From contig OZ241330.1 of the NCBI GenBank assembly GCA_965200045.1, forward strand, positions 293,888 through 357,887: a stretch of DNA of 64,000 nt. The letters are read 5' to 3'. The DNA is from Flavobacteriaceae bacterium. GTDB lineage: Bacteria; Bacteroidota; Bacteroidia; Flavobacteriales; Flavobacteriaceae. Numbering within the stretch: the first letter of the stretch is position 1; every line of letters begins with the position of its first letter. This document shows positions 1 through 64,000 of this stretch, one piece after another. The position numbers and the translations under genes were made by a program. The notes beneath the pieces were generated by a model. The model searched no databases. It worked only from the letters and a program-made list of their open reading frames with translations, and was not told where the DNA came from.

Positions 1-1
1 T

Positions 2-289
2 CGAAACATTAAATTGTCCCAGGATTTGAGAATACAATCTCAAAGTATTTATCGATCTCTATTATACGCTAAAAAAGCGATTGAAACATGCCCTATTCAT
101 CTCATTAAAAGGGAAGTGACAAAAACAATCAACCAATTACCAAATTTAAAATTGGATTATTTTGAAATTGTAGAGCCCAAGACCTTAACCCCCATTTCAA
201 AAGCACAAAAAGGTCAATCGTATAGAGGTTGTATAGCTGTATATGCTCGTCATATAAGATTGATCGACAACATTGAAATCCACTATTAA
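2..289 (+). CDS. panC: pantoate--beta-alanine ligase (pantothenate synthetase), C-terminal fragment; 5' end outside window
   Basis: The frame is open from the window edge, and the track ORF 14..289 begins at an internal TTG. Translation ..RNIKLSQDL.. and the C-terminal ..YARHIRLIDNIEIHY match the SRN..L and R(L/V)IDN signatures of PanC as I remember them. Confidence 0.75.
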   Translation, partial: RNIKLSQDLRIQSQSIYRSLLYAKKAIETCPIHLIKREVTKTINQLPNLKLDYFEIVEPKTLTPISKAQKGQSYRGCIAVYARHIRLIDNIEIHY

Positions 290-448
290 ACCGTCATGCC
301 CTTTGCCTATAATGATATCTTTGTCTTGTTAAACGATTTGTATTTGTTCATTGGAAAATCCCAATCGGCTTGGCTCAAGCCAATGTCTTCTCTAGACCAA
401 GTTGCCTTATAGAATTCACTACGTTCTTTAAATAACCCCAACTCTGCA

Positions 449-1435
449 TTGATAAAGAAAAAAACAATCTTTCAACTGGCCAAAGTAATCGTCCCACTGG
501 CATTAGGCCTCTTTTTTATTTATCTGACCTACCAAACCACCTCCGCAGATGAACGAAAAACTATTTTCACTCATTTAATGCAGACCCCTGAATGGGTGGT
601 TTTACTATCCATTTTAATTGGAGTTTGCAGCCATGTCTCTAGGGCCATTCGGTGGCGTTATATGCTGACACCTATGGGCTATAAAACGAAAATAATCAAT
701 AATCTTCTGTCGATTATGGTGGCTTATTTGGCTAATTTAGGGATTCCGAGAAGTGGCGAAATCTTAAGAGCATCAACCATTGCGACTTATGAAAAAGTTC
801 CTTTCCCCATGGCCATCGGGAATATAGTGGCCGAACGGATCATCGATTTATTGATGTTAGGAATTTTCACTTTAGTTGCTTTTGTGCTTAATGTTAAGGA
901 AATCAGTCAAATCTTTGCTGAAAACTTTAGATCATGGTTCGAATCCGCTTTTATTATTTCAATTATCATTTTACTATTATACCAACTGACACAGTATCTT
1001 AAAAAAAGAATCAAAAGCAAAAAAGCTAACCGGATTCGACATTTTTACAATCAGTTTGTTCAGGGAGTCCAAATCCTACTACAAATGCCCAACAAATTGT
1101 TTTACATTCTTCATTCAATATTCATTTGGATGATGTACTTTCTAATGTTTTTTGTGGCCAAATTTGCCATACAAGACACCTACGACATTTCTTTAGATGT
1201 TTTATTGCCAGCCTTTGTCATAGGTATTTTGACCATTGCAACAACCAATGGCGGCTTGGGCGTTTATCCATTGGCCGTGGGCACTTATCTATTTTCTTTT
1301 GGTATTTCAAAAGAATCTGGTCTCGCTTTTGGATGGATTGTTTGGACCATACAAACAGGACTGATCGTGATCTTTGGTGGCTTATCTTTTGGGGTTTTAC
1401 CTCTTGTGAATCGATCCTTGACTTCCAAATCCTAA
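449..1435 (+). CDS. multi-pass membrane protein, flippase-like / lysylphosphatidylglycerol-synthase TM-region family (UPF0104-like)
   Basis: 328 aa with about 8 hydrophobic spans and a TTG start. The overall pattern (..SRAIRWRYML.., ..PRSGEILRA..) resembles the UPF0104 family. Assignment by eye only. Confidence 0.55.
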   Translation: MIKKKTIFQLAKVIVPLALGLFFIYLTYQTTSADERKTIFTHLMQTPEWVVLLSILIGVCSHVSRAIRWRYMLTPMGYKTKIINNLLSIMVAYLANLGIPRSGEILRASTIATYEKVPFPMAIGNIVAERIIDLLMLGIFTLVAFVLNVKEISQIFAENFRSWFESAFIISIIILLLYQLTQYLKKRIKSKKANRIRHFYNQFVQGVQILLQMPNKLFYILHSIFIWMMYFLMFFVAKFAIQDTYDISLDVLLPAFVIGILTIATTNGGLGVYPLAVGTYLFSFGISKESGLAFGWIVWTIQTGLIVIFGGLSFGVLPLVNRSLTSKS

Positions 1436-1438
1436 TTG

Positions 1439-2800
1439 ATGAAAAAGAGCAAAACCATTTATATCTGTCAAGCTTGTGGGGCTCGATATGTTCAATGGCA
1501 AGGCCAGTGTTCATCTTGCCATCAATGGCAAACCATCGTCAAGCAAGTTATCGATGATGCCCCTATTAAAACTTGGGCCGATTCTGATATTTCCTCAAGG
1601 ACATCGAAACCGATTAAAATCCAACAGATAGCAACCCAAAATAGCCCTAGAATAAACACTGGAGACAAAGAATTTAATCGGGTTTTAGGCGGAGGGATTG
1701 TCTTAGGATCAATGGTTTTAATCGGAGGGGAACCGGGTATTGGAAAGTCTACCTTACTCTTACAAATCTCCTTAAATCTTCCACAAAAGGTGCTTTATGT
1801 CAGTGGGGAAGAAAGTGCCCAACAAATCAAATTACGCTCTAATCGAATCGGGAAAAATGAAAACAATTGTTATGTGTTGGCCGAAACCAAACTCGAAAAA
1901 ATATTCAATGAAATAAAACAACTATTGCCAGAATTGGTGGTCGTCGATTCGATTCAAACATTGACGACCCAAACAGTCGATTCAGCGGCTTCTTCGGTCA
2001 CACAAGTTCGAACATGTACTGCCCAATTATTGGAGTTTGCCAAAAGCAAAAATGTTCCAGTGATTTTAATTGGTCATATCACCAAAGAAGGTCATTTAGC
2101 AGGCCCCAAGGTCTTAGAGCACATGGTGGATACCGTCCTGCTTTTTGAAGGAGATCGAAATTATTCGCACCGCATATTGAGAACACAAAAAAATCGATTT
2201 GGCCCGGCTTTCGAACTAGGCATCTATCAAATGAACCATGATGGCTTGGCCATCGTTGACAATCCAAGTGAAATTCTCATCAGTCAAAAAGATGATCAAT
2301 CGAGTGGTTATTCCATTGCGGTTACCGTTGAAGGGGTTCGTCCTTTACTAATTGAAGTACAAGCACTAGTCAGTAAAGCCGTTTATGGAACTCCTCAAAG
2401 GAGCTCGACAGGATTTAACGGCAAAAGGCTTAATATGCTACTGGCTATTTTAGAAAAAAGAGTGGGATTTTCATTTGGAGACAAGGATGTTTTCGTCAAT
2501 ATCACCGGCGGAATCAAAGTAGAAGAACCGGCCATTGATCTGGCCGTTGTGATGGCGGTTCTTTCAAGTTATTTTGATTTATCTATTTCACAATGGGTTT
2601 GTTTTGCGGCTGAAATTGGTTTGTCGGGAGAAATTAGAGCTGTACCCAAAATAGATGCCCGAATTAAAGAAGCTCAAAAAAGAGGTTACAAAGAATTTGC
2701 TTTATCTCAATACAACAAAACATCAAATCATGGGAACAAAGTGACTCTGCATCTGTTTGATAAAATTGAAAAGGTAATAAAACACTTTTTTAGTCCGTAA
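1439..2800 (+). CDS. radA: DNA repair protein RadA/Sms
   Basis: N-terminal C4 zinc ribbon (CQACGARYVQWQGQCSSC), Walker A GGEPGIGKST, the KNRFG motif and a Lon-protease-like C-terminal domain. ATG 1439 is preferred over the adjacent TTG 1436 used by the track. Confidence 0.95.
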   Translation: MKKSKTIYICQACGARYVQWQGQCSSCHQWQTIVKQVIDDAPIKTWADSDISSRTSKPIKIQQIATQNSPRINTGDKEFNRVLGGGIVLGSMVLIGGEPGIGKSTLLLQISLNLPQKVLYVSGEESAQQIKLRSNRIGKNENNCYVLAETKLEKIFNEIKQLLPELVVVDSIQTLTTQTVDSAASSVTQVRTCTAQLLEFAKSKNVPVILIGHITKEGHLAGPKVLEHMVDTVLLFEGDRNYSHRILRTQKNRFGPAFELGIYQMNHDGLAIVDNPSEILISQKDDQSSGYSIAVTVEGVRPLLIEVQALVSKAVYGTPQRSSTGFNGKRLNMLLAILEKRVGFSFGDKDVFVNITGGIKVEEPAIDLAVVMAVLSSYFDLSISQWVCFAAEIGLSGEIRAVPKIDARIKEAQKRGYKEFALSQYNKTSNHGNKVTLHLFDKIEKVIKHFFSP

Positions 2801-2908
2801 AGGGATCCGTTTTAATGATACCGATCGTATAAACTTCTTGAGATATCGGATCGTTTAGCAAGTGTTGATAAGAGGTATTTTGAGTGTTATATGTTAAAAA
2901 AAACAACC

Positions 2909-3222
2909 TTAGAAACGACAAAATTCGCTGTTTTGAGATATTTCTTGAGATCCATTCGAATAAAAGATATGTTGGTTTTCTAAAATTTCTTGTTGATACA
3001 AAGGATCAGCACAACGAATAGATTCGATTTCAACAAACTCAATTTTTTATTCAATTTTTCTTCTAAATCATCCCAAAGGGTAGCGAAATCCCAACCACAA
3101 GGTTTCTGGAAAGAGTATAAGATACCAATGGATTTGGTATTGTTCTTAAAGACGCCTAATTGATGCAGTTCATAAGGTTCAAACGTTTGAATAATAATGG
3201 TTTTTTCTTTTTCTGTAATCAT
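2909..3222 (-). pseudogene. frameshifted MNT-like (nucleotidyltransferase-fold) antitoxin paralogue of 57717..58034
   Basis: The track ORF 2980..3222 (MITEKEKTIIIQTFEPYELHQLGVFKNNTKSIGILYSFQKPCGWDF..) aligns with the 58034 copy up to ..LEEKLNKK. After a shift of one nucleotide at the A-run near 3045-3050 the other frame continues IEFVEIESIRCADPLYQQEILENQHIFY, which matches IDFIELSEVSIQRHYLQKQIAENKEMFYY. Confidence 0.6.
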
Positions 3223-3414
3223 ACATAATTACTTTATGTCATACAAAGATGCCATAAGAAATACGGATTTATACCAAAGTGGTAAAAGCTGACTAAAAAT
3301 AGTTGAACATGGCAAATCCTATTTCACTAAATTTTCGTCAATGATTTGATGGTGCGTATTATCCTTCCATCACATCGAATCACACTTCAAAAAGAATTTT
3401 TGAGAAAGAAAAAA

Positions 3415-3834
3415 GCCGTGGTCGAATTAAAAAAATAAGTGCAATTTTGAATAGCCAAAAAATGACTTTATAGACACAAAATAAATGCCAACTGAGCTAA
3501 TCTTGAGGCTGGCTCGATTTGACTGTTTTAATCAGTATCAAAAACAAAAAAGAGAAAAAAGCTCCGACGCCGAGCAACCATTGAACCCGTGATTGATTAT
3601 CTAAAAGATAATATCGTATGGAAGAAAACTATCTGATAGACACCCCGTCATCCACAACCAACGACTATTTGTCAACTTATGGATGGGATTTGAAGCTATT
3701 CATGGAAAAACGAGTCCGAGATGATCTCTTTTTTACTTTTTCAGAAGGCATAAATTTTCAATTCAAAAAAACTCTCATAGAAAAACTAACATAATCCCAG
3801 TCGGAGAAAATGAGTTTTTAGGGAGCAACTGACT
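3415..3834 (+). mobile_element. remnant of the 3' end of an IS5-family element, same family as 37700..39209
   Basis: The translation contains ..KKEKKLRRRATIEPVIDYLK.. with stops, compare ..QKKQKKFRRRAAMEPLIGHLK of the 37860 transposase. The DNA downstream is alignable with 37700-37860 and ends in the terminal repeat gagtttttagggagcaactgact (3812..3834). Confidence 0.6.
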
Positions 3835-3858
3835 AAAAAAACAAACCAAAAAACAATT

Positions 3859-5199
3859 ATGGATACCATCATTAACAATTTTTTGAGCGAAGTTGAAGCT
3901 CGAAATCGCCATCAGCCTGAATTTATGCAGGCGGTTTCTGAAGTGGTCGAAACCGTCATTCCTTATATCGTTTCACAAAAAATTTACTACGGACAAAATA
4001 TATTGCTACGTATGGTGGAACCTGAAAGAGTGATTTCTTTTCGGGTAGCTTGGGTCGATGAAGCCGGTGAAATCCGGGTCAATAGAGGATATCGCGTGGA
4101 AATGAATTCGGCCATTGGTCCATACAAAGGCGGTTTGCGTTTTCATCCCAATGTGAATCTGAGTATTTTAAAGTTTCTGGCTTTTGAACAAATTTTTAAA
4201 AATGCGTTAACGACCCTTCCCATGGGTGGAGGGAAAGGAGGTTCAGATTTTGATCCCAAAGGGAAATCCGATATTGATGTGATGCGGTTTTGTCAAAGTT
4301 TTATGACTGAATTGGCCAGACACATTGGGCCAAACAGAGATATTCCAGCTGGAGATATTGGTGTCGGCAGTCGAGAAATCGGCTATATGTTTGGGCAATA
4401 CAAACGCCTAAGAAATGAATTCACTGGCGTATTGACCGGTAAAGGTCTCACATGGGGCGGATCTTTGATTCGGTCGGAAGCCACGGGTTATGGTGTGGTA
4501 TATTTTATAGAAAATATGTTGCAAAATGTCGGTCAGAGCATTCAAGGTAAAACGGTGGTGGTGTCCGGCTCTGGTAATGTGGCTCAATATGCCGCTGAAA
4601 AAGCCATTATCATGGGGGCTAAAGTATTGACCATGTCTGATTCTTCTGGATACATCTTTGATCAGGATGGCATTAACCAAGAAAAACTCCAATACATTAT
4701 GGATTTAAAAAACAATAAAAGAGGACGTATAAAACAATATGTCAAGCAATATCCCAAAGCATCTTACTATGATGGACAAACACCTTGGAATGTCCCTTGT
4801 CAAATCGCCATTCCTTGCGCCACTCAAAATGAATTGCTAGAAAACGATGCCAAAGCACTCATTAAAAACCAATGTATTGCTGTTGGGGAAGGCGCTAATA
4901 TGCCATCCAACCATGGCGCCATCCATCAATTTTTAAATTCCAAAGTACTGTTTGCCCCAGGAAAAGCATCCAATGCTGGAGGGGTGGCTGTTTCAGGATT
5001 GGAAATGGCCCAGAATTCGCTCCGTTTCAGTTGGACTAGAGAACAAGTCAATGAACGGTTAAAAGTCATTATGAACGATATTCATCAGTCTTGTCTGGAT
5101 TACGGCCAAGGGGAAAAAAGGGTTAATTATGTCAAAGGGGCCAATATTGCTGGATTTGTTAAAGTTGCAGATGCTATGTTAGCACAAGGCGTTGTATAA
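3859..5199 (+). CDS. gdhA: NADP-specific glutamate dehydrogenase
   Basis: 446 aa. It has the Glu/Leu/Phe/Val dehydrogenase signature region ..LPMGGGKGGSDFDPKGKS.. and the Rossmann motif ..VSGSGNVAQY.. Confidence 0.95.
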   Translation: MDTIINNFLSEVEARNRHQPEFMQAVSEVVETVIPYIVSQKIYYGQNILLRMVEPERVISFRVAWVDEAGEIRVNRGYRVEMNSAIGPYKGGLRFHPNVNLSILKFLAFEQIFKNALTTLPMGGGKGGSDFDPKGKSDIDVMRFCQSFMTELARHIGPNRDIPAGDIGVGSREIGYMFGQYKRLRNEFTGVLTGKGLTWGGSLIRSEATGYGVVYFIENMLQNVGQSIQGKTVVVSGSGNVAQYAAEKAIIMGAKVLTMSDSSGYIFDQDGINQEKLQYIMDLKNNKRGRIKQYVKQYPKASYYDGQTPWNVPCQIAIPCATQNELLENDAKALIKNQCIAVGEGANMPSNHGAIHQFLNSKVLFAPGKASNAGGVAVSGLEMAQNSLRFSWTREQVNERLKVIMNDIHQSCLDYGQGEKRVNYVKGANIAGFVKVADAMLAQGVV

Positions 5200-5214
5200 G
5201 CTTTTGAATGGCCA

Positions 5215-5940
5215 ATGACAGTGGTTCAAGCACTCATTTTACGGACTATACCCTACGGTGAAAGTTCTTTGATTGTCAACTGCTATACCAAACAATTTGG
5301 TTATCAATCGTATATTTTGAAAGGAATTCGAAAATCCAGAAGTAAACAGGGACTAAAAAAAGCGCTTTTTCAAACCACCAATATTTTGGAAATAGTGACT
5401 AAAAAGTATTCTAGTGATCGACTAGGATACTTAAAAGAAGCGCGAATGGCCTACATCTATCAGAAAATCCCCCTCGATTATCAAAAAAAAACAACCATTC
5501 TATTTTTGTTTGAATTGTTGTACCAATTGCTGAAAAAGGAAGATGGTGTCAACACACAACTTTACGATTTTGTCGCTGAAAATTTAAAATGGTATGACCA
5601 CCACGACGGCGTGACTTCTTTCCATTTGAAGTTTTTAGTAGAAATTACGAAGCACTTGGGTTATTTCCCTGATGTAAGGAATCATGAGGCGATGTATTTT
5701 GATTTGGAAAAATCTCATTTAACAGATCAATTCCCTCGCGGTAATTATTTGGAGGGGCTTCAAAAGGATATGTGGCTATACTTTCTGGGCACAAGTTTTG
5801 ATGAACTTAACTCTAGGCGTTTTAATCCTTTGGAACAAAAGCAGATGCTTAAAAATGTTTTTGACTACTATCGTCAACATTTTTTAAACTTTAAGGTTCC
5901 CTATTCAATCAAATTATTAAATGAAGTCATCGTTGGTTAA
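5215..5940 (+). CDS. recO: DNA repair protein RecO
   Basis: 241 aa with an N-terminal OB-fold-like segment (ALILRTIPYGESSLIVNCYTKQFG..) typical of Bacteroidota RecO. Family match by eye. Confidence 0.8.
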   Translation: MTVVQALILRTIPYGESSLIVNCYTKQFGYQSYILKGIRKSRSKQGLKKALFQTTNILEIVTKKYSSDRLGYLKEARMAYIYQKIPLDYQKKTTILFLFELLYQLLKKEDGVNTQLYDFVAENLKWYDHHDGVTSFHLKFLVEITKHLGYFPDVRNHEAMYFDLEKSHLTDQFPRGNYLEGLQKDMWLYFLGTSFDELNSRRFNPLEQKQMLKNVFDYYRQHFLNFKVPYSIKLLNEVIVG

Positions 5941-8464
5941 ATTGATTTTTACTCTTGGATTCTTTGGGATTGGCGTTTTAGGGTATTCCCAAACCATTAT
6001 GGTTAAAGATCGCCAAACCCAAGAGCCATTAGAATCCGTTGTGATAGTCGATCAGGAGCTGAATTCAACCATTACGGATGCCCGAGGGGCAGCCAATATC
6101 AGCGATTTGAATTCTGGAGATTTGTTGACCGTTTCCAGATTGGGTTATCAAGATTATCAGTTGGTCAACGATTCATCCCAAATAAATATTCAAGTATTCC
6201 TAGAACAAGAACCGGAGTCACTTGATGAAATTGTGTTATCGGTAGCTCGGAGTGAAATTACAAGGGATCAAGTGGCTGAAAAAGTCAATATCATATCCAA
6301 GCGTGATATCGAATTTTCTCGTCCCTCTACCGGTGCCGAATTGATTAGACTCAGTCCGGGAGTTCGATTGCAAAAGTCTCAAGGTGGCGGGGGAAGTCCT
6401 ATATTGAGAGGGCTTGAAGCCAATCGAATTCTCATGGTGGTTGATGGTATACGAATGAACAATGCCATTTACCGATCTGGACATCATCAGTATGCATTAT
6501 CCATTGACCCTCATACCATAGAAAGAGTCGAAGTGACTTTTGGTTCTTCTTCGGTTGGTTATGGCTCCGATGGTCTAGGTGGGGTCATCCACTACTATAC
6601 CAAATCACCTCGATTGAATGCTGATGGCTATAATAATTTCACGCTCAATAGTAATTTGAGTACAGCCGACAGGCAAATCATCAACAATGTTTCACTGGAA
6701 TGGGGTTTTGAAAAGTGGGGTTCACTGACAAGTATCACCTATTCTGATTTTGGGGATATCAAGATGGGAAGCGTTCGAAACCATGGATTCGAAAATTGGG
6801 GATTGGTCCCTTTTTATTCTAGAAATAATCGTGATGTTTTTGCTCCAAACGCCATTATCAATACGGATCCTCTAATTCAAAAAAATTCGGGATACCAACA
6901 ATTGGATGTCTTTCAAAAATTTATTTATCAACTAGATACAAATAAGCAACTGGCTTTCAACCTTCAATTTTCTACCACTACTGATGTCCCAAGATTTGAT
7001 CGTCTGGTTGAAACCCGAAATGATTTCTTACGATATGCCGAATGGTATTATGGACCCCAAAAAAGATTTTTACTCAGTGGACAATATAAGTTTTACTCCA
7101 ATTGGTTCTTTTTAAACAAAGGAATCATTACCCTGGGATATCAAAACGTTAAAGAATCTCGTATCAACCGCTCGTTCACTTCATTGGAACGAAATATTCA
7201 AGAAGAAGATGTTGATGTGTTTAGTTTGAATGCAGATTTTGATTTCAAACTCAATAAAATTCACAAGTTTTCTTATGGATTTGAAGCCACACTGAATACC
7301 GTTAGTTCATTTGCTTTGGCTTATACCATCGTTTATGATGAAAATATATTGACCAGACCATATGACCCTGGTCTTATAGAAATAACCAATTCTATTTTGG
7401 ATGTGCCTATCATTGATATTTTTGGCTCTCGAGCCATTCCCAGTCGATACCCTAGTGATTATAGTTATTTAGGGACACTAGCCGCCTATGCCAATTGGGT
7501 ATGGAAATTCAATCCAAAATTCAGTTTGAATGTAGGATTTCGCATGAATTATGTTGAAGTGTTTGCCAAGTGGAATGACATTGCTAACATCGATGCTTTG
7601 CTTGACCAAACCCGTGTTATTAACGTGGTATCAAGTGAAACCGTTTCATTGATCTATCGTCCAAACAATTTGACACAATGGAATTTTATCCTATCGAGTG
7701 GGTTTCGTAATCCTAATATCGATGATTTAGGAAAAATTCGACAAAGTGGTCTTGATTTATTAGTTCCAAACAATTTTTTAAAGGCAGAATACGCCTATAA
7801 TTTAGACATTGGTATGGACAAACGATTCAATCAATCTAATAACTTTATTTCCATTAGAGCTTATGGGACCATTCTTTCACGACACATTGGAAGAGATCAG
7901 TTCCAGATTATTACGGATGAATCAACAGAGGATGAAAACACCATACTTTATAACGATCAAGAACTCAGAACCATAGCTAACAAAAACCTTGGGGATCGCT
8001 ACCTTTACGGAGCTACTTTTGATTCTAGGATAACCTTATTTAAAAATTTAGACCTTCTCTCTAGTTTAACCTACACCGAAGGGGTCAAACATGATACCTA
8101 TGGGCCTTTACCATCCATTTCACCTTTATTTGGTTCTACCAAGCTTGAATTCAATCACAACCGGTTTCGAGTCTTCTTAGGACTTGAATTTAGTGATGCC
8201 AAAAGTCCTAAAGATTACAGTATAGGAGGCGAAGATGGTCTTGAAGAAACCCCTATTCTTCAAAATTTAGGTGATGAAATGTATCTATACAACGGGACTC
8301 CTTCATGGATGACGGTTAATTTTAATAGTCAAGTCCAAATTGCCAAAAAAGCAAGCATCAAACTAGGCCTTGAAAACATTTTTGACATCCATTACAAGCC
8401 CTTTGCTTCAGGAATTTCTTCCCCCGGTCGAAACTATAAAATAGGATTACAATACCAGTTCTGA
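5921..8464 (+). CDS. TonB-dependent receptor with CarboxypepD_reg-like N-domain
   Basis: Signal peptide (MKSSLVKLIFTLGFFGIGVLGYSQ), an N-terminal regulatory-like domain, a plug (..ILRGLEANRILMVVDGIRMNN..), a long beta-barrel and a terminal aromatic residue (..LQYQF). It overlaps the recO 3' end by 20 nt. Confidence 0.9.
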   Translation: MKSSLVKLIFTLGFFGIGVLGYSQTIMVKDRQTQEPLESVVIVDQELNSTITDARGAANISDLNSGDLLTVSRLGYQDYQLVNDSSQINIQVFLEQEPESLDEIVLSVARSEITRDQVAEKVNIISKRDIEFSRPSTGAELIRLSPGVRLQKSQGGGGSPILRGLEANRILMVVDGIRMNNAIYRSGHHQYALSIDPHTIERVEVTFGSSSVGYGSDGLGGVIHYYTKSPRLNADGYNNFTLNSNLSTADRQIINNVSLEWGFEKWGSLTSITYSDFGDIKMGSVRNHGFENWGLVPFYSRNNRDVFAPNAIINTDPLIQKNSGYQQLDVFQKFIYQLDTNKQLAFNLQFSTTTDVPRFDRLVETRNDFLRYAEWYYGPQKRFLLSGQYKFYSNWFFLNKGIITLGYQNVKESRINRSFTSLERNIQEEDVDVFSLNADFDFKLNKIHKFSYGFEATLNTVSSFALAYTIVYDENILTRPYDPGLIEITNSILDVPIIDIFGSRAIPSRYPSDYSYLGTLAAYANWVWKFNPKFSLNVGFRMNYVEVFAKWNDIANIDALLDQTRVINVVSSETVSLIYRPNNLTQWNFILSSGFRNPNIDDLGKIRQSGLDLLVPNNFLKAEYAYNLDIGMDKRFNQSNNFISIRAYGTILSRHIGRDQFQIITDESTEDENTILYNDQELRTIANKNLGDRYLYGATFDSRITLFKNLDLLSSLTYTEGVKHDTYGPLPSISPLFGSTKLEFNHNRFRVFLGLEFSDAKSPKDYSIGGEDGLEETPILQNLGDEMYLYNGTPSWMTVNFNSQVQIAKKASIKLGLENIFDIHYKPFASGISSPGRNYKIGLQYQF

Positions 8465-8680
8465 ATGATGATTTGTTTGATTTAATATCATTTGACCCCA
8501 TGCAGGGGTTATTTTAATTCAATTTGCCCAGTTAGCCTCTAAGTTTAAGTTGAAAGCCATTATTTTTACTTGTGTTTATATTCTTTGAATGAGTCCATTA
8601 TTCAAATTAAAAAAAGATTAATTCAAAACAGACCAAAACACGTAAGGGTCCTTTTTTATACTCATTGATTTAAATCAATC

Positions 8681-9835
8681 ATGTCAAGAGTCGATGTTTC
8701 TCCAGATTTGCTTCGCTGGGCTATTGAACGAAATAACCTTCAAATAGACGATTATCTGAAGAAAACCCCACAGCTTCTTCACTGGATCAATGGTGAAAAA
8801 TCACCCACTTTCAAACAGTTGCAAAAGTTTGCCAAACAAACTTATACTCCATTAGGATACTTTTTCCTATCAGAAGTGCCAAAAGAAGAAAATCCCATCG
8901 TAGATTATCGTACAATATCTAAAACATCCCATCAAAAGATAAGCCTTCATCTTAGAAGCACGATTTATGAGATGCAAAGAAGGCAAAATTGGTTGTCTGA
9001 GCGACTCAGAGAAATAGACGCCGGAGCTTTAGATTTCGTTGGAAGTGCTCGCTTAACGGATCCACCAGAATCGGTAGGGAAGGAAATTAGAAAAAAACTG
9101 AACATCAATCAACATTGGCTAAAATCGATACGGACAGTAGAAAATGCGGTATCCAAGTTTCGTTCAAAAATTGAAGACTTAAGAATCATGGCTGTGATTA
9201 ATGGTGTGGTAGGAAATAATAACAACCGTAGACTAAACATCAATGAATTTCGTGGGTTTGCATTAGTTGATAGCTATGCTCCTCTCATATTCGTTAATGG
9301 GGTCGATTCCAAATCGGCTCAAATGTTTACCCTGGCTCATGAACTAGCTCATATTTGGCTTGGTGAAGAAGGAATATCCGGTTTTGAATTTTTATTACCT
9401 AACGACGCGCCTATCGAACAGTGGTGCAACAAGGTGACTGCTGAGTTGTTAGTACCAAAAAAGCATTTTGAAGAAGAATGGGGTAAATGTTCTGAATCCC
9501 CTAATCAATACCAAAACTTATCCAACACATTCAAAGTAAGTCCCCTAGTTATTAGTCGTAGAGCATTGGATTGTGAATTCATCAATAAAAAGGAATGGCT
9601 AGCATTCTACAATAATTATTCAAGTCTCATCAAATCCAATAAGCCAAAATCAAAGGGTGGTGGAAATTATTACAAGAATCTAAATTTTAAGGTAGGGAAA
9701 TTGTTTGCCACTGAGATTGCCATCGCAACTAGGGAGGGGAAGTTAGGATTCCAAAAAGCATTCGATTTAATCGGAGAAAAAGGGGATACTTTTAAAAAGT
9801 ATACCGAAGAAGAGTTAGGAATCCTTCTTAATTGA
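8681..9835 (+). CDS. ImmA/IrrE-family zinc metallopeptidase with N-terminal HTH-like region
   Basis: HEXXH motif (FTLAHELAHIWLG) in a DUF955-type context. The N-terminus (..WINGEKSPTFKQLQKFAKQTYTPLGYFFL) resembles XRE-type HTH extensions of this family. Confidence 0.8.
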   Translation: MSRVDVSPDLLRWAIERNNLQIDDYLKKTPQLLHWINGEKSPTFKQLQKFAKQTYTPLGYFFLSEVPKEENPIVDYRTISKTSHQKISLHLRSTIYEMQRRQNWLSERLREIDAGALDFVGSARLTDPPESVGKEIRKKLNINQHWLKSIRTVENAVSKFRSKIEDLRIMAVINGVVGNNNNRRLNINEFRGFALVDSYAPLIFVNGVDSKSAQMFTLAHELAHIWLGEEGISGFEFLLPNDAPIEQWCNKVTAELLVPKKHFEEEWGKCSESPNQYQNLSNTFKVSPLVISRRALDCEFINKKEWLAFYNNYSSLIKSNKPKSKGGGNYYKNLNFKVGKLFATEIAIATREGKLGFQKAFDLIGEKGDTFKKYTEEELGILLN

Positions 9836-10266
9836 TGATCCATCAAAAATATTTATTGGATACTGACGTTTTGGTAACAGCAGCTCATAGTTATTACTCG
9901 TTTCATATTTGTCCGGGATTTTGGAGCAGCATGATACATTTCAATGAGAGAGGGAGTCTTTTCAGTATCGATTTAGTCCAACAAGAGATAAAATCAGATG
10001 ATATCGTTCAATGGATAAAGGACAAAGTTCCGAATGGCTTTTTCATCGATATTTCAAAACATCTAAACATAATACATCTAGGAAAGCGCATTATGGACGA
10101 CGTTCAAAATACAACACAATACCATAGCAGCGCCATTGATAAGTTCTTTAATGGAGCAGATGTTTGGTTAATTGCGGCAGCTAAAACTCTTAACTATAAA
10201 TTGATTACAAATGAAGTCAGTGCTCCGAATTCAAAAAAGAGATATAAAAATTTCAGATATCTGTGA
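9832..10266 (+). CDS. DUF4411 (PIN-like) protein, C-terminus apparently frameshifted
   Basis: The N-terminus YLLDTDVLVTAAHSYYSFHICPGFW is typical of DUF4411. There is a 4-nt overlap with the ImmA/IrrE gene, which is the usual pairing. The expected C-terminal ..KI(P/S)D(V/I)CD.. continues in the +1 frame to 10348. Confidence 0.7.
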   Translation: MMIHQKYLLDTDVLVTAAHSYYSFHICPGFWSSMIHFNERGSLFSIDLVQQEIKSDDIVQWIKDKVPNGFFIDISKHLNIIHLGKRIMDDVQNTTQYHSSAIDKFFNGADVWLIAAAKTLNYKLITNEVSAPNSKKRYKNFRYL

Positions 10267-10569
10267 CAGATACAACGTTAATTATGGGAACACTTTTAAT
10301 TTGCTCAAAGATTTAAACATCCGTTTCAATTGGAATTCTAAAGTTTAGAAATGGTTTTATGTTAAAATTTAAAACTGAAAAAAATATTTGAGATTATATG
10401 TGATGACAACAACCCCTCAAACCACAAAGACAAAATACCTCTCAGCATATTAATTAGAAATTATATTTTAAACATTCCTTTTGTGCGTATCTACTCTACT
10501 TCTATACGAGCAGGTATTCGCCCCTTAAAAAGTCCAAATGTAATCTCCAGATCTTTCACATTGGGGGTT

Positions 10570-11639
10570 TAATGGCTTCATCCTAGCCCAACATTGGTTT
10601 TTAAATCAGCCAAGAAATGCGTATATGGGGTTCGAACCTTGTAGAAAGGATCAAAAAAGTGATCCCAAAACAGTCCCCATGATTTGACTCGACATTTAAA
10701 AGTACCCTCCATCCAAAACATCACATCAGGTGACTGACCGATGCTATTCGCTGATCTTATTTTGAAAAAGCTTTTGAGCACTTGTAGGCCGCAAATGTAT
10801 ATATCACTCAAACTGAGCCATTGATTTATCTGTCTGACGATACACCTTATTGAACAACCATCTGATAGTGATTGGCAAAATCTTTGAATTCTCGATAGAC
10901 TAGAGCCATGTTTGGTGACTTGATCCACCGCTGCTTTGAGATGGTCAGGAATCATCATTTTGGGCCCTCTCATAAAAAACCAAAGCCTCTTGACAACAGC
11001 GGATCAAATCCAATCGTTGTTAGCTCCGACAAGCTTGGACATAGGTGTATTGACTGAAAAGAAGAATAGCCAAAAACAACGCCACATCCTCTTTTTGACC
11101 GGTGACCTTATCGGTGATTAGTAGCTTTTTGTCCACAAAGTCCATGTATATTTTCTCTCCTTAGCGGATATTGCAATTTCATCGAGACACCAAGTGGAAC
11201 ATACATCTTTTCATAAAGAACCACTAATGAAGGATATCTGTAGAGCTTTGCCACCGTATGGCATACTCCTTGTGATGGCATCAATGCGTAAAACCCACCT
11301 TTTGGTGGTTTTGATCATTTTTTCGAAATAACCCAACAAAGCCTCATAACGAGACGTGTCGATCTCTTGAGGAGATAAGAACAAACACTCGATGGCAACA
11401 TTGTTCATCGAACGGAGTTCTTCGAAGATGTCTGCCCTTTCTTTCTCTGTTTTTATAGCGGCTTGTATGGCATGCCATACAAGCCGCCCTAGCAATAGAA
11501 CGAATCTTGAACCACTCAGATGATTAATAATGCCATGTTCGAAATCCATGGTTTTATTTTTCTTGGACACAGGGAAAAAAGAAAAATGATTTCGAAAGTC
11601 ATCCTCAAGGGAAGGGGTTCAGTTACGCTGAAGTACACA
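10570..11639 (-). mobile_element. IS21-family remnant: degraded istA, no istB
   Basis: The pieces 11211..11570 and 10578..10973 plus the stretch between them translate to ..EKIYMDFVDKKLLITDKVTGQKEDVALFLAILLFSQYTYVQACRS.. and ..YRQTDKSMAQFE.. These match the IstA integrase core (FVDFAGxxLxxxDxxTGE..VFVAxLGxSxYTY) but carry several stops and frameshifts. The stretch is visibly more G+C-rich than its flanks. A possible terminal sequence tgtgtacttcagcgtaactgaacc lies on the minus strand at 11616..11639. Confidence 0.6.
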
Positions 11640-11671
11640 TTTAAAATCCATTTTTTACTTATTGATCTTTC

Positions 11672-11800
11672 CTAAAACCGCTTGACCACGGTCTTGGAAT
11701 CAGGTGATGGAAGATTTTGTCACTCTATTTTTTCAGAGAAAATGGTTTTCACTTCAAGGCTATTTTAAGTCTTTTCACACAAATAATGACAGAATCAAAA
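11672..11800 (+). repeat. copy A of a ~100-130 bp recombinase-associated repeat (see 12722 and 45672)
   Basis: aaaaccgcttgaccacggtcttggaatcaggtgatggaagattttgtcact.. aligns by eye with 12722.. (aaaatcacttgaccgaggtttttagaattcaatgatgggaagattttgatgct..). Identity is roughly two thirds, in the same orientation. Confidence 0.5.
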
Positions 11801-11852
11801 TATTTTAGGGATGAGGAATTAAAAGGGGTAAGATTCCAGTTAGGAAAATGAC

Positions 11853-12143
11853 CTAATCTTTTTTATCCTTAGAGTTGCATTTTTGGTCGGCATCTGAGCC
11901 ATCGTCAGTTTCCTGTCCGGCATCTTCTCCCAAATCTTTTTGTAGTTTTTTAATTTGAAGAGCTTGTATTTTCAGCGTATTCTTGTGCTCTTTTTTGCCT
12001 GCCGACCATTTCCAAATGATAAAACTAGATGATATGGTCCCGAAAATTACACCAGCTATTATACCATAAAACTCAATACTTAACCACGTCAAAATAGTCA
12101 AACTAGCGACTTCAATAACATCTGTATCTATGTTCTGTGCCAT
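11853..12143 (-). CDS. small membrane protein (2 TM helices plus charged tail), function unknown
   Basis: 96 aa with two hydrophobic spans (LTILTWLSIEFYGIIAGVIFGTISSSFIIW) followed by a Lys/Asp/Glu-rich tail. The layout is holin-like, but there is no family match. Confidence 0.4.
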   Translation of the reverse strand: MAQNIDTDVIEVASLTILTWLSIEFYGIIAGVIFGTISSSFIIWKWSAGKKEHKNTLKIQALQIKKLQKDLGEDAGQETDDGSDADQKCNSKDKKD

Positions 12144-12180
12144 GACAGAGCAAAATTAAAATTATTTTATTAATCCAAAT

Positions 12181-12715
12181 TCATCCTATGTAATCTCTCA
12201 ACTTTCTTATCGTCGTCGAACTCCCTTGCAGTCAATTCTGAATGCCTTGATAGGATTTCTCTTTGCTCAAAAGACTGAGGTTTTTTTGGGTTTAGATAAA
12301 CACTTTTCTATAGTTTCTATCTTTCTCATCCAAGAGTACCCCACCTTGTTCATTATAAGCTGGTATGCCTTGACTGGTGCGTTTTAAAAGAGCCTTCCGC
12401 TCTATTTCATACAACAAACAACTCATCATCGTGAGCATCACTTTCCGATAGGGATTTTCTTTTCCATCGATACTTCTTGAATCCATACCAAGTTCTTGAA
12501 TCGTTTTCAATACGCTCAAGACATCTTTGGTATTTCTCCCTAATCGGCTCGCTTCATCGGTGACTAATTGAGTAATCAGCTTTTTTTCACCAAGCTCATT
12601 AATTCCGATTCTTTAGGCCTTTCAGCAAAAAGTGTTATGCCACCAAAAGTTAGGGCAACCACATAAGTGGTATTGGCCCCAACTTGTATGAAATGGCCGT
12701 TTTTCTTCAATTGTT
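12181..12715 (-). pseudogene. decayed serine recombinase (resolvase/invertase), paralogue of 44850..45455
   Basis: The minus-strand translation reads ..GITLFAERPKESELMSLV..KKLITQLVTDEASRLGRNTKDVLSVLKTIQELG..KVMLTMMSCLLYEIERKALLKRTSQGI..KVFI*TQKNLSLLSKEKSYQGIQN*LQGSSTTIRKLRDYIG*. It is colinear with the intact copy but has in-frame stops, an internal deletion and a degenerate catalytic-Ser region. Confidence 0.7.
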
Positions 12716-12721
12716 TTTAAA

Positions 12722-12850
12722 AAATCACTTGACCGAGGTTTTTAGAATTCAATGATGGGAAGATTTTGATGCTTCTTAAATTCTGAGCAAATGCTATTCG
12801 TTTTGGTATTTTTTTAGCTCTAACCAAGCAAATGATGGTAGGGTCAATTT
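12722..12850 (+). repeat. copy B of the recombinase-associated repeat
   Basis: It lies directly upstream (in gene sense) of the decayed recombinase. It is alignable with 11672.. and with 45672.. (core gaggtttttagaattcaatgatgggaagattttgatgct). Confidence 0.5.
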
Positions 12851-12936
12851 ATGAATAGGTAGTTATTGATAAAGATGAGATTTAATAAATTATCGGGTGA
12901 AGAGTTTGCTTATTTTCGCATTCCTGAATTTAGAAA

Positions 12937-15900
12937 ATGTCTCGGTTTCCTGAATATGATGATTTGGATCTCGGCGAGTTTGCCAATCAGGTGTTGAAAT
13001 CATGGGACATGGAAAAGATCTTTCAAAAAAGCATCAATTCCAAGAAAGATTCTCCTTCCTACGTGTTTTACGAAGGTCCCCCTTCGGCCAATGGAATGCC
13101 AGGTATTCATCATGTGATGGCTCGGACCATTAAAGATATTTTTTGCCGATACAAAACCCAAAAAGGATTCAAAGTAGAACGCAAAGCCGGTTGGGATACT
13201 CATGGTTTACCCATTGAATTGGGAGTTGAAAAACAATTAGGAATTACCAAAGAAGATATTGGTCAAAAAATTTCTGTTCAACAATACAATCAAGAATGTC
13301 GTCAAGCCGTGATGCGGTATACCGATGCATGGAACCAATTGACGAAGCGTATTGGATTTTGGGTCGATATGGAGAAGCCATACATCACCTATCAACCAAA
13401 GTATATCGAATCCGTTTGGTGGTTGCTTCAACAGATCTACAAAAAAGGGTTGCTTTATAAAAGTTATACGATTCAACCGTACTCCCCCATGGCTGGCACA
13501 GGTTTATCAAGTCATGAACTAAATCAACCCGAGGCATACAAACCCATTAAGGATATTTCAATTACAGCTCAATTTAAAGCGGTGGATGAAAGCCTCCCCG
13601 AATATTTAAAAAACTCTGTATCCTTATATTTTTTAGCATGGACGACCACTCCTTGGACTTTACCCTCTAACACCGCATTAGCAATTGATTACTTCACTCA
13701 ATACAGTATTGTCCTGACTTATAATCAATATACTTTCAAAAAAATACGCATTGTTTATGCTTCAGATTTACAAACGAAGTTGTTGAAAAAGCCCTACCAA
13801 GAAGTGCAAAACATCGAAGATTTTGATGCCCTTAAACCAAGTAAAAAAGCCATTCCATTTTTAAAACTACACTTAATTGAAGGGCATTTTTTAATGGATA
13901 TTCGATATCATAAAATATGGAAAGAAGGACCAGAACCGGCTCAAAACCCTGAAAATGCATACAGAATCATTCGTGGCGATTTTGTAACAACCCAAGAAGG
14001 ATCAGGAATCGTCCATACCGCACCAACATATGGTGCTGATGACATGAGAGTGGCCCAACAAGCGTCCCCCTCTGTTCCTGCACTTTTGGTTAGAGATCAA
14101 AACAATGAACTCACTCCTTTAGTGGATTTGAAAGGATGCTTTGTTTCTCAAATGGGCTCTTTGTCAGGGAAATTCGTTAAAAATCAATTTTACAAAGAGG
14201 GAGAAGAACCCGAGAAATCGGTCGATACCGAAATAGCCATCGTCTTAAAACAGGATAATCGAGCTTTTTGGGTTGAAAAATATACCCACTCCTATCCTCA
14301 TTGTTGGCGGACTGACAAACCCATACTTTATTATCCGTTAGATTCATGGTTTATTAACGTTTCTTCTATTAGAGAAAAAATGGTTGCCTTGAATCAACAA
14401 ATTAATTGGAAACCGAAAGCAACAGGCCAAAAACGCTTTGCCCATTGGTTGGCAAATGCTAGTGATTGGAATTTATCGAGATCGAGATTTTGGGGAACTC
14501 CCCTGCCCATATGGCGAACAAAAGACCACAAAGAAACCAAAGTCATAGGCTCTATGTCTGAATTGATTGATGGGATTGAATTTTCAATCAAAAGAGGACT
14601 CATGGATTCTAATCCATTTGCTGATTTTAAAGTAGGAGACTATTCCAAAGAAAATTATGAAAAGATAGATCTTCATAGTCATGTGGTCGATCAAATTATT
14701 CTTTCGACAGAAGAGGGGTTACCCATGTATCGAGAATCAGATTTAATTGATGTATGGTTTGATTCGGGATCCATGCCTTATGCTCAATGGCATTATCCAT
14801 TCGAAAATAAAAGTAAAATAGACCATGGCGAATTTTATCCCGCTGACTATATCGCCGAAGGGGTTGATCAAACCAGAGGATGGTTTTACACTCTTCATGC
14901 TATCGGAGCCCTAGTGTTTGATAGTGTTACCTATAAGAATGTCGTTTCCAATGGTTTAATTCTGGACCAGTTTGGTCGAAAAATGGCCAAAAAACTAGGA
15001 AATTCGGTGGATCCATTCGAAACTTTGGAGACTTATGGACCGGACGCTTTGCGTTGGTATTTAATTTCCAACGCCAACCCCTGGGATGATTTCAGATTTA
15101 ATGCTCAAGGAATTGATCAAATCAGAAAAAAGTTTTTCCATACGCTTTATAATATTTATTCCTTTTTTGTCATTTATGCCAATATTGATGGCTATCGAGG
15201 AGAGCCGTGTGATATCGATCAAAAAGACATCACCGAATTAGATGCTTGGATTCTTTCAGAACTCAATTCTTTGATTGAGCGTGTTGATAATTATTTTGAG
15301 GATTATGAACCCACCAAAGCCGCTCGAGACATCTCTGATTTTGTATTGGAAAAACTCAGCAACTGGTATGTTAGACTATCAAGAAGAAGATTTTGGAAAG
15401 ATAAATTCACCAAAGACAAACAATCGGCTTACAGTGTATTACACCACTGTCTGATTACTATCGCCAAACTAAGTGCTCCCATTGCCCCATTCTATATGGA
15501 TCGTCTCTATCGTGATTTGGTCATCAATCAAAAAAGTAAAAAATTATCGGTACATCTTGATTCTTTTCCCAAAGCCAATCGATTATTTATTAATAACACA
15601 TTAGAAAGGAAAATCAATTTAGCAAGAACCATCACTTCCTTAGCACTATCCCTTAGAAAAGCACATCAAATAAAAGTGCGTCAGCCACTTCAAAAACTAT
15701 TGATTCCTATCGTTGATCATGACCATAAACAATTAATTGACTCGGTTGTTGACCAAGTTAAAGCAGAAATCAATGTCAAAGAAGTGGAACTCATCGATGG
15801 AAATCACCCCATTTTGGAAAAGGAATTAAAACCGAATTTTAAAACTCTTGGGCCAAAATATAGTTCTCAAGTTTCCAAAATCGCCCATCAAATCAAACAA

Positions 15901-16344
15901 CTGAATCAAAATCAAATTTTAGAATTAGAGTCCAAAGAATCTATTTTTTTGGAAATCGATGGCAATCAAATTGAAGTGACACTCGATGATGTGACCATAG
16001 AGTTTAAAGATATTCAAGGTTGGGAAGTTATTCAAAATGATGGAATGACCTTGAGTTTGGATATGAGAATAAATCAGCAATTAAAATTTGAAGGCATCGC
16101 GAGGGAATTTGTTAATCGGGTTCAAAATCTTCGAAAATCCCAAAAATTTGAAATCACTGATAGAATTGAAATATATTTGGAAAAAAACAATTTTTTAGAA
16201 GAGGTCATTAACCAAAATTATGAGTACATTGTCAGTGAAACTCTTGCGAAAAAATTAAGTTTTGAAATTAGTTTACAAAATGCTCACAAAATTTCAATTG
16301 ACCAATATGAAATTAATTTAATAATTAAAAGAACTGCATTATGA
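12937..16344 (+). CDS. ileS: isoleucine--tRNA ligase (long, type 2 form)
   Basis: 1135 aa with class I HIGH-type motif (PSANGMPGIHHV), KMSKS-type motif (GRKMAKKLGNS) and a CP1 editing insertion. Confidence 0.97.
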   Translation: MSRFPEYDDLDLGEFANQVLKSWDMEKIFQKSINSKKDSPSYVFYEGPPSANGMPGIHHVMARTIKDIFCRYKTQKGFKVERKAGWDTHGLPIELGVEKQLGITKEDIGQKISVQQYNQECRQAVMRYTDAWNQLTKRIGFWVDMEKPYITYQPKYIESVWWLLQQIYKKGLLYKSYTIQPYSPMAGTGLSSHELNQPEAYKPIKDISITAQFKAVDESLPEYLKNSVSLYFLAWTTTPWTLPSNTALAIDYFTQYSIVLTYNQYTFKKIRIVYASDLQTKLLKKPYQEVQNIEDFDALKPSKKAIPFLKLHLIEGHFLMDIRYHKIWKEGPEPAQNPENAYRIIRGDFVTTQEGSGIVHTAPTYGADDMRVAQQASPSVPALLVRDQNNELTPLVDLKGCFVSQMGSLSGKFVKNQFYKEGEEPEKSVDTEIAIVLKQDNRAFWVEKYTHSYPHCWRTDKPILYYPLDSWFINVSSIREKMVALNQQINWKPKATGQKRFAHWLANASDWNLSRSRFWGTPLPIWRTKDHKETKVIGSMSELIDGIEFSIKRGLMDSNPFADFKVGDYSKENYEKIDLHSHVVDQIILSTEEGLPMYRESDLIDVWFDSGSMPYAQWHYPFENKSKIDHGEFYPADYIAEGVDQTRGWFYTLHAIGALVFDSVTYKNVVSNGLILDQFGRKMAKKLGNSVDPFETLETYGPDALRWYLISNANPWDDFRFNAQGIDQIRKKFFHTLYNIYSFFVIYANIDGYRGEPCDIDQKDITELDAWILSELNSLIERVDNYFEDYEPTKAARDISDFVLEKLSNWYVRLSRRRFWKDKFTKDKQSAYSVLHHCLITIAKLSAPIAPFYMDRLYRDLVINQKSKKLSVHLDSFPKANRLFINNTLERKINLARTITSLALSLRKAHQIKVRQPLQKLLIPIVDHDHKQLIDSVVDQVKAEINVKEVELIDGNHPILEKELKPNFKTLGPKYSSQVSKIAHQIKQLNQNQILELESKESIFLEIDGNQIEVTLDDVTIEFKDIQGWEVIQNDGMTLSLDMRINQQLKFEGIAREFVNRVQNLRKSQKFEITDRIEIYLEKNNFLEEVINQNYEYIVSETLAKKLSFEISLQNAHKISIDQYEINLIIKRTAL

Positions 16345-16727
16345 GTACCATTGAAACAAAATTGAAATACTCTGATCAAGAATTAGAAGAGTTCAAAGAA
16401 TTGATTGAAACCAAAATTCAGAACGCTCAAAAAGAACTGGAATTTCTTAAAAGGGCTTTCATGAACGATAGCAATAATGGAACGGAAGATACTTCTCCTA
16501 CTTTTAAAGCCTACGAAGAAGGTTCTACTACTTTATCTAAGGAGGCTAATGCTCAATTGGCATTACGCCAAGAAAAATTTATACGCGATTTAAAGAATGC
16601 CTTGGTGCGTATTGAAAATAAAACCTATGGGGTTTGTAGAGCTACTGGGAAATTGATCAATCGAGAAAGGCTATTATTGGTTCCGCATGCTACTTTATCA
16701 ATAGAAGCTAAAAAGAGAAAAAAATAA
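16341..16727 (+). CDS. DksA/TraR-family protein, Cys-poor variant
   Basis: 128 aa with a coiled-coil N-terminal part and the C-terminal segment YGVCRATGKLINRERLLLVPHATLSIEAK, which is colinear with the DksA/TraR C4 finger. There is a 4-nt overlap with ileS, and the gene sits in the ileS-traR-lspA context typical of Bacteroidota. Confidence 0.8.
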   Translation: MSTIETKLKYSDQELEEFKELIETKIQNAQKELEFLKRAFMNDSNNGTEDTSPTFKAYEEGSTTLSKEANAQLALRQEKFIRDLKNALVRIENKTYGVCRATGKLINRERLLLVPHATLSIEAKKRKK

Positions 16728-16750
16728 AAAGAGCATTACTTTTTATTTAT

Positions 16751-17335
16751 TTGGGAATGGGATGTTCATTATCTGGACAGTCCATTTTCAGTAAGCAAAT
16801 TTCTATCGATGACACCTCTCGTGCAGAGTTTCATTTGCCATGGGTTCATCAACTAGAAGTCATGGGTTCCGATGCTGCCACTGAAATTGAATTGACCTAT
16901 GGTCGTTTTGGAGAGTATCAAGCTGCAAGTACGATTACATTTAATAAATCAAATGATATCTTAATTGCTCATGAAAAACCTAATCCAAATTTTGAATTTA
17001 TCGGTGATAAATTAAGTGCTCATAAACTATATGCCACTACAGCAAAACTTATAGTTCCTAGTGGATTGAATCTTCATATCATGGTTGGTCATTGCCAAGT
17101 AAATATCAAAGGGGATCTTGACCATATCCATCTTCAATTAAAATCTGGATTTTGCTCATTCGAAGCAATGACACTCAAGAGTTCCATAGAATCCATAGAG
17201 GCCAATATTTGTGTATCCAATGAATTAATCAATGTTAATGCTTTCAGCAAACATGGATTGGTTTCAACTCATTATGATGCAGGGTATGAATCCCATTTGG
17301 ATATCGGGACTTCTTGGGGAGATGTCTTTCATTAA
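16751..17335 (+). CDS. hypothetical protein
   Basis: A 194-codon open frame in a stop-rich AT-rich genome, with a TTG start. I recognised no motif and the start codon is uncertain. Confidence 0.45.
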   Translation: MGMGCSLSGQSIFSKQISIDDTSRAEFHLPWVHQLEVMGSDAATEIELTYGRFGEYQAASTITFNKSNDILIAHEKPNPNFEFIGDKLSAHKLYATTAKLIVPSGLNLHIMVGHCQVNIKGDLDHIHLQLKSGFCSFEAMTLKSSIESIEANICVSNELINVNAFSKHGLVSTHYDAGYESHLDIGTSWGDVFH

Positions 17336-17379
17336 GAGTTGTAAGTTTCTATTTTTAGCCCCTGACAAGAAAAGTTAAC

Positions 17380-18060
17380 GTGATATTAAAAAAGGTAAGC
17401 ATTCATTGGGTGGTATTGGTCATTTTGGGGGTTTTGCTATTGGATCAGGTTCTCAAATTTTATATCAAACTCAATCACCCCATCAGCAGTTATCTCTCAC
17501 CGTCGATTATTGATTGGGGATTTTTTAGAGTGTTATTTGTTGAGAATCCAGGGATGGCTCTTGGAACAAGAGTCAGTGATATCATTCCGATTGGTGATGA
17601 AGATACGGCTAAATTAATTCTCACTTTTTTTCGAATTATTGTCATTACGGGGATTGGATTATGGTTATTTTTTAGAGTAATCCAAAAGCAATCTCGTTTA
17701 TTAAAGTGGTCGGTGGCTTTGATTTTTGCGGGAGCTCTTGGAAATTTAATCGATTCTGTGTTTTATGGCGTTGTTTTTTCACACAGCTATGGACAAGTCG
17801 CTGAATTTTTACCCCAACAAGGTTATGCCCCACTCTTTTTAGGACATGTGGTAGACTTTATACAATTCCCCTTGGTCACTTGGGTTTGGCCACAATGGGT
17901 TCCGTTTTTGGGAGGTGAATCCTACACCTTTTTTCAATATGTATTTAATATCGCCGATACAGCGATTAGCACAGGGGTATTGATGATTTTAGTTTTTGGT
18001 AAGCGCATTACTCGAGTTAATAACCCTCCCATGACAACCGAAATCCAAGATGAATCTTGA
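17380..18060 (+). CDS. lspA: lipoprotein signal peptidase (signal peptidase II)
   Basis: Four TM helices with the conserved ..ENPGMALG.. and ..VFNIADTAIS.. motifs. GTG start. Confidence 0.9.
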   Translation: MILKKVSIHWVVLVILGVLLLDQVLKFYIKLNHPISSYLSPSIIDWGFFRVLFVENPGMALGTRVSDIIPIGDEDTAKLILTFFRIIVITGIGLWLFFRVIQKQSRLLKWSVALIFAGALGNLIDSVFYGVVFSHSYGQVAEFLPQQGYAPLFLGHVVDFIQFPLVTWVWPQWVPFLGGESYTFFQYVFNIADTAISTGVLMILVFGKRITRVNNPPMTTEIQDES

Positions 18061-18173
18061 TTTTTAACCTATATTTTGTAATTATTCATAGACTGCTTTT
18101 TGTATTTAAAACGAGGGATACTACAAAAATTTTTTCCTACAGTTCAATAATTCCCAACTTTTTAATTCCTTGA

Positions 18174-18812
18174 ATGGCCAAGATAAAAATATCTAAATCG
18201 AAAATCTATCAATATTTTATTGAAACAGATGATAACATTCGTAATTGGGATATGGATTTGAATTTCCCCAAATACACGACTCAATTAATGAATTTAATTA
18301 GTAATACTGCTCAAGCAACAAGATCAAGTGTTGTTGGGCAAATGACGGATTTAATTCCAGAGTTTCTACAGTTAAAAGAGGATCATTCTATTTCAGCTTG
18401 GAAAAAATGGTATACTGAAAGATATCCTAACTCTATAGAAAATGCAACGGATAAAATATTTTCAATTTTAAAAAATTATGTTGCTGCTATTCAACAAATA
18501 GATAGGGCTATGATTGAGAAATGGGTTGAAGATTTAGTGATTTATAAATCTTATACGGGGATCGTTATTCAAGGAATCGCGCTTCAAATGATTGCGAAGA
18601 AGTATAACAAAAGTTATCGAAGAGCAACTCCCGAAGAAGAATCAGATGGGATTGACGGATATATTGGTGATGTCCCAGTACAAATCAAACCTAGAAATGG
18701 AGAGAGTTATAACGTCCTCATGGACAAATACCGAACAAAATATTTATTAGTGACCTATAAGAAAGAAGATAAATCAGTTTCTATTGAATTTGATGAATCA
18801 AAAATTAGCTGA
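18174..18812 (+). CDS. putative type II restriction endonuclease
   Basis: It is convergent with, and overlaps, the methyltransferase gene. The segment ..EEESDGIDGYIGDVPVQIKP.. reads as a PD-(D/E)xK-like D..QxK core. A vague recollection of MjaI-type enzymes is unverified. Confidence 0.5.
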   Translation: MAKIKISKSKIYQYFIETDDNIRNWDMDLNFPKYTTQLMNLISNTAQATRSSVVGQMTDLIPEFLQLKEDHSISAWKKWYTERYPNSIENATDKIFSILKNYVAAIQQIDRAMIEKWVEDLVIYKSYTGIVIQGIALQMIAKKYNKSYRRATPEEESDGIDGYIGDVPVQIKPRNGESYNVLMDKYRTKYLLVTYKKEDKSVSIEFDESKIS

Positions 18813-19852
18813 TCTTTATTCAGTGCTTTGTAATAAGTATAAAAGTGGTTGTCTTTTCCTTCTATTTTATCTATTACGTTTAATTTAATTTCTGTTTCTT
18901 GATTCGTCATAACGGAAACATTGTGATATCGATTATAATGTTTCAACGGTTTATGATATTCTCGAACAAATGAATGATGATTATCAATGCGTTCATAGAT
19001 AATATCATTTAATTGATTAACGGATTGATTTTTAATGCGATTAGTGATAATATCTCTTAAATTCACATCTATTTCTATTCCCACACTATTTCTTTCTAAT
19101 AACATAGATGCTAATGTTGTGGTTCCTGTTCCAAGAAAAGGGTCGAGTACGATCTCTCCTTTCACAGAGAACATGTTAATCAGTCGATAAGGAACTTCAA
19201 AAGGATAGGCTGCACTTCTGTCTCTACTTTTTTTAGTGTTTAATTTTTGTTTTGTTCCGCTAAAATTCCATAAATCACTAAACCAAATATTTCTTTCTTC
19301 CCAAAAATAAGAACTCTCTTTTCTATTTACTTTTTGCTCTAATGTTTTAAACTCCCTTCTTCTTCCTTTTCGGAATATCAATATCCACTCGTGTTCTAAT
19401 GTGACATAAGCTCCTACAGGTAACATGCCTGAACCCATAAATTTATTAGGCGCATTGGTTACTTTTCGCCACAGAATATTTGGTAAGTTATGATGCCCAA
19501 GATCGATGAATTTTTGAAGTATTCTTCCATGATTTGAATAAAGAGAAAAATTTTTGTCGATCGTTCGAGTAGCGTCTCCAATATTAATACAACTGATACC
19601 TCCTGGAATCAACACTCTATCCAATTCTTCCCATATTAAATCTAACTCTTGATGCATTAATTCGAAAGCTAATCGCCCTTTGTTATTCTTTAATGCTTTT
19701 TCAATATCCCTGTTTTGTTCTGAAAAAATACTATCCCACATTTCAATCATGGGGTATGGTGGTGAAGTTACCACAAGATGTACGCTTCTATCCTTTATAT
19801 GTTTTATTCTATTGGCATTACAATAAAATATCTTATGCTCTGTTTGTTTCAT
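18755..19852 (-). CDS. DNA methyltransferase, N4/N6 beta-class
   Basis: Motif IV TSPPYP lies near the N-terminus and motif I (DPFLGTGTT) follows later, which is the beta-class order. The C-terminal extension is about 90 aa. Confidence 0.85.
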   Translation of the reverse strand: MKQTEHKIFYCNANRIKHIKDRSVHLVVTSPPYPMIEMWDSIFSEQNRDIEKALKNNKGRLAFELMHQELDLIWEELDRVLIPGGISCINIGDATRTIDKNFSLYSNHGRILQKFIDLGHHNLPNILWRKVTNAPNKFMGSGMLPVGAYVTLEHEWILIFRKGRRREFKTLEQKVNRKESSYFWEERNIWFSDLWNFSGTKQKLNTKKSRDRSAAYPFEVPYRLINMFSVKGEIVLDPFLGTGTTTLASMLLERNSVGIEIDVNLRDIITNRIKNQSVNQLNDIIYERIDNHHSFVREYHKPLKHYNRYHNVSVMTNQETEIKLNVIDKIEGKDNHFYTYYKALNKDQLIFDSSNSIETDLSSFL

Positions 19853-20406
19853 GTGTTTATTGTTTGATTCCTCGCTCCATTTAACAACTAATTAAATTAC
19901 CTTAATTCCATGTAAACCAATACCTTATCCTACATTATGTTGACCACAGAACTCATTTAATCCAATGGCCTTGGCTATCAAAAATATTCATTTTCCGGAA
20001 TAATTGCTTTTTGGCACTTAAGGATATAATCCCCCGTTAATTTTTTGAAGTGTTTCTTGGATTTTTCCCCTTGGGAAATCTTCCACTAGTAAATACAAGG
20101 TCTCTTCATTCGATGCCTTGATTATTTTTTTAAAAATTTGGAAATTTCAATGGCTTTTTTTACTCTATCAAAATGATATTGTTTATCCTTGACTTGATAT
20201 TCCAATCGAGAAAGAATCTCTTTTTTATTTTTTGAGGATGAAACCACATCAATACTAAATCCTAATTGTTGTTTTAAATAACAATTTCGATGAGGTTCTT
20301 GGGAAATCGTAAACCATACATGGAAATGACCGACTTCATGAACCAATACATAACGGTCCACCTCATCCCAATAATCACGAGGACAACCATTATTCAATAA
20401 AATTTT

Positions 20407-21697
20407 GGTTCTATGGCAATTTGTGTGGATAGAGTTCTAAGCCTCCACAGAAAAACAAGACTGCCGACCGGAAGTTTTCGAACTTTCGGTATCCTCTGGC
20501 CACGGTTTTGATTGGTTGGATTTTCCCATGGATTCGTTCCGCCCGGGCATTGGATTGTTTGAAAACGAGGGCATGGATGATCCCATCGAGATGTCTTTGG
20601 AACATCTTGGCCACCTCCATGACTTCTTGGATGCCCGTCGCCTTGACTTGGTCCAACCAAGATGTCAATCGCTCTTTGGCTTGTATGATCTCGCGAGCAT
20701 GGAAAATAGCTTTCAAATCCTCACGACATGTCCAAGCTTTACGAGCTTGCCCATGGGCTTGTTGCATGGCCTCGAAGAGGATGTCTTGTTTTTCAGTTCT
20801 ATTTTCCGGATTCTTCCATTGAGCCAAACGGCTGTTTTTTAAGATCGCATGGTGTTGGACTTCTCGGCGTCTGACCGCATCGATGGCCCGATTCAAAGAC
20901 TGGATCCAGTGAAATCGATCATGAATCAAAGAGGCATTGGGTAACAGTTCTTTGGTCAAACGGACAGAGACGTGCCACCTATCCGTTGTGATGGTTTGGA
21001 CAAACGGCTTTTGATGGCCAGGCACCAGACAATTGAACATGGTTTGGGTGGCTTTTCGATGCCGACCGTGAATCCAATCCAAAACGAAGCCTGTTTCCAG
21101 ATTACTCACCACCGTGGCATCGTGATGGCTCCGTTTCAAGGCTTTTTCATGCATGCTCCAATGATGCAGCTCTTCTAGAAAACGCTTGGTCCATCCTTGT
21201 TCCACGGCACAATGCATGATGCGATGGATGGTATGGACTCCACAACGAAGTCATTGATCTATTTTGTATGGATTGCCATTGGCTAGCAGGACGTCCATCA
21301 CCCAGCGTTCAAAATGGATGGTGTATCGACGGGTAGTCACCGCCCAGGGCACGGAGATGCTTTTGACTTGGCCAGAAGAACCACGAACACGAGGAACACG
21401 ACAGTGAATAGTGCATTGGCTTCGAAAGACATCTCAATGACGCCAAACACGTTGTTTCCGATGGTCATCAAGAACGGCCTTTTGACCGGTTTCAGGACAA
21501 ACACAGGACACATGCCAGTGAACCTTGTTGTTGTTCTCATCATCAGTGACGAATTCAATTTGCCAATCAGAGCCTCAATCAAGATTGGCTTTGGCAATGA
21601 CGGTTAGGGTATCCATAAAGTAAAGTTTGTACTCCAAAACTATAATTCAACGGATCATCATTATACTTGGATCATCCACACAAATTGTCATAGAACC
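20407..21697 (-). mobile_element. ISL3-family insertion sequence (1291 bp)
   Basis: The 24-bp terminal inverted repeats ggttctatggcaatttgtgtggat (20407..20430) and atccacacaaattgtcatagaacc (21674..21697) match at 23 of 24 positions. An 8-bp target duplication aaaatttt lies at 20399..20406 and 21698..21705. The element is visibly more G+C-rich than its flanks. Confidence 0.9.
20411..21616 (-). pseudogene. ISL3-family transposase, single frame interrupted by three in-frame TGA codons
   Basis: ISL3-type motifs are present (..VPWA..RYTIHFERWV.., ..DRFHWIQSLNRAIDAVRRRE..). Reading from ATG 21616, the frame is continuous to 20411 except for TGA at 21577..21575, 21436..21434 and 21253..21251. Confidence 0.85.
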
Positions 21698-22420
21698 AAA
21701 ATTTTTTCAGTCCATCGAGAACCATAAACATAGTCTTCGCTGATGGATTCTAAATCCACAATATGGCCAGGTTGTAAATCCATTATGCTGATGGTTTTTG
21801 TTTTAATGATCGGAGTGGCTTCTTTTTCAGTTTTTTCACATTGTAGAACAATGATTTTCATTTCTTTAACAAATCGTTTTTAGCGTATAGACGAAGATAC
21901 AACATTATCGAATGAATCCATACCGTGGCCAAACTAGTGCTGATTATCCATAAAGGAAGCCCTGGTCGGATAGGGCATAAAACAAAAATAATACGGCGGG
22001 CAATGCTAAAAATTGAAGCATGGCATTTTTTATGATACCCCCACCTGCTTTTTTAGTATTTGCTTTGATATCATAATACCCATGAAATCATTTGGGAATT
22101 ATTATTACAACCATTCGAGTCAGAAGTTTTTTTGTTTTAGTTCATTGTATAGCATACTATTTTCTCAAATGAAAACTTTTTTCGTTATTCTATGTTTGAT
22201 ATTTTGAATTTTTATGGAACATATCATTTGCTGTTTATCCGTGTTGATGTCCATCTGATTGAAGTATGCAGTAACTTTAGTATGATTTACAAGTACTAGT
22301 TTAGACATTGTTAAATTCTAATTGGTTTGTTCTTAGAAATTCATTTATTTTGGAGTTCCCTTTTTTAATCTAAAAAACAATTCATACCGTCAAGAAAAAC
22401 AACATTTTAAATAAATTCCG

Positions 22421-23410
22421 ATGTCGCAAATGGAACTCATATTAAAAGAAAATAAAGATCGATTCGTCATTTTTCCAATCCAACACATCGATCTTTGGAC
22501 TTGGTATAAAATCTGTGAAGCTTGTTTTTGGACAGCTGAAGAAATTGACTTGAGTAATGACCTTACCGACTGGAATGATAAATTAAATGATGATGAACGG
22601 TACTTCATCAAGCATATATTGGCTTTTTTCGCCGCTTCCGATGGTATTGTTAATGAAAATTTAGCTGAAAATTTTGTTAATGAAGTTCAATTCACTGAAG
22701 CCAAGTTTTTCTATGGATTTCAAATCATGATGGAAAATATTCATTCTGAAACTTATTCCTTATTGATTGAAACATATGTCGAAGATCCAGAAGAAAAAGA
22801 CCGACTATTTAAAGCTATTGAAGTATTTCCCGCTATTAAAAAGAAGGCTGATTGGGCATTAAAATGGATTGATTCTGATTCTTTTGCAGAGCGATTGATT
22901 GCCTTTGCAGCCGTTGAAGGTATTTTCTTTTCTGGAGCGTTTTGTTCCATTTTTTGGCTCAAAAAAAGAGGATTGATGCCGGGATTGACTTTTTCCAATG
23001 AACTGATTTCACGAGATGAAGGGATGCATTGTGATTTTGCTGTACACGTACACAACAACCATTTGATCAACAAAGTCCCAAAAGAAAGAATACGAGAAAT
23101 TTTAGTTGATGCTTTAAACATCGAAAGAGAATTCATCACCGAATCTCTTCCTGTTCGATTGATTGGGATGAATGCCGATTTAATGACCCAGTATTTAGAA
23201 TTTGTTACCGATCGATTGCTGGTCCAATTAGAAGTAGAAAAAGAATATCATGTGGAGAATCCATTTGACTTCATGGAAATCATTTCTATTGAAGGAAAAA
23301 CCAACTTTTTTGAAAAGAAAGTTGCTGAGTATCAAAAGGCAGGCGTTAAAAGATCCGCTAGTGATATTGCTTCGGGCATCAAAGAATTTGGCACAGATGA
23401 AGAGTTTTAA
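22421..23410 (+). CDS. nrdB: ribonucleoside-diphosphate reductase beta subunit (class Ia, eukaryote-like R2)
   Basis: Di-iron ligand motifs are present: ..[11 protein letters not shown].. and ..[11 protein letters not shown].. Confidence 0.95.
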
Positions 23411-23443
23411 TGAACTAAGAATTAATTAAATCAATATAGAGCC

Positions 23444-25882
23444 ATGTTTGTCATCAAAAGAGGAGGGCGGAAAGAAGCCGTCATGTTGGATAAAATCACA
23501 GCTCGAGTAGCCCAGCTGTGTTATGGTTTAAGTGATATCGTGGAACCTGTCCGCGTCACTTTAAAGGTCATCGAAGGAATGTATGATGGTGTCACGACTT
23601 CAGAACTAGACAATTTGGCGGCTGAAATTGCGGCTACTTTGGCCACAACACATCCAGATTATGCCAAGTTAGCTGCTCGAATTGCTGTTTCCAACCTTCA
23701 TAAGAACACTGAAAAGTCATTTTCTAAAACCATGGAGGCACTTTACACGTATGTGAATCCTAAAACCAATAAAAAAGCCCCTTTGCTATCGGATGAAGTC
23801 TACACCATCATCGAAGAAAATGCTGAAAAACTTGATTCTCACATCATCAATAGTAGAGATTACGATTACGATTATTTCGGTTTCAAAACTTTAGAGCGAT
23901 CGTATCTCCTAAAAATAGACCATCAAGTGAAAGAACGGCCACAACACATGCTGATGAGAGTGAGTGTCGGCATTCACTTCGATGATATTGATGCGGTGTT
24001 GGAGACTTATGACATGATGTCCAAACGGTATTTTACTCATGCCACCCCTACGTTATATAATTCCGGAACGCCAAAACCTCAAATGTCTTCTTGTTTTTTA
24101 TTGAGCATGCAAGACGATAGTATTGAAGGGATCTACAATACATTAAAGCAAACAGCAAAAATTTCTCAATCTGCTGGAGGCATTGGACTTTCTGTTCACA
24201 ATATCCGAGCTACTGGATCCTATATTGCTGGAACCAATGGAACCTCCAATGGTATTGTTCCGATGCTCCGCGTCTTTAATGATACCGCTCGATATGTTGA
24301 TCAGGGGGGGGGCAAACGTAAAGGTTCCTTTGCCATTTATATCGAACCTTGGCATGCGGATATTTTGGAGTTTCTTGATTTGAAAAAGAATCATGGAAAA
24401 GAGGAAATGCGTGCTCGAGATCTCTTCTATGCCATGTGGGTTCCTGACTTGTTCATGAAACGAGTGGAAAATGATGACAAATGGACGTTGATGTGTCCCA
24501 ATGAGTGTCCCCGCCTTTATGATACCCATGGGGAAGAATTTGAAAAACTGTATAAAAAATACGAGTCTGGAAACAAGGGGCGAAAGCAAATTGATGCTCG
24601 AAAATTATGGTTTAAAATCTTGGAATCTCAAATCGAAACAGGCACCCCTTACATGCTCTATAAAGACCATGCCAATAGAAAATCAAACCAAAAGAATTTA
24701 GGAACGATTCGTTCTTCAAACTTATGTGCTGAAATCATCGAATACACTTCAAAAGATGAAATAGCCGTCTGTAATTTGGCCTCTATAGCTCTACCTAGGT
24801 ATGTGACAGATGATGGAACATTTGACCATGACGAATTATATAAAGTCACCAAATTGATTACACGGAACCTCAATCGGGTCATCGATAGAAACTATTATCC
24901 CGTCATTGAAGCCAAAAATTCCAATATGAGACATCGGCCCATTGGCATTGGAGTCCAAGGTCTTGCTGATACTTTCATCAAGTTACGTTTTCCGTTTACA
25001 TCCGATAAGGCAAAAAAACTAAACAAAGACATTTTTGAAACCATCTATTTTGCCGCCATCACCGCCTCTTATGAAGAAGCTCTTAAAGATGGTCCCTATC
25101 AATCGTTTCAAGGATCCCCCATTTCCAAAGGAGAGTTTCAATACAATTTATGGGGATTAACGGATGAGGATATGAGTGGTCGTTGGGATTGGGCTGATTT
25201 GCGTCAAAAAGTGATGAAGCACGGGGTTCGAAATTCATTGCTATTATCTCCGATGCCCACAGCGTCAACCTCTCAAATCCTTGGAAATAATGAATGCATC
25301 GAACCTTATACCACCAACATGTATGCTCGAAGAGTGATTTCTGGGGAATTTGTTGTGGTCAATAAACATTTATTAAAAGATTTGGTTGGTATGGGATTAT
25401 GGAACGACGATTTAAAACAGGAATTGATGCGTTCCAATGGATCGATACAACACATTGAAGGAATCCCTGATAGTTTAAAAGAGCTTTATAAAACTGTTTG
25501 GGAATTGAAAATGAAAGACATCATTGATATGGCTCGTCATCGTGGTTATTTTATTGATCAAAGCCAATCCTTGAATCTCTTTATGGAAGATCCTACCGAA
25601 AAGAAATTGACTTCAATGCATTTTTATGCTTGGCGATCGGGTCTTAAAACTGGGATGTACTATTTGCGAACCAAAGCGGCGGTTGATCCAACCAAATTCA
25701 CCATCGATATCACTAAAAAGCAAGTAGAAAAAGTAAAAGTGGCCGAAACGACGGTCAATCAAGAAACTAACGCGGCCAAACAAAATGTATCCGCTGAACC
25801 CATTGACCCAGAAGAGTTGAGAAATTTAATCGAAACTAGCCGTGGAGGGGACCAAGATGACTGCGAAATGTGTGGCAGTTAA
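23444..25882 (+). CDS. nrdA: ribonucleoside-diphosphate reductase alpha subunit (class Ia)
   Basis: ATP-cone N-terminus ([16 protein letters not shown]), active-site region ..SSNLCAEI.., ..[19 protein letters not shown].. and a C-terminal redox pair CEMCGS. Confidence 0.95.
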
Positions 25883-25913
25883 ATGCGGCCATTTTACTAA
25901 TCTGTGAATCGAT

Positions 25914-26408
25914 TTATTCGTTATAATCTTCGCAATTATATTTCTTGGCGATGAATTCTCTGTGTAGTTCAAACTCGTCTTTGATATCTTCTCGAACGCT
26001 TTCTAAAGGAACTAAAAGGGTGACTCTTTCTTCTAATATTTTAATGATTGAATTGATATTGGATGCCACGGATGAGCGAAATTCCTTATCGCTCTGACTC
26101 CACTGATCCTTTTGATCATCAATGCCTAAAGCTTCTTTTTTAAGATCTCTAAGCGATTGCATTTCTATGTTTTCTCTTGCTCTTCTTTTACGCCTTCTCT
26201 TTCGAAGCTGCCCTTTCACGAAAAAATACACGACCTGAAATACATTCGCAATGAAAACAGTGCACAAACCAATCGTTAGCCAAGGATACCAATAATCTCT
26301 TGAGAATGCAATCATAATGAACATAATCATCATAGCCAGCATATCAAAAGTCCATTTAAGGTAATTCACATCTTGTTGCATGTATTCTAAAATCTTTCTA
26401 TTGGACAT
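25914..26408 (-). CDS. hypothetical membrane protein (2 TM helices plus basic/coiled tail)
   Basis: 164 aa with two hydrophobic spans, then RKRRRKRRAREN and an acidic/charged C-terminal half. No family recognised. Confidence 0.45.
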   Translation of the reverse strand: MSNRKILEYMQQDVNYLKWTFDMLAMMIMFIMIAFSRDYWYPWLTIGLCTVFIANVFQVVYFFVKGQLRKRRRKRRARENIEMQSLRDLKKEALGIDDQKDQWSQSDKEFRSSVASNINSIIKILEERVTLLVPLESVREDIKDEFELHREFIAKKYNCEDYNE

Positions 26409-26632
26409 GTTAATATGATTTCATTTGCAATATACACTTTTCATTATGTCGAATCACAAAAAACGAGATCAGCACTTTATCCACTGTGATTCTTTGACAA
26501 AATGTATGGAACATAAAGCATCGTTTGTTGATAACTCAACCATTGGGGACCATTTAAACCGAGTTTATCAGACATTCATGATATTTAGAATTTCATGATG
26601 ATCAAGTGATACTTTGTTTTTCTTGATTTATC

Positions 26633-28042
26633 TCATACCCATACGGCAGATTTTGAAAGATAATTCACCGTATCTTCTTGAAAGCCTAATTTCTCTTGAA
26701 CGATGTCCTTTGAGATTTCAATTCTCTGGTTTCTATATCGATGAATTTCAAATCTATATGCCTTTAACACCTTTTCACAAATGGCTTGTAAGCCCCTTGC
26801 CCCCTTTTTTTCGTTAATAGCTTGAACCGCTATTTCTTCTAAAGCTTCTTGAGTAAACTCTAACTGAACTCCATCGACTGAAAACATTAGTTTGTATTGT
26901 TTTATGATCGAGTTTTTTGGTTCTGTTAAAATTCTAACCAAGGCTTCTATATCCAATGGATTCGTATGGGTAATGTTGGGGATTCTGCCCAAAAGTTCAG
27001 GGATATAATTATATTTTTTTAAGTCTTCTGTCGTGACATGAGATAATATATACTCTTTTTGACACTTGTTTTTTGGATTTGTATGAAACCCTAATCGCCC
27101 CCCACCTCTTCTTCTTTCAATAATCTTATCTAATCCCTCATGTGCCCCAGTACAAATGAATAACATATTGGTTGTATCCAAATCGATATCCCCACTTTTA
27201 CTCCCTTTGGATCTCTCTCCTATTGGAATATTCATGACACTACCTTCAAACATTTTTAATAGTTCTGATTGAATATTGGTGCCTAATTTCCATAAAATCG
27301 AACCTCTTCCACAGACTTTGTCAATCTCATCGATATAGACAATACCCCATTGGGCTTCTTCGGTTTCAAACTTCGTTAGTGGTTGAATGAGACTCTCAAC
27401 ATCATTACCTAGATAACCAGTCTCAGAAATATTCGTCATAGACCCTTCTGCAAATGGAATATTCATGATATGACACAAACTTCTTACCATTTCAGTCTTC
27501 CCGGTGCCTGGTGGACCGAGCATCAATACATTTGATTTTTTGACTTCATGTCCCCATTGAAACAACTTTCTTCGCTGTAAATGATCATAAACGGCGACAC
27601 AGAGGACTCGTTTGGCTTGATCTTGTCCAATGATGTATTTATCCAACTCGTTTTTGATTTCCAATGGAGAGTGAAACTCTAACTTTTGATCCTTATCCTT
27701 TTCTTGTTCATCCATTGCATCAATCGCCTTTAACCTCCTGTTTTTGTATGATTGTCTTCTCAAATCTTCAAATTCTCGATATTCATTCGATGGTCGAAGA
27801 CCAGTGGTTAAGTATAGATAGGAATCTGAAATATATTCCATGATTTTTTCCATGTTGGATTGATTCACTCCTTTTTGAATGACATAAGAGATATCGATGA
27901 CCCAACCTTGAGAAACTTCAAGGTGTTCTAAATGTGCCTCTATTTTTTTTATTAATTCTCCTCTATCAACGCCATTCTCTTGATCATTGAACCAACGTTT
28001 GATTAAGTTTTCAATGGCCTCAAATCTTTCAGATTTTTTCAT
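26633..28042 (-). CDS. ClpX-like AAA+ ATPase lacking the N-terminal zinc-binding domain
   Basis: Walker A LGPPGTGKT, a pore-loop-like ETGYLGNDVE, Walker B GIVYIDEIDK, ..LDTTNMLFICTGAHEGLDKII.. and an IGF-loop-like ..GGRLGFH.. are all colinear with ClpX. The first ~130 aa contain no Cys cluster. Confidence 0.8.
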   Translation of the reverse strand: MKKSERFEAIENLIKRWFNDQENGVDRGELIKKIEAHLEHLEVSQGWVIDISYVIQKGVNQSNMEKIMEYISDSYLYLTTGLRPSNEYREFEDLRRQSYKNRRLKAIDAMDEQEKDKDQKLEFHSPLEIKNELDKYIIGQDQAKRVLCVAVYDHLQRRKLFQWGHEVKKSNVLMLGPPGTGKTEMVRSLCHIMNIPFAEGSMTNISETGYLGNDVESLIQPLTKFETEEAQWGIVYIDEIDKVCGRGSILWKLGTNIQSELLKMFEGSVMNIPIGERSKGSKSGDIDLDTTNMLFICTGAHEGLDKIIERRRGGGRLGFHTNPKNKCQKEYILSHVTTEDLKKYNYIPELLGRIPNITHTNPLDIEALVRILTEPKNSIIKQYKLMFSVDGVQLEFTQEALEEIAVQAINEKKGARGLQAICEKVLKAYRFEIHRYRNQRIEISKDIVQEKLGFQEDTVNYLSKSAVWV

Positions 28043-28432
28043 AATGTTTTATTATTAGATTGCTCCGTTTGTACGTTTTTTCTTTTTTTTAAGTTGATTT
28101 TTTTAAATCGTTATTTTATTTCGATCTGTTCTATTTTAATTGATTTGTGAATTTGATGTACTTTATTTGACCCATCATTTCATGGATTTTCTTTCGTGTT
28201 TGGTTCGCCTCATTATTTGTTACTTGTTTTCTCGAGATTTGACTTTCTGCTTGTTTTTACTCTTGATTTGTTGCCAGATTTTATAAATAATACTTGACGA
28301 TCGAATAATGAGGATGCTTATCATTTTAAAACAGTAAAATTACAAATTATATTTAAATTAATTTATAATTCATTATAATATATTATAGAGCTTATTTTAT
28401 GATTACATTTCCATAAAACACTTAGTTTTGTT

Positions 28433-28906
28433 TTGGCGAAACAATCCGAGTTTATTATCTATCCACCATCAAATATGGCAATGGACAAAACAAAAAAAGA
28501 TTCCAGATTCCCTCATTCAAAGTCAACTCGTGTCATTCGCCTTGTCATTCCCCATTCAGTAAAAGATCGTTTTGATGAGCTTTATTGGTCTTATTTAAAA
28601 AATGAGCAAGCCTATGGAAAAACTACCAGACATGATTTTGTTGCTTTGGTTATTGATTTGCTGGATGATAAAAATCTAGCCCCAGCTCCAAAAGACTTTG
28701 TTCGGTGGATCACTCGAAAAGGGAAACGAGTTTCTCATTTTAATAAAAGGGAAACCGTCTCTGTCATCGTTCAAATAACCAATGAACACTACGACAACTA
28801 TTTAAAACTGATTTATCATTTTGATCTGGGGAAAAAAGAGCCAACCGTATCTTCATTTATTCCGCAATTTTTAGAAATGGCTTCCGAAAAATTAGGTTAT
28901 CGTTAA
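28433..28906 (+). CDS. hypothetical protein
   Basis: 157-codon ORF divergent from the ClpX-like gene. A Bacteroidota -7-like box TAGTTTTG (28423..28430) abuts the TTG start of the track, so ATG 28475 (MAMDKTKK..) is the more likely start. Confidence 0.5.
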   Translation: MAKQSEFIIYPPSNMAMDKTKKDSRFPHSKSTRVIRLVIPHSVKDRFDELYWSYLKNEQAYGKTTRHDFVALVIDLLDDKNLAPAPKDFVRWITRKGKRVSHFNKRETVSVIVQITNEHYDNYLKLIYHFDLGKKEPTVSSFIPQFLEMASEKLGYR

Positions 28907-29222
28907 TCTCCCATTCAACACACAAGAGTCTCTTTTCTAATTTCCTTTCATTCAGAAATCTATTTAAATTCTGTTGGGTTCACGAATTAGATTTCGTTAC
29001 AATAATCCAAACCCTTTCCGATCCCTTCAAAATTTTGTGAGGGATGAATTCATCTTGAAGTCTAACGAAAGACTCTCACGAACTTGATTTTATCAGTAGA
29101 TTTTCATGTTTGTTTTGTTGATTCAACATTTCGATAGGCATAAGAAATTTTTCAATATGAACTTAATGTTACCTTATTAATAATTTTATATTATCTTTGT
29201 GTTAACCAAACATTATCAAACC

Positions 29223-29585
29223 ATGAAAAAAATTGTTGTTTTATTGTTTTTTGGAATCTACACTCCTATCGTTGCCCAGCAAACTGAAAGAAATATTTCA
29301 TACCAACAAAAAGGAGATGTCGTTTACTTTATTGAATATCACGCCAATGGGACCTTGGCGCAAACAGGTCAGATTCGTGATCATTTAAATGATGGATTAT
29401 GGTCGGCATACAATGATGAAGGTCAAAAAATTGCTGAAGGTCAATATGAAAAAGGAAGGCGCGTTTCTAAATGGTTTTTTTGGGATGAAGACTCTTTAGT
29501 TGAAGTGGATTTTGAAGACAATAAAATTATCAAAGCGATTCGTTGGGATCAAAGCCAAATTATCGCTGATGCCCAGAGTTTTTAA
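29223..29585 (+). CDS. secreted MORN-repeat-variant (YwqK-like) protein
   Basis: Signal peptide MKKIVVLLFFGIYTPIVAQ, followed by G-x-W-type MORN-like repeats (..ANGTLAQTGQIRDHLNDGLWSAYNDEGQKIAEGQYEKGRRVSKWFFW..). ATG 29223 is preferred over GTG 29199. Confidence 0.65.
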   Translation: MKKIVVLLFFGIYTPIVAQQTERNISYQQKGDVVYFIEYHANGTLAQTGQIRDHLNDGLWSAYNDEGQKIAEGQYEKGRRVSKWFFWDEDSLVEVDFEDNKIIKAIRWDQSQIIADAQSF

Positions 29586-29637
29586 TTCTTCTGTCTCAAT
29601 CTGAATTTTACTCCTTTTGAAGAGATGATTTCAGATT

Positions 29638-31248
29638 TTACTTTGACTGATTGAAATCCTTTTTGAAGATGTTGCGGTGGCTTCTGATGATTAATAGCAC
29701 CACCATTAGGGCCATCACAATGACCGATACGAGTTGGCCAAAGTGTAAAAGAGTCAATAGGATGGCACTGACCATAAACGCACTAAGAGCTGTGATAAAC
29801 CACCCGCCAATAACATGAATCACCCCAGAAACTCGATACACGGCACTTCCTTTTTGCCATGCCCGATCGGCTAATGAGGTCCCCATGGCAACCATGAAAG
29901 TGACATAGGTTGTTGAAAGAGGTAATTTTAGGGTTGTAGCCCACGAGATCAATAATGCCGCCACAACCAAATTGATGGATGCCCTGATTTGATCAAAAGC
30001 TGGCCGAATTCCATTGATTGGAGGTAACTCCATGGGCTGAAATCGCTTGGTCATCCAAGATTTTAGTTTTAATGGGAAGAATCCAACCAATAATTGATTG
30101 GCACTGTTGAAAGCCCCCACGAGACCAACGGCCAATAGGTTTGATTTAAAGCGTTCGTTTACTTGGTGCTGGTTTGAGAGATCAATCGATGTTTTGACAA
30201 CTCTCTTGGCTTTGGCATTGACCCAAAGAGTCAACACCATGATGAATCCGGCAATGATTAAAAAGATGATGGGGGTTTTCACTTGACCGGCCATATCGAC
30301 CATCGAAAATTCAGTAGCTGAAATCCCCGATGCGATCCAAATTTGAAATGCCTGAAAAGCAGCTATAGGAACACCAATAAAATTGACCAAATCATTTCCA
30401 GCAAAAGCCAGCGCAAGAGCAAAGGTTCCAACGCCAATAATCAACTTGTAGATATTCACTTTGGCTAACATTTGTAACCAATACGAGATGAATGTCCAAA
30501 ATAAAGCGCTGAATCCCAGAACAACTAAACGATTCGTTTGGATGTACTCTGGCAACGATAATCCCCCGAGTGAATCAAAACTCATATCGGCATAAGCGCT
30601 TCCTTTGATGCCTTTGATAAAAATAAAATAACACAAAGCAGCCAGCGAAGCCCCTCCAAAGAGTGCGTTAATCCATTTCCTCCCGTTTTTTAGGTGGAAG
30701 CCTAGTGCCAATCGAACAATCCATTGGATGATCGATCCGGAAGTAAACGCAATCACCACCGAAAGCAAAATGCCGATAATGATTTCTAATGATTTATCCG
30801 TATTGATATAATTGTAGAGTAGGGATAAATCTTGTCCCGATTCCAAAAGTTTGATGACCGACATGGCTACAGCAGCCCCCAAAAGCTCAAAAACAATCGA
30901 TACCGTCGTGGACGTTGGGAGGCCTAATGTGTTGAAAAAATCAAGCAATAAAATATCGGTCAACATGACGGCTAGAAAAATGAAAATGATTTCATCAAAG
31001 AAAAACTCTGATGGATTAAAAATCCCCTTTCGAGCAACTTCCATCATTCCGCTAGAAAAAATCGCTCCAACGATAATCCCCAAACTGGCATAAATCATCA
31101 GCCTTCGAAAAGGAATGGCACGAGAACCAATGGCAGAACTCAAAAAATTGACGGCATCATTGCTGACCCCCACAATCAAATCACCTATTGCCAGCAGACA
31201 AATCAGAACAACAATAAGCAAAAAAACGTGTTCCATTAAAAAGAACAA
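29638..31248 (-). CDS. inorganic phosphate transporter, PiT (PHO4) family
   Basis: 536 aa polytopic protein. It has duplicated PiT signature segments VGVSNDAVNFLSSAIGS and AFAGNDLVNFIGVPIA. Confidence 0.9.
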   Translation of the reverse strand: MFFLMEHVFLLIVVLICLLAIGDLIVGVSNDAVNFLSSAIGSRAIPFRRLMIYASLGIIVGAIFSSGMMEVARKGIFNPSEFFFDEIIFIFLAVMLTDILLLDFFNTLGLPTSTTVSIVFELLGAAVAMSVIKLLESGQDLSLLYNYINTDKSLEIIIGILLSVVIAFTSGSIIQWIVRLALGFHLKNGRKWINALFGGASLAALCYFIFIKGIKGSAYADMSFDSLGGLSLPEYIQTNRLVVLGFSALFWTFISYWLQMLAKVNIYKLIIGVGTFALALAFAGNDLVNFIGVPIAAFQAFQIWIASGISATEFSMVDMAGQVKTPIIFLIIAGFIMVLTLWVNAKAKRVVKTSIDLSNQHQVNERFKSNLLAVGLVGAFNSANQLLVGFFPLKLKSWMTKRFQPMELPPINGIRPAFDQIRASINLVVAALLISWATTLKLPLSTTYVTFMVAMGTSLADRAWQKGSAVYRVSGVIHVIGGWFITALSAFMVSAILLTLLHFGQLVSVIVMALMVVLLIIRSHRNIFKKDFNQSK

Positions 31249-31266
31249 ATCCTTACAAACCCAATA

Positions 31267-34122
31267 TTATAAAGAAATTTGATACCCTATCGATAGACTA
31301 GTTCCAGGATCTCGGAATCGAAAATATCGGTCTTCCGCGCCAAAAGATTGATATAAACTTTCTCTTTTATCGCCCAAAATATTTTCCACTTTCAAAGTTA
31401 GGGAAGTGTTGTTTTTGAAGTTTTTGATCACATTCAAACTCAAGTCATTAAAGGGCATGGTATAGACATCGGGATAAAATCCATCGCCGACCACCTCAAG
31501 CGTTTTCCCTTGAACATTAAAATATAGGCCGACTTGAAGTCCTATTTCTGTCTGATCATAAGCCAATCCTGCATTGATTAAATATGGAGATTGTCCTTGT
31601 AATTCTCTACTATCATCCAATGTTTCCCCTTCTCTCAATGCATTGGTTCGTAAATCTCTTTCGTCTTCACTGAAAGGCTCGTCTGAAATAATGTATGATC
31701 CATTAAAATTGAAACTAAAAGATTCCAATGATGAAATCCATTCTGAAAGTCGTTTTCTCAATTCTAATTCAACGCCATAAACCCTTGCGTCTCCTAGATT
31801 CCGTGGTGTGTAATTAGAAGTAGCTGCTCTGACAAATCCTATTTCGATGGGGTTGACTAAACTTTTGTAAAATAAACTGAAAGCAAACAGCTGAGCAGAT
31901 TGTCCATAATTTTCGAATCGGATATCATAATTATCGATATACGTGGGGTTAATATCAATATTGCCAATAAAAGTCAAGTTGGAAATAGGATCAAAAATTG
32001 CGGCAATCGAAGCTTCTTTAAAACTTGGTCTAGCTGTGGTTTTCGAATAGGCTAATCTCAAATTTGAATTTTGAGTTAACGAATAGATCACATTGATCGA
32101 AGGAAACAAATCCGTTTCATTAATTAATTCTTGATTTTCAAAAACAAGATCTCTTTGACTATTTTCTCCAGTATAGAACACACTATAATTTTCTACTCTC
32201 AAACCAATGATTGATTTAATTTTTTCAGATAATTGAAACTCATTGGAAATGTAGCCAGCTACATTCTGTTGAGTTGAACGAAACTTATTGACATCTTGTC
32301 TTATCGTCGTGTTAGCATTGAGGAAGGTTCCTCTTGGATTATCTAAGGATACGATATTATCAAGAGACAGTATTCTATTGGGATCTCCGTTGATTCGGGC
32401 CCAATCTCTTGAAGACGTATAATTGGTACTAATCGAAAACTCATCGATATAAAAATCTCTCTCTTTTTGTGAAGCATACCCACCAAATTTTAATAATGCA
32501 TCTCGACTAAATAAAGAATATCTTTGGGTCAAATCAAGTTTTCCAACCAAGTTGACTTCGTCTAGGTAGCGCCATATTCTTTTTGGTTCTGCGTTATTTG
32601 GAATACTAAACTCTCCATTTTCATCTTGAAAAGCTGTATTGCGAATATCTTTATCATGGATTTTAGCTAATGTGGCGGAACCAGTCCATTCCATTTTGAA
32701 TTTCCCATTATTGAAATTATGTAAACCTGAAAGTTGAACATTAGAAATAGAACGTTCAAAATATTCAAGACTGTATTTATTAAAGTCTATAAAGTCGGAA
32801 AATCGAGTTTCTTGGCGAAAATCACCGGCCGTGCTTTGTCCATTTTGGATATGAAAAACATTGAATTTAAACCGGCTAAGACCCGTTTTAAAAGATAAAC
32901 CCAGTAATCCATTGGCTATGACATCATTTTCTCCAATCGACCCGAATTGGATGCGGTTTTCTTCAAATTCAAAATCTGACTTGTCGGGATTGAGATTATA
33001 GATATTGTTCCGAGCATCTTCAAAATAAGACTGGGTTTTTTTATAGGCAACAGAAAATAAAACCCCTAGTTCCGATTCTTGACCTACAGAATAACGATTC
33101 GCTAAACCCAAACTAAATCCATAGTCTATAGCGCTACTCTTTGTTATTGGTCCCATTTGGGAATCAAATCGTTGAGCTAATGTTGAAATTCGATTGATCG
33201 ATCCAGGTCCATTGCTAATGGTTGGATCTAATTCAACGCCCAACCTCGGATTCGAATCTTCAGCAATTTGTTCTTCAAGTGGGTTGGCTCTTTTTCCATC
33301 ATCAAATCCCAACCAGTCAATAGCACTACCTTGATAACTTAAGAATTGATTATTAAAATGCATTTGGGGGTTGTATTCAAGGCTTGCCGAAACTGAAATT
33401 TCTTTTGAAATAGGGATGTCTTTTGTAATAATATCAATAACGCCACCTGTAAAGTCAGCTGGTAAATCGGCACGAGCTGACTTGGTTATCTGAATATTTG
33501 AAAGCATATTGGTCGGGAAAAGATCCATTTGGACTGTGTTTTTATCGGGATCGAGACCTGGTATGTCCACACCATTAAGTATCGATTTTGAATACCGATC
33601 TCCTAAACCTCGCACATAAACGTATTTACCTCCTTGAACAGAAACGCCGGGCACTCTTTTTACAGCACTAGCTATCGTTGATGCTCCAACTTTTTTAAAA
33701 GCTTGAGCTGACAATCCATCCATGAGACTAGCTGATTTTTTTTGAATTTCCAAAACCGACGCTTCAGAATTGGTGCTGGCTTCTACACTAATGATGACCT
33801 CTTCCAATCCAGAAGCCGCAGATGATAGAACAATATCGAGTACGGCATAGTTTCCTTCAGAAACTTCGATTCCTAATACCTCTTTTGTCTGGTAACCAAT
33901 AAATGATGCTAGGATACTATAAGTTCCTGGATTCAACTCGACACTAAAATGACCATCAAAATCAGCGACTACTCCCTGATCTGTGTCTTTGATAATAACG
34001 TTAGCAAAAGGAAGGGGTTGATTAAAATCTCCATCGACGATTTTTCCTGAAATACCTTGTTGTGCATAACTGATAAATCCCATCATCCATGGGATAAGTA
34101 GAGCATATTTTTTTAGTCGCAT
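31267..34122 (-). CDS. TonB-dependent receptor with CarboxypepD_reg-like N-domain
   Basis: Signal peptide, an N-terminal GKIVDGDFNQPLPFANVIIKDT.. domain, a plug (..VSVQGGKYVYVRGLGDRYS..) and a long beta-barrel. Confidence 0.9.
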   Translation of the reverse strand: MRLKKYALLIPWMMGFISYAQQGISGKIVDGDFNQPLPFANVIIKDTDQGVVADFDGHFSVELNPGTYSILASFIGYQTKEVLGIEVSEGNYAVLDIVLSSAASGLEEVIISVEASTNSEASVLEIQKKSASLMDGLSAQAFKKVGASTIASAVKRVPGVSVQGGKYVYVRGLGDRYSKSILNGVDIPGLDPDKNTVQMDLFPTNMLSNIQITKSARADLPADFTGGVIDIITKDIPISKEISVSASLEYNPQMHFNNQFLSYQGSAIDWLGFDDGKRANPLEEQIAEDSNPRLGVELDPTISNGPGSINRISTLAQRFDSQMGPITKSSAIDYGFSLGLANRYSVGQESELGVLFSVAYKKTQSYFEDARNNIYNLNPDKSDFEFEENRIQFGSIGENDVIANGLLGLSFKTGLSRFKFNVFHIQNGQSTAGDFRQETRFSDFIDFNKYSLEYFERSISNVQLSGLHNFNNGKFKMEWTGSATLAKIHDKDIRNTAFQDENGEFSIPNNAEPKRIWRYLDEVNLVGKLDLTQRYSLFSRDALLKFGGYASQKERDFYIDEFSISTNYTSSRDWARINGDPNRILSLDNIVSLDNPRGTFLNANTTIRQDVNKFRSTQQNVAGYISNEFQLSEKIKSIIGLRVENYSVFYTGENSQRDLVFENQELINETDLFPSINVIYSLTQNSNLRLAYSKTTARPSFKEASIAAIFDPISNLTFIGNIDINPTYIDNYDIRFENYGQSAQLFAFSLFYKSLVNPIEIGFVRAATSNYTPRNLGDARVYGVELELRKRLSEWISSLESFSFNFNGSYIISDEPFSEDERDLRTNALREGETLDDSRELQGQSPYLINAGLAYDQTEIGLQVGLYFNVQGKTLEVVGDGFYPDVYTMPFNDLSLNVIKNFKNNTSLTLKVENILGDKRESLYQSFGAEDRYFRFRDPGTSLSIGYQISL

Positions 34123-34165
34123 TTTAGAATTACAGTATGATATCTAAACTTAAAATTCGTTAGTA

Positions 34166-34195
34166 AAATAAAAAAATGCCCAAAGGTTTGGGCAT
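34166..34195 (-). terminator. rho-independent terminator candidate between the lipoprotein gene and the TBDR gene
   Basis: Perfect hairpin atgcccaaa-gg-tttgggcat (34176..34195). On the minus strand it is followed by a T-run, which corresponds to the plus-strand aaaataaaaaaa. Confidence 0.6.
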
Positions 34196-34224
34196 TTATA
34201 TTCTGTTCGATTGATTTAAGGTTT

Positions 34225-35865
34225 CTATTGAGCCTTATGCCATTGGGTCCAAGCAAATTCGTTCATATTTGCTCCTTGATCTTGGCCATCTTCAACAATT
34301 TGAGCAAAATCGCTGGCATCTTGTCCAAATGAAGTCGTCTCACTCTTATCAGCAAAAATACTCGCAAGAGTTGACGAAGGGCAATTAGGCACTTCAACGA
34401 TAAATAAGTTTCTAAATGTTAATGAGCCATCTGTGTAATTTGCTGCAACTTCTTCGTTATCTAATTCAAAATCTTGACCAACGGCAAAATGCTTGAACGT
34501 GACTTTACCCAGTGTCCCTTGAGCATTTGAACGGAAATCCGCAAGCTCTCCTTTTTCTCCTCCTAAAGATTTACAATCTTCACCTGTTGCACCATAAATT
34601 GTGGTATTCGTGAGTGTAAAACCGCCGTCTAAGTCCCCCTCAGGACCATCGATTTCTAATCCATGATCTGAGGCCCCAGTTAAGACCACCAATGAGTTAT
34701 AAATCGTTCCTGTATAGGCTTGATCAATATCAAGAGCATCGTCACCTTGCCCCCAAACCATCAAATTGGAAGCATTGACTGTTCCGCCGAAAAATTCAAT
34801 GCCATCATCTTTATTATTAATGACCTCAATGTTGTTGATAATCGTTTGATTACCAACACTGCCTAGTGTCAATCCATTGATTTCGTTTCCTTCACCAATA
34901 TCGGAACCTCCGTATCGGATGGAAACATATTCAATCACCCCCGAGTTATCATTGGGATCATCACCCCCATACAATCCATTGATATCATCTGTTGGGATGC
35001 CTTCAATCTGGACCTCTTTCACATTTCCTTTGAAAGAACCAGGGGCAAGGCCTAATACGATGAATCCGCCCCACTGTCCTCTCACATCGGCTCCAGGTCT
35101 ATTAGCCTCGTTTGCATAAGTGCCATCCCCTTGTATGGGATCTGCTTGATAAGTCATGATGATGGGTCTTTCTCCTGTTCCTAATGCATAAATCTTTCCC
35201 CCTCTAGCCACTAAAAGAGCGGAGGCATCCGCCCCTGTTCCAGGAGATCCTTTGATCACCGTTCCCGCTGGAATCGTTAATGTCTTTCCATTAGGGACGG
35301 TCACTCTTCCGTCTAATAGGTATATATTCCCTGCAACTAACGTTTGATCTTCATCTAAAATACCAGAAAGTGTGATGGTTTCGCTTTCTGTTTTTGTATC
35401 GGCGACCAATTGTTGTATCCCTTTTATTAACTCAATCTCAGTACCCCCTCCTGAATTAAAAGAAGAAACAAGACGCCCGAATCGAGTCGAAATATCTTCT
35501 AAACGCTCAAGGTTTCCTCTTTGTGCTATTTCAGACTGATTATCAATCAATTCAGCCACTTCATCAAGTGCATCTCTAAATTGTTGTACTGTTTGCTCGA
35601 ACACAGATTCGGGAATAGCTCCTGTATTCGCCGCTAGGTCTCCTTCAAGTTTTGAAACCTGATCTCGCAAAGATGCAATCGTACTATTAGCGGTGGCCAA
35701 ACTACTTTCAGTTGTGCTTTTAGCTGTATTAGCATCATCTAATTGATTTTGAAGCGTGCTCACCTGATTTTTTAAATTATCAAGTTCGTCTTCATTGTCG
35801 TCACAACTGACAAGGATAAATCCCAATGCTAAAAAAACCATCGGGAAATAATAAATTAATTTCAT
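34225..35865 (-). CDS. lipoprotein with coiled-coil N-region and Gly/Asp-rich beta-helix-like C-region, function unknown
   Basis: Signal peptide plus lipobox (..LGFILVSCDD). Residues ~25-140 are heptad-like (LQNQLDDANTAK..LRDQVSKLEGDL). The remainder is rich in G/D/N repeats. Confidence 0.6.
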   Translation of the reverse strand: MKLIYYFPMVFLALGFILVSCDDNEDELDNLKNQVSTLQNQLDDANTAKSTTESSLATANSTIASLRDQVSKLEGDLAANTGAIPESVFEQTVQQFRDALDEVAELIDNQSEIAQRGNLERLEDISTRFGRLVSSFNSGGGTEIELIKGIQQLVADTKTESETITLSGILDEDQTLVAGNIYLLDGRVTVPNGKTLTIPAGTVIKGSPGTGADASALLVARGGKIYALGTGERPIIMTYQADPIQGDGTYANEANRPGADVRGQWGGFIVLGLAPGSFKGNVKEVQIEGIPTDDINGLYGGDDPNDNSGVIEYVSIRYGGSDIGEGNEINGLTLGSVGNQTIINNIEVINNKDDGIEFFGGTVNASNLMVWGQGDDALDIDQAYTGTIYNSLVVLTGASDHGLEIDGPEGDLDGGFTLTNTTIYGATGEDCKSLGGEKGELADFRSNAQGTLGKVTFKHFAVGQDFELDNEEVAANYTDGSLTFRNLFIVEVPNCPSSTLASIFADKSETTSFGQDASDFAQIVEDGQDQGANMNEFAWTQWHKAQ

Positions 35866-36160
35866 AAGAATGATTGAATTTTTGATGGTGCGAAAGTAGA
35901 TGTCCGATATCTAGTGAATTTTACCAAATTGTTAAATTTTCAATCTCTAATGTTAACTTAAAGTTATTTTTTCAATGTTAGTTATTAACAATAAAGTAAT
36001 TTTTAGAACTTATCTTATTGAATATCAGATGTTTAAAATGAATTTTCAGTTTTTATTGAAATTATTAAACCATCCAAAACACAGAATTATAAATACATCA
36101 AAGAGGCTCTTTTCAGTATTTTATATCCTGTATTACCATTATTTTTAAACTCAAAAATCA

Positions 36161-37381
36161 ATGTTTCGTTGGGTATTCGTTATCGTCTTTTTATTGTTGA
36201 CATGGTATAGTTCACAAACCATTCGAACGGCATTCCATAGTCGCACTTGGCAATTAGTTTATTTAGGAAGTGTGCTTTTAATATATGGGGTGACTTTTTG
36301 GTTATTGTTTTTCTTTCCAAGACAGAATCAATTAGGAATTTTTAGACAATATCTCATGGGATTATCGATGGGATTGATGGTGTTTCAAGTACTGACTGTC
36401 TTTTTCTTGTTTTTAGAGGATATTGTCCGAATATTTCAAGGGATCACTTCTTATTTTTCAAAAGGCACTCGAACCGAAGATTTCTTTTTGCCTCAGAGAA
36501 GAATCTTCATTTCAAAAACCGCTCTAATAGTGGGTGCACTTCCCTTTGGTTCGATCATTTATGGCATGCTTCGAGGAAAATATCATTATCAAATTCATGA
36601 GCATACCCTGACTTTTGAAGATTTACCTAACGCTTTCGACGGCTTTACCATCACCCAAATTTCTGATATACATACCGGTAGTTTTGATAATCCAAAAAAA
36701 GTAGCTTATGGATTCGAATTAATCAATCAATTGGCATCCGATATCATTGTTTTTACCGGTGATTTGGTCAACGACCGGACCTCAGAAGTTGATTCCTATC
36801 AAGACATCTTTTCTTCTTTAAAAGCCAAAGAAGGGGTGTATTCCGTTTTGGGGAATCATGATTATGGAGATTATACAACATGGGAATCACAACAACAAAA
36901 AGATGAAAACCTACGTGCCATGCATCAACTTCATAAACAACTTGGATGGCATCTACTTTTGAATGAATCGGTTTTTCTTGAAAGAGATGGTGAACAAATT
37001 GCTATTTTGGGGGTAGAAAACTGGGGTACTGGTCGTTTTAGAAAGTCGGGCGATCTCCAAAAAGCTCTTGAAAGTGTTCCCCAAAATCAATTCAAAATTT
37101 TATTATCTCACGATCCATCACATTGGGAAGCCAAGGTTTTGCCAAGCCCTAATCCCATTCATTTGACTCTAAGCGGTCATACCCATGGGATGCAATTTGG
37201 CATTGAAATTCCTGGACTGATCAAATGGAGTCCCTCCTCTTGGCGGTACAAGCAATGGGCGGGGGTTTATCAAAAAGGGAATCAACACATCAATGTCAAT
37301 CGGGGGTTTGGATATATCGGTTATCCAGGAAGGGTAGGCATCTATCCAGAAATCACCAAAATCACTCTTAAGCGAGCTTGA
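36161..37381 (+). CDS. membrane-anchored metallophosphoesterase (YaeI-like)
   Basis: N-terminal TM helices followed by calcineurin-like motifs SDIHTG, GDLVND, GNHD and GHTHG. Confidence 0.85.
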   Translation: MFRWVFVIVFLLLTWYSSQTIRTAFHSRTWQLVYLGSVLLIYGVTFWLLFFFPRQNQLGIFRQYLMGLSMGLMVFQVLTVFFLFLEDIVRIFQGITSYFSKGTRTEDFFLPQRRIFISKTALIVGALPFGSIIYGMLRGKYHYQIHEHTLTFEDLPNAFDGFTITQISDIHTGSFDNPKKVAYGFELINQLASDIIVFTGDLVNDRTSEVDSYQDIFSSLKAKEGVYSVLGNHDYGDYTTWESQQQKDENLRAMHQLHKQLGWHLLLNESVFLERDGEQIAILGVENWGTGRFRKSGDLQKALESVPQNQFKILLSHDPSHWEAKVLPSPNPIHLTLSGHTHGMQFGIEIPGLIKWSPSSWRYKQWAGVYQKGNQHINVNRGFGYIGYPGRVGIYPEITKITLKRA

Positions 37382-37467
37382 ATTGGATATCCGGTATTAT
37401 GAAAAATAGGGACTTAAATCGCCTTTTAGACAATTTCTTCAAATCCTTTTCAAACTCATCCAACGAG

Positions 37468-37692
37468 TCAAAATTCATCCTCTAAATCATACTCCCGAAC
37501 TGTATACGGCTCTTCTCTATAAAGTGCTAATTCGTAATCTATAACATCATTTGGTTCGGTTACTCTCCAACGAATATCATTATGCGAATATTCGCTAATG
37601 TCTTTAGCTGATTTGTTTGATAACTGATTAATCACATCATCGATACTTTTTTCTCTCTTTGATTGAGTGTTTTTAAACTTGGTTTTTCGCAA
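37468..37692 (-). CDS. hypothetical small protein, possibly 5'-truncated by the adjacent IS
   Basis: 74 codons with a TTG start only 8 nt from the IS5 terminal repeat. No family recognised. Confidence 0.3.
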   Translation of the reverse strand: MRKTKFKNTQSKREKSIDDVINQLSNKSAKDISEYSHNDIRWRVTEPNDVIDYELALYREEPYTVREYDLEDEF

Positions 37693-37699
37693 GGAATGT

Positions 37700-39209
37700 A
37701 TTTAGTCGCTCCTTAAAAAGTCTTTTTTAGCGGTTATCGTTCTATTCTTTTGATGATCAAAGTTCTTTGAACTGAAAATGAAGCCCCTCTGAAAAAGTAA
37801 AAAAGAACATCTTGGACTCATGGTTCCATGAATTTCTTTAAATGCCATCCCGTAGCTGCTCAATAGGCATTGATCGTTGGGGATGGGGTGCCCATCAGAT
37901 CGTTTTCTTGCATACGATGTTCTGTTTTGAGATGGCCGATGAGTGGTTCCATGGCTGCTCGGCGTCGGAACTTTTTCTGCTTCTTTTGCTTTTGATAGGG
38001 GGTATCACTTTTCAATGGTTTGCCTGGAATCGATATCTTGGCCTCGCCAATCTGACGTTTTCCTCGACCCCCTCGATCATCGATCAGTTCTTTGGGAGTG
38101 AGACCGACGATGGATTCCTGTGGTTCCAATAAGGGTTGGATGGTTTGGCGATCATGAGGATGGCCCTCAAAAGCACGGATGGCCGTGATGATCATGGTTA
38201 GCCCCCCCCCTGTCGCGATCAGGCCGACTTGATTCCCCAATTCATATGTTTGATGAGCCTTGCCTTTGGCCATGCAAGCCTTAAACGGCTTGTCAATGGC
38301 ATCGACTTTGTTTTGATCGAATCGCTGTTGATGGATGACTTTTTGATACCATGTCAGCTCTTTTTGATATTGACTTTTTTGTTGGGGAGCTCGTTTTCGC
38401 CCGAGATCTCGGACTTGTCTGCCCGCTAAGGTCTTGAGCTTGGAGGTGGCCTTTTGGGCTTTTTTAGCTCGTCGAGGATGCTTGCCATGAAAGGTTTGAC
38501 GCACCCGTTCTTTCGAGGCTTTGGCATCGGTCTGTCTCTGTTTTATCTTTTCTTTTTCGGCGATTTTGTGGCACTGATCGATGACTTTTTGATTCCGTTT
38601 GGCATCGATCGGAAAGGTCACGTTGTTCCCTTGGACGGTGGTATCCGACAAGACCATCGATGAGGACTTCTTGATTTCTTTTTGATGCCACTGAACGGAA
38701 GAGGCAAAGATCTTTTCCACCCCTGCTTGACCCATCCGTTTTCTCATAGGACGCCCATCAGAAGGATCGCAGGGTGGTCCGTGTTTCATGAAATCAGAAC
38801 CCGTGACGTACGGCATGTAAGGATTTTCAATCCACCGTTCCATGAGGGTTTCATCGCCCAGATTGTCAAGACGCTTCACATCCAACAACCCACCATCACC
38901 CCAATGGGCTTGGCTGGACGACCCTTTGGGGAATAAAAGGAACCAAAGGCGTTTTCAAAAAAAGACCCATCCATGGCATCGGCCAGCAACTTGATCTGAT
39001 GTTTTGGATGGAGAATGGCATTGAATGCCGACGCGAATCACTGGGGCTGTTTGGGGGCTCCTTTTTGGATCATTTCTACAAGGTTTTGAGACCAAGAGAC
39101 GCATTTCCTTGCAGACTTCAAAGCCCTGTCTTGGCCAGTAGGGTATCATTCAATCTCACATATCAAGGGGATGATGGACTCTATTTGAGTTTTTAAGGAG
39201 CGCCTGAAT
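37700..39209 (-). mobile_element. IS5-family insertion sequence (about 1.5 kb)
   Basis: The imperfect terminal inverted repeats atttagtcgctccttaaaaagtc (37700..37722) and gagtttttaaggagcgcctgaat (39187..39209) match at 20 of 23 positions. The element is visibly more G+C-rich than its flanks. I could see no target duplication. Confidence 0.8.
37860..39073 (-). pseudogene. IS5-family (DUF772 + DDE) transposase with one in-frame TGA and one -1 frameshift
   Basis: From ATG 39073 the sequence reads MIQKGAPKQPQ*FASAFNAILHPKHQIKLLADAMDGSFFENAFGSFYSPKGRPAKPIGVMVG. It then shifts frame near 38889-38892 into the 342-aa track ORF (LLDVKRLDNLGDETLMERWIENPYM.. ..FRRRAAMEPLIGHLK..). The in-frame TGA is at 39040..39038. 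Confidence 0.8.
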
Positions 39210-39387
39210 GGAGTAAGCGATAAAATGAGTCTTTAACATCACTTATTGTTTCGTATATTCTTATATATAACTCAATTCATTTTTGCTGTTCGTCTTGGTC
39301 TCCACCACCCTGAGACGATAATGGAAATTAGAAAAGAAAACTTGGGAGGATGAGTTCCCAATTCCAACTTGATAAATACATTGATTT

Positions 39388-39765
39388 TTATATGCCATAA
39401 TCAGATGGAATATCCCATATTCCGTTGCTGATAAAAAACATCTGATTTTCCATTTTAACAATTCCTGACCATAGTTTATTATTTACTTCAACTTCTATAA
39501 AAAGAGAAAAAAGAGCTTTATCTAACGGATTAGAACATAGTACCCGTAGTTCGTAGTATTCAGACCAATGGTCGATTCTTATTTCGACAGATTTGTCCTT
39601 TTCATTTTGAAAAGAACCATCTTTCGTGGCTATAGCTTTAAAACTACTAGTATAACTAATATCACAGATTGAAGCACATGCTATATACCTTTTTCTATCT
39701 ATTTCCACTTCACTTTTAAAAACCTTTAAACTTTTCCCCTTAAAATAACATTCCATATTCATCAC
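39388..39765 (-). CDS. hypothetical protein, weak paralogue of 40384..40734
   Basis: 125 aa and last gene of a 4-gene minus-strand operon. It shares the pattern DKS.(V/I)EI.I..W.E....L......L.(I/V)E(V/I)..NNK.W with the 116-aa ORF. Confidence 0.5.
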   Translation of the reverse strand: MMNMECYFKGKSLKVFKSEVEIDRKRYIACASICDISYTSSFKAIATKDGSFQNEKDKSVEIRIDHWSEYYELRVLCSNPLDKALFSLFIEVEVNNKLWSGIVKMENQMFFISNGIWDIPSDYGI

Positions 39766-39802
39766 TTTTGATTGGCAGCTCTAATTTTTGTTAAACTCTC
39801 AA

Positions 39803-40405
39803 TTATAGTCGTTTAAGTGAAACCGATTTATGAACGACCGTTACTTCATATTCCAAATGATCTGCTTTAATTCTAAAAACATGAATGGCTACACTGATGT
39901 GTGAGTCATCGGGTCCAGAATGGATACCCCATTGATCCGAAATATCTTCTTTTTTTTCAAACCATCGATGAATCCAATGATAACTAATACATTCCATCTT
40001 AAGAGGCAAATCATTGAAGTCATCGAGAACCGCATGGATGGCCAACACGCCAGCCGCTTCTCGATTTAAAAAAATATCTTCTCGAGTAAAATACCTACGT
40101 ATCTTTCCAGCAACTTCAATCCATATTTTCCAATTCTCCCTTATAGGCTTAGCTGATAAAAAAGCAAACATTAAACCAGGCCAATAGTCTGAAATGAAAT
40201 CAATAGCCGTAGCAAATGCAGGAAGATCCGCCGCAGGTTCTACACTAACTTCTTCAAAAGTTTGTGCAAATTCTTTTTCTAATTCGGTTTTGAACCTGTT
40301 GAACTCTGTTTCATCAATTTCTGGAAACCTTCCATAAGTGCTGTCGATTATGTAAACAACAGGTTTCGATTGGTTGTCTGGATCTAAGTTGTTATTTCTT
40401 TCCAT
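39803..40405 (-). CDS. hypothetical protein
   Basis: 200 aa with a 22-nt overlap with the upstream ORF. No family recognised. Confidence 0.55.
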   Translation of the reverse strand: MERNNNLDPDNQSKPVVYIIDSTYGRFPEIDETEFNRFKTELEKEFAQTFEEVSVEPAADLPAFATAIDFISDYWPGLMFAFLSAKPIRENWKIWIEVAGKIRRYFTREDIFLNREAAGVLAIHAVLDDFNDLPLKMECISYHWIHRWFEKKEDISDQWGIHSGPDDSHISVAIHVFRIKADHLEYEVTVVHKSVSLKRL

Positions 40406-40734
40406 TGACTAGAACATTGAAATGCTTTATCCGATAGAACATACGCTTCTGCATGCCATCTTTTATTATTAAATACTATTTCCAAGTATAAAAGTTTGCA
40501 ATTAAAACGATATGTTGTTAAATCAACATTTAATTCATCCCAATTTTCGATTTCAATATTCCTCGATTTGTCAGTTTCTATTGGATTTCCATTTGGATAA
40601 TCATAATTATCCGTATTTAAAAAGTTTGAATCAGAGGTTACATGATAACTGTTTGTGAAGGCTAATACGTTACTTTTTTCTTGACGATCAGTATAGGTTT
40701 TATATACCTCTAAATTTTTTATTGTTGCACTCAT
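40384..40734 (-). CDS. hypothetical protein, weak paralogue of 39388..39765
   Basis: 116 aa with a 4-nt ATGA overlap with the upstream ORF. No family recognised. Confidence 0.5.
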   Translation of the reverse strand: MSATIKNLEVYKTYTDRQEKSNVLAFTNSYHVTSDSNFLNTDNYDYPNGNPIETDKSRNIEIENWDELNVDLTTYRFNCKLLYLEIVFNNKRWHAEAYVLSDKAFQCSSQWKEITT

Positions 40735-40976
40735 GCTTTATAAATTTTGGTAACTTCTTTATCTATTTCTGTTGCTTTATTCACCAAAAACTTGTTAGTA
40801 CAATATTGCTCCATTTTATTTCCTTTATCTGAATAATAATCTCCAGAGTGATTTGGTGGTACCTTAGGTTTTTGATGAATGGTTTGTTTTGGATTGCTTC
40901 CAGAATTACGTAGTTGATTCCTTCTATCAATTTTGTTAGCATTGTTTGTGGATTTTTTAATGATGTTTTTAAACAT
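40731..40976 (-). CDS. hypothetical small basic protein
   Basis: 81 aa, Lys/Asn-rich, and first gene of the 4-gene operon. Confidence 0.4.
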   Translation of the reverse strand: MFKNIIKKSTNNANKIDRRNQLRNSGSNPKQTIHQKPKVPPNHSGDYYSDKGNKMEQYCTNKFLVNKATEIDKEVTKIYKA

Positions 40977-41068
40977 GATATAGTGTTTATAAGATTTTAA
41001 ATGTCAATAAGTGTGCCAACATTTCCAAAGTGACATTATGACACATTGACAATTGAAATTCCAACAAG

Positions 41069-41698
41069 CTACTTTGCACCGAAGTTTTTCCAATATTCAA
41101 TCCACTCATTCCAAGGATTTGGATGCTTGATATTTTCAGTAATCCAATGAACAGGTAAAGACATGGTGTTGGAATGGTTTTTCATTGCCTTCGCTCCTTT
41201 GCTACTAATGGAGATTCCTCGATGGTTTGTTCCGAATGGGGTATCCAAGTATTTTTCTTTGCCGAGTTGTTTGAAAATTTCTTTCTGTACCGAAATAGGA
41301 AAGTAAAAGACACTTTCTTTTAGTTTCCCCCAAAATATGTTGATCAACAAAATGTCCTGTTTTGGTACGTAATTTTCATATTCCTTTTTCACTTTATCGG
41401 TGTCTGCTGTCCACAGAATTTTAAAGTTTCTTTCATTGGTTACTGTTTTGATGGATAACTTTTCGCCACAGAGCAATACATCGTAATCCCTTTCGATTCC
41501 AGATGCTGGAACCACCACATTTTCTTTTCCAAACTCGGATTCAAGAAAACCCAAAATAACGTGTTCTCTCAGCACACCAACAGCAGGATTGCTTCGTGGA
41601 AATCGATTGCGCACCATATCAAAAGCTACCGGAAGGCCTTTGGTCAAACGGTGTCTTTTTGAAGAATCGTTAAAGAGAGAAACCAAACATGGGTTCAT
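41069..41698 (-). CDS. putative type II restriction endonuclease
   Basis: It lies immediately downstream of, and overlaps by 4 nt, the methyltransferase gene. The segment ..ERDYDVLLCGEKLSIKT.. fits a PD-(D/E)xK core. Confidence 0.55.
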   Translation of the reverse strand: MNPCLVSLFNDSSKRHRLTKGLPVAFDMVRNRFPRSNPAVGVLREHVILGFLESEFGKENVVVPASGIERDYDVLLCGEKLSIKTVTNERNFKILWTADTDKVKKEYENYVPKQDILLINIFWGKLKESVFYFPISVQKEIFKQLGKEKYLDTPFGTNHRGISISSKGAKAMKNHSNTMSLPVHWITENIKHPNPWNEWIEYWKNFGAK

Positions 41699-42564
41699 GA
41701 TTCTGCTTTGATGCGTTTTATTGCAGTTGCTACATATTCCGATGAGGTATCGTACCCCACATAGTTCCTTCCAGAACGAAGTGAGGCTATTGCTGTGGTT
41801 CCTGATCCTATAAAAGGATCCAAAACGATTTCTCCATCAAACGTGTACAATTGAATCAGTCTTCTCGGTAATTCTATGGGAAAAGGTGCTGGATGATGGA
41901 CTCGTTTGGCAGACTCGGTAGGAAATTCCCACACACTTTTGGTGAAGTTTAGAAATTCTTCTTTGGTAATGGTGGATGCTTTGTTTTTGCTTTCTCTATG
42001 GAATTGATCTTTAGAAAAAACAAGTATGTATTCGTGGGTGTCTCTTAATACGGGATTGGATGCCGACTGCCAACTGCCCCAAGCACAAGATACACCGGCA
42101 CTTGCCGATTTATTCCAAATAATTTCTCCTCGCATGAGAAAGCCGATATCGATCATTTGTTTGCTAATCATGGCACTGAGTGGAATGTATGGTTTGCGTC
42201 CAATGTTGGCTACATTGATGCATGCTCTTCCTCCAGGAACAAGCACTCGATAGACTTCTTTCCATACCGAATGCAACAGTTCCAAATATTCGTTTTCGGT
42301 AAGGTTTTCATCGTATGCTTTACCGACATTGTATGGTGGTGATGTTACCATCAAATGAATAGAATTGTCTGGAATTTCGTGCATGGTAACACTAGAACGT
42401 TGGTAGATTTGATTCACTAGATGATGGGGACATATCTCTTCGAACTTTTCTAATTCTAGGGCTTTTGTGTTTCCATTATCATACATTTTTCGGTTGTAAA
42501 AACGAGATGCATCATGGTTCACTCGATTCGAAGTCCCAAAGGTTTGCATTTCGGTGGTTTTCAT
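41695..42564 (-). CDS. DNA methyltransferase, N4/N6 beta-class
   Basis: Motif IV VTSPPYNVGK comes first and motif I DPFIGSGTT is near the C-terminus. Confidence 0.9.
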   Translation of the reverse strand: MKTTEMQTFGTSNRVNHDASRFYNRKMYDNGNTKALELEKFEEICPHHLVNQIYQRSSVTMHEIPDNSIHLMVTSPPYNVGKAYDENLTENEYLELLHSVWKEVYRVLVPGGRACINVANIGRKPYIPLSAMISKQMIDIGFLMRGEIIWNKSASAGVSCAWGSWQSASNPVLRDTHEYILVFSKDQFHRESKNKASTITKEEFLNFTKSVWEFPTESAKRVHHPAPFPIELPRRLIQLYTFDGEIVLDPFIGSGTTAIASLRSGRNYVGYDTSSEYVATAIKRIKAES

Positions 42565-42647
42565 GTTTTAGAATTTTAGTGTTTTCTCACGCTTAAGTTG
42601 ATTCCCTTATTCCCTGACTTTTCTTACTAACAATATTCCTTATGGTT

Positions 42648-44831
42648 TTAAACTAAGAATGCCTTTTTAGTTTCATTAAACGCTCTATACAATTGTTCTG
42701 ATGTTTTCATAAGCCATTCAAAATAAATTTCTTGTTTGGATTTGTCATCTATATTTTCTACATCTGATACACAAAGAATTCTTGAAGCTCTTTTTTCTTT
42801 GAGTTCTTGCCATTGGATTTCTTCTTTAACAAAACTTTCAAAATATTCTCTATTCTGAAACATTTGGTGAAATAACGTCTTTTTCGATGGTATGTAAATT
42901 TCCGCACCAAATCGATTTTTATGATTGCCTTTTAAATACCTTAACAGAACCACAAGAGCTCCTTTTATTTTGTGATTAGGGATCACCAAACTACACCTAG
43001 GGTTTAATATTGCTTTTTCATAAGACAGTTCTGTTCCCCTTTGTCGGGTTTTCGAATAATCTTGGAATCGTTTCCAAAAATCCAAATGTTTTTTTTGAGA
43101 CGCTGAAAGAGTTGAATCTTTTTCATTTAAAGAAAGTTCGGTTGCTTCTTGATTGTCTATATGAGGATATTTCCAAATATTCTTTGCTGTTTGAGATAGT
43201 ATCTCAGCTCGTTTCGTTATCGTGTCTACATTCCAATAATCAATGATCTTCAGAAAATCGTTCAGTCGAAGAGGAGAATGGTTAAATCCATTTTGGTGTT
43301 CCTTTTTGTACTGGAAAGACCTGTTTCCATATTCGGAATTATACCCTGTCAATGTGAGATTTCCAATAGTATTTAAATATTTATTATGTATTCTTTCCCA
43401 ATCTTCTCCTATCATCTCTTTCCAATCATTACTATTTTCAATTTCTTGGGGCATGATGTGCTCTACCGTTAAACGCGGTGGAATTAATCTCTCCCTATTT
43501 CTATCCAATTCCTCTTCCATACGACGTAGGATATAGTTTCGAACATCTTGGATGATGTGATTGGAAGTAAAGTCTTCTAAAAACTGATCATTATTTCGAA
43601 ATTTATTTTTTCCAGAAAGTTTCGTGATTTCAGATTTAAAACTGATGATGTAACGGTTTTTATTAATTTTTGAATACAAGCTGGCAAACACTTGATTGAA
43701 TCCCTCTTTACGTCCAGTAAAAAGGACCTTTCGGATTATAAAACTTTCTATATAATCTAAGATCAATAAAAATTCACTTCTATTGATTATCTCCTTCTGA
43801 TAATCGTCATAGAGACCGAGAAATAAGGGATATGCCTGAGGAATTTTAATGTCTAAACAGCATTGAAATGCCTTATGTAAGTCTCTGTCCTGTTCTTTTC
43901 CAAGAGCAATGTTTAGATAGTATTGTGAAAATACTTGGATCTCTTTAATCAGTTTTATTTTACCTGCTATGTCCGCTACTCTTATGGTATGTTCTTTAAA
44001 ATCTTCGTAAACCCGTCTTTTTTTACCCCTTCCATTTTTGAGAATGAGATATCTCCATACAAACAAAGAAAAATCTTCATTAAACTTGTCACCAAACTCC
44101 TCTTCCATAGGTTCCCATATTTTTTCATGAATCTTTTTCTGTTCGTTTTTTGGCAACCACATGAATAACCAGTTTTTGATTTTTTCAGCATCCGTTAATA
44201 ATTGACCGGTACTATTAATCGTTTCAAACACTAGTTGCGGGTCATCTATGTTTTGTTCTAGTTCTATAGCGACAAGAGATAGTCGGTACAAACCACGATA
44301 CAACCAATCCACATTTTCTTCCTTTATTTCATTAACGAAAAATTGATAACACTGGTACAGTTCTTTTTTTTTATCCTGTTCCGATAGATTCAAATTCTTG
44401 ATTAGTTTGTTAAATACAACATCGTCTCTTTTGCTTAAGATTAATTTTCTTTTATCCTCCTCGGTTGAAATCCGATTAAATAGAAACTCTTCAATCATTT
44501 TTTCGATGACTTCGGAATCGTATCTTCTTGTTGCTTTAAAAAAATTGTATAATGAAAGCACTAGCGTTATTATGGTTGTCAGTCGTTGCTGTCCATCGAT
44601 TAAATGGTAGATTCCAGGACTAGCGTGTCTTCTTGGTCTTTCTACATAATACACTATCGATCCAAGATAATGTTGCGCTTCGGTGTCTTCTTTTTCTCCA
44701 ATAGTCAAAAAATCATCGAAGATTCTTTGCCAATTTTTTTTCGTCCAGGAATACGCCCTTTGATAAATAGGAATTACGTACTGACTACGTTCCTCCATCA
44801 ATCTTAAAACGTCAACTTTTTCTACCTGCAT
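42648..44831 (-). CDS. GmrSD-like type IV (modification-dependent) restriction enzyme: DUF262 + DUF1524 + DUF4268-like tail
   Basis: DUF262 motifs IPIYQRAYSW and IDGQQRLTT. A DUF1524 His-Me-finger region LTVEHIMPQ..IGNLTLTGYNSEYGNRSF. The C-terminal ~150 aa (..HLDFWKRF..AEIYIPSKK..IQWQELKEKRASRI..) resemble DUF4268. Confidence 0.85.
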   Translation of the reverse strand: MQVEKVDVLRLMEERSQYVIPIYQRAYSWTKKNWQRIFDDFLTIGEKEDTEAQHYLGSIVYYVERPRRHASPGIYHLIDGQQRLTTIITLVLSLYNFFKATRRYDSEVIEKMIEEFLFNRISTEEDKRKLILSKRDDVVFNKLIKNLNLSEQDKKKELYQCYQFFVNEIKEENVDWLYRGLYRLSLVAIELEQNIDDPQLVFETINSTGQLLTDAEKIKNWLFMWLPKNEQKKIHEKIWEPMEEEFGDKFNEDFSLFVWRYLILKNGRGKKRRVYEDFKEHTIRVADIAGKIKLIKEIQVFSQYYLNIALGKEQDRDLHKAFQCCLDIKIPQAYPLFLGLYDDYQKEIINRSEFLLILDYIESFIIRKVLFTGRKEGFNQVFASLYSKINKNRYIISFKSEITKLSGKNKFRNNDQFLEDFTSNHIIQDVRNYILRRMEEELDRNRERLIPPRLTVEHIMPQEIENSNDWKEMIGEDWERIHNKYLNTIGNLTLTGYNSEYGNRSFQYKKEHQNGFNHSPLRLNDFLKIIDYWNVDTITKRAEILSQTAKNIWKYPHIDNQEATELSLNEKDSTLSASQKKHLDFWKRFQDYSKTRQRGTELSYEKAILNPRCSLVIPNHKIKGALVVLLRYLKGNHKNRFGAEIYIPSKKTLFHQMFQNREYFESFVKEEIQWQELKEKRASRILCVSDVENIDDKSKQEIYFEWLMKTSEQLYRAFNETKKAFLV

Positions 44832-44849
44832 AGTGTTTGTTTCCCATGT

Positions 44850-45455
44850 TCAACTTCCCACATACTTCTTCACCTTCGTTACTGTTGCCAAAGAAACTCC
44901 CAAGCGTCCACTAATATCTCTGTAAGACTTTCCTTTTTGCAATAACGAAATGATCTTTTGTGTCTTAGGTTTCTTTAAAAAAGTTTCTCGACTTTCAACA
45001 GAACCGTAGTTTCTACCAAACTTTCCACCTCGTTGTTTGTAAGCTTCCCTTCCTTGACGAATCCGTTCCGAAATAGTGTCTCGTTCCAATTCATAAACAC
45101 TAGCCATGACCGATACCATCATTTTCCATATAGGATTGGGAGAACCATCGGCTTTGCGACTGGGGAGACCCAATTCCTTTACCACAATGTTAATGTGATT
45201 GGCTTCCAAATGATGGATGGTCTGGAGCACATCGGCCGTATTTCTTCCTAATCGGCTGAGATCATCCACCACGATTTCCGTGACTTTCTTTTCTTGGACT
45301 AATTGCCATAACTGAGACGCTTGGGGACGTTCTTTAAAGGGTATCGCACCAGAAACACCCTTGTCAAAAAGCGTTATATCATAAGTGTCTTTGTCGAGGT
45401 CAAATCGCTTGCCTTCTTGTTGGTAAGTGGAGGTTCGGTTATACTTGATATTCAA
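44850..45455 (-). CDS. serine recombinase (resolvase/invertase family)
   Basis: Catalytic region YNRTSTYQQ, ..VVDDLSRLGRNTADVL.. and a C-terminal HTH (KSYRDISGRLGVSLATVTKV). TTG start. Confidence 0.85.
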   Translation of the reverse strand: MNIKYNRTSTYQQEGKRFDLDKDTYDITLFDKGVSGAIPFKERPQASQLWQLVQEKKVTEIVVDDLSRLGRNTADVLQTIHHLEANHINIVVKELGLPSRKADGSPNPIWKMMVSVMASVYELERDTISERIRQGREAYKQRGGKFGRNYGSVESRETFLKKPKTQKIISLLQKGKSYRDISGRLGVSLATVTKVKKYVGS

Positions 45456-45475
45456 TTGAAATGTTTCAAATGAAT
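45450..45475. promoter_or_regulatory. 26-bp imperfect palindrome overlapping the recombinase start codon (candidate recombinase binding/crossover site or operator)
   Basis: attcaattgaaatgtttcaaatgaat has 22 of 26 positions symmetric, with perfect inner arms TTGAAA-TG-TTTCAA. This is the same size class as hix/gix-type sites. Confidence 0.3.
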
Positions 45476-45671
45476 ATCAAAGATATAATTTGAAACAAAA
45501 CAAGGAATAATGAATATTTAACACGCCTTCAAGTGTTACACTTTATATTATTAAAATAAATACGCAAGCATGAGTGTGGGAAATCAAATATGTTTATCCC
45601 ACTTCTGTTATTAGCGTACTAAAAAATAAAGTAGGAAAAATAATTGTTTCTTTCTCTTTTTGTCCTCACAT

Positions 45672-45775
45672 ATAAAAACCTAACCGAAAATTTCACATCT
45701 GAGATTTTAGAATTAGGTGATGAGTGGAATTTGATATTATATTCATTTCGATCAAGTGTTTTTCATTTTGGTGTA
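45672..45775 (+). repeat. copy C of the recombinase-associated repeat
   Basis: ..gagattttagaattaggtgatgagtggaatttgatatt..tttcattttggtg aligns by eye with copy B (gaggtttttagaattcaatgatgggaagattttgatgct..ttcgttttggta). It lies about 250 bp upstream of the intact recombinase gene. Confidence 0.45.
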
Positions 45776-46041
45776 ATTTAATGTCTCCAAAGAATTACAG
45801 TCGAACCTCTTTTTTATAGGGCTTATATACCTGAGTGCACAAAGGGAGCTAAAAAAAAGAAATTATTTTACCTTTTCAGGTGGCGTTGAGAATAGGAGTT
45901 TAGCCAATGCTTCTGGTGATTCAGCTGGTATCGATCGAGATAAGTTAAGTATATCCCTCGTTTTAGGACGGCCACGGGGATTGGATTTTGGTTTGGTTTT
46001 CATATTTACCGCAAATTTAGTGTTTTACTTAAAATTATCTT

Positions 46042-47466
46042 TCACTTCATATAACCTAATTTTTTGTTTTGTCTTCTAAGTCCAGAAAGAGTGTAAATAT
46101 TACTTTTTAGTTTATTACAAGGACCACAAAGTAAAAGTCTATTTGATATATGATTTATACCTCCATCACTTACTGGTATATTATGATCTAATTCTAAGTA
46201 CCTACAATCATTAAAGACTTTATCACATCCTTTACATTGATAACCTTGTTGATCTAATAAATGTTCAAACATTTCTTGACGACTCCATCTTTTACCTGGT
46301 GGTTCTTGAACTTTTACTTTAACTCTTAATTCAGAAGACTCTACCTTTCCATCATCTGTTCTAATTGGAACCTCTTTTTTGAAATGGACTTTTAAACAGG
46401 GAGTGTTTTTTGGAGTCTCTCCATCAATGTAAAAATTTTCATCACGCATTCTAGCTAAAATCACTTCTTCTGTTTTATCCCAAATATCTATTCCAACCCA
46501 TTTTCTACCTAAACTCTCAGCAGCTAAAATTGTTGTCGCACAACCACAAAACGGATCTAATACCATATCGTCAATTTGGGTTGCCGTTTCGATTATTCTC
46601 TTATAAAGTGTCATTGGTTTTTGTGTTGGATACCAAAAAGGCTCTGATGGATCATCACTTTTTCTTCGTTTTCTAATTGGGTTTATATCATTCCAATGAT
46701 CTTCTAATAAACGACCTCTTTCTTTTGATAAGAAAACTTCATCTAAATTCTTTGGAACTCGACCTTGATTCTTTCTAGATTTAAATTCATCAGGTCTTTG
46801 ATTTTTTAATTTTCTATACGTAATTTCTCCCTTTTCATCAAATAATGACCCAAATCTAGATATTGTCGTTTCAGAAAGAGGTCCTCTTGCTAATTTGCCT
46901 ATTCGTTTTTTTTTCGCGTTTTTAGCGTACCAAAAAATAGTATCATGTTTTGTCTTATAATAATCAGTGTTTCTTCCACCCCCGACATCTAAATAACACC
47001 AGACTATTTCATTACAAAAACTTTTTTTTCCAAAAATAGCATCTAATAAAATTTTTATATAATGTCCTACACTATAATCACAATGAAGAAATATGCTTCC
47101 AGTTTCCTTCAATATTCTTTTCATTTCAAGCAATCTTACAGCCATAAAACATAAAAAAGCACCTACGTCTGAGCCAACTTCATTTCTCTCTTTTTTTAGA
47201 TTTTCCTTAGTCTTCTTCATATGAATTTGATTAGCTGCATCGATTACTTCCCAAACATCTCTATAGCTATCATAGATTTCATCTAACCATTCTGACTTCA
47301 CATCTTTTTCCCAAGACCAACGATCTTGAAATCTAGCTGATTTATCTATTCTGTCAGGAGTAGCATGGAAATCCCTTCCTTTCTTAAAGGGAGGGTCTGT
47401 TGCAATTAAATCAACAGACTGATCATTCATCGATCTTAAAAATTTTAAATTATCGCCATGAAACAA
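46042..47466 (-). CDS. DNA methyltransferase (N4/N6 beta-class) fused to a C-terminal HNH nuclease; the natural ATG (47509) is out of frame
   Basis: Motif IV ATDPPF, motif I DPFCGCATT and a C-terminal HNH finger CKGCDK..LELDHNIPVSDGGINHISNRLLLCGPCNKLKSN. The track start is a TTG. The frame stays open upstream through the C9 tract. Confidence 0.85.
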   Translation of the reverse strand: MFHGDNLKFLRSMNDQSVDLIATDPPFKKGRDFHATPDRIDKSARFQDRWSWEKDVKSEWLDEIYDSYRDVWEVIDAANQIHMKKTKENLKKERNEVGSDVGAFLCFMAVRLLEMKRILKETGSIFLHCDYSVGHYIKILLDAIFGKKSFCNEIVWCYLDVGGGRNTDYYKTKHDTIFWYAKNAKKKRIGKLARGPLSETTISRFGSLFDEKGEITYRKLKNQRPDEFKSRKNQGRVPKNLDEVFLSKERGRLLEDHWNDINPIRKRRKSDDPSEPFWYPTQKPMTLYKRIIETATQIDDMVLDPFCGCATTILAAESLGRKWVGIDIWDKTEEVILARMRDENFYIDGETPKNTPCLKVHFKKEVPIRTDDGKVESSELRVKVKVQEPPGKRWSRQEMFEHLLDQQGYQCKGCDKVFNDCRYLELDHNIPVSDGGINHISNRLLLCGPCNKLKSNIYTLSGLRRQNKKLGYMK

Positions 47467-47488
47467 TGTGCGATTTTTCCAATTTTCA

Positions 47489-47497
47489 GGGGGGGGG
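47489..47497 (-). repeat. homopolymeric C9 tract (G9 on the plus strand) at the 5' end of the methyltransferase-HNH gene
   Basis: Counted directly: ..aattttca ggggggggg taaattg.. on the plus strand. Confidence 0.9.
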
Positions 47498-47519
47498 TAA
47501 ATTGCTCATTAATAGATAC

Positions 47520-48521
47520 TTATGACTTTTCTATAGTTTGATAATTCGGATTACTTTTCTTCAGCATTAGATACGTTAACCGTTTTCCTTCAAACCCTGA
47601 AGCCATTTGATTCATTTGCTCGGTCGTGTTCATCCCGCGCACATTATGTCGACCAGCAAATTCCGTCACGTAACGATCCAAATGCCAAGAAGATAGTTTG
47701 TGATAAGTCCCATAATAGCCACGTTTCAATAAAGACCAAAACGATTCAATGCCATTGGTGTGGACATCCCCATTGACCCATTCATTCACTGAATGTTTGA
47801 CTTTTTGGTGCATGTATTCTTTCACTAATTGATTGTACGAAGATAAATCATCGGTAAATACTTCTGTTCCCTTCTCGGTTGTTTCATTGACAAAATCCGT
47901 TAATGTCTTTGTTTTGGTGTTCTCCACCACTTGAGCTTGCACTTGATTGGTTTCCCGATTTTTAGCACCAGCGACAATCGTTTTACCAATAGCACCTCTT
48001 CCCGCTTTTAACTTCTTATCCGCATGTTTGTTTTTCTCTTTGCCGCCCATGTAGGTTTCATCCACTTCGGTTGGTCCAGAAAATAAGCATTGATTCACTT
48101 CCCATGTTTTTCTGATACGATGAGCTAAATGCCATGCAGCTTTCTGTGTAATCCCTAAATCACGATGTAATTTCATGCTAGAGACGCCTTTAATGCCTGT
48201 CGTTAAAATATAAACCGCGATTGCCCAGATACGATAACCCAATTTGGTATCCTGCATCACACTATTCACCCGCACACTAAAACGCTTCCGACAATCTCGA
48301 CAATGATAAGGCATGGATGGATGTTTTGTACCACTTAAAATATTAGTGGATCCACAATGAGGACACTTGGGTTGATGCCCCCATCGTTGAAAAGCAAACC
48401 ATTGTTCTGCTGTTTCATCATCAGGAAACATCTTCAATATCTGGAACCATGAAATCCCTTTGCGATGATACTTTCCTGGGGCGATTCCTTTTTGTTTTTG
48501 AGTTGTTTTTGGTTGATTCAT
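47520..48521 (-). CDS. IS1595-family transposase (zinc ribbon + ISXO2-like DDE domain)
   Basis: ..AEQWFAFQRWGHQPKCPHCGS..YHCRDCRKRFSV.. zinc ribbon, then ..VDETYMGGKEKN.. and ..HTNGIESFWSLLKRGYYGTYH.., typical of ISXO2-like transposases. The ORF is intact at 333 aa. Confidence 0.9.
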   Translation of the reverse strand: MNQPKTTQKQKGIAPGKYHRKGISWFQILKMFPDDETAEQWFAFQRWGHQPKCPHCGSTNILSGTKHPSMPYHCRDCRKRFSVRVNSVMQDTKLGYRIWAIAVYILTTGIKGVSSMKLHRDLGITQKAAWHLAHRIRKTWEVNQCLFSGPTEVDETYMGGKEKNKHADKKLKAGRGAIGKTIVAGAKNRETNQVQAQVVENTKTKTLTDFVNETTEKGTEVFTDDLSSYNQLVKEYMHQKVKHSVNEWVNGDVHTNGIESFWSLLKRGYYGTYHKLSSWHLDRYVTEFAGRHNVRGMNTTEQMNQMASGFEGKRLTYLMLKKSNPNYQTIEKS

Positions 48522-48780
48522 GATATCTATTTTTGTCTATTTGAATGCACAAATATACACTTTTTTCTGAAAGAATCGGTATGAAATCAAAAAAAACAAT
48601 CAATAAATCATCTTTATTTCGACCTACAAAATAGAGGTTATTTGATTTGCCGATAAGATCAATCTAAAAAATCAGTTACTTTTGAGCACTCAGGTATATA
48701 AGCCCCTTTTTTATGTCATGTTGTCATAATTTAAGTTTTTGTTAACATATGGCACGATTTTAGGCAATACACGTTTATAT

Positions 48781-49335
48781 ATGGAGAACCTTATTTCAAG
48801 AGAATTATTATTCAATACAAGACAGAAAAATCTACAGAGATCTAAAAAATTTTATCATAAAGCCATAGAGGGAAGAAAGAGAGAGAAAAAGTTCGATGAA
48901 GTATCCATCTTTCTTTCGCATAAACATGGCGAAACTGAATTAATAGAACAGATAATCGTATTGTTTGAAGACCTTGGGGTTTCTGTTTATATTGATTGGT
49001 TGGATTCAGAAATGCCAAAAACAACGAATGGTTCCACAGCAAAAAGAATAAAAGAAAAAATCCGAAGTTGCGATAAGTTCATCTTTTTAGCAACCGAAAG
49101 GGCCATTTCTTCGAAATGGTGTAATTGGGAATTAGGCTATGGAGATTCTCAAAAGTTCTTCGAGAATATTGCAGTGATACCAATTACAGAAAAACCTAAA
49201 CAAGTCTATTCAGGCAATGAATATTTAGAGATATATCCAATTATTACTTCTCAGAACAGTTATTCTATTGGTGGTGAATTTTATCTTGAATTTGAAGATG
49301 AGAAAACTGAACTTTCAGATTGGTTAAAATCGTAG
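48781..49335 (+). CDS. TIR-domain protein
   Basis: ..VSIFLSHKHGETELIEQIIVLFEDLGVSVYIDW..IKEKIRSCDKFIFLATERAISSKWCNWELGYGD.. is a TIR-type beta-alpha pattern. ATG 48781 is preferred over the track's TTG 48739. Confidence 0.75.
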   Translation: MENLISRELLFNTRQKNLQRSKKFYHKAIEGRKREKKFDEVSIFLSHKHGETELIEQIIVLFEDLGVSVYIDWLDSEMPKTTNGSTAKRIKEKIRSCDKFIFLATERAISSKWCNWELGYGDSQKFFENIAVIPITEKPKQVYSGNEYLEIYPIITSQNSYSIGGEFYLEFEDEKTELSDWLKS

Positions 49336-49338
49336 ATT

Positions 49339-49773
49339 ATGAATAATAACGAGGTATTACACAAAGAAATTGATTTAATTCAAAACGTCATTTCTAGAAT
49401 GGCGAATAACTCCTTTCTTTTGAAAGGTTGGATGGTTGCAATCATTGTTGGGGTTTCAGTATTGACTCATGATTCATTAGTTACTGACGATAGTATTTAC
49501 TTTTCTTTAATTCTTGTTTTACCTGTTTTTGTTTTTTGGTATTTAGATGCATTTTTCCTTCACAAAGAAAAGTGCTATCGAAAACTTTACGAATGGGTTG
49601 TTAAAAACAGACATAAGACAAACAAAAACTTGTACTCTCTTGATTATACCCCTTTTGAAGGCAAAGTAGATTCGATACTAAAAATAATGTTCTCTAAAAC
49701 TTTAAGAGTGTTTTATGTTATACCTATTATCATATTTATAGCAATAATTTTATACAATATTTTAAATGGGTAA
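49339..49773 (+). CDS. small 3-TM membrane protein (candidate effector or anchor of the TIR operon)
   Basis: 144 aa with an N-terminal amphipathic helix and hydrophobic spans GWMVAIIVGVSVL, IYFSLILVLPVFVFWYLDAFFL and YVIPIIIFIAIILYNIL. There is a 3-nt gap to the upstream ORF and an 8-nt overlap with the downstream ORF. Confidence 0.7.
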   Translation: MNNNEVLHKEIDLIQNVISRMANNSFLLKGWMVAIIVGVSVLTHDSLVTDDSIYFSLILVLPVFVFWYLDAFFLHKEKCYRKLYEWVVKNRHKTNKNLYSLDYTPFEGKVDSILKIMFSKTLRVFYVIPIIIFIAIILYNILNG

Positions 49774-50446
49774 GAAAATATTTGTTTCGTATAAATACGC
49801 TGACACTTTGGTTGAACGACTATCCGAAGTGAGTTTGGAAGAACAAACAACTCCAAGGGATTATCTTAATATTTTTGAGAATACTATCGAGAACAAGGAT
49901 GATATTTACAAAGGAGAATCGGATGATGAAGACCTAGGCGACTTATCTAAGTCTACAATTGAAGATAAGTTAAAAGATAGAATACGTGATAGTACTATTA
50001 CTGTGGTCTTGATTTCAAAAGGAATGAAAGAAAACAGTAAATCTGAAAAGGAGCAATGGATTCCCTGGGAAATAAGTTATTCTTTAAAAGAAATATCAAG
50101 AGGGGGTAGAAAAAGTTTAACAAATGCCGTTTTAGCCGTTGTATTACCTGATAATTGTGGATCTTATGATTATTTTGTGCAAAAAGACGTGCAATGTGGC
50201 TGTCAAACTCTAATTGTATCCTTTCTTTTTCCGATTATGAGAAAGAATATGTTTAATATAAAAAATCCTAATACAAGGGAGTGTAATTGTGGTCGTTCAA
50301 ATGTATACTTTGATGATTATCCATCGTATATCTATACTATCGTATGGAAAGACTTTATCTTGAGTTATAATAAATATATCGATATTGCCGTTTCTCTTTT
50401 TGATAAGAGAGATAGATATAACATATCCAAAGAATTAGAGGACTAG
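49766..50446 (+). CDS. ThsB-like TIR-like (DUF1863-type) protein with Cys-rich C-terminus
   Basis: KIFVSYKYAD..IRDSTITVVLISKGMKENSKSEKEQWIPWEISY.. follows the DUF1863/ThsB pattern. The tail is ..QCGCQ..ECNCG.. Confidence 0.7.
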   Translation: MGKKIFVSYKYADTLVERLSEVSLEEQTTPRDYLNIFENTIENKDDIYKGESDDEDLGDLSKSTIEDKLKDRIRDSTITVVLISKGMKENSKSEKEQWIPWEISYSLKEISRGGRKSLTNAVLAVVLPDNCGSYDYFVQKDVQCGCQTLIVSFLFPIMRKNMFNIKNPNTRECNCGRSNVYFDDYPSYIYTIVWKDFILSYNKYIDIAVSLFDKRDRYNISKELED

Positions 50447-50568
50447 CACATAAGTATTAAAGATTCGGAAAAAACCATTTCTAGCTCCACATTGTTTGAC
50501 TATTAGTTGTCTTTGTTGTTTTTGGAACACTACGATTCTCAACTGTAGCTTACACTTCAAATAAAGAT

Positions 50569-51417
50569 TTAAATATTAGAAAAGTTATCTGAACCATCTA
50601 ATTGTATCACATATCGAAATCGAACTTCATCATTTTGATCGCCACGAGTGTCGTCTTTAATTCCCAGTATCTGAATGGCTGCGTAAAGGCCTTCCATATT
50701 TTTTAGTATGGCAATCTGATTCATCTCGACCGTTCGGCATCTCGAAGTGAAATTCAAATTTTTAGCTTCCGTGACATCTGAAATTGTCTGAATTTCTTTT
50801 TGAACCAATGCAACTCCTTGAATTGAAAGCGGATCGTTGTAAAGATGAATACGTGTATGACTTGCCTTACTCCACATTGTTTCAAATTTGGCTTTTCCGG
50901 AACCTATGACGCATCTTCCATTGTAATTGCTGTAGTCAAATGTAATTTCTCCTTGTGAATTTTTTATTCTTGGGGGAGGAATATTCGAATCTTTTCCACG
51001 TAAGTGTCGAAATCCGAGTTTCTCCGCCATTTCTTTTGCTAAAAGTTGAGAAGTCGGATAATCTCTAACTTTTAAATATTGAATATCCTGATCCAAACCA
51101 GGTAATATAGAATCATCAAACCGTACAGGGAGTATTTTTACTTGATTCTCGCTCATTGCCTTCATAGAATGCTCTGCTTCTAATCTTGGCCATTTCTTGG
51201 AACAGTAATCCTTTGAAATAAATAAGACAACATAGTTGCTTTTTTCAGCATAAATGTATTCCGTGATTTCAGTTAATGATTGACCCCAGTGAGCATTTTT
51301 GCTATGAATATCATAATAAACGCTCATACCGCTTGATAATAGGAAATTTGCTATGACTTCAATATAATCTCTCTGTTCTCCAGCAAAAGATAACGCTACA
51401 TCATATCGTTTATTCAT
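50569..51417 (-). CDS. TIR-domain protein with ~140-aa unassigned C-terminal domain
   Basis: The N-terminus YDVALSFAGEQRDYIEVIANFL..YVVLFISKDYCSKKWPRLEAEH.. is a classic bacterial TIR. The C-terminal half looks beta-rich and has no recognised family. Confidence 0.85.
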   Translation of the reverse strand: MNKRYDVALSFAGEQRDYIEVIANFLLSSGMSVYYDIHSKNAHWGQSLTEITEYIYAEKSNYVVLFISKDYCSKKWPRLEAEHSMKAMSENQVKILPVRFDDSILPGLDQDIQYLKVRDYPTSQLLAKEMAEKLGFRHLRGKDSNIPPPRIKNSQGEITFDYSNYNGRCVIGSGKAKFETMWSKASHTRIHLYNDPLSIQGVALVQKEIQTISDVTEAKNLNFTSRCRTVEMNQIAILKNMEGLYAAIQILGIKDDTRGDQNDEVRFRYVIQLDGSDNFSNI

Positions 51418-52915
51418 TTTGAGATTGGATCATTTCATTAAAATCAAATTCTTTAAGTGTGGGATGAAATGGTTCATATGTGCGTTTTAAACGATTCCAA
51501 TAGTTTCTTCCTTCTTCATAGCTGCCAATGTTTAGTACATATCGGTCGATAATGGCAAGAAGTATTTCTCGAGCTTCATAAACAATATCCTGTGAATACG
51601 ATTTCAAACTTTCCCTTTTTGATTTTGTCGAATGTACTTGCATATTTCTCAAATTGACTACAGCTTCTGAAACAGACATCTTCTTGGATTTACTAAACTT
51701 CTGAAAGTCATCTGATATTTGATTCTCATCCAGATTTATTCCAATATATGTGCAAAGCATTTGAATTTTGGAAGCCGCACTAATTCTCTCACCATCGTTT
51801 TTAGTCACCATTTTAAGTTTGTCAAATAAGATCCAATTCCAAAGTAATTCAATACCTACCTGTGCTAATATGAGACTTCCCTCCGTATGCCCTTGATTCG
51901 AATTCGCCTCAATATACCAATGAAGAAGATCTGATAATGCTTGTTCATCATCTTCCGTTTTTCTAATCTCATGCATTTGCTCTATAAATCTTGAATTAAC
52001 CCACGTATCATCACAAATTGGTTTGATAACGTCTTTATAGGGGCGAAATTTGGTATAATATGATATCTGAGAATCAATTAATGTGTTCTCATCATAAAAT
52101 TCGACAAAGACCATTCCAATATGACTTCTAGCAAAAAAACTCAAGCAAAATCTAAGTGTGTTTAAAACATTTCTTGCTTCATCAATCGTCATTCCTGATT
52201 CGAAGTTCATATACCCATGGTGGGTGATACAATGTCCACTGGCGTTTTTAAGGTCTTTTAATATTTTATCTTTTAAGTCATATCGACCATCAATTACTAC
52301 TTCTACTCCATTGGAAATTGAAAATCTGAGTCGATTTCGCTTCGATCTAAGTTTTCCATTGTCTTTGTTTTGAGTGATTTCACCGTAACTAAATGGTAGA
52401 TTAGTTATTGAAAATTCAACTTTTTGAACTAGTTTATTATCGTCGTCCTCTATTTCTTTTTCTTGAACAACTCCTTGAAAAATACCTTGACGGCCTAAAT
52501 GGCTTATGGTACTAGAACCAAAAAGTATTGGAATGGTTCCTAACAATTTATCACAAACAAAAACATCCACTGATTCTTGACCTAAGAAATACTCTAAAAC
52601 ATTTTCTTCATCTGAATATTTTATTTCTAATACCATCCTTGGACAAGGATGCCAATCAAATTGAATTTCACCTTGTTTAAACTTAAGCTCAAGAGATGTT
52701 TGGTTAAAGGCCGATATAGTAACATCTTTCAGCGTTTTTCCTATCTGTTCTTCCAACGTTATGTTCCAGTTGTCTAAGGTTTTAACGATGGTATCATATG
52801 GGAATCTCAATGAAACATATCCTTGATGTATTAATATGGCTTCATTGACGTCTTTGTTTAGATGTTTACGATCAAACAGCTTCGGCACGTTCTTAAAAAG
52901 GTATTCTACATCCAT
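51410..52915 (-). CDS. 501-aa protein with HEPN-like C-terminal domain (Rx4H), possibly ApeA-like
   Basis: There is an 8-nt overlap with the downstream TIR gene. The C-terminal ~150 aa look helical and contain ..VVNLRNMQVHSTK.. (R-x4-H). The size and layout recall ApeA-type HEPN proteins. The N-terminal ~330 aa are unassigned. Confidence 0.5.
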   Translation of the reverse strand: MDVEYLFKNVPKLFDRKHLNKDVNEAILIHQGYVSLRFPYDTIVKTLDNWNITLEEQIGKTLKDVTISAFNQTSLELKFKQGEIQFDWHPCPRMVLEIKYSDEENVLEYFLGQESVDVFVCDKLLGTIPILFGSSTISHLGRQGIFQGVVQEKEIEDDDNKLVQKVEFSITNLPFSYGEITQNKDNGKLRSKRNRLRFSISNGVEVVIDGRYDLKDKILKDLKNASGHCITHHGYMNFESGMTIDEARNVLNTLRFCLSFFARSHIGMVFVEFYDENTLIDSQISYYTKFRPYKDVIKPICDDTWVNSRFIEQMHEIRKTEDDEQALSDLLHWYIEANSNQGHTEGSLILAQVGIELLWNWILFDKLKMVTKNDGERISAASKIQMLCTYIGINLDENQISDDFQKFSKSKKMSVSEAVVNLRNMQVHSTKSKRESLKSYSQDIVYEAREILLAIIDRYVLNIGSYEEGRNYWNRLKRTYEPFHPTLKEFDFNEMIQSQNE

Positions 52916-53018
52916 ATTATCGAATTTCCATATTGAGTCTCATGAATAGAAACCATGAATCATCGACTTTAAAGATCAATTCAAAAAATCGCAAAAGCTT
53001 TTTCATCAAACCATGAAT

Positions 53019-53228
53019 TCATGAATCAAAGATAAACCGACCCGCAACTTTTGTAGTAGAACCAAATTTAAGGTATATTTTTCCTGTCATCTGCTCTTCA
53101 TAAAGTTCATAGTGCTTGAAGTCCGAGAAGTATAGAAGTTTGCAAATAATGGTCTTACCCACATGAGGTTTATCCTGGCAACAGTATATGATATAAAGTA
53201 ACGTTTCTTTAAATTTTCCTATATTCAA
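53019..53228 (-). pseudogene. N-terminal fragment of a DUF4065 (Panacea/SocA-like) antitoxin-domain gene
   Basis: ..GKTIICKLLYFSDFKHYELYEEQMTGKIYLKF.. matches the start of DUF4065 (K.LYF.D......G...TG..Y). The ORF stops after 69 codons. Confidence 0.45.
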
Positions 53229-53390
53229 TTCAGGCCTTGAGATTCTTTACTTGGTATTCGCTGATATGTTTCATCAGGGTTCTATGTAGGCTATTGCAAA
53301 CTAAAATTTGTCTTTATTCACTCAAGCTTACACTTTTCATTAATCAAAGAAGATGCCACAAACGACGATGAATGAACTCCACTCCCGAAA

Positions 53391-56300
53391 CTATAACGTC
53401 TCCGGATCAATATCAAATAGATTCATGGTTTGATTAAAACGCTCTGACATTTGATTTTGAAATTCAGTAGTATCATTAGCCTCTATCATATCGACCAGAT
53501 TACTATACCTAGCAAGAATATCTGTCAGTTGATTAATGTATAATTCAAAACTTTCATCAGGAATACGCGTATAAACTTCTGCTCTCGAAGCGTATTGTTG
53601 CGCGATCTTGAGTGCAATTTCTTGAGCTTTTTGGATGGCCCCACTTTGGTAATAGGCATCGACAAATTCGGACATGGGGGTGTAGAACTCATATGCTCCA
53701 TATAGGTCGGTAAATGGGGTCGTGCTTTGGATAAATTGATCTATATAGGATTCGTATTTCTCAATATCTGCATTCTCAAAAATGGTTCTCAAACCGGTTC
53801 GATATCTTTCGATTTCAGTTAAAATTTCCGAAAGAATCATATTCTGTCGATTAAACGATAATGAACTGAAATAAGCCAATCGACCGGCATATTTTTCAGA
53901 AATTTTTTCAAATAAGTCCCTAGCCTTTTGGGGTTTGCCAATTTTGTAAAAAGTGTCTATAAAAGGATGTAATAAGGAGTAATAACCAAAAAAATCAATA
54001 GGCATTTTTTTTAATGCCAATTCAATAACCTCTTGGGCTTTATTAAATTGTTCTTCTTTAACTAATTGATTAGCAAGACGTGCAATATGGCTTCTATAGG
54101 TGATGCTATTTTTACGCGTTTCGGGGTCATGATAGATCTTGGGGTCTTCTGAATTTCCCCATTCCCATTGCATGACAATGGAATGCATTTTTTCTGAATC
54201 GATTTTTCCCATTAAATATGGATTGGATGGGTCTAATGGTGTTTTAATCGGAACTAATTTATACACCATCCCTTCTAGTTCAAGATACTCTTTCATCCAA
54301 ATATATTCGGAAGCTTCAAAACTTCCTCCAGTAAAATAAATGGGTCTTTTCCAATCGTTATTAGCTAAAATATCCAACATCATGACCTGATTTTTCGTAA
54401 GTCCAGAAGTCGGTAGATCAATATCGATATGTGAAACAATTTTAGATTCATTTTCAGGTCTAACAATCCCATATTTTAAAACATTTTCTTTATTAACGGG
54501 AACTCGGATTTTATTGGTTGGGTAGTAAATCATTTCTTGCTGGCTCAATGGTAAGTACGAAAAGTCGGGCTCCATTTCTTCTAATACATGACGGTATTTC
54601 GTTTTAGGATGATCACTTGATATCCAATTGACAAAGTCTTTGATATCCCAACGAATGGTATCATTAACCGGATGAAATCGAACATATTCTCGAGTACCAT
54701 AGGCATATTGTTCATGAGTCAATTGAGAAGGAATGGGATCGCTTTCATAAGTTTTCCTTTTCATTTGATCGATGTACCAATAGGTAGCCAGTAATGAAGT
54801 ATTGATAGTTCGAACATCGGTTCGAATGCCTTCAATTTCTTGAGCATACCAAAGCGAAAAAGTGTCATTATCACCGATAGTGAATATCATGGTTCCCGCA
54901 TCCTCTTGAAGTGACTTCAAATAGGTTTTGGACATCGATTGAGCCGTATAACGATTGGATCGATCATGATCATCCCAATTTTCAGCAAACATCAAAACAG
55001 GCACACACAATAGTGCAACCAAGACCATCAGAGGCCGCATCAAATGTGGTTTGAAACGTTGCCAAAGCCCGGTCAAATAGTACGCGCCCAAGCTAATCCC
55101 AATAGAAAACACATAAAAAGATCCAACCAAAGCATAATCCCGTTCTCTAGGTTCAAAAGGACGTTCATTTAAATATACTTTGAGTGCTAAACCGGTAAAT
55201 AAAAATAAAAGCAAGAGTTTCCAAAAGGTTTTTTTATCTTGATTATACAGAAAAATAAAGCCCAAAAGACCTAGCAAAAGAGGTAGAAAATAGTAAGTAT
55301 TGCGTGCTTTGTTGTTTAAGGTATCTTGATCTAAAGCCGATTGATTCCCCAGTCTCACTTTGTCTATAAATGGGATTCCACTAATCCAATTCCCATGCAA
55401 AATGGAATAATCTCCTTGGATATCGTTTTGACGTCCTGTAAAATTCCACATAAAATAACGCCAGTACATATAGCCCATTTGAAAATTGAGCAGAAAGGCC
55501 AAATTATCAATCAGTGTGGGTTTTGATATTTCCAAATACCTTCCATAGGACCTAAAAAAATCATCATAATCTTCTCCTGTCAATAATCCTTGTTGCCCTC
55601 GAAGCTGAAAGTCACTAATAATACTTCGTAATTGCTGACTAGCCCCATATTCGGGTAAGATTGAAAATTCTAGCGGCCCAATAAAGTTCATATAGTTCGC
55701 CGCGTTCTGAGTACTCCAAAGTCTAGGAAGCAGTCCTTTATGGTCTGAATGGCTATTGATTCGAGCCCCTTGCCAATTATTAACTACCACATATCGCCTA
55801 TTTTCTAGATCTTTTTCATACTTGGGTTTATCATCTCGAAATGGTTTGGCTGGATCTTGGCCAGCGTACATATCTGAAAACATGGGACCATAAAACAGAT
55901 ACGTATCTGGATATTGTTCCATTCTATAGTAAGCTAAAAGAGTCCTTGCATCGGAAGGGTCATTTTGGTTGATAACCGTATTGGCATTGGCTCGAATGGG
56001 AAGCATCATCCATGAAGAAAAACCAATGAAGAGAAATAAAACACACAAAAAGGCTGTATTCAAATGCACCCAATTTTTTTTTGCTGTCAAGCGAAGGGAC
56101 AGCACAAAAACCAGAGCAATCAATAAACCGGCAAAAATGGTCCCACTATTAAAGGGGAGCCCCAAAGTATTAACAAAAAACACTTCCGTTTCACCGAAAA
56201 AGGCTAGCGTATTAGGCAGTAATAATTTGAATATAAATAATAAGATGGCAATGGATATTACATTGGCCAGCAAAAATCCTTTGACCGTGGTTTTGGAGAA

Positions 56301-56930
56301 ATTTTTGAAATAGTATACCAGCCCAATCGTGGGGATGGCTAACAGAGCCATAAAATGCACCCCAAATGAAAAACCAATTATTAGTGACATCAATACTAAC
56401 CATTTATAACCCCTTGGTTTGAACATATCTTTTTCCCAACGCAATGCCAACCAAAACAAGGTGGCTAGAAAACACATGGCCATGGCATACACTTCGGCTT
56501 CTACAGCATTAAACCAAAAACTATCCGAAAAACAAAAGGCTAACGATCCGACAGTAGCACTGCCCCAAAAAGAGATTTTTGATGGCAGATTGTTTAATGT
56601 AGAAAATGTTGGTAATTTCCTGAGCAGGATTGTAGTGGTCCAAAACATAAAAAGTACAGTAAATGCACTTGAAATGACCGACATAAAGTTGACCATTAGG
56701 GCAACTTTTTCTGGACTTGAAGCAAAGGTTGCAAAAAAGGCTCCCACCATCTGAAAAAATGGGGCCCCCGGAGGGTGTCCTACTTGCAGTTTTGCTGCAG
56801 TGGATATGTATTCACTGGCATCCCAAAAGCTTGAAGTGGGTTCAACAGTCAACCCAAATGTAATCAGAGCAATAATGAAAATAGACCAACCCCAGATATT
56901 ATTCCAGCGTTTGTAAATATTTTCATTCAT
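53391..56930 (-). CDS. DUF2723-domain membrane protein (glycosyltransferase-like) with TPR-like C-terminal region
   Basis: ..LTVEPTSSFWDASEYISTAAKLQVGHPPGAPFFQMVG.. is the hallmark DUF2723 N-terminus. It has more than 10 TM helices and a long soluble helical C-terminus. Confidence 0.85.
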   Translation of the reverse strand: MNENIYKRWNNIWGWSIFIIALITFGLTVEPTSSFWDASEYISTAAKLQVGHPPGAPFFQMVGAFFATFASSPEKVALMVNFMSVISSAFTVLFMFWTTTILLRKLPTFSTLNNLPSKISFWGSATVGSLAFCFSDSFWFNAVEAEVYAMAMCFLATLFWLALRWEKDMFKPRGYKWLVLMSLIIGFSFGVHFMALLAIPTIGLVYYFKNFSKTTVKGFLLANVISIAILLFIFKLLLPNTLAFFGETEVFFVNTLGLPFNSGTIFAGLLIALVFVLSLRLTAKKNWVHLNTAFLCVLFLFIGFSSWMMLPIRANANTVINQNDPSDARTLLAYYRMEQYPDTYLFYGPMFSDMYAGQDPAKPFRDDKPKYEKDLENRRYVVVNNWQGARINSHSDHKGLLPRLWSTQNAANYMNFIGPLEFSILPEYGASQQLRSIISDFQLRGQQGLLTGEDYDDFFRSYGRYLEISKPTLIDNLAFLLNFQMGYMYWRYFMWNFTGRQNDIQGDYSILHGNWISGIPFIDKVRLGNQSALDQDTLNNKARNTYYFLPLLLGLLGFIFLYNQDKKTFWKLLLLFLFTGLALKVYLNERPFEPRERDYALVGSFYVFSIGISLGAYYLTGLWQRFKPHLMRPLMVLVALLCVPVLMFAENWDDHDRSNRYTAQSMSKTYLKSLQEDAGTMIFTIGDNDTFSLWYAQEIEGIRTDVRTINTSLLATYWYIDQMKRKTYESDPIPSQLTHEQYAYGTREYVRFHPVNDTIRWDIKDFVNWISSDHPKTKYRHVLEEMEPDFSYLPLSQQEMIYYPTNKIRVPVNKENVLKYGIVRPENESKIVSHIDIDLPTSGLTKNQVMMLDILANNDWKRPIYFTGGSFEASEYIWMKEYLELEGMVYKLVPIKTPLDPSNPYLMGKIDSEKMHSIVMQWEWGNSEDPKIYHDPETRKNSITYRSHIARLANQLVKEEQFNKAQEVIELALKKMPIDFFGYYSLLHPFIDTFYKIGKPQKARDLFEKISEKYAGRLAYFSSLSFNRQNMILSEILTEIERYRTGLRTIFENADIEKYESYIDQFIQSTTPFTDLYGAYEFYTPMSEFVDAYYQSGAIQKAQEIALKIAQQYASRAEVYTRIPDESFELYINQLTDILARYSNLVDMIEANDTTEFQNQMSERFNQTMNLFDIDPETL

Positions 56931-57409
56931 ACATTATTGTTGAAAGATGGAGGCTAAAATAAACATTATAGCAAGCCTTTTGTTTTGAGAAAGACACGAT
57001 CAACATAGTTAGACACTTTACTGATTTTAGTCCAATTTCTCGAGCTAAAAGGATAGCTTGGACTTGCTGTCTTATTGTAATTTTGTTCGGTAAGGAGTGT
57101 CTAAGTTTTGAACATCAGATTTAAACACCCTTTCAATTGTGTCGTATTTAACTAGCACTACTACAAATTTAAAATCTTTAGAATATTCTTAACTTTTAAA
57201 TCATGGCATTTCGGATTCAGATCAGTTCTGCTGATGTTTTCAAAAATAAAGAACCAATCATCAGACCGAAGTCCAGGGTTTCAATTTCCATTCAACTACC
57301 AAAGACATGATATTTCAGGCTGTTATGAAGTGATGAATCAATGTCCAGAAATTTTAGAGTATTATCGCATGATGTTGGATGGTTCCGATGTTTTATTCGG
57401 AGAGGGCTT

Positions 57410-57766
57410 CTATCTATTGGAGATGTCCTTCATGAGTTGTGTTATTTGAGATGTTAACCGCGGATAATCCATTTGAACCGTATCCCAAATAATATTCACT
57501 TTCAATTCTTCATAAAGATGAGCTACCTTATCTCTTAATCCAATCGCTTTATGCCATGGAATATGTGGGTGTTCCAACCTTAAATCTTCAGAGATGTCTT
57601 TGAGTGCATTTCCAATAAACACAATACTTTTGTAGCAAACGCATTGAACTAGGTAATCTTTTTCAAAATCTTGGTATGCATTATGTGATGAAAGATGATT
57701 GAAAATAGAATGACTTTCATCTTGGACGATGTGTAGTATTCTCAGATCGTTCTCTAATCGGGTCAT
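57410..57766 (-). CDS. HEPN-domain (DUF86/HepT-like) toxin
   Basis: 118 aa with the R-x4-H motif in ..AIGLRDKVAHLYEEL.. It lies immediately downstream of, and overlaps, the MNT-like gene. Confidence 0.85.
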   Translation of the reverse strand: MTRLENDLRILHIVQDESHSIFNHLSSHNAYQDFEKDYLVQCVCYKSIVFIGNALKDISEDLRLEHPHIPWHKAIGLRDKVAHLYEELKVNIIWDTVQMDYPRLTSQITQLMKDISNR

Positions 57767-58034
57767 GGTAATAAAACATTTCTTTATTCTCCGCGATTTG
57801 TTTTTGTAGATAATGGCGTTGTATCGAGACTTCGCTTAGTTCAATAAAATCAATTTTTTTACGTAACTTTTCCTCTAAATTGTTCCATAATTCAATAAAA
57901 TCCCAACCACAAGGCTTGTTTAAAGAATATAATATTCTCATCGATTCAGTGTTGTTCTCAAAAACACCAATTTCTTTTGGTTCATAAGGGGCCATTTCTT
58001 GAATGATGATTTCTTTTTCTTTTTCTGTAATCAT
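57717..58034 (-). CDS. MNT-like (minimal nucleotidyltransferase fold) partner of the HEPN toxin, catalytic motifs degenerate
   Basis: MITEKEKEIIIQEMAPYEPKEIGVFENNTESMRILYSLNKPCGWDFIELWNNLEEKLRKKIDFIEL.. is colinear with MNT antitoxins. However it has FENN in place of FGS and ILYS in place of DxD. ATG 58034 was chosen and the 82-codon upstream extension in the track is rejected. Confidence 0.65.
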   Translation of the reverse strand: MITEKEKEIIIQEMAPYEPKEIGVFENNTESMRILYSLNKPCGWDFIELWNNLEEKLRKKIDFIELSEVSIQRHYLQKQIAENKEMFYYHDPIRERSENTTHRPR

Positions 58035-58670
58035 GCTCTCTTCTTGAAACTCAAAGATACGAAAAACCTCGAACATCTTTGAATCATCGACTGGCTTGCA
58101 ATGATGTTTTTCGTGTTCGCCTTTTCTAGTATCTGAAAGAAAAAACAAAAGGGGATTTGGAAAGAAATAAAACCCACACCAAAGTGGGAGGGGGATGATT
58201 TTAATTGAAAATGATTGGGATAGATAATTGGGTATTGAAGACATGCCATTTGATTTTTGGGTTGAGACCATAAACTCCATCTATACTGAATGAAATCACG
58301 GCATCGACATAAAGATTTGGTGAATCGGAACGTTGACGTCGTATATTAGAAAATTCAATATCGAGCAGTTTCTATTGCATCACTTCTGTATATTCTTCAT
58401 ACGTACTATACTAATTCCGTTTCTTCGGAATCATAAAGAACCGAGAAAGGATTATCACCACACAGCAAGGAATGAGATTGAGATACCCCACATTTAGGGT
58501 GTTTTGTCGACGCCCTAATGTGCCGCTTCTCCAGAATAAATCCGAGCATCATAGAAATCAAATGGTTGAAACGTGTTTTTATCCCTAACTAATCGATGAT
58601 TGACAATATCTGTATTCGAATCATCGATGATTTTAACTTCCCTATTTTTCAGGTTTCTGTTGTACTTGAA

Positions 58671-59246
58671 TCAATCGAATTCATAGATTTTCTTAGGAGT
58701 AATCAAATAATTGAGTTTTTGATCTGCAGAGTGAACATCTTCAATTGATTGAATCGGAGCAAAAAACCCCAATCCAATTTTTAATATTGATGATACGCAT
58801 TGATTTAAAAATCGGTCATAATACCCTTTTCCATAACCCAGTCTATACCCCCTTTGGTCTGCCACAATTAAAGGCAAAAAAGCAACTTGAAGTATTTCTG
58901 GATTTTCTTTATCTATCTCCGTAGGTTCCGGAATAAACCATTGATTGTTTCTCAATAAAGTGTTTTTAGAGAATGGATGTATTTCTAATTCTTGTCCATT
59001 GACTTTTGGAACAAATACTTGTTTTTTCTTTTTCCACAACAGATCAATCAGTTGCAAAGTTTTCACTTCTTTATGATTTGAATTTTTAGAAGTCAGATAA
59101 ACATGATAATTCTGATAGGACCATACATTAAGAGATCTTGTTTGGTTGGTTATCATTTCGGAATATTTGGCATGTCTTTGGTCTGATAAGACAAATCTTT
59201 GATGACTATAATAGCTTCGAAGTTCTTGTTTGTTTCCTCTTTGCAT
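58671..59246 (-). CDS. 5-formyltetrahydrofolate cyclo-ligase
   Basis: It has the C-terminal signature ..PLIVADQRGYRLGYGKGYYDRFL.. Confidence 0.8.
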   Translation of the reverse strand: MQRGNKQELRSYYSHQRFVLSDQRHAKYSEMITNQTRSLNVWSYQNYHVYLTSKNSNHKEVKTLQLIDLLWKKKKQVFVPKVNGQELEIHPFSKNTLLRNNQWFIPEPTEIDKENPEILQVAFLPLIVADQRGYRLGYGKGYYDRFLNQCVSSILKIGLGFFAPIQSIEDVHSADQKLNYLITPKKIYEFD

Positions 59247-59309
59247 GTCTTGTAAAATAGTCGGGCACTTCTAGATAACTTAATCTATCATCAAGAACCC
59301 CTAGTATTA

Positions 59310-60569
59310 TTACCCGCCCGGAACCTTTTCTATGATCTCATTTGGCATTGCTGGAGAAGAATCATTTTTTAAGAGTCCCGTTTCTGCTCTACTGAACAAA
59401 GCTTGCATGATTAATTTTTTTTCTTCTTTTCCTACAGCAGAATCCTTCAACAAGGATAAATAGAAATAAGTCAACGTAAATCTTTCTTCACAATCTCGAG
59501 CCAAGTGGAAAGAACTGAACATTACTTTGTTTACAGCTCTTATGGCAAAAGCCATAAACGAAATGATAGTAATATAGATTATTGACCATCTGATAGCTCC
59601 ACTTTTATCGCCTTCAAAAAATGACTCATAAATCTGCTCTGGTGTGATCCAAAGTAATAGACCTAACGAGGTAACAACGATTAGAATAAGCCCAATCATG
59701 ATAAACAAGGTTAAATTACCGTGCTTCTTTAATTCTTTGCTCCTTCTAGACCAGTATTTTGCAGGTTCTTCCAGTTTTAATTTATCTCTGTATGTGGTTT
59801 CTAATTCCTTCATTCTTTTATTTGACTCCGCGTTAAAAGTTTTGAAATCTCTATTTGCATCATAAAACCATTCATTAAAAGATTTTTCTTTATCATCTTT
59901 TAATGCATCAATTGCATTGGCGTATTCTGTGCATTTTTCGTCAGCCCTTTTTAGATGTTCCACCAATTCACTCTCAAGTTTTGGTAAACTATTTTGAAAT
60001 CGAGTTCTTAATCTATCTAGCGATAGCTTCTCCTTATTTCTTCTTTCAGTGATAGCTGTCGAATCCTTCAATCTAAATTCGTAAGCGAGTATGTATCCAT
60101 TAAACTCATCTAAATTGTTTATGCCTCTGAAGTTTCCAATAATATAATTATAAGCGGCAGCATGAGATTGAGGGTGGTTTTTAAAGACTTCAATTAAAAA
60201 ATCGGTTTCTGGGCAGTCAAATGTGAAAATATTTTGATTGTTGTTTTGTATTTGATTTTTTATTCCGTCAAACGAATAATTCAAATTGGAATCGTTTTCC
60301 TGTATACTACCGTATGAATTTATAAAGTCTACAAGCTGATTTTTTATGGACCAAAAATGATTTTTAGAAGCACTCAGTTCTCTTGGTAAGTTTTCGCCTA
60401 GTTTTTCCCAACCTCTGATTTGTCGATTTACAAACTGATACAGATGTGCAAAGCCTTTGAATTGGTAATCTAAATTCAAATGACTATAGTTTAAATTAAA
60501 TTCAACAGAATTAAACCACTTGGTATTTACTGTTTGGCTTATTTTTTTTCTTAATTCAGTTTGTGTCAT
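59310..60569 (-). CDS. hypothetical membrane protein (soluble coiled-coil N-region, 2-3 C-terminal TM helices)
   Basis: 419 aa with TM spans LTLFIMIGLILIVVTSLGLLLWI and WSIIYITIISFMAFAI. No family recognised. Confidence 0.5.
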   Translation of the reverse strand: MTQTELRKKISQTVNTKWFNSVEFNLNYSHLNLDYQFKGFAHLYQFVNRQIRGWEKLGENLPRELSASKNHFWSIKNQLVDFINSYGSIQENDSNLNYSFDGIKNQIQNNNQNIFTFDCPETDFLIEVFKNHPQSHAAAYNYIIGNFRGINNLDEFNGYILAYEFRLKDSTAITERRNKEKLSLDRLRTRFQNSLPKLESELVEHLKRADEKCTEYANAIDALKDDKEKSFNEWFYDANRDFKTFNAESNKRMKELETTYRDKLKLEEPAKYWSRRSKELKKHGNLTLFIMIGLILIVVTSLGLLLWITPEQIYESFFEGDKSGAIRWSIIYITIISFMAFAIRAVNKVMFSSFHLARDCEERFTLTYFYLSLLKDSAVGKEEKKLIMQALFSRAETGLLKNDSSPAMPNEIIEKVPGG

Positions 60570-60750
60570 GATTTATCCATTTAATGATAATTCATTGGTA
60601 TAATCAGTGTTAACAATGTGAAAATACTCTTTTATCCATTAAAACTTGTTTTGAAAAATTTCTCTGCTAATGTTCATTATATTGAAAATGATTTGATTGA
60701 TTTAAATTTTAACATTCCTTCACCATAAGCCCAATGTTTAGTTTTGCTTT

Positions 60751-62193
60751 TTGATACTAAAAAAGTTGAATTCAGTAAAAAACATTTGTTGTATTGGTGC
60801 GGGCTATGTGGGTGGACCTACCATGGCTGTCATTGCATTAAAGTGCCCAGAAATAAAGGTTACGGTAGTCGATATTGATCAAAAGAAAATAGAAGCTTGG
60901 AATTCCCAAGACTTATCTCAATTACCAGTTTACGAACCAGGGCTTCAGGAGGTCATTCAAAAAGTACGAGGAAAAAATTTGTTTTTCAGCAATGATATTG
61001 ATCACGCTATCCTAGAATCAGAAATGATATTTATGGCCGTGAATACCCCCACCAAAACCAGCGGTGAAGGAAAAGGAATGGCTGCGGACCTAACCTATGT
61101 GGAACAATGTGCCAAGCGAATTGGGAAAGTGGCTCAATCCGATAAAATCGTTATCGAAAAGTCAACACTTCCTGTGAGAACGGCTGAAAAAATTAAAGAC
61201 GTCTTCAAACAACAAAACCAAACGGTGCACTTTGAAGTCCTATCCAATCCTGAATTTCTAGCAGAAGGGACCGCCATTGAAGATCTGTTTTATTCTGATC
61301 GAGTGCTTATTGGAGGAGATCCCACAACCAAAGGTCAACAAGCCATCAGACAATTAGTCAATATCTATCAGCGTTGGATCCCCAAAGAAAAAATCCTCAC
61401 CTCAAATATTTGGTCCGCAGAATTATCCAAATTAGCTTCTAACGCCATGTTGGCCCAGAGGATTTCTTCAATCAATGCCCTCAGTGCTCTTTGTGAAAAG
61501 ACAGGAGCCAACATCCATGAAGTAGCCGAGGCCATCGGCATGGACCAACGAATTGGACCGATGTTTTTAAAGTGTTCGGTAGCTTTTGGAGGGAGTTGTT
61601 TTAAAAAAGATGTCCTCAACTTGGTGTACATGTGCCAAACTTTAGGATTGAATCAGGTGGCCGATTATTGGGAAAGCATTATACACATCAACCACTACCA
61701 AACCCACCGTTTTACTGATTTAATCATTGAACATTTAGAAAAAGACACTAGTGTAAAAAGATCGGAACAAAGCGTATGTCTTTTGGGTTGGGCCTTTAAA
61801 AAAAATACCAATGACTCTCGAGAATCTCCGGCCATAAAAATAGGCTACAAACTTTTGGAATTGGGATTCCTTTTATCGGTTTATGATCCTATGGTTGCTT
61901 CAAAAAGAATACAAGCCGATCTCTTATCCTACCATCGTGAATTAGAACGGGCCTCATCAACGATGGATCAAAGAATGAAAATGTTAACCATCCATTCCTC
62001 TGTGCATGACGCCATCAAAGGAACTTCAGCGATAGCCATTATTACCGAGTGGGATGAATTCAAAGATCTTGATTGGAATCGAATCATCAATGGTTCAAAA
62101 AACGAATTAAAAATCTTTGATGGACGTGATATTGTCGATTCCAAAAGCATTAGTGATACTCGAAAACTCTATAAAATTGGGGTTGACTTATAA
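60751..62193 (+). CDS. ugd: UDP-glucose 6-dehydrogenase (eukaryote-like long form)
   Basis: N-terminal Rossmann motif ICCIGAGYVGGPT and catalytic Cys region AFGGSCFKKD. TTG start. Confidence 0.9.
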   Translation: MILKKLNSVKNICCIGAGYVGGPTMAVIALKCPEIKVTVVDIDQKKIEAWNSQDLSQLPVYEPGLQEVIQKVRGKNLFFSNDIDHAILESEMIFMAVNTPTKTSGEGKGMAADLTYVEQCAKRIGKVAQSDKIVIEKSTLPVRTAEKIKDVFKQQNQTVHFEVLSNPEFLAEGTAIEDLFYSDRVLIGGDPTTKGQQAIRQLVNIYQRWIPKEKILTSNIWSAELSKLASNAMLAQRISSINALSALCEKTGANIHEVAEAIGMDQRIGPMFLKCSVAFGGSCFKKDVLNLVYMCQTLGLNQVADYWESIIHINHYQTHRFTDLIIEHLEKDTSVKRSEQSVCLLGWAFKKNTNDSRESPAIKIGYKLLELGFLLSVYDPMVASKRIQADLLSYHRELERASSTMDQRMKMLTIHSSVHDAIKGTSAIAIITEWDEFKDLDWNRIINGSKNELKIFDGRDIVDSKSISDTRKLYKIGVDL

Positions 62194-64000
62194 GTCTTCC
62201 GTTGGTGTCTTATCGCTTAATTTTTGAATTTCTTCAAATATTTTTTGACCTCTGTGTTGCCCCAAAATATTTTGTAATTCATCTAGAGAGGCCTCTTCGA
62301 CTCTTTTGAAAGACTTAAACTTTCGAAGCAATTTCGTTTTGGTTTTTTCACCCACACCCGGGATGAAGTCCAACTTCGAAGACAAACTGCTTTTAGATCT
62401 TTTAGATCGATGGTGATTTAAACTGAACCGATGCGCTTCATCACGTGCCATTTGAATGACTTGAAGCGTTTCTGATCGTTTATCGATATAAAGCGGTTGT
62501 GAATCATTTTGAAGAAATATTTCTTCTAATTTTTTGGCAATCCCAATAGCGGTGATTTTGTCTTTTAAACCCAATACCTCCAAACTTTTCAAACAAGAAG
62601 ACAGTTGTCCTTTTCCACCATCCACAATAATCAATGCTGGTAATGAAGCATTTTCCTCTACCAATCGTTTATAACGTCTTAAAATCACCTCTTCCATCGA
62701 TGCAAAGTCATCAGGTCCAATGACGGTTTTAATATTGTAATGTCGATATTCTTTTTTACTCGGTTTCCCATTTCGAAAGACCACACAGGCCGATACGGGA
62801 TGAGTGCCTTGAATATTGGAGTTATCAAAGCATTCGATATGACGGGGTTCCACCTTGAGTCGTAAATCTTTTTTCATCTGTTGCATCAGACGATCGATAT
62901 GACGACTAGGGTCGGTTATTTTAATTTGTTTGAATCGTTCGATTCGAAAATATTTGGCATTTCTCAGAGAGAGTTCGATCAGCTTTTTTTTATCTCCTTT
63001 TTGAGGAACCTTGATGATTGTTTTTTCATCCAAAACAAATGGATGTGAAGCAATAATATGATTCGATTGACGGTCAAATCGCTGCCGCAGTTCGATAACC
63101 GTCAAAGTCAATAATGTGGCGTTATCCTCGTCTAATTTTTTTTTGATTTCCATGGTGTGGCATCGAACAATCGCGCCATGATTGACTTGAAGATAATTGA
63201 CATAAGCGTATGAAGGGTCCGAAAGGATGCTATAAACATCCAAATTGTGGATTGTCGGATGAACAATCATGGATTTTTTTTGATAATCTTCAAGACTTTC
63301 CATTTTTTCTTTAATCTCTTGTGCTCTTTCAAATTTCTTTTGATCCGCATATTGTTTCATCTGTATCTTAAAACCGCTTAAAGAATCCTTAAAATTTCCG
63401 TTGAAAATTTTTCTAACCTGCTGAATGTTTTGATCATACTCATTTTCTTCAAATTTTGCTTCGCAAGGCCCTTTGCAATTCCCTATATGATATTCTAGAC
63501 AAACTTTATACTTTTTTTGAAAGATCTTTTCTTCGCTTAAATCATAATGACAAGTTCTGAGTGGATATAACGCCTTGGTTAAATCCATTAAGGTACGTAC
63601 CGTCTTAAAATTTGGATAGGGTCCAAAGTATTCCGAACCATCCTTGATTTTTTTTCGGGTATAAAAAACTCTTGGAAAACGTTCTTTTTTAATACAAAGC
63701 CATGGATAGGTTTTATCATCTTTGAGCATCACATTATAACGAGGTTGATATTGTTTGATCAAATTGTTTTCTAGTAGCAACGCATCGAGCTCCGTTTCAA
63801 CAACTGTCGTTTCCAATCGATGGATTCGGCTCACCATCATTTGGGTTTTCCGATGATCATGCTTGGTCTTAAAATAGGATTTGACCCTTTTGTTTAAGTT
63901 TTTAGCCTTCCCCACATAAAGTAACCTATTCTTTTGATCATAAAACTGATATACCCCACATTCATGAGGTAATTCTTTGATTTGTGACTCTAATTCTGTC
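62188..64000 (-). CDS. uvrC: excinuclease ABC subunit C; 5' end outside window
   Basis: The frame is open to the window edge. It shows a GIY-YIG region (..GVYQFYDQKNRLLYVGKAKNLNKRVKSYF..), a UvrB-interacting region, an endonuclease domain and a C-terminal (HhH)2 (..IPGVGEKTKTKLLRKF..). It overlaps the ugd 3' end by 6 nt. Confidence 0.95.
   Translation of the reverse strand, partial: TELESQIKELPHECGVYQFYDQKNRLLYVGKAKNLNKRVKSYFKTKHDHRKTQMMVSRIHRLETTVVETELDALLLENNLIKQYQPRYNVMLKDDKTYPWLCIKKERFPRVFYTRKKIKDGSEYFGPYPNFKTVRTLMDLTKALYPLRTCHYDLSEEKIFQKKYKVCLEYHIGNCKGPCEAKFEENEYDQNIQQVRKIFNGNFKDSLSGFKIQMKQYADQKKFERAQEIKEKMESLEDYQKKSMIVHPTIHNLDVYSILSDPSYAYVNYLQVNHGAIVRCHTMEIKKKLDEDNATLLTLTVIELRQRFDRQSNHIIASHPFVLDEKTIIKVPQKGDKKKLIELSLRNAKYFRIERFKQIKITDPSRHIDRLMQQMKKDLRLKVEPRHIECFDNSNIQGTHPVSACVVFRNGKPSKKEYRHYNIKTVIGPDDFASMEEVILRRYKRLVEENASLPALIIVDGGKGQLSSCLKSLEVLGLKDKITAIGIAKKLEEIFLQNDSQPLYIDKRSETLQVIQMARDEAHRFSLNHHRSKRSKSSLSSKLDFIPGVGEKTKTKLLRKFKSFKRVEEASLDELQNILGQHRGQKIFEEIQKLSDKTPTEDL

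Follow-up and report, generated by a model that had tools for sequence, protein, structure and literature searches.

Insertion sequences of the IS1595 family reportedly include transporter IS (tIS), a concept said to come from Siguier, Gagnevin and Chandler in 2009 and to be carried in ISfinder/TnCentral, and we know of no biochemical study of the IS1595 transposition mechanism. Two other systems bear on the locus described here: the phasevarions, in which simple-sequence repeats lie in mod/hsd genes of Haemophilus, Neisseria, Helicobacter and Campylobacter, and the single-chain restriction-modification (R-M) enzymes (Type IIC/IIG, such as Eco57I, MmeI and BcgI), which mostly join a gamma-class methylase to an N-terminal PD-(D/E)xK nuclease. 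It has been reported that tIS are restricted to the IS1595 and IS66 families (bioRxiv 10.1101/2021.05.26.445724; PMC3129680) and that mobile insertion cassettes and MITEs can be mobilised in trans, as in the case of MIC231 of IS231 (PMC3129680). A transposon-like R-M unit in Neisseria gonorrhoeae NCCP11945 has 26-bp inverted repeats and an 8-bp duplication, combines type IIG and S genes with a COG3677 transposase-like gene, and has a corresponding empty site in N. meningitidis (Furuta, Abe and Kobayashi 2010, PMC2853133). The movement of R-M systems between genomes is a long-standing question and their linkage to mobile elements is well documented; clear cases of an R-M module within a simple element that has one transposase and intact ends are rare.

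We analyzed a window of 64,000 nucleotides (the whole stretch of DNA examined, to which all positions refer) from a Flavobacteriaceae bacterium whose source assembly may be long-read. We consider it highly probable that the 2,889-bp unit at 45818-48706 is an autonomous IS1595-family transporter IS carrying a tract-gated R-M cargo (Table 1). Its terminal inverted repeats (AGGGCTTATATACCTGAGTGCACAAA versus GGGGCTTATATACCTGAGTGCTCAAA) match at 24 of 26 positions (45818-45843 against the reverse complement of 48681-48706), with mismatches at positions 1 and 22, and a repeat search lengthened the arms to 32 nt at 88% identity (45819-45850 and 48674-48705). The 20-mer core of the repeat occurs at only two sites in the 64 kb, where shuffles predict 0. 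Perfect copies of the 8-bp TTTTTTAT adjoin both ends of the element, and at this base composition 8 of 8 letters would agree by chance at a fixed position with a calculated probability of ~3e-5. The terminus nGGGCTTATA resembles what we take to be the ISSod11-group consensus, which we treat as a lead only.

Table 1. Features of the element and its insertion site, in window coordinates.
Feature	Position	Strand	Basis
Target-site duplication copy 1, TTTTTTAT	45810..45817	.	Direct reading; equals 48707-48714; duplications of sister elements are also 8-bp and AT-rich
IRR, terminal inverted repeat on the small-ORF side; terminal base A	45818..45850	-	Arm comparison, repeat search
46-aa ORF, MKTKPKSNPRGRPKTRD..STPPEKVK; lysine-rich N-terminus, GRP AT-hook-like core	45863..46003	-	ORF list, comparison
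Backbone segment 5' of the small ORF, with motif CACTAA(A/C)TT(T/C)G; right-hand cargo-slot boundary	46004..46033	-	DNA homology resumes; motif alignment
Cargo gene body, beta-class N6_N4 methyltransferase with C-terminal HNH nuclease	46042..47488	-	Pfam, PADLOC, family alignment, AF2 model
C9 homopolymer (G9 on the + strand) that separates leader ATG from methylase body	47489..47497	-	Direct reading
Leader start ATG AGC AAT TTA (MSNL), common to L038 and L014	47498..47509	-	Direct reading, comparison
10-nt spacer, transposase stop to leader ATG	47510..47519	-	Equal in L001, L002, L014 and L038
IS1595-family DDE transposase, 333 aa, N-terminal zinc ribbon, intact	47520..48521	-	Pfam, NCBIfam, family alignment
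Region 5' of the transposase gene, within the element; presumably holds the promoter	48522..48673	-	~90% DNA identity to L001, L002, L038 and L042
IRL, terminal inverted repeat on the transposase side; starts GGGGCTTATATACCTGAGTGC	48674..48706	-	Arm comparison, repeat search, core count
Target-site duplication copy 2, TTTTTTAT	48707..48714	.	Direct reading

The transposase matched the ISXO2-like catalytic domain PF12762 (3e-40, 138 bits; cutoff 27), the zinc ribbon PF12760 that is shared with IS1 (1.5e-7, 31.7 bits; cutoff 25.4) and the IS1595 model NF033547 of NCBIfam (172 bits; cutoff 75). In the family alignment it keeps the invariant D154, D224 and E259 as well as the zinc-ribbon cysteines CPHC..CRDC. 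With its inverted repeats and 8-bp target duplication, the element agrees with the IS1595 family in every character that was tested, and its passenger genes lie inside both the inverted repeats and the duplication. The 26-bp repeats, the perfect flanking duplication and the intact zinc-ribbon/ISXO2-like DDE transposase had all been proposed in the first-pass annotation, and each was recovered when the ends were recomputed and the protein was searched against Pfam and NCBIfam. A second, partial transposase copy was also found (P0002), and among plasmids of cultured organisms the nearest transposase reaches only 43% identity.

Five further complete copies share the architecture and have the same ends or related ones, and each is flanked by a perfect AT-rich 8-bp duplication of its own (L001, TAAAATTA; L002, AAAAGTTT; L038, AAAAAAAT; L042, TTAAAAAA; L037, AAACTTAG). 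In L001, L002, L038 and L042 the 21-bp termini are identical, the same small ORF is present and DNA identity is ~89-91%; the transposases of L001 and L002 are ~94% identical in protein to that of the window. L037 is more distant, with related termini. In all five the cargo sits between the transposase and the small ORF, bounded by the inverted repeats. Homology of the window backbone to these sisters stops at ~47542, ~20 nt before the transposase stop and within the last ~7 codons, and resumes at ~46033-45994, about 20-30 nt before the small ORF; from there the small ORF and IRR region are 82-89% identical to the equivalent part of the sister elements.

Between these fixed boundaries the sisters hold other cargo, which supports the earlier proposal that the methylase-HNH gene is a passenger of an IS1595 unit. 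In the complete sisters it is a C5 methylase with MTaX1, with an NgoFVII-like enzyme or with a type II REase (REase_II), an N6_N4 methylase with an unknown protein of 231-246 aa, or the N6_N4 methylase-Mrr_cat fusion of L038. The cargo types recorded also include an HSDR_N-N6_Mtase-TRD single chain, an N6_N4 methylase with Endonuclease VII/His-Me, a C5 methylase with HNH_2 and an Eco57I-like enzyme; three types beyond those of the complete copies come from partial copies. The slot content was of restriction-modification type in every case examined. Because relatives with the same ends and transposase hold at least nine other R-M modules in the slot, the family appears to move R-M genes between sites and genomes.

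The 46-aa ORF between cargo and inverted repeat was missing from the first-pass annotation. It is 76-98% identical in L001, L002, L009, L014, L027 and L031, occurs also in L038, has recognisable homologues in L035 and L037 and is kept down to 63-66% transposase identity, with pN/pS values of 0.03-0.25. By these comparisons it is evidently a real gene, and part of the backbone rather than of the cargo. Searches of Pfam, NCBIfam and PADLOC returned no match to it, and our guess from its composition and position is that the protein may be an accessory DNA-binding factor.

The cargo body encodes a methyltransferase (~46471-47415) and an HNH domain (~46099-46236) and ends in a stop codon at 46042-46044 of the minus strand. 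It matched PF01555 (6e-41) and PF01844 (5e-7), and PADLOC classed it as MTase_II. TDPPF (residues 23-27) precedes DPFCGC (304-309) in the 474-aa cargo ORF, which is the beta-class order, and the top Foldseek matches of an AF2 model were CcrM, RsrI, M.BceJIV and MboIIA (E down to 7e-16); the predicted structure matches the beta-class N6-adenine methylases. Both TDPPF and DPFCGC are invariant across the methylase-HNH family and kept here, and the HNH residues D427-H428, N442 and N451 and two CxxC pairs, invariant in 39 relatives, are likewise present. Furthermore, the catalytic motifs of both domains are invariant among >100 full-length relatives, and the arrangement is by all signs a conserved, selected one. 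L033, a more distant relative of the element, carries a 64%-identical fusion in the same position. With a methylase and a nuclease on one polypeptide and the predicted catalytic residues of both intact, the protein has the domain content of a single-chain, Type IIC-like enzyme, and from this content and the company kept in the slot we infer a candidate single-chain R-M enzyme. It resembles the Type IIC/IIG enzymes in that methylase and nuclease share one chain and differs in its predicted beta-class methylase and C-terminal HNH.

The fusion gene had been described as a beta-class methylase-HNH gene starting 10 nt past the transposase. The domains and motifs bear this out, but an intact reading from that ATG does not hold: the leader ATG (47509) gives MSNLPPP and then a stop, with the methylase body (PPPENWKNRTLFHGDNL) in another frame, so that as assembled the gene is not intact from its own start. 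The methylase-HNH family has a conserved N-terminus, which is encoded here after the tract (NWKNRTLFHGDNL); translation must therefore begin further upstream, on the other side of the tract, and no ATG in the methylase frame is present upstream of this N-terminus. A tract of C8 or C11 would bring leader and body into frame. Three G/C runs of at least 9 occur in the 64 kb, compared with 0.02 expected. At the same junction L038 has C9 and L014 has C12, and the sister elements carry G/C tracts both at the leader junction and inside their methylases. One such site reads G8 or G9 among seven otherwise identical contigs, at least six of them from separate samples or runs, and one site in a C5 methylase cargo is G9 and in frame in L001 versus G8 and out of frame in L009. 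By analogy with these tract-length differences, we read the cargo as phase-variable and currently OFF.

Along the minus strand the element runs IRL, transposase, 10-nt spacer, C-tract leader, cargo, 46-aa AT-hook-like ORF and IRR. In the mechanism that we favor, the zinc-ribbon DDE transposase would bind the 21-bp conserved termini and insert the unit into AT-rich 8-bp targets, duplicating them, and since all between the ends would travel, the element would carry a compact R-M module, here a beta-class methylase joined to HNH; the methylase would be sequence-specific, have a recognition region of its own and probably modify N6-adenine. Transposase and cargo are probably transcribed together, and the C tract would control translation of the cargo: C9, which leaves the ATG in the wrong frame, would be the OFF state, and slippage to C8 or C11 would restore the reading MSNLPPPENWKNRT (ON). 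The small basic protein would be an accessory factor of the backbone, most likely DNA-binding, acting in transposition or its regulation. The cargo may aid the element by defence and post-segregational stabilisation, and the element would give the cargo mobility.

The same features could belong to a decaying relic, which arrived by transposition and is now immobile because the G-to-A change at its terminus prevents cleavage or strand transfer at one end, its cargo dead through an inactivating C9 frameshift; we think this rather unlikely. The terminal base of IRR is A, all other ends examined start with G, every other exact-match end from the genome scan starts GGGGCTTATATACCTGAGTGC, and the change could disable that end. 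The out-of-frame leader ATG fits a relic as well. In addition, the methylase genes of L031 and L009 are broken and L021 keeps only an N-terminal methylase stub, so cargo decay does occur in this family. However, the transposase of the window copy retains all invariant residues, the small ORF is intact and the duplication perfect, and the 1.4-kb cargo body has no lesion other than the frame problem at the tract, with every invariant catalytic residue kept. The frameshift, moreover, coincides exactly with a hypermutable tract that relatives also keep at this junction.

The empty-site pattern of the window element was not found in the JGI metagenomes searched, and exact-product look-ups found no second copy of the exact 2.9-kb unit, so that mobility of this cargo version is deduced from its relatives. 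Of the earlier claim of a recent single transposition of the whole unit, the movement as a whole agrees with the sisters; that it was recent and single draws on the perfect duplication, as no empty site was found. The suggestion that transposition would spread a modification or restriction phenotype is a reasonable one, qualified by the out-of-frame cargo, the terminal A and the dating by duplication.

An assembly artefact, in which the real tract has C8 or some other length that keeps the frame and an intact cargo is constitutively translated from the ATG, is distinctly unlikely. Long-read assemblies err most often in homopolymer length, and the names of related records are typical of long-read MAG assemblies. 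Against this, an essential ribonucleotide-reductase-like ORF of the window contains a G9 run and stays in frame, and the assembly therefore does not miscall 9-mers systematically. L038, on an Illumina-style scaffold, likewise has an out-of-frame C9 at this junction, short-read assemblies repeatedly differ between G8 and G9, and the source gene call (P0121, 462 aa, starting MNDQSV) indicates that the deposited sequence has the same frame problem.

We regard as improbable the possibility that the cargo is not an R-M system and is instead an orphan or epigenetic methylase whose HNH domain serves for nicking (in element mobility or homing) or as a toxin. To our knowledge no enzyme of the methylase-HNH type has been characterised, relatives of the fusion occur outside IS elements (L032), and the HNH is nearest to generic McrA/Cas9-type domains, including in NCBIfam. 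However, every other slot cargo is a methylase with a nuclease or a known R-M partner, and the methylase-Mrr_cat fusion of L038 pairs a homologous methylase, at 36% identity to the methylase module of the window cargo, with a different nuclease, as expected of R-M modules. Elements with non-HNH cargo also carry 8-bp duplications, and the HNH domain is thus unnecessary for transposition.

Translational recoding would make C9 itself functional, with +1 frameshifting at CCC_UGA giving a low level of full-length enzyme and so limiting the dosage of a toxic R-M protein. Ribosomes are prone to shift at CCC_UGA, as in the RF2-type mechanism; the leader runs ..CCC CCC CCC UGA, and a +1 slip, into the methylase frame, would yield ..PPP ENWKNRT. 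Yet L038 would need a -1 shift, with no stop after its tract, and the L014 leader is not fused to cargo, so the elements share no consistent recoding signal; tract lengths that differ between samples in sister elements are better explained by DNA slippage, and recoding appears improbable. Chance juxtaposition of a transposase-only IS with a resident methylase-HNH gene, the far inverted repeat being solo or unrelated, is a general possibility only, of negligible likelihood, and is effectively refuted by the duplication at the outer ends of the entire 2.9-kb unit, by the homology of the small ORF and IRR region to the sisters and by the identical layout of the five other complete elements.

Beyond the transporter IS itself, we tentatively propose, as a joint reading that falls somewhat short of probable in all its parts together, that the window element belongs to an undescribed IS1595 transporter clade acting as a plug-and-play shuttle for R-M systems. 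Its parts would be a fixed cargo slot that unrelated R-M modules have filled many times over; a backbone leader and homopolymer tract that, in one sub-lineage, make the slot methylase phase-variable; an AT-hook-like accessory protein that is conserved; insertion preferentially at AT-rich sites, often in defence islands; the same 21-bp termini across phyla, in apparently sponge-associated communities; and, in a Rhodothermales genome, these same termini bounding multi-copy cassettes with TnpB as sole gene.

Like other tIS, the clade has one zinc-ribbon DDE transposase, short inverted repeats, an 8-bp duplication and passengers inside the IS ends. It differs in its fixed slot boundaries, with R-M modules that vary between near-identical backbones, in the conserved small AT-hook-like ORF at the distal end and, in one sub-lineage, in the leader and homopolymer tract at the slot entrance; we found none of a fixed R-M slot, small ORF, or leader and tract described for tIS in the literature searched. 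The NCCP11945 unit, compared by description only, similarly unites inverted repeats, an 8-bp duplication, R-M genes and a transposase-like gene, but it is one isolated example, whose transposase is probably inactive and whose cargo is truncated, and no family with interchangeable cargo is described for it. As in phasevarions, a G/C tract in the 5' part of the methylase sets the frame and tract lengths in sister elements differ between samples; the window tract, however, stands at the entry to a transposon cargo slot, is common to elements with different cargo, and occurs in uncultured Flavobacteriaceae-like hosts.

Rhodothermales MAGs contain TnpB-only and short derivatives that have the IS ends and a target duplication and lack their own transposase. 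In these respects they resemble mobile insertion cassettes, from which they differ in that the cassette gene is a homologue of the TnpB-like RNA-guided nucleases. We found no report linking TnpB with IS1595-type ends in our literature search, and such cassettes, if confirmed, would link RNA-guided nucleases to a bacterial DDE transposon family.

The clade would offer a compact and experimentally tractable vehicle of 3-4 kb, with a transposase, an accessory ORF, an exchangeable R-M slot and natural variants, and the two fusions, of a methylase with HNH or with Mrr, are candidate new single-chain restriction enzymes. If the tract switch is real, a potentially toxic R-M enzyme could be carried silently into a new host and turned on later. 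Two related genomes hold copies of the same IS with different cargo in the same variable island, which suggests how defence islands may diversify. The window copy itself is intergenic and lies within a defence island, with a serine recombinase gene on one side and a TIR-domain operon on the other.

Direct re-reading of the two ends gave AGGGCTTATATACCTGAGTGCACAAA at 45818-45843 and GGGGCTTATATACCTGAGTGCTCAAA as the reverse complement of 48681-48706, identical at 24 of 26 positions, which is the same count that the first-pass annotation had given for its 26-bp terminal inverted repeats (IRs). A repeat search of the window extended the arms to 32 nt at 88%, and a 20-nt IR core was found at two sites only in the 64-kb window, both of them element ends (shuffled sequences lead one to expect none). 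The perfect 8-bp direct repeat claimed for the flanks, TTTTTTAT, abuts both ends (45810-45817 and 48707-48714); by our calculation, eight of eight bases would agree at a given position with a chance of about 3e-5 at the base composition of the window. A 9-bp duplication with GGG..CCC ends was rejected because the flanks mismatch in that register. The terminus on the small-ORF side is AGGG in the window and GGGG at every other end examined; as DDE transposases usually depend critically on the last nucleotide, this end of the window element may be impaired. A scan of the element for sigma-70 promoters and terminators returned fewer matches than in shuffled sequence, and an Rfam search of the whole window gave no match.

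The transposase had been described as an intact zinc-ribbon/ISXO2-like DDE protein, and its conserved features bear this out. Both the DDE domain and the IS1595 zinc ribbon lie above Pfam thresholds, and the protein scores 172 bits against the NCBIfam IS1595 model (cutoff 75). In an alignment of the window protein and 11 relatives (54-92% identity), D154 (EVDETY), D224 (TDD), E259 (NGIES) and the zinc-ribbon cysteines are among the invariant columns; the window transposase has them all and therefore looks intact. Its nearest match in the protein collection (P0001, 94%) is encoded on the 574-kb contig of locus L001, and the nearest cluster of transposases is from Flavobacteriaceae MAGs; a second, partial copy (P0002, 91% identity) is probably on the same contig as the window cargo gene. 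Among plasmids, tblastn of the transposase reached 43% identity at best, with uninformative neighbourhoods where these were examined, and blastn of the element gave a sole match of 88 nt, inside the transposase gene.

Scanning species-representative genomes for the IR core yielded 30 loci, at all of which the ends begin with GGGG, and further look-ups added L033, L035, L037, L038 and L041-L047 (L numbers denote loci of relatives or matches in other genomes). At L001, identical 21-nt termini, GGGGCTTATATACCTGAGTGC, bound a 3.8-kb unit in which the transposase gene is followed, after a 10-nt spacer, by genes for a C5 methylase and an MTaX1 protein and by a 46-aa ORF. All complete elements have perfect, AT-rich flanking duplications of 8 bp: TTTTTTAT in the window, TAAAATTA at L001, AAAAGTTT at L002, AAAAAAAT at L038, TTAAAAAA at L042 and AAACTTAG at L037, whose transposase is 63% identical and whose IR is GGGGATTACATACCTGAGTACCC. 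Several record names hint at sponge-associated communities.

These elements share a small ORF of 46 aa in the window, which the first-pass annotation missed. It is 93% identical to that of L001, with 14.5 synonymous versus 3.5 non-synonymous differences between the two, and pN/pS is 0.03-0.25 in the reliable pairs among close relatives. Homologues are recognisable beside transposases of 63-66% identity (L035, L037); an N-terminus rich in lysine, a GRP core and the C-terminal sequence IPxxPExLAKxLxSxPPxK are common to them. The ORF has no model in the domain libraries searched. From these sequence comparisons we conclude that the ORF is a genuine gene and belongs to the backbone. AT-hook DNA-binding motifs have R/K-G-R-P as their core, and the GRP core, taken together with the AT-rich target duplications, leads us to propose a DNA-binding accessory or regulatory role for the product.

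Between transposase and small ORF lies a slot whose contents differ from element to element. DNA homology between the window and its relatives extends from the transposase-side end to about 47542, inside the last ~7 transposase codons; with L014 and L038 it takes in the leader as well and ends at the C tract (47489 and 47476). A second stretch of homology begins at about 46033-45994, shortly before the small ORF, whose ATG has the short motif CACTAA(A/C)TT(T/C)G ahead of it in all close relatives. These limits place the exchangeable segment in the window at roughly 46034-47541. Cargo assignments, made by Pfam and PADLOC searches and from precomputed Pfam, are listed in the table; by its predicted domains, every cargo seen is a methylase with a nuclease or known R-M (restriction-modification) partner. 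At L021, only an N-terminal stub of the methylase is left. Exchange of cargo might proceed by recombination between the conserved arms, or by illegitimate events on which selection then acts. We considered and rejected an integron-like recombination site, since the cargo boundaries show no more than the short conserved motif ahead of the small ORF.

Features of the window element, its surroundings and related loci
Feature	Position	Strand	Description
Window element	45818-48706	minus (all genes)	2,889 bp
Transposase gene	47520-48521	minus	333 aa; ISXO2-like DDE and IS1595 zinc ribbon
Cargo gene		minus	downstream of transposase; beta-class N6_N4 methylase and HNH nuclease fusion (PF01555 6e-41, PF01844 5e-7)
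C9 tract (G9 on plus strand)	47489-47497	minus	between leader ATG and methylase body
46-aa ORF	45863-46003	minus	between cargo stop and IR
Serine recombinase gene	44850-45455	minus	Mpi-invertase-like; one side of element
TIR-domain gene	from 48739 or 48781	plus	other side of element
Defence island	41069-45455 and 48739-51417		genes flanking element
TMEM260-like gene	53391-56930		downstream of island
Slot-entrance tract, window			ATG AGC AAT TTA C9
Slot-entrance tract, L038			ATG AGT AAC TTA GAT AAT A C9
Slot-entrance tract, L014			ATG AAT AAT TTA CAT AAT C12
3' G tracts	L041:4268, L042:4269, L043:1528, L044:210, L045:124, L046:1, L047:1		end of N6_N4 methylase
Cargo, window and L033			N6_N4 methylase-HNH fusion
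Cargo, L001 and L009			C5 methylase and MTaX1
Cargo, L002			C5 methylase and NgoFVII-like endonuclease
Cargo, L014			HSDR_N-N6_Mtase-specificity-domain single chain
Cargo, L027			N6_N4 methylase and Endonuclease VII/His-Me protein
Cargo, L031			C5 methylase and HNH_2 protein
Cargo, L035			Eco57I-like methylase, placed after small ORF
Cargo, L037			C5 methylase and type II REase
Cargo, L038			N6_N4 methylase-Mrr_cat fusion
Cargo, L041-L047			N6_N4 methylase and unknown protein of 231-246 aa
TnpB cassettes, OZ241874.1	L005:3945-5306, L012:2852-4232, L017:321-1702, L025:1530-2910, L030:5286-6667, L015:6446-7799
Shorter TnpB-remnant elements	L016:3793-4665, L006:5053-6033, other loci

Two loci depart from the common arrangement. 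In the 66%-identity relative at L035:5001-7973 the transposase is followed first by the small ORF and then by an Eco57I-like methylase, which has an internal G9 and lies before the small-ORF-side end (IRR). Cargo can therefore occupy a place beyond the small ORF as well; no transposase-side repeat was found at this locus. At L033:6811-8284, a 58-nt copy of the transposase 3' end directly follows the IRR of a related element and is itself followed by another methylase-HNH gene (418 aa), distinct from the first, and by a further small ORF; the arrangement represents a tandem cargo unit or else the insertion of one element into another. L027 ('Aestuariivita', JAPORV010000175.1) was rejected as a case of a near-identical backbone in another phylum: its contig is 2.4 kb long with 36.5% GC, hence probably mis-binned, and provides no evidence of transfer into Alphaproteobacteria.

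The methylase-HNH fusion carried in the window is a widespread architecture, with more than 100 full-length relatives of ~50-67% identity among the matches listed. TDPPF, DPFCGC, the HNH D-H..N..N residues and two CxxC pairs are invariant in the family. The best structural matches of an AlphaFold model (mean pLDDT 78.7) are the beta-class N6-adenine methylases CcrM, RsrI, M.BceJIV and MboIIA, and by sequence the HNH part most resembles the Cas9 HNH domain and McrA. A 67%-identity relative at L032 stands alone without IS features, and the fusion is thus a self-contained module found outside IS elements too. The methylase module shares 36% identity over 325 aa with its counterpart in the L038 methylase-Mrr fusion; the two cargoes are of one methylase type and differ in the nuclease at the C-terminus.

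The first-pass annotation had placed this gene 10 nt downstream of the transposase. The fusion domains and an ATG at that distance (47509, counted from the transposase stop) are present, but the ATG reads MSNLPPP and then a stop codon, and the methylase body (..PPPENWKNRTLFHGDNL..) is in another frame, separated from it by a C9 run. Since NWKNRTLFHGDNL, encoded directly after the run, is the conserved N-terminus of the methylase-HNH family, the true start must be on the far, upstream side of the run; with C8 or C11, MSNLPPPENWKNRT.. would be in frame again. The source annotation's version of the protein (P0121, 462 aa) begins at an internal Met, and the deposited sequence therefore shares the frame problem. 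G/C runs of at least 9 number three in the window versus 0.02 expected. One of them, G9 at 24304-24312, codes Gly-Gly-Gly in frame within an 812-aa ribonucleotide-reductase-like ORF (23444-25882), which argues against systematic 9-mer miscalling in the assembly. The third is a C9 at 38202-38210, inside a 342-aa ORF (37860-38888) without a Pfam match, in a patch of 49% GC against ~36% for the window; this ORF may be foreign DNA or another phase-variable gene.

Slipped-strand phase variation by such tracts is known from R-M genes of host-adapted bacteria, and the tracts across this family bear its signatures. The L038 methylase is also out of frame, with its conserved N-terminus NRNWVRHLHASDCL coming after the tract and C10 or C7 needed to join the two; the L014 leader is not fused to its cargo, whose own start codon lies ~100 nt downstream. 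In the C5-methylase cargo, the LQKIGGG site has G9 in frame at L001:7157 and G8 out of frame at L009:3131, and we read these as an ON/OFF pair from their sequences. The N6_N4 methylase of L041-L047 has a 3' G tract of G8 in two contigs and G9 in five, the contigs being otherwise identical, flanks of the tract included, and at least six of them coming from separate samples or runs. G8 stops the methylase just before the ATG of the next gene, G9 adds 35 aa, and one further G would produce an in-frame fusion with the downstream (presumed nuclease) ORF. An alternative for the window gene is +1 ribosomal frameshifting at its CCC_UGA, a signal not common to the relatives. We retain phase variation, with the switch at the window locus as putative.

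The element lies in an intergenic position between the serine recombinase and TIR-domain genes, and its reported insertion into a defence island holds, as R-M, GmrSD and TIR genes surround it. The island comprises a ThaI-like endonuclease with an N6_N4 methylase, GmrSD with DUF4268, the serine recombinase, two TIR_2 genes, one gene for a ThsB-like TIR protein and one for a membrane protein. The TMEM260-like gene, which adjoins the element in L001, is 92.5% identical between window 53406-55499 and L001:10925-13015; near it are HATPase/Z1/DUF4420/AIPR genes in L001 versus ThaI R-M/GmrSD/TIR genes in the window. This identity points to the same neighbourhood in two related genomes, with different defence genes and IS copies of different cargo. 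A sister element at L042:1870-5206 sits between McrB-like and McrC-like genes, where it probably splits an McrBC-type restriction operon, and at L041 and L043-L045 the element adjoins a Dam-like methylase with a PD-(D/E)xK gene and a STAND ATPase. Set against L037, these loci indicate that defence-island insertion is frequent, not universal. Weak flank similarity between the window and L002 insertions in blastn extensions was judged AT-rich coincidence. The window has 36% GC and encodes a SusC-type TonB receptor; taken with the Flavobacteriaceae MAGs behind the nearest transposase cluster, these features make a Flavobacteriaceae-like host probable.

Transporter ISs (tIS), that is, ISs carrying passenger genes, have been described as restricted to the IS1595 and IS66 families (PMC3129680; bioRxiv 10.1101/2021.05.26.445724), and Furuta et al. 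2010 (PMC2853133) reported one Neisseria unit that combines type IIG R-M genes with a transposase-like gene and resembles the window element in having 26-bp repeats and an 8-bp duplication. The basic interpretation is thus of a known kind; these were the only precedents retrieved from literature on IS1595 with R-M, passenger genes, sponge or TnpB. In the searchable literature we found no description of a fixed slot repeatedly refilled with different R-M modules, of the conserved small ORF or of a tract at the slot entrance.

The empty site, written CAGTCGAACCTCTTTTTTATGTCATGTTGTCAT, was queried as CGAACCTCTTTTTTATGTCATGTTG and had no match in JGI metagenome contigs, nor did the 21-nt IR. Exact-product look-ups of the window transposase, P0121, P0002 and the flanking ThsB-like protein, in an index without the source genome, returned none, and neither these look-ups nor the JGI IR search found a second identical unit. 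An IR search of viral contigs gave one partial match, with a TAGG terminus, on the short locus L034.

The same IS1595-type termini (GGGGCTTATATACCTGAG..) also bound six cassette copies of 1.35-1.38 kb, 93-95% mutually identical, on the Rhodothermales MAG chromosome OZ241874.1; a perfect 8-bp AT-rich duplication is present in five of the six. The sole gene of each cassette is TnpB-like (418-425 aa; Cas12f1-like TNB, OrfB_IS605), its stop a few nt from the inverted repeat, and there is no IS1595 transposase inside. No report of TnpB linked to IS1595-type ends was found in the literature searched. Elements of ~0.9-1.0 kb with these termini and only remnants of the TnpB N-terminus occur in the Rhodothermales MAGs JAJECV/JAJEFL, the one at L016 with the duplication AAATTTAA; their make-up suggests non-autonomous derivatives that are mobilised in trans.

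What the first reader, a model, noticed from the sequence alone, without database searches (positions are those of the whole stretch)
47486..47509. C9 homopolymer puts the methyltransferase-HNH gene out of frame with its ATG: candidate phase-variable switch
On the minus strand, ATG 47509..47507 opens MSNLPPP and then hits TGA (47488..47486) because the tract has 9 C. With 8 C (or 11) the same ATG reads MSNLPPPENWKNRT-LFHGDNLKFLRS.., straight into the 474-aa methyltransferase-HNH ORF. That ORF is open through the tract, and its only in-frame start downstream is a TTG at 47466. The ATG lies 10 nt after the transposase stop, consistent with co-transcription. Homopolymer slippage at the 5' end of methyltransferase genes is the classic phasevarion mechanism, and in this assembly the gene would be in the OFF or low-expression state. 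Because the protein also carries an HNH nuclease, switching would toggle a methylase-nuclease activity. A homopolymer sequencing error is the trivial alternative.
Basis: seen in the sequence. Interest (0 to 1): 0.7.

Follow-up and report, generated by a model that had tools for sequence, protein, structure and literature searches.

The report
Slippery C-run gating a transposon-borne methylase-nuclease
A run of nine C's at the very start of a DNA-methylase/HNH-nuclease gene, which is cargo of an IS1595-type jumping gene, puts the gene out of frame here; divergent relatives keep hypermutable repeats at the same spot, so it is most likely a real slippage-prone on/off (or low/high) switch, though no read data could be checked.

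Summary
On the minus strand, ATG 47509, C9 (47497-47489) and TGA 47488-47486 give MSNLPPP*. With 8 or 11 C the ATG joins the 488-codon methyltransferase-HNH frame. That repaired reading is ancestral: homologues start 3-5 residues before an invariant NW.NRTLFHGDN block, and the TTG start would lack invariant N8 and R12.

The gene is cargo of a 2.9-kb IS1595-family element with 32-nt terminal inverted repeats and an 8-bp target duplication (TTTTTTAT). The same cargo recurs in IS1595 elements of unrelated bacteria.

In relatives only 51-65% identical, pure C tracts sit at the same 5' position (C9, C9, C9, C11, C13). One is G12 just upstream of the start, and others are 8-nt tandem arrays (19.5 copies in one). 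Some are in frame and some are not.

Other homopolymers inside long ORFs of the window show no indel signature, so assembly error is possible but not favoured.

Best reading: a hypermutable 5' tract, here in the OFF or leaky state. CCC_UGA also allows a low level of +1 frameshifting that yields the same protein. Switching itself is unproven. This is a new variant of phase-variable methyltransferases; interest is moderate.

The parts
45810..45817 (.). 8-bp target-site duplication TTTTTTAT (left copy)
   Evidence: the identical octamer lies directly outside both inverted repeats.
45819..45850 (.). Terminal inverted repeat of the IS1595-family element (end distal to the transposase), GGGCTTATATACCTGAGTGCAC...
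   Evidence: I5: 32 nt, 88% complementary to 48674-48705. Similar ends (GGGAATTAT.., GGGTATTAT.., GACTTATATAC..) bound the homologous elements in L001, L008, L010, L013 and L016.
45863..46003 (-). 46-aa ORF between the MTase-HNH and the IS end; not conserved, function unknown
   Evidence: No Pfam, NCBIfam or PADLOC hit. No similarity to the small ORFs at the same place in other elements.
46042..47505 (-). Methyltransferase-HNH open frame (488 codons stop-to-stop, stop included). First canonical start is TTG 47466; the database call P0001 starts at ATG 47430.
   Evidence: AlphaFold model pLDDT 83.5. The fold is a beta-class MTase (CcrM/MboIIA/RsrI/Type III Mod). The HNH CxxC...DH...N...CxxC motifs are intact.
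47486..47509 (-). Ancestral start ATG plus a 7-codon mini-ORF (MSNLPPP) ending at TGA because the tract has 9 C
   Evidence: The repaired reading matches homologue N-termini (P0021 MANLPPPPPISSEPNW, P0150 MSNSRNTAPPPEKN).
47489..47497 (-). C9 homopolymer (G9 on the + strand): slippage-prone tract. 8 or 11 C give in-frame translation. The last CCC plus TGA forms a CCC_UGA +1 shifty stop.
   Evidence: literature.
47464..47466 (-). TTG, first in-frame canonical start, 19 nt after the mini-ORF stop. A possible re-initiation site giving a protein that lacks invariant N8 and R12.
47520..48521 (-). IS1595-family (ISXO2-like) DDE transposase with N-terminal zinc ribbon, 333 aa
   Evidence: PF12762 3e-40, PF12760 1.5e-7. 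(NF033547 1e-50). Its >=90% cluster has 24 members in records named Flavobacteriaceae MAGs.
48550..48557 (-). TATATTTG, a Bacteroidetes -7-like promoter element 28 nt upstream of the transposase ATG (weak evidence). No such motif lies between the transposase and the MTase.
   Evidence: The motif is not enriched in the window as a whole, so this is only a pointer to co-transcription.
48674..48705 (.). Terminal inverted repeat of the IS (transposase-proximal end)
   Evidence: I5.
48707..48714 (.). 8-bp target-site duplication TTTTTTAT (right copy)

Best explanation
The C9 run is a real, slippage-prone homopolymer in codons 5-7 of a methyltransferase-HNH gene. That gene is the cargo of a 2.9-kb IS1595-family element and is probably co-transcribed, and translationally coupled, with the transposase. 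With 8 (or 11) C, translation from ATG 47509 gives the full 488-aa enzyme with its invariant N-terminal block. With 9 C, as assembled here, the ATG frame stops after seven codons, so the copy is in an OFF or low state. Replication slippage of +/-1 C would switch it heritably and reversibly. In the 9-C state a small amount of the same full-length protein could still arise by +1 ribosomal slippage on CCC_UGA, or an N-terminally clipped protein by re-initiation at TTG 47466. Shown: the sequence, the frames, the ancestral start, the IS structure and the recurrence of 5' repeats in relatives. Inferred: that the tract length actually varies in the population, that the variation is selected to gate a potentially toxic methylase-nuclease cargo, and that the leak pathways operate.
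For: Sequence and frames. Ancestral start: about 100 of 120 homologues begin M-x(2-4) before NW.NRTLFHGDN. N8, R12, L14, D18 and N19 are invariant, and N11, T13, H16 and G17 are >=90% conserved in 54 sequences, so the TTG or ATG-47430 products are non-native. Cargo of an IS: 32-nt IRs and an 8-bp TSD. The same MTase-HNH lies within IS1595-type IRs or next to IS1595 transposases in L001, L008, L009, L010, L012, L013, L015, L016, L017 and L018. Recurrent 5' repeats at the same position in elements whose MTases are 51-65% and whose transposases are 39-52% identical: L010 C13 in frame; L012 C11 in frame; L013 C9 in frame; L016 C9 in frame; L015 C9 out of frame, where C10 would reconnect; L018 G12 lying 8 nt before the GTG start; L003 8-nt unit x19.5 with ATG out of frame by 1; L017 a different 8-nt unit at a contig edge. 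Expected G/C runs >=9 within 220 nt of the start over 14 loci is 0.046; 7 were observed (the sample was partly chosen on PPP N-termini). All Pro codons inside the runs are CCC although CCC is 23% of Pro codons here, and G-runs and 8-mers occur at the same place, so the conserved feature is at DNA level, not a polyproline peptide. Near-identical genes differ in the leader: P0047 vs P0180 differ by one 7-aa unit, and P0014 (MSETNW), P0151 (MTKQFTPPPPGFSANW) and P0008 (MANTPPPISSGPNW) have different leaders. C9 meets the published threshold; 9-nt tracts switch at about 2-13 x 10^-3 in the organisms cited there (PMC5909438). Assembly quality: none of the homopolymers >=7 nt lying inside long ORFs of the window shows an indel signature, including seven other 9-mers, one of them a T9 inside this same gene. 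The rest of the gene is intact over 98-100% of homologue length, and the TSD is perfect, so the lesion is recent or reversible. Leak: CCC_UGA is an established +1 shifty stop, generally <=2% and 15% in pheL (PMC3082878 and PMC5009743). Slipping there yields exactly MSNLPPPENWK...
Against: There are no reads and no second copy. The >=90% cluster of this protein has one member, so length variation at this locus is untested. The source genome is absent from the searchable genome and metagenome collections. Only a minority of the family carries a 5' repeat (about 5 of the 120 best hits by N-terminal sequence, plus some hidden among internal-Met calls). L001 has the same transposase-to-MTase order without a tract. 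Members of this family are often frameshifted or split elsewhere in the gene (P0174, P0188, P0191; clusters 5 and 6), so decay or assembly indels are common and an OFF state need not be adaptive. Homopolymer phase variation has not, to my knowledge, been described in Flavobacteriaceae (my own recollection, not tested).
Confidence: 0.55

Rival explanations
1. Plain inactivation. The tract is a mutational hot spot, and this copy has suffered an ordinary 8C-to-9C frameshift that is on its way to pseudogene decay. The 5' repeats in relatives are by-products of slippage, not selected switches.
For: Many family members are split or frameshifted at other positions (P0174, P0188, P0191; genes in 2-3 pieces on one contig). 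L003 also has an internal frameshift, and L015 has a 1-nt deletion outside the tract. The window contains degraded mobile-element remains. IS cargo is dispensable.
Against: Pure tracts persist at the same site across 51-65% protein divergence and in hosts of 36-54% GC. A merely deleterious tract should be broken by synonymous CCN changes. Three different repeat types occur at the same spot (C-runs, G-run, 8-mers). The gene here has no other lesion.
Confidence: 0.2
2. Assembly or sequencing error. The true tract has 8 C and the gene is simply intact.
For: G/C homopolymers of 9 nt are error-prone on most platforms. The 2.66-Mb single contig suggests a long-read assembly (my inference). Related loci come from metagenome assemblies, some labelled '8x'. 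Split genes are common in such assemblies.
Against: No homopolymer inside a long ORF of the window shows an indel signature among the 73 runs >=7 nt, including G9 in ribonucleotide reductase, C9 in the 37860-38954 ORF and T9 in this same gene. Coding density is normal for the large ORFs.
Confidence: 0.15
3. Recoding is the normal expression route. The 9-C allele is the functional form, and the enzyme is made by programmed +1 ribosomal frameshifting at CCC_UGA (or by RNA-polymerase slippage on the C-run), keeping a toxic enzyme at a low level.
For: C9 followed immediately by TGA creates CCC CCC CCC UGA. A +1 slip at any of the three Pro codons gives exactly the ancestral protein. CCC_UGA is used for expression in Listeria phage tail genes and gives 1-15% shifting in E. 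coli. Frameshifting is common in IS gene expression (PMC5009743).
Against: The shift site is not conserved. Four tract-bearing homologues are in frame, and the out-of-frame L015 has no stop after its tract. No stimulatory element is evident. RNA-polymerase slippage is documented mainly for A/T runs (my own knowledge, not tested).
Confidence: 0.07
4. The gene is expressed normally from TTG 47466 (or ATG 47430), and the upstream ATG and tract are irrelevant.
For: The frame is open and TTG is a legal start. The first beta-strand (residues 13-16) is mostly retained. Database annotation uses ATG 47430.
Against: Invariant N8 and R12, and near-invariant N11 and T13, lie upstream of the TTG. Homologues called from the internal Met turned out to have in-frame upstream starts when the DNA was read (L008, L009).
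Confidence: 0.03

Closest known systems
Phase-variable DNA methyltransferases (phasevarions), e.g. Helicobacter pylori modH/modJ/modL and Campylobacter upsaliensis modU with G(n) tracts (PMC5909438)
   Same: A beta-class N6/N4 methyltransferase gene carries a mononucleotide G/C tract of >=9 nt inside the ORF, so +/-1 nt slippage switches translation on or off. Divergent alleles of one gene family keep the repeat.
   Different: It is not a Type III mod gene: there is no Res partner, and the MTase is fused to a C-terminal HNH nuclease. The gene is cargo of an insertion sequence and not a chromosomal R-M locus. The host appears to be a Flavobacteriaceae bacterium known from MAG records, not a host-adapted pathogen. 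No switching or regulon has been shown.
IS1595-family insertion sequences carrying passenger genes (Siguier, Gagnevin & Chandler 2009, cited in PMC2853133; 'ISNwi1 group' from my memory of ISfinder)
   Same: DDE_Tnp_IS1595 transposase with an N-terminal zinc ribbon, terminal IRs beginning GGG..TTAT, an 8-bp target duplication, and an extra gene between the transposase and the IR.
   Different: I found no published record of this MTase-HNH fusion as IS1595 cargo, or of a hypermutable repeat controlling any IS1595 passenger gene. That is an absence in the searched library only.
CCC_UGA '+1 shifty stop' (E. coli pheL, Listeria phage tsh; PMC3082878, PMC5009743), and 'savior indel plus compensatory frameshifting' in the herpesvirus thymidine-kinase G-run
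   Same: A homopolymer indel puts the gene out of frame, and the same tract allows low-level ribosomal slippage that restores the product. The exact CCC_UGA motif is present here.
   Different: The motif here arises only in the 9-C allele and is not conserved in relatives, so it is probably incidental leak and not programmed recoding.
Single-chain restriction-modification enzymes (Type IIG/IIC/IIL, e.g. MmeI; phase-variable poly-G Type IIG genes in Campylobacter; from my own knowledge)
   Same: Nuclease and methyltransferase sit in one polypeptide, and some such genes are phase-variable through poly-G tracts.
   Different: Those enzymes have an N-terminal PD-(D/E)XK nuclease and a gamma-class MTase. 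This one has an N-terminal beta-class MTase and a C-terminal zinc-finger HNH (closest profile match: IscB/Cas9-type HNH). No solved or PADLOC-listed full-length analogue was found.

Membership tests
Phase-variable methyltransferase (phasevarion-type contingency gene) | Gene encodes a DNA methyltransferase | tested here: met
   PF01555 6.5e-41. Beta-class MTase fold with CcrM, MboIIA, RsrI and EcoP15I Mod as best matches. DPPF and DPFCGCATT motifs are conserved.
Phase-variable methyltransferase (phasevarion-type contingency gene) | Simple-sequence repeat of switching length inside the ORF (mononucleotide >=9; PMC5909438) | tested here: met
   C9 at 47489-47497, within codons 5-7 of the ancestral ORF.
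Phase-variable methyltransferase (phasevarion-type contingency gene) | A change in repeat length changes the reading frame relative to the start codon | tested here: met
   9 C gives a stop after 7 codons; 8 or 11 C give the full 488-aa protein.
Phase-variable methyltransferase (phasevarion-type contingency gene) | Repeat length varies within a population or between strains at the same locus | not testable with these tools
   There are no reads, and no >=90% identical copy exists in 15 billion proteins. Indirect evidence only: homologous elements carry C9, C9, C9, C11 and C13 in both frame states, and near-identical genes differ by one repeat unit (P0047 vs P0180).
Phase-variable methyltransferase (phasevarion-type contingency gene) | Type III mod with adjacent res (classical phasevarion architecture) | tested here: not met
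   No Res helicase-nuclease gene lies inside or next to the element. The neighbours are the transposase and a 46-aa ORF. The MTase is fused to HNH.
Phase-variable methyltransferase (phasevarion-type contingency gene) | Switching changes the global methylation pattern and a regulon | not testable with these tools
   Needs methylome and transcriptome data from ON and OFF subclones.
IS1595-family insertion sequence with passenger gene | DDE transposase of the IS1595 type with an N-terminal zinc ribbon | tested here: met
   PF12762 3.1e-40 and PF12760 1.5e-7. NF033547 1.2e-50, above its cut-off.
IS1595-family insertion sequence with passenger gene | Terminal inverted repeats enclosing the transposase and the passenger | tested here: met
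   45819-45850 and 48674-48705, 32 nt, 88% complementary. Analogous IRs are found in L001, L008, L010, L013, L016 and L018.
   TTTTTTAT at 45810-45817 and 48707-48714. No empty site was available for comparison.
Programmed +1 ribosomal frameshift site | Shift-prone P-site codon followed by a slowly decoded stop | tested here: met
   CCC CCC CCC UGA. CCC_UGA is documented as +1 shift-prone.
Programmed +1 ribosomal frameshift site | Conservation of the shift site and out-of-frame arrangement among homologues | tested here: not met
   L010, L012, L013 and L016 are in frame. L015 is out of frame through a different lesion and has no stop after the tract.
Single-chain (Type IIG/IIL-like) restriction-modification enzyme | Nuclease and methyltransferase domains in one polypeptide | tested here: met
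   N6_N4_Mtase residues 32-346 plus HNH 425-470. The HNH metal-finger residues are invariant in 54 homologues.
Single-chain (Type IIG/IIL-like) restriction-modification enzyme | PD-(D/E)XK nuclease at the N-terminus with a gamma-class MTase (MmeI-like architecture), and demonstrated cleavage | tested here: not met
   The architecture is a beta-class MTase followed by a C-terminal HNH. PADLOC gives only generic MTase_II/III hits. Cleavage activity cannot be tested here.

The most novel reading that the evidence does not exclude
IS1595-family transposons of many bacterial phyla carry a single-chain methyltransferase-HNH nuclease whose expression is gated by hypermutable 5' repeats that arose or were retained repeatedly (poly-C, poly-G, 7- or 8-nt units). 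This would be a self-contained, mobile, stochastically switching methylase-nuclease module. It would be the first phase-variable cargo of an insertion sequence, and it occurs in environmental bacteria known from MAGs, not host-adapted pathogens. The nuclease-methylase may act as an addiction or homing aid for the element, with the switch limiting its toxicity.
Probability: 0.3. Interest if true: 0.7.

Novelty: new variant of a known kind. Interest (0 to 1): 0.5.

Why it matters
Phase-variable methyltransferases are known mainly from host-adapted pathogens and from chromosomal Type I/III systems. Here the same trick appears on the cargo gene of an insertion sequence, in a methylase fused to an HNH nuclease, and different kinds of repeat recur at the same 5' position in distantly related copies. 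If switching is real, a transposon can deliver a ready-made stochastic epigenetic or restriction switch to a new genome, and can silence a possibly toxic cargo reversibly. It also has a practical side. Such genes are annotated as 5'-truncated (as P0001 was) or dropped as pseudogenes, so this class is under-counted in MAG surveys.

Tried and rejected
1. Finding the source genome or further copies. Exact-protein contig look-ups for the transposase and P0001 returned nothing. The genome-contig scan returned only distant relatives. So no orthologous locus could be compared.
2. A degenerate DNA pattern (C7, then <=30 nt, then NW.NRTLFH.DN) re-found only the L013 contig in the metagenome collection and nothing in viral contigs.
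3. A repeated element explaining all three 9-nt G/C runs of the window was rejected. The other two lie in frame in ribonucleotide reductase (DQGGGKRKG) and in an ORF at 37860-38954, and their flanks are unrelated.
4. A strict link between the tract and the transposase-to-MTase gene order was rejected. L001 has that order without a tract, and L016 and L018 have tracts with other arrangements.
5. A polyproline peptide as the selected feature was rejected as the sole explanation. The runs use only CCC, and G12 and 8-nt arrays occupy the same place.
6. A conserved partner protein downstream of the MTase was not found. The small ORFs are unrelated.
7. The plasmid collection holds no full-length homologue. 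PADLOC and NCBIfam have no specific family. The PDB has no full-length analogue. Rfam finds no RNA family in the window.
8. A Bacteroidetes promoter-motif scan gave a candidate only upstream of the transposase, and the motif is not enriched overall, so it carries little weight.

Full report
OBSERVATION. On the minus strand the sequence reads TAA (transposase stop, 47522-47520), then GTATCTATTA, then ATG AGC AAT TTA CCC CCC CCC TGA (47509-47486), followed by AAATTGGAAAAATCGCACATTGTTTCATGGCGAT. The tract has exactly nine C. With eight C the ATG reads MSNLPPPENWKNRTLFHGDNLKFLRS... and runs into the 46042-47505 open frame. The first canonical in-frame start of that frame is TTG 47466, and a further ATG lies at 47430. 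Pfam finds N6_N4_Mtase (6.5e-41) and HNH (5e-7) in the repaired protein, and an IS1595 DDE transposase with its zinc ribbon in the upstream ORF. The window is 36.5% G+C, so only about 0.024 G/C runs of >=9 are expected. CCC makes up 23% of proline codons.

WHICH FRAME IS ANCESTRAL. The protein has thousands of relatives with the same MTase+HNH architecture (7951 with E<1e-10). The only 100% match, P0001, is the same gene called from the internal ATG (462 aa) on a 2,656,286-bp contig. The next relative is 67% identical. About 100 of the 120 best hits start with M plus 2-4 residues directly before NW(K/E/Q)NRTLFHGDNL. In an alignment of 54 sequences N8, R12, L14, D18 and N19 are invariant, and N11, T13, H16 and G17 are >=90% conserved. 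An AlphaFold model (pLDDT 83.5) puts the first beta-strand at residues 13-16. The 8-C reading therefore restores the native N-terminus, and a product started at TTG 47466 (L14) or ATG 47430 lacks invariant residues. Two homologues that were also called from the internal Met (L008, L009) proved to have in-frame upstream starts once the DNA was read. Such calls are annotation habits and not evidence for a short form.

A 32-nt inverted repeat (45819-45850 / 48674-48705, 88% complementary) encloses the transposase, the MTase-HNH gene and a 46-aa ORF. The octamer TTTTTTAT lies directly outside both arms (45810-45817 and 48707-48714). This is a 2.9-kb IS1595-family element with a passenger gene and an intact target-site duplication. 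It is inserted between a resolvase gene and a TIR-domain gene in what looks like a defence island: ThaI-like endonuclease, GmrSD, and three TIR/ThsB-like proteins. Proteins >=90% identical to the transposase and to a neighbouring TIR protein come from records named Flavobacteriaceae bacterium MAGs. The transposase cluster has 24 members while the MTase-HNH cluster has one, so this cargo-bearing copy is unique in the databases.

THE SAME CARGO RECURS. I read the DNA around 14 distinct homologues. The MTase-HNH lies inside IS1595-type inverted repeats (GGGAATTAT.., GGGTATTAT.., GACTTATATAC..), or next to an IS1595 transposase, in L001, L008, L009, L010, L012, L013, L015, L016, L017 and L018. Their hosts range from 42 to 62% G+C. 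The transposases are only 38-52% identical to one another, and the MTases 51-89%. In L016 the repeats enclose the MTase-HNH alone, a transposase-less derivative. The small ORFs that follow the MTase are unrelated between elements, so the MTase-HNH is the only conserved cargo. Earlier work notes solitary M genes flanked by IS elements and cites the IS1595 family paper (PMC2853133). I found nothing on this particular fusion.

REPEATS AT THE SAME 5' POSITION. The tract-bearing loci are:
- L010: ATG A C13 AA ATT GG, read as MTPPPPNW, in frame, directly after the transposase stop.
- L012: ATG GCT AAT CTA C11 T CCT, read as MANLPPPPPISSEPNW, in frame.
- L013: ATG GCT AAT ACA C9 ATT, read as MANTPPPISSGPNW, in frame.
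- L016: ATG C9 TCT, read as MPPPSQISEGTPNW, in frame.
- L015: transposase, then 20 nt, then ATG..GTA C9 AAC TGC AAA. A 1-nt deletion follows, so the ATG frame stops, and C10 would reconnect it.
- L018: G12 lying 8 nt upstream of the likely GTG start.
- L003: 19.5 perfect copies of AAGCGGCC between ATG 4793 and the NW block. The ATG is out of frame by one base, and one more copy or two fewer would restore it.
- L017: at least 6.5 copies of a different octamer (CCGGCAGT) running to the contig edge. Four assemblies of that >=90% cluster break inside the array.

Over the 14 loci, 0.046 G/C runs of >=9 are expected within 220 nt 5' of the conserved block and 7 are seen. The sample was partly picked on PPP-type N-termini, so the P-value is only indicative. 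Loci without a repeat are L001, L002, L008, L009 and L011. Near-identical genes also differ in the leader. P0047 and P0180 differ by one extra QPATGNR unit. P0014/L009 (MSETNW), P0151 (MTKQFTPPPPGFSANW) and P0008/L013 (MANTPPPISSGPNW) are 89% or more identical otherwise. P0150, in the cluster of a 64% relative of our protein, begins MSNSRNTAPPPEKN, against MSNLPPPENW here. Because the runs use CCC only, and G-runs and octamer arrays occupy the same site, the retained feature is a DNA-level repeat and not a polyproline peptide.

IS IT AN ASSEMBLY ERROR? Reads are not available. As a proxy I tested all 73 homopolymers of >=7 nt in the window. For every one lying in a long ORF, a +/-1 indel would shorten the ORF, so none shows an indel signature. 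These include seven other 9-mers (A9 5483, G9 24304 in ribonucleotide reductase, C9 38202, T9 44364, T9 46906 inside this very gene, T9 56074, T9 63136). The single flag (A7 at 16718) sits at an ORF edge. The window is therefore not generally indel-prone, but 0 of 2 errors for G/C 9-mers is a weak bound, so I leave 15% for this explanation.

MECHANISM. C9 meets the in-silico criterion used in the published surveys of phase-variable mod genes. Those surveys cite switching rates of 1.8-13.5 x 10^-3 for 9-nt tracts (PMC5909438). The simplest reading is slipped-strand mispairing that toggles translation from the ATG, which lies 10 nt behind the transposase stop. The only Bacteroidetes -7-like element nearby, TATATTTG, is upstream of the transposase, which fits co-transcription but is weak evidence. 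In the 9-C allele the ribosome meets CCC CCC CCC UGA. CCC_UGA is a classic +1 shifty stop, generally <=2%, 15% in pheL, and used by Listeria phages (PMC3082878 and PMC5009743). A +1 slip on any of the three CCC codons yields exactly the ancestral protein. Termination followed by re-initiation at TTG, 19 nt further on, is another possible leak. Because the in-frame relatives cannot use such recoding, I regard it as incidental leak and not the designed route.

WHAT THE PROTEIN IS. The MTase domain is beta-class. CcrM, M.BceJIV, MboIIA, RsrI and Type III Mod subunits are the best sequence and fold matches. The C-terminal HNH has both CxxC pairs and the DH...N core invariant, and is most like IscB/Cas9-type HNH domains. 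No specific NCBIfam or PADLOC family, no plasmid-borne full-length homologue and no solved full-length analogue exist. Whether it is a one-chain restriction-modification enzyme, an addiction module or a helper of the element is not known.

VERDICT. The interpretation 'candidate phase-variable switch' is supported by comparative evidence, but switching has not been demonstrated. The Type III 'phasevarion' label does not fit, and the gene is IS cargo. My estimates are 0.55 for a real hypermutable tract captured in the OFF or leaky state, 0.20 for plain decay at a hot spot, 0.15 for assembly error, 0.07 for recoding as the normal route and 0.03 for normal expression from TTG. In novelty terms it is a new variant of a known kind, and I score interest at 0.5.

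Noticed in passing
window 24304-24312, 38202-38210, 47489-47497: The window has three G/C homopolymers of exactly 9 nt, no runs of 7 or 8, and only one run of 6, against about 0.02 runs of >=9 expected. Two are in frame: GGG GGG GG in the ribonucleotide reductase motif DQGGGKRKG, and GGG in the ORF 37860-38954 (no Pfam hit; looks to me like a degenerate IS5-type transposase). Why a 36% G+C genome keeps such runs, even in an essential gene, is unexplained.
   Followed up: partly
L003 4837-4992; L017 1-55: Alphaproteobacterial homologues of the MTase-HNH carry perfect 8-nt tandem arrays directly before the conserved N-terminus. L003 has AAGCGGCC x19.5, and L017 has CCGGCAGT x>=6.5 with the contig ending in the array. 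In L003 the upstream ATG is out of frame by one base, and the gene also seems frameshifted internally (ORFs 5055-5495 and 5195-6625).
   Followed up: partly
L016 2878-2901 / 4675-4698: IS1595-type inverted repeats (24 nt, 88%) enclose only the MTase-HNH gene (3001-4599) with its C9 tract. This is a transposase-less, presumably non-autonomous, derivative of the element.
   Followed up: no
L013 vs L009 vs P0151: MTase-HNH proteins 89% or more identical have three different 5' leaders (MANTPPPISSGPNW, MSETNW, MTKQFTPPPPGFSANW), and L013 and L009 have different transposase orientations. The 5' end and the IS backbone are exchanged much faster than the cargo evolves. The cargo (51-89% identity) is also more conserved than the transposases (38-52%).
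   Followed up: partly
protein clusters of P0048, P0059, P0016, P0019: Many members of the family are split into 2-3 pieces on one contig or have frameshifted C-termini that destroy the HNH domain (P0188, P0191). This indicates frequent decay of this cargo, or indel errors in the metagenome assemblies.
   Followed up: no
window 41069-45455 and 48739-52915: The IS sits in a defence-island-like stretch: a ThaI-like restriction endonuclease (41069-41836), a GmrSD-type enzyme with DUF4268 (42648-44831), a resolvase/invertase (44850-45455), three TIR/ThsB-like proteins (48739-49335, 49766-50446, 50569-51417) and a 501-aa protein without Pfam hits (51410-52915). The IS end lies about 30 nt upstream of the first TIR gene and may affect its promoter.
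   Followed up: partly
window 20399-21705: A second mobile element: an ISL3-family transposase (20411-21250, minus strand) bracketed by 32-nt inverted repeats that are 97% complementary (20399-20430 / 21674-21705).
   Followed up: partly
window 3546-3770 vs 37763-37986; 10635-10795 vs 38925-39085; 10300-12900: Diverged inverted copies (73-84% complementary) link the region around the 37860-38954 ORF with two other places. The stretch 10.3-12.9 kb holds only short ORFs. These are probably decayed copies of another IS.
   Followed up: no
L018 153-941: Inside the IS of L018 a 262-aa ORF without Pfam hits reads through the G12 tract and overlaps the MTase start in another frame. Tract length would therefore also change the C-terminus of this ORF.
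   Followed up: no
L017 3661-4266: A HigB-like toxin / HTH antitoxin pair lies immediately beside the IS1595 transposase of the Rhodospirillaceae element.
   Followed up: no

What the first reader, a model, noticed from the sequence alone, without database searches (positions are those of the whole stretch)
48739..50446. TIR / 3-TM / ThsB-like TIR operon: Thoeris-like layout without any recognisable signal-sensing effector domain
Three plus-strand ORFs are translationally coupled, with a 3-nt gap at 49336-49338 and an 8-nt overlap at 49766-49773. ORF1 has a TIR core (VSIFLSHKHGE..VYIDW..FIFLATERAISSKWCNWELGYGD). ORF3 has the DUF1863/ThsB-type pattern (KIFVSYKYAD..TVVLISKG..EQWIPWEISY) plus a Cys-rich tail. 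Between them lies a 144-aa protein that is essentially one amphipathic helix plus three hydrophobic spans. Known Thoeris systems pair TIR (ThsB) signal producers with a ThsA effector that carries SIR2-SLOG or TM-Macro. Here the only non-TIR partner has no room for SLOG, Macro or SIR2. One reading is that the small membrane protein is a minimal, perhaps SLATT-like, membrane-disrupting effector gated by a TIR product or by direct TIR contact. The other is that the TIRs deplete NAD themselves and the TM protein is an anchor or sensor. Both TIRs keep a Glu where TIR NADases have the catalytic residue (assigned by eye: ..NWELG.., ..PWEIS..). I do not recognise this 3-gene architecture as a named system.
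Basis: partly seen in the sequence, partly recalled or inferred. Interest (0 to 1): 0.8.

Follow-up and report, generated by a model that had tools for sequence, protein, structure and literature searches.

The report
Type V Thoeris with two TIRs
The three genes are a real anti-phage operon, but it belongs to the recently named "type V Thoeris" system: two TIR sensor enzymes flank a small membrane protein (ThsF) that responds to their signal. It is therefore an ordinary member of a known kind.

Summary
Three tightly coupled + strand genes encode a TIR protein (48739/48781-49335), a 144-aa protein with three transmembrane helices (49339-49773) and a ThsB-type TIR protein (49766-50446).

The novelty claim does not hold. 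The 144-aa protein is 43% identical (E 1e-31) to the gene directly downstream of the experimentally validated type V Thoeris ThsB of Bacillus thuringiensis DAR 81934. That gene is the effector ThsF (Yirmiya et al., bioRxiv Dec 2025). ORF2 also matches PADLOC's candidate family PDC-M50A (E 9e-40).

Both TIRs are 48-72% identical to TIR domains that the preprint lists under type V, and both keep the invariant catalytic Glu.

In 89 ThsF-family loci with enough flank, 75 have an adjacent same-strand TIR gene and 26 have one on each side. The window's own combination is the commonest two-sided form.

The likely mechanism, by homology, has three steps. A ThsB senses phage and makes a cyclic ADP-ribose signal (3'cADPR in the validated system). 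The signal binds oligomeric ThsF. ThsF then damages the membrane and aborts infection.

"Unnamed architecture" and "SLATT-like" are not.

A separate TIR + YopA-like gene pair lies next door on the minus strand. It is rare and uncharacterised.

The parts
48739..49335 (+). thsB (first TIR gene; TIR_2-type, preprint TIR cluster 2612357774). The probable true start is ATG 48781, giving 184 aa. The catalytic Glu is E131 (numbered from TTG 48739) in the motif KWCNWELGYGD.
   Evidence: Pfam TIR_2 E 2.6e-10. PADLOC ThsB PDLC00423 E 2e-53. 72% identical to the TIR domain of IMG 2709405277, listed 'DUF2270 - Type V', and 35% to the validated Bacillus sp. 1NLA3E type V ThsB, with E131 invariant. Start-codon inference.
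49339..49773 (+). thsF (type V Thoeris effector; PADLOC PDC-M50A): 144 aa, an N-terminal amphipathic helix plus 3 TM helices and a basic cytoplasmic segment at 74-119. Conserved motifs are HKEIDLIQ..I.RMA.NSFLLKGW and FWYLDAFFLHKEKCYRKLY.
   Evidence: 43% identity, E 1e-31, to the gene directly downstream of the validated B. thuringiensis DAR 81934 ThsB. PDC-M50A E 8.7e-40. AF2 model pLDDT 84. Hydropathy. Family of 4111 50%-identity clusters. Adjacent TIR genes in 75/89 loci.
49766..50446 (+). thsB (second TIR gene; ThsB_TIR/DUF1863-type, preprint TIR cluster 2742576382) with a C-terminal extension of about 100 aa carrying two semi-conserved Cys (C144, C173). The catalytic Glu is E102 in the motif QWIPWEISYSL.
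   Evidence: Pfam ThsB_TIR E 6.4e-7. PADLOC ThsB PDLC00428 E 2e-72 over the full length. 48-56% identical to TIRs listed 'DUF2270 - Type V'. E102 invariant in 39/39.

Best explanation
The trio is a type V Thoeris anti-phage system in a thsB-thsF-thsB layout, sitting in a defence island of a Flavobacteriaceae-like genome. The mechanism below is inferred by homology to the validated B. thuringiensis system and is not shown for this locus. Each TIR protein (ThsB) stays idle until it senses a phage cue. Two different ThsB families probably widen the range of phages that are sensed. An activated ThsB uses its conserved catalytic Glu to convert NAD+ into a cyclic ADP-ribose isomer, most likely 3'cADPR. 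The signal binds the cytoplasmic face of the 144-aa membrane protein ThsF, which is both sensor and effector. The binding site is probably a basic pocket between protomers of a ring-shaped homo-oligomer, formed by the conserved N-terminal amphipathic helix and the segment after TM2. Ligand binding opens or distorts the assembly, the membrane is breached, and the infected cell stops growing before phage progeny are released.
For: Shown here. ORF2 is 43% identical (E 1e-31, 134 aa) to the 141-aa gene immediately downstream of a protein 100% identical to the validated B. thuringiensis DAR 81934 type V ThsB. The preprint's Table S2 gives consecutive IMG gene IDs for that ThsB and its effector. Both ORF2 and that protein hit the same four PADLOC PDC-M50A models over their full length. 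ORF1 and ORF3 are 72% and 48-56% identical to TIR domains listed under 'DUF2270 - Type V' in Table S1. The catalytic Glu is invariant in both TIR families. TIR genes sit next to ThsF homologues in 75 of 89 loci, on both sides in 26, and the window's ORF1-type/ORF3-type pairing is the commonest two-sided form with 12 cases. TIR-ThsF pairs also occur on Klebsiella, Escherichia, Priestia, Lactiplantibacillus and haloarchaeal plasmids. The preprint's DefenseFinder table lists three-gene 'ThsF, ThsB, ThsB' systems. From the preprint: type V systems defend B. subtilis against phages. Their ThsBs make 3'cADPR only on infection. Added 3'cADPR is toxic only to cells that carry the system. The Tad1 sponge abolishes defence. 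ThsF has 3 TM helices and AF3 models it as a heptameric channel with basic inter-protomer pockets. Type V is enriched in Bacteroidota. Topology inference: the 74-119 segment has 10 K/R against 5 D/E, and the most conserved residues lie in the N-terminal helix and just after TM2.
Against: Nothing has been tested on this locus, so defence, the signal identity and the ThsF oligomer are all inferred. In the preprint, 3'cADPR did not trigger toxicity in the second validated type V system, Bacillus sp. 1NLA3E, whose ThsB belongs to the same TIR cluster as ORF1. The true ligand for this branch may therefore differ, or a second input may be needed. That TIR cluster also contains type IV TIRs, which make N7-cADPR. 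The preprint's 'DUF2270/PF10028' label could not be reproduced with hmmscan for ORF2, for 69 relatives or for the validated ThsF. The Foldseek search of the PDB gave no informative match. The Vibrio cholerae type V system tested in E. coli gave no defence.
Confidence: 0.85

Rival explanations
1. It has the type V architecture but a different or composite signal. The ThsF of this Bacteroidota branch would be gated by a molecule other than 3'cADPR, or would need products or contact from both ThsB proteins. The two TIRs would then be obligate partners rather than redundant sensors.
For: 3'cADPR did not activate the Bacillus sp. 1NLA3E type V system, whose ThsB is in the same cluster as ORF1. The ORF1-type plus ORF3-type pair recurs around ThsF in 12 loci, and the same two TIR clusters flank the type IX effector of Paenibacillus macerans. 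TIR cluster 2612357774 spans systems that use different signals.
Against: ThsF homologues work with a single ThsB in the validated systems. They occur with only an upstream or only a downstream TIR in 49 of 89 loci, so neither TIR family is obligatory for the family as a whole. Multiple ThsB genes per Thoeris locus are usually explained as a broader sensing range (established knowledge from type I Thoeris; the preprint shows multi-ThsB islands).
Confidence: 0.15
2. The TIRs are the toxic effectors, depleting NAD+, and the 144-aa membrane protein is only an anchor or sensor.
For: Both TIRs keep the catalytic Glu. TIR NADase effectors exist in other defence systems, and the preprint concedes this possibility for unverified types.
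Against: In the homologous validated system, ThsB expressed alone accumulates 3'cADPR on infection. Exogenous 3'cADPR is toxic only when the system is present, and a 3'cADPR sponge cancels defence. Close relatives of both TIRs occur with SIR2-SLOG, caspase-like and TIR-SLOG effectors, which marks them as signal producers.
Confidence: 0.04
3. ORF2 is a divergent SLATT-family pore former, so the locus is really a type VII-like (cADPR/SLATT) Thoeris.
For: It is a small TM protein next to TIRs. Two of 69 family members give weak hits (best E 0.003) to CyanoTRADDas_TM, a 2-TM conflict-system domain.
Against: There is no hit to any Pfam SLATT model for ORF2 or the 69 relatives at E <= 1. There is direct 43% identity to validated ThsF. 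The preprint separates ThsF (type V) from the SLATT effector ThsH (type VII).
Confidence: 0.03
4. The operon is an inactive remnant in a decaying defence island.
For: An IS1595 transposase lies directly upstream. Relatives L155 and L156 have lost the trio except for the last 24 codons of ORF3. In L001 my ORF scan found no intact ORF1-sized reading frame although tblastn still finds the ORF1 region.
Against: All three ORFs are intact with tight coupling. Catalytic and family-invariant residues are kept. A 93%-identical (DNA) copy in L157 has all three genes called.
Confidence: 0.05

Closest known systems
Type V Thoeris (ThsB + ThsF), Yirmiya et al., bioRxiv 10.64898/2025.12.03.692087 (Dec 2025)
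   Same: The effector is a ThsF homologue: 43% identity to the validated B. thuringiensis ThsF, the same length, and 3 TM helices. It has adjacent TIR/ThsB genes of the same TIR clusters listed for type V. It comes from Bacteroidota, where type V is enriched. Three-gene ThsF + 2 ThsB systems appear in the preprint's DefenseFinder output.
   Different: The validated examples have one ThsB upstream of ThsF, whereas here two different ThsB genes flank ThsF. The signal for this branch is untested. The 'DUF2270' Pfam label could not be reproduced here for any member.
PADLOC-DB v2 candidate system PDC-M50 (PDC-M50A + PDC-M50B)
   Same: ORF2 matches all four PDC-M50A models (best E 8.7e-40), as does the validated ThsF (E 1.8e-48). 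PDC-M50B matches TIR-type proteins: ORF3 hits it weakly.
   Different: PDC-M50 is an untested bioinformatic candidate. ORF3 matches PDC-M50B only weakly (E 0.009) and both TIRs score far better on PADLOC's ThsB models.
Type I Thoeris (ThsA SIR2-SLOG + one or more ThsB)
   Same: TIR signal producers, often several per locus. 3'cADPR is the signal. ORF1's TIR cluster also contains type I ThsBs.
   Different: There is no SIR2 or SLOG domain. The effector is a 144-aa membrane protein rather than an NADase.
Type II Thoeris (ThsB + TM-Macro effector) and type VII Thoeris (ThsB + SLATT effector)
   Same: A TIR-made nucleotide signal gates a membrane-embedded effector. In loci L021-L023 the same trio sits directly beside a type II system.
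   Different: ORF2 has no Macro domain and no SLATT match. The signals in those types are His-ADPR and canonical cADPR.

Membership tests
Type V Thoeris | The effector is a ThsF-family protein, homologous to the experimentally validated ThsF. | tested here: met
   BLASTP of ORF2 against L024:3773-4198, the gene after the 100%-identical validated ThsB: 43% identity over 134 aa, E 1e-31. Both proteins match the same PADLOC models.
Type V Thoeris | At least one TIR-domain ThsB gene lies adjacent, in the same operon. | tested here: met
   There are two, with a 3-nt gap and an 8-nt overlap. 75/89 family loci have an adjacent same-strand TIR.
Type V Thoeris | The ThsB TIR keeps the catalytic Glu needed for signal synthesis. 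| tested here: met
   E131 (ORF1) is invariant in 42/42 and E102 (ORF3) in 39/39. Both align with the Glu of validated ThsBs.
Type V Thoeris | The effector has three transmembrane helices. | tested here: met
   Hydropathy peaks at about 29-47, 51-73 and 120-143. The AF2 model has pLDDT 84.
Type V Thoeris | The effector is annotated Pfam PF10028 (DUF2270). | tested here: inconclusive
   There is no PF10028 hit for ORF2, for 69 relatives, or for the validated ThsF itself. The criterion therefore does not discriminate with this Pfam copy.
Type V Thoeris | ThsF forms a ring-shaped homo-oligomer (heptamer model) with basic ligand pockets. | not testable with these tools
   Only monomer prediction was available. 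The basic 74-119 segment and the conserved N-terminal helix are compatible with it.
Type V Thoeris | Phage-induced 3'cADPR synthesis, signal-induced effector toxicity, and anti-phage defence. | not testable with these tools
   These are experimental. They are shown only for the B. thuringiensis homologue in the preprint.
Type V Thoeris | Passes the DefenseFinder Thoeris_V ThsF HMM gathering threshold. | not tested
SLATT-effector systems (type VII Thoeris / CBASS SLATT) | The effector matches a SLATT profile. | tested here: not met
   There is no SLATT family among the Pfam hits of ORF2 or 69 relatives at E <= 1.
Type II Thoeris | The effector carries a Macro domain after its TM helices. | tested here: not met
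   ORF2 is 144 aa with no Macro hit. A genuine ThsA_Macro gene sits beside the trio in L021-L023 as a separate system.
PADLOC PDC-M50 | A PDC-M50A protein plus a PDC-M50B protein. | tested here: inconclusive
   A is met strongly (E 8.7e-40). B is met only weakly by ORF3 (E 0.009), while the ThsB models score far better.

The most novel reading that the evidence does not exclude
In this Bacteroidota branch, the recurrent ORF1-type/ORF3-type ThsB pair around ThsF is not redundant. The two TIRs would together generate, or sequentially modify, a ligand other than 3'cADPR. That would explain why 3'cADPR failed to trigger the Bacillus sp. 1NLA3E type V system and would reveal a two-enzyme TIR signalling step.
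Probability: 0.12. Interest if true: 0.6.

Novelty: already known. Interest (0 to 1): 0.15.

Why it matters
As an instance of type V Thoeris, the locus adds little beyond another Bacteroidota example. Its remaining value is practical. It is a compact, intact thsB-thsF-thsB cassette of the commonest two-TIR configuration. That makes it a reasonable substrate for three open questions: what ThsF binds, how a 144-aa protein both senses a nucleotide and breaches the membrane, and whether paired ThsBs broaden phage recognition. The rare TIR + YopA-like pair next door is the less-charted item in this region.

Tried and rejected
- **Pfam, NCBIfam and the PDB sequence search on ORF2** gave nothing informative. 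NCBIfam returned only a far-below-cutoff hit of ORF1 to a type III Thoeris ThcB4 model.
- **Foldseek of the AF2 monomer against the PDB** returned only generic helical noise, with best E 1.6.
- **The DUF2270 (PF10028) label** was tested on ORF2, on 24 and then 69 relatives, and on the validated ThsF. There was never a hit, so I dropped Pfam membership as a criterion and used direct homology to the validated effector instead.
- **SLATT relationship:** rejected, with no profile hits.
- **A literature search for 'PDC-M50'** found nothing.
- **The sigma-70 promoter and intrinsic terminator scan** of 48.4-50.7 kb was not above the shuffled expectation. It is also not suited to Bacteroidota promoters, so no regulatory element is claimed.
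- **Is the minus-strand 282-aa TIR a third ThsB of the same system?** Rejected as unlikely. It is translationally coupled to its own partner, and in L155 and L156 it persists without the trio.
- **The genome-contig scan** used a single sequence rather than an alignment and returned only 11 loci. The metagenome and viral scans with alignment A2 made up for that.

Full report
**Observation**

The junctions are a 3-nt gap and an 8-nt ATGGGTAA overlap.

ORF1 matches Pfam TIR_2 (E 2.6e-10). ORF3 matches Pfam ThsB_TIR (E 6.4e-7). ORF2 has no Pfam family.

Hydropathy and an AlphaFold2 model (pLDDT 84) agree on ORF2's layout:
- an N-terminal amphipathic helix;
- three hydrophobic helices at about 29-47, 51-73 and 120-143;
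- a basic segment at 74-119.

- ORF1 most likely begins at ATG 48781 (184 aa). Homologue N-termini align to residue 15 or 17, and the 93%-identical (DNA) locus L157 has a 184-aa gene call.
- Only two of the five Cys in ORF3's tail are conserved: C144 in 30/39 and C173 in 33/39 homologues.

**What it is**

PADLOC's library gave the first lead. ORF2 matches all four models of the candidate family PDC-M50A (best E 8.7e-40). ORF1 and ORF3 match ThsB models at E 2e-53 and 2e-72.

A literature search then led to Yirmiya et al. (bioRxiv 10.64898/2025.12.03.692087, Dec 2025). That preprint defines Thoeris types V-XI. Type V pairs a TIR ThsB with a small three-TM effector, ThsF, which the authors label DUF2270. 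The B. thuringiensis DAR 81934 system uses 3'cADPR. ThsF is modelled as a heptameric channel, and the type is enriched in Bacteroidota.

Table S1 of the preprint lists TIR domains under 'DUF2270 - Type V' that resemble both window TIRs:
- 72% identity to ORF1 (IMG 2709405277);
- 48-56% identity to ORF3 (IMG 2525848798 and 2509795226).

The authors warn that Table S1 labels are noisy. Pfam also gave no DUF2270 hit for ORF2 or for 69 diverse relatives. I therefore tested the link directly:
- The Table S1 sequence of the validated B. thuringiensis ThsB retrieved a 100%-identical protein, P0270.
- Its contig carries a 141-aa gene immediately downstream. This corresponds to the effector with the consecutive IMG gene ID in Table S2.
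- ORF2 is 43% identical to that protein over 134 residues, E 1e-31, and the shared motifs lie outside the TM spans.
- That protein hits the same PDC-M50A models. It also lacks any PF10028 hit.

ORF2 is therefore a ThsF homologue, and the trio is a type V Thoeris system.

**Family and neighbourhood**

The ThsF family is large: 4111 clusters at 50% identity with E <= 1e-3.

On plasmids, tblastn hits for ThsF and for the B. thuringiensis-type ThsB fall on the same replicons, side by side. Hosts include Klebsiella, Escherichia, Priestia, Terribacillus, Lactiplantibacillus and haloarchaea.

I collected 153 loci from genomes, plasmids, metagenomes and viral contigs. TIR genes were detected with a reference set taken from the preprint's Table S1. 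Among the 89 ThsF loci with at least 900 bp on both sides:
- 75 have a same-strand TIR gene within 400 bp;
- 22 have one upstream only;
- 27 have one downstream only;
- 26 have one on both sides.

The window's combination, ORF1-type upstream and ORF3-type downstream, is the commonest two-sided form with 12 cases. The sample does lean towards relatives of the window protein.

The preprint's DefenseFinder table also contains three-gene 'ThsF, ThsB, ThsB' systems, and its text describes islands with many ThsB and ThsF genes. The two-TIR layout is therefore within what is already described.

**Mechanism (inferred by homology)**

1. A ThsB senses infection.
2. It uses its catalytic Glu to make a cyclic ADP-ribose isomer from NAD+. 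The Glu is E131 in ORF1 and E102 in ORF3, each invariant in its family.
3. ThsF binds the signal on its cytoplasmic side and disrupts the membrane.

The most conserved ThsF residues are K9, E10, Q15, R20, S25, F26, K29, W31, F66, W67, D70, E77 and Y84. They lie in the N-terminal helix and just after TM2. By the positive-inside rule both regions face the cytoplasm, which suits a nucleotide pocket.

Two ThsB families most simply mean a wider sensing range. This explanation comes from type I Thoeris and was not tested here.

The main uncertainty is the ligand. 3'cADPR did not trigger the second validated type V system, Bacillus sp. 1NLA3E, whose ThsB is in ORF1's TIR cluster.

**Rivals**

- The 'TIR as NADase effector' reading is contradicted by the sponge, feeding and TIR-alone experiments on the homologous system.
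- SLATT membership is not supported.
- Decay is unlikely, because the ORFs are intact and the key residues conserved.

**Context**

The trio lies in a defence island of lower GC content (31% for the trio against 36.5% for the window). The island contains:

| Coordinates | Strand | Content |
|---|---|---|
| 41069-42564 | - | ThaI-type restriction-modification pair |
| 42648-44831 | - | GmrSD |
| 44850-45455 | - | resolvase |
| 46042-47466 | - | methyltransferase-HNH fusion |
| 47520-48521 | - | IS1595 transposase |
| 48739-50446 | + | type V Thoeris trio |
| 50569-52915 | - | 282-aa TIR_2 protein coupled to a 501-aa YopA-like protein |

The minus-strand pair is a separate module. In L155 and L156 it sits at the same chromosomal site without the trio, of which only the last 24 codons of ORF3 remain.

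**Verdict**

Novelty: already known. Interest: low.

Noticed in passing
window 50569-51417 (-) and 51410-52915 (-): This is a second TIR module, convergent with the trio. A 501-aa YopA-like protein is translationally coupled, by an 8-nt overlap, to a 282-aa TIR_2 protein that has an unassigned C-terminal half. The YopA-like assignment rests on precomputed Pfam YopA_M and YopA_C hits on its homologues, and the protein gives a weak HEPN_Apea hit (E 0.0025). Only 3 protein clusters match the 501-aa protein at E <= 1e-5 in the 5.8-billion-protein database. The pair persists without the Thoeris trio in L155 and L156. It could be an uncharacterised TIR-associated defence pair.
   Followed up: partly
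window 41069-48521: A defence-island stretch lies upstream of the trio. It holds a ThaI-type REase plus MTase (41069-42564), GmrSD with a DUF4268 tail (42648-44831), a serine resolvase (44850-45455), an N6/N4 methyltransferase fused to HNH (46042-47466) and an IS1595 transposase (47520-48521). The metallophosphoesterase gene (36161-37381) and the TMEM260-like gene (53391-56930) appear to be the conserved flanks of a variable hotspot, because the same two genes bracket a shorter island in L155.
   Followed up: partly
L024:3773-4198 (validated B. thuringiensis ThsF) and window 49339-49773: The preprint's 'DUF2270 / PF10028' label for ThsF is not reproduced by hmmscan against this Pfam-A copy, even for the validated ThsF. 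Its only hit is a weak full-length match to PF24838 '8xMP, octameric membrane protein family' (E 0.012). This may point to a remote relationship worth an HHpred check.
   Followed up: partly
L021, L022, L023 (about 1850-5113 in L021): The same TIR_2 - ThsF - ThsB_TIR trio sits directly downstream of a type II Thoeris pair (ThsA_Macro + ThsB_TIR). The result is a five-gene, two-effector, three-TIR Thoeris cluster.
   Followed up: no
L004, L006, L007, L008 (about 400-4430): In Saprospiraceae and Lewinellaceae loci the ThsF homologue has no adjacent TIR that my reference set detected. It is instead preceded by a conserved 322-326-aa protein of unknown family, and in L004, L006 and L008 by a protein of about 730 aa that looks like a TIR fused to an ATPase. 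This may be a variant ThsF architecture.
   Followed up: no
L106-L153 (IMG/VR contigs); plasmid hits H16-H30: ThsF homologues occur on 48 viral or prophage contigs and on many conjugative Klebsiella and Escherichia plasmids. The system is therefore carried by mobile elements across Bacteroidota, Bacillota, Pseudomonadota and haloarchaea.
   Followed up: no
L001 3410-3988: In the closest genome relative, a Flavobacteriaceae MAG with 90% DNA identity across window 48757-52963, my ORF scan found no intact ORF1-sized reading frame, although tblastn still finds the ORF1 region. The neighbouring TIR and YopA-like ORFs are also shortened. This is either pseudogenisation or assembly indels.
   Followed up: no

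Follow-up and report, generated by a model that had tools for sequence, protein, structure and literature searches.

Two overlapping genes in a Flavobacteriaceae genome, one for a putative HEPN RNase and the other for a TIR-domain protein, raise the question of whether they form a dedicated two-gene defence system or are two self-sufficient effectors carried together. They lie in a window of 64,000 nucleotides (assembly GCA_965200045.1, contig OZ241330.1, positions 293,888 to 357,887), at a locus that is part of a Flavobacteriaceae defence island. A sequence-only reading had proposed a dual-effector or sensor-effector module. We examined the family membership of each protein, the conservation of the pairing and the arrangements in which relatives of each gene occur.

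Organization of the locus

Gene A (51410..52915, minus strand) encodes 501 aa and gene B (50569..51417, minus strand) 282 aa, as had been read before. The gene A product consists of a β-rich N-terminal region, YopA_M and a YopA_C/HEPN-type C-terminal region, and is predicted to be a latent HEPN RNase of the YopA family; the gene B product, a TIR domain followed by a C-terminal domain (TIR-CTD), is a probable NAD+-consuming effector. Reading of the junction confirmed that the two frames overlap by 8 nt (51410..51417, minus strand), with the end of A (...CAA AAT GAA TAA) lying over the ATG AAT AAA of B, so that the stop of one and the start of the other share ATGAATAA, an arrangement consistent with translational coupling. 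The same 8-nt overlap was present in the orthologous loci L002-L005. Blastn breakpoints in these loci and in L091 placed the upstream edge of the A+B(+Thoeris) block at 52953..52965, common to all orthologous loci. Gene B is separated by 122 bp from a convergent gene (49766..50446, plus strand) and 48739..51417 holds three TIR-type proteins, both as previously described. A scan for promoters and terminators gave no excess over shuffled sequence.

Family assignment of gene A

By sequence comparison gene A belongs, over its full length, to YopA, an uncharacterised family that takes its name from yopA of Bacillus phage SPβ. The gene A family profile aligned with SPβ YopA in hhalign at a probability of 100% (E=3e-49, 427 columns). 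SPβ yopA was also matched by tblastn (E=1e-6), and homologues 95% and 37% identical to gene A carry precomputed Pfam assignments to YopA_M (PF26308) and YopA_C (PF27216). A word-indexed search with gene A, both as a single sequence and as a profile, returned only three proteins, and an exhaustive HMMER search was needed to recover the family; this gave ~870 clusters (50% identity) with a typical length of about 440-460 aa. A closer subset of the homologue alignment led to 10 genome loci.

Gene A and SPβ YopA have in common the R-N-x3-H motif as well as their full-length homology. Compared with the family, gene A has a longer C-terminal tail and a lineage-specific insertion of ~30 aa in its N-terminal region (aa ~43-74; 52694..52789, minus strand), absent from all other aligned members; that it serves to dock B is speculation. 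Translational coupling to a TIR gene sets gene A apart from SPβ yopA and most members. Its dN/dS of 0.29 indicates purifying selection. No match was obtained in PHROGs for gene A or SPβ YopA, nor in viral-contig scans with two YopA alignments.

The HEPN motif and the relationship to ApeA

A HEPN R-x4-H signature had been noted within LRNMQVH of gene A (aa 422-428). As a rough estimate, ~0.5 R-x4-H matches are expected by chance in a protein of 501 aa, and R-x4-H alone is not significant. The signature was upheld by family conservation: an alignment of 83 homologues (20-40% identity) has just six columns without variation, and R423, N424 and H428 account for half of these. The motif R423-N-M-Q-V-H428 (51632..51649, minus strand) lies inside a sub-threshold match to Pfam HEPN_Apea (aa 392-461; 18.7 bits, cutoff 24.4). 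Using hhalign, it aligned with FRNKIVHP of SPβ YopA and with VRNKITHR of Ec1ApeA, the latter in an alignment that was not significant.

Resemblance to ApeA-type proteins, which the earlier reading had drawn from size and layout, held only in part. Weak matches to HEPN_Apea were found in 32 of the 83 relatives at E<=0.01 (best 1e-5) and to ApeA_NTD1 in 4/83, and Ec1ApeA itself is likewise without a Pfam HEPN_Apea match. Against this, the comparison of gene A with Ec1ApeA by hhalign reached a probability of 0.3%, the gene A family profile matched no 9HX* chain in the PDB even at E<=10, PADLOC and NCBIfam gave no ApeA match, and the family found was YopA instead. A tblastn search of plasmids with Ec1ApeA gave one weak match, too little for an ApeA profile. 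We therefore regard gene A as only a remote relative of validated ApeA, not as a detectable member.

ApeA, a HEPN tRNase that works as a single-gene system, possesses a ligand pocket remote from the active site through which small nucleotides activate it; for Ec1ApeA the activator in DNA-phage infection has yet to be identified (bioRxiv 10.64898/2026.01.26.701840). Known ApeA proteins are anti-phage RNases switched on by small nucleotide or RNA ligands, and minimal homologues of ~467 aa have been reported. Like ApeA (Gao_Ape; Ec1ApeA/Ec2ApeA, PDB 9HXN/9HXI), gene A has R-N-x3-H near its C-terminus behind a large N-terminal region, and YopA-family genes are mostly single and sometimes found inside R-M operons. 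However, gene A is ~100 aa shorter, and ApeA is a single-gene system whereas gene A shares 8 nt with a TIR gene, although most YopA members are single.

The TIR domain and C-terminal domain of gene B

The TIR domain claimed for the second reading frame was corroborated (aa 5-135; 51013..51405, minus strand). It matched Pfam TIR_2 (E=5e-15) and is AbTir/PdTIR-like, with PDB profile matches to 7uwg, 8g83 and 7uxr, and AbTir 7uxu was the best single-domain Foldseek match (TM 0.83) of the AF2 model (pLDDT 87.7). Both W76 and E80 of the W76-x3-E80 motif are invariant in 60 homologues and correspond in alignment to WPQKE (3h16) and WTEYE (7uxr). From established knowledge of TIR NADases, E80 (codon 51178..51180, minus strand) is the putative catalytic glutamate. 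Enzymes of the AbTir group make cADPR isomers. Homologues of gene B fell into >680 clusters (90% identity), ~50% identical over the full length, and dN/dS was 0.33, again indicating purifying selection. Gene B encodes an AbTir-like TIR protein, probably an NAD-destroying enzyme.

Several known assignments were considered for gene B and rejected. The PADLOC match to Thoeris ThsB was a weak one (E=1e-4), in a family whose members mostly stand alone; Foldseek alignments to TIR-STING and SPARTA TIR-APAZ proteins spanned the TIR domain only; and the match to PDC-S66, a single-gene PADLOC candidate, was confined to the TIR part (aa 2-98 to profile positions 146-240 of 282), the architecture being different.

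The β-rich C-terminal domain of B (aa ~150-275; 50593..50970, minus strand), described before as belonging to no assigned family, was modelled separately because TIR matches dominated the Foldseek results of the full B model. The AF2 domain model (pLDDT 92.2, pTM 0.86) is all-β with nine strands and has many invariant polar residues, among them E157, R226, R228, N240, D255 and R266, and the domain is as conserved as the catalytic domain of B. No Pfam, NCBIfam or PHROGs assignment was obtained for it. Its only significant structural neighbours were HmuY/BfrB-type β-proteins, the best PDB match being HmuY-like BfrB 8b6a (E=1e-4, TM 0.53, rmsd 8.3 Å), and at this TM and an rmsd above 8 Å we judged them uninformative. 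The model had no significant match in a viral structure library, and a viral-contig scan for TIR-CTD gave no match. The C-terminal domain is a novel domain, without a Pfam family or a close solved structure.

Conservation of the pairing

If A and B formed a fixed system, their homologues should occur together in other genomes. For the most part this was not the case: every A+B locus found represents one orthologous locus, at 90-97% nucleotide identity, in close relatives. A YopA gene was found at 0 of ~15 independent TIR-CTD loci outside the clade of the window, and a TIR-CTD gene at 0 of ~18 other YopA loci.

Among ~19 independent YopA-family loci most are solo (for example L001, L092-L097, L099/L100, L115 and SPβ yopA with a terminator of its own); five others lie inside or directly beside R-M-type operons. 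The ~15 independent TIR-CTD loci are also mostly solo (L007/L012, L013, L015, L022, L111, L112 and P0006 among them); in the remainder, TIR-CTD occurs as a fusion or in coupling with N-terminal partners of different kinds. Even the closest relative of B outside the paired clade (P0006, 73% identity, locus L101) is solo. Since the two families normally live apart, the window carries an unusual, lineage-restricted combination and not an established two-gene system. The A+B pair is without an entry in PADLOC, NCBIfam and the accessible part of the 2025 Thoeris catalogue.

One TIR-CTD gene (L024) lies beside a DUF4209 HEPN gene. We did not take this as strong evidence for a HEPN-TIR association: the neighbour corresponds to PADLOC PDC-S39, and because this is a single-gene candidate the adjacency may reflect co-location on an island.

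A proposed composite operon of two effectors

The reading that we favour, at a probability of roughly 0.45, is that A and B, each self-sufficient elsewhere as an abortive-infection effector, make up a composite operon, co-transcribed and translationally coupled, and would act in parallel without a dedicated signal between them. It is favoured because YopA genes mostly have no TIR neighbour, because TIR-CTD genes are mostly solo and because the pair is a single evolutionary instance. Both proteins look active, since they keep every family-invariant residue, including R423/N424/H428 and W76/E80, and their ω values are 0.29 and 0.33. For the mechanism we infer the enzymatic activities of A and B, their triggers and an absence of cross-talk. 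By analogy with ApeA, gene A would encode a latent RNase, with the HEPN domain as its dimer interface; its own N-terminal or middle region may sense an infection-derived cue and switch the protein on, and active A would then cut tRNA or other RNA so that translation stops. Gene B would encode a TIR-CTD enzyme of stand-alone type that consumes NAD+ once activated, with the conserved β-sandwich C-terminal domain probably a regulatory or assembly module. Co-expression of A and B in the lineage of the window would give a parallel, two-layer (RNA plus NAD+) suicide defence. In the accessible part of the Thoeris survey, TIRs that stand alone are regarded as effectors that probably deplete NAD+.

An operon of this kind has been described. 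[quoted passage not shown] If A and B merely coexist, the locus is one more case of defence modules in a single transcript. Even so, it flags two under-studied families, TIR-CTD and YopA, the latter with ~870 clusters, an invariant HEPN motif and frequent residence on R-M operons.

Four observations weigh against independent effectors. A start/stop overlap of 8 nt is seen more often between genes of linked function than between independent systems that happen to be neighbours. At L091 both A and B have decayed to pseudogenes, beside Thoeris genes that still look like intact reading frames. At L098 (Penaeicola) a second, independent YopA gene is coupled to a TIR-like gene. Finally, TIR-CTD recurs behind varied upstream partners, as set out below. 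The dual-effector or sensor-effector module proposed earlier is weakened by the restriction of the pairing to one orthologous locus and by the mostly autonomous occurrence of both families; the L098 pair keeps a functional link as a minority reading. Were A and B coupled, the locus would offer a tractable two-gene model of communication between a HEPN RNase and a TIR NADase, and might bring to light a new ligand that TIR enzymes supply to ApeA-like proteins, or else a guard relationship in the style of PrrC.

Alternative readings

Under a guard or back-up arrangement, for which PrrC/EcoprrI is the precedent, the YopA-family HEPN RNase would be silenced by a bound primary defence enzyme and fire when a phage perturbs or inhibits that partner. 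In relatives the partner would be HsdR of a type I R-M system or a methyltransferase-helicase complex, and in the window TIR-CTD. The R-M-type operons bear on this directly. At five of the ~19 independent YopA-family loci (P0125, P0126, P0127, L116 and L117) the YopA gene is the last or an embedded gene of such an operon, in some cases with its start touching the hsdR stop, and ApeA/BMEI1217 HEPN genes have also been reported embedded in R-M operons (Anantharaman et al., 2013). The tight translational coupling of A to B, and of the L098 YopA gene to its TIR-like neighbour, points the same way. Against this, many family members must be regulated autonomously, since they are solo, and the gene order differs, as in the R-M cases the YopA gene follows hsdR, whereas in the window A precedes the TIR gene. 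We consider a guard role unlikely.

Somewhat less probable still is Thoeris-like signalling, in which TIR-CTD would sense infection and convert NAD+ into a nucleotide signal (for example a cADPR isomer) that enters an ApeA-type pocket in A and turns the HEPN RNase on. The layout resembles Thoeris (ThsB plus effector; types I-XI) in that, within a defence island, a TIR gene with a catalytic Glu stands next to one for a putative toxic effector. [quoted passage not shown] However, the co-occurrence that defines such a system is missing: both families are predominantly unpaired, and in the closest relatives of either gene the other is absent. The TIR-CTD family is mainly stand-alone and its association with an effector is not conserved. 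Neither the TIR-CTD signature nor a HEPN, ApeA or YopA effector type appears in the available catalogue text and supplements, and hhalign found no homology of the N-terminal region of A to the ApeA pocket.

The L098 locus is a second YopA plus TIR-like pair and as such speaks for signalling. There the YopA gene is overlapped by 4 nt by a gene unrelated to B, whose product is probably a Cap12/PycTIR-type TIR-like protein (PADLOC E=7e-6; Pfam CAP12-PCTIR_TIR sub-threshold, E=0.017). This type is an NADase effector in CBASS and Pycsar, which counts against a signalling role. It is improbable, in our view, that TIR-CTD in the window and the Cap12-type protein in Penaeicola define a new Thoeris-like class by making an NAD+-derived nucleotide that opens the HEPN allosteric pocket; if true, this would link small-molecule activation of ApeA to TIR signalling and give the widespread TIR-CTD family a role. 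The 268-aa neighbours at L098 and L109 do not represent a shared partner, since comparison showed no relationship between them and the one at L109 proved to be a WYL regulator.

The partners of TIR-CTD suggest one further reading, with A filling the slot upstream of TIR-CTD and relaying infection sensing to the TIR NADase, besides being an RNase itself. On this view the slot normally belongs to a sensor module, be it AbiJ_NTD4 (fused or as a separate gene), a DUF499 ATPase or a STAND NTPase. Varied partners sit 16-22 nt away, and the repeated appearance of TIR-CTD in tight coupling just 3' of such different proteins hints that it often takes partner input. The closest relatives of B after P0006 (P0007 to P0016, 55-60% identity) are associated with AbiJ_NTD4, the same TIR-CTD core being fused to or downstream of this domain, as in the AbiJ_NTD4-TIR fusions of Anantharaman et al. 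(2013), where AbiJ-NTDs are predicted sensors that swap between HEPN and TIR effectors. In the window, though, the partner is a complete HEPN protein and no small sensor domain, P0006 and most family members are solo, and a sensor role for A is very improbable given that the YopA family carries a complete effector architecture of its own.

Gene Layout at the Locus

Gene A (501-aa ORF, 51410..52915, minus strand) and gene B (282-aa ORF, 50569..51417, minus strand) overlap at ATGAATAA, which holds the stop of gene A and the start of gene B, and 122 bp separate the end of gene B from a convergent gene for a 226-aa TIR-like protein. The coordinates and motifs quoted for both genes in the sequence-only reading were all correct. 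A consensus scan of the pair gave no internal promoter or terminator signals above chance. Synonymous divergence between the window and the related locus L002 climbed 5′ to 3′, from 0.039 in the N-terminal part of gene A to 0.137 in its C-terminal part and 0.167 in gene B, which suggests a recombination breakpoint within gene A.

Gene A Belongs to the YopA Family

An HEPN R-x4-H signature had been claimed for gene A, a motif whose bare form is expected by chance roughly 0.5 times (a rough estimate) in a protein of this size. In an alignment of 83 members sharing 20–40% identity with gene A, the only invariant columns were N172, E356, K383, R423, N424, and H428, and as R423, N424, and H428 make up the HEPN R-N-x3-H motif, the signature stands above chance. 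A word-indexed protein search with gene A found three relatives; 870 clusters at E ≤ 1e-3 came from an exhaustive search with HMMER. The HMMER relatives are typically 440–460 aa long and align with gene A from about aa 80 to 480. Gene A differs from this family in an insertion of about 30 aa in its N-terminal region and in an extended C-terminal tail. Its 95%- and 37%-identical homologues are annotated as YopA_M (PF26308) plus YopA_C (PF27216) in precomputed annotation from newer Pfam releases. A tblastn search with gene A matched yopA of Bacillus phage SPβ (E = 1e-6), and SPβ YopA aligned with the gene A family profile over 427 columns (probability 100%, E = 3e-49), its FRNKIVHP falling on the invariant motif. 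On these alignments, gene A is a genuine member of the YopA family and has a predicted HEPN-type catalytic motif.

Gene B Combines a TIR Domain With an Unassigned β-Domain

The N-terminal 135 aa of gene B form a TIR domain (TIR_2, E = 5e-15) that is closest, by sequence and by structure, to the AbTir, BtTir, and PdTIR group (7uxu, TM 0.83), in agreement with the canonical bacterial TIR first recognized there. Across 60 homologues W76 and E80 never vary, and they line up with the W-x3-E motif that solved bacterial TIRs carry; given what is established for TIR NADases, we take E80 to be the catalytic residue. The family (TIR-CTD) comprises more than 680 clusters from many phyla, about 50% identical along their full length, and its last 130 aa match the TIR in conservation, with many invariant polar residues. 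Modelled alone, this C-terminal domain (CTD) was confidently predicted as an all-β domain of nine strands (pLDDT 92.2, pTM 0.86). Its only significant PDB neighbours were HmuY/BfrB-type proteins (TM 0.53, rmsd 8 Å), and a viral structure library gave nothing significant. No family in Pfam, NCBIfam or PHROGs extends over it; newer precomputed Pfam annotation gives TIR_2 only. The β-rich extension described earlier is a genuine domain to which no function is assigned.

Genes A and B Are Paired at One Orthologous Locus

Co-occurrence of the two genes in other genomes, as the idea of a two-gene module implied, largely failed. A+B loci were found in L002–L005 and as a decayed copy in L091, all orthologous to the window locus (90–97% nucleotide identity) and sharing a boundary about 40–50 nt upstream of gene A. 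In L002 and L003 A+B is intact and the adjoining Thoeris-like operon has been replaced, and in L091 both genes are pseudogenes. Comparison of the window with L002 shows purifying selection on both genes (ω 0.29 for gene A, 0.33 for gene B), which indicates that the pair is maintained and is not junk. In the decayed copy (L091:5106-7339; related Flavobacteriaceae MAG, OZ244911.1), gene A is broken into ORFs of 167 and 288 aa and gene B lacks its N-terminus; the Thoeris-like ORFs next to them appear intact, and the outer flanks are unlike those of the window.

About 18 independent YopA-family loci were sampled outside the window clade, none with a TIR-CTD gene. The majority are solo (L001, L092–L097, L099/L100, L115, and SPβ); in five the gene belongs to an R-M-type operon, at its end or internally, either after type I hsdR (P0125, P0126, P0127) or inside methyltransferase-helicase operons (L116, L117). 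Across L103–L107, L109, L116, and L117 the gene was repeatedly terminal or internal in type I R-M or methyltransferase-helicase operons, its start touching the hsdR stop in some. Similarly, the approximately 15 independent TIR-CTD loci sampled held no YopA gene and were mostly solo, including that of P0006 (73% identity, L101), the closest relative from outside the clade. AbiJ_NTD4 is fused to TIR-CTD in P0008–P0016 and is a separate upstream gene in L006, a DUF499 ATPase precedes TIR-CTD in L011, and an HTH-Mrr-STAND NTPase does so in L023/L024.

Hints of a YopA–TIR or HEPN–TIR link came from L098, L023/L024, and SPβ, cases too few for statistics. In L098 (Penaeicola halotolerans), a 268-aa gene overlaps a YopA-family gene (motif VRNKIIHS) by 4 nt. 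Its product matches the PADLOC CBASS ‘Effector TIR’ model (E = 7e-6). In Pfam the best matches of this product, CAP12-PCTIR_TIR (E = 0.017) and Nuc_deoxyrib_tr, are both sub-threshold, and comparison showed no relation to TIR-CTD. This is probably a second, independent YopA + TIR-like pair with the gene order of the window. Within L098:4650-7496, the gene after the YopA gene is probably of Cap12/PycTIR type, and a 217-aa membrane protein is encoded 17 nt further on; the three may form one system.

In L023/L024, a DUF7380 + DUF4209 protein with ALRNELAH is encoded 79 nt after the TIR-CTD gene, and DUF4209 has been classed as an HEPN family (Anantharaman et al., 2013). As this protein is the PADLOC single-gene candidate PDC-S39, the adjacency may be island co-location. 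The cluster (L024:1-5685, and L023) has four same-strand genes: the HTH-Mrr_cat-STAND NTPase, TIR-CTD after a 16-nt gap, the PDC-S39 gene (RNELAH), and a gene for a 489-aa protein with, by reading of the sequence, a PIN-like N-terminus. In SPβ (L114:2887-6127), yopA (438 aa, own terminator) adjoins yopB (HTH) and yopC (RES domain), placing an HEPN-type gene beside a probable NAD+-targeting toxin module in a prophage.

Readings of the Pair

The A+B combination is uncatalogued and is built from known kinds of parts. We tentatively favor, at a probability of about 0.45, a composite operon of two abortive-infection effectors, each self-sufficient: a latent HEPN RNase of the YopA family and a TIR-CTD NADase of the stand-alone type. 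The two would be expressed together as layered defence. A Pycsar + type IV Thoeris operon has been described as two complete systems, independent but synergistic, without cross-activation (PMC13069673, 2026). In the portions considered here, a 2025 Thoeris survey gives 29 effector configurations, leaves out stand-alone TIRs as likely NAD+-depleting effectors, and mentions no HEPN, ApeA or YopA effectors and no TIR-CTD signature.

A PrrC-like guard arrangement coupling A and B draws on the habit of the YopA family of riding on other defence operons; we consider it unlikely but live. Thoeris-like signalling, from the TIR of gene B to an ApeA-type pocket in gene A, appears about as doubtful. The ApeA likeness proposed for gene A was borne out only in part. 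Acting as a single-gene system, the HEPN RNase ApeA cuts tRNA anticodon loops, forms doughnut-shaped oligomers and is switched on by small ligands at a pocket separate from the active site; the ligands of Ec2ApeA are 5′-phospho-deoxydinucleotides, that of Ec1ApeA in DNA-phage infection is not known, and in RNA-phage infection the ligand is an RNA structure (10.64898/2026.01.26.701840, 10.64898/2026.03.20.713152). In favor of the likeness, HEPN_Apea gave a sub-threshold match to aa 392–461 of gene A (E = 0.0025, 18.7 bits, cutoff 24.4; local Pfam library) and weak matches to 32/83 family members (best 1e-5), ApeA_NTD1 matched 4/83 (best 6e-7), and PADLOC returned a weak Cas13-ApeA match to gene A and nothing else. 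An NCBIfam search with gene A gave no match. However, hhalign of the family profile against the validated Ec1ApeA was insignificant (probability 0.3%), although the best local alignment paired both R-N-x3-H motifs, and the profile missed the ApeA structures in the PDB (9HXN, 9HXI, and others) even at E ≤ 10. Judged by sequence, gene A is no more than a distant relative of the ApeA proteins validated by experiment. Ec1ApeA, the founding ApeA (L108:2501-4303, E. coli), itself matched, at E ≤ 0.01, no Pfam model, HEPN_Apea and ApeA_NTD1 included, and no NCBIfam model, so the name ‘ApeA’ spans sequence-unrelated groups in current profile libraries. That gene A is an upstream sensor for a TIR effector B is improbable, with TIR-CTD genes mostly solo.

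Surrounding Defence Island

The convergent operon (48739..50446, plus strand; TIR / 3-TM / TIR) looks like type V Thoeris (TIR + DUF2270-type ThsF membrane effector). Its 226-aa and 198-aa TIRs closely resemble the ‘DUF2270 - Type V’ TIRs of clusters 2742576382 and 2612357774 in the part of Table S1 considered (bioRxiv 10.64898/2025.12.03.692087), and its 144-aa protein matched PADLOC PDC-M50A (E = 9e-40) and did not match PF10028 in the local Pfam library. The rest of the island (42648..48521) encodes GmrSD + DUF4268 (727 aa), a serine resolvase, an N6/N4 methyltransferase-HNH nuclease fusion (474 aa), and an IS1595 transposase. A 69-aa ORF (53019..53228, minus strand) with a weak SocA_Panacea match is a probable remnant; elsewhere in L002 there is a full SocA_Panacea gene (183 aa), about 76% similar in DNA to this stretch. 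At 57410..58280 (minus strand), a 118-aa protein, HepT-like by the annotation of syntenic L003 (PF01934), overlaps an upstream 187-aa ORF, possibly as an HEPN/MNT toxin-antitoxin about 4.5 kb from gene A.
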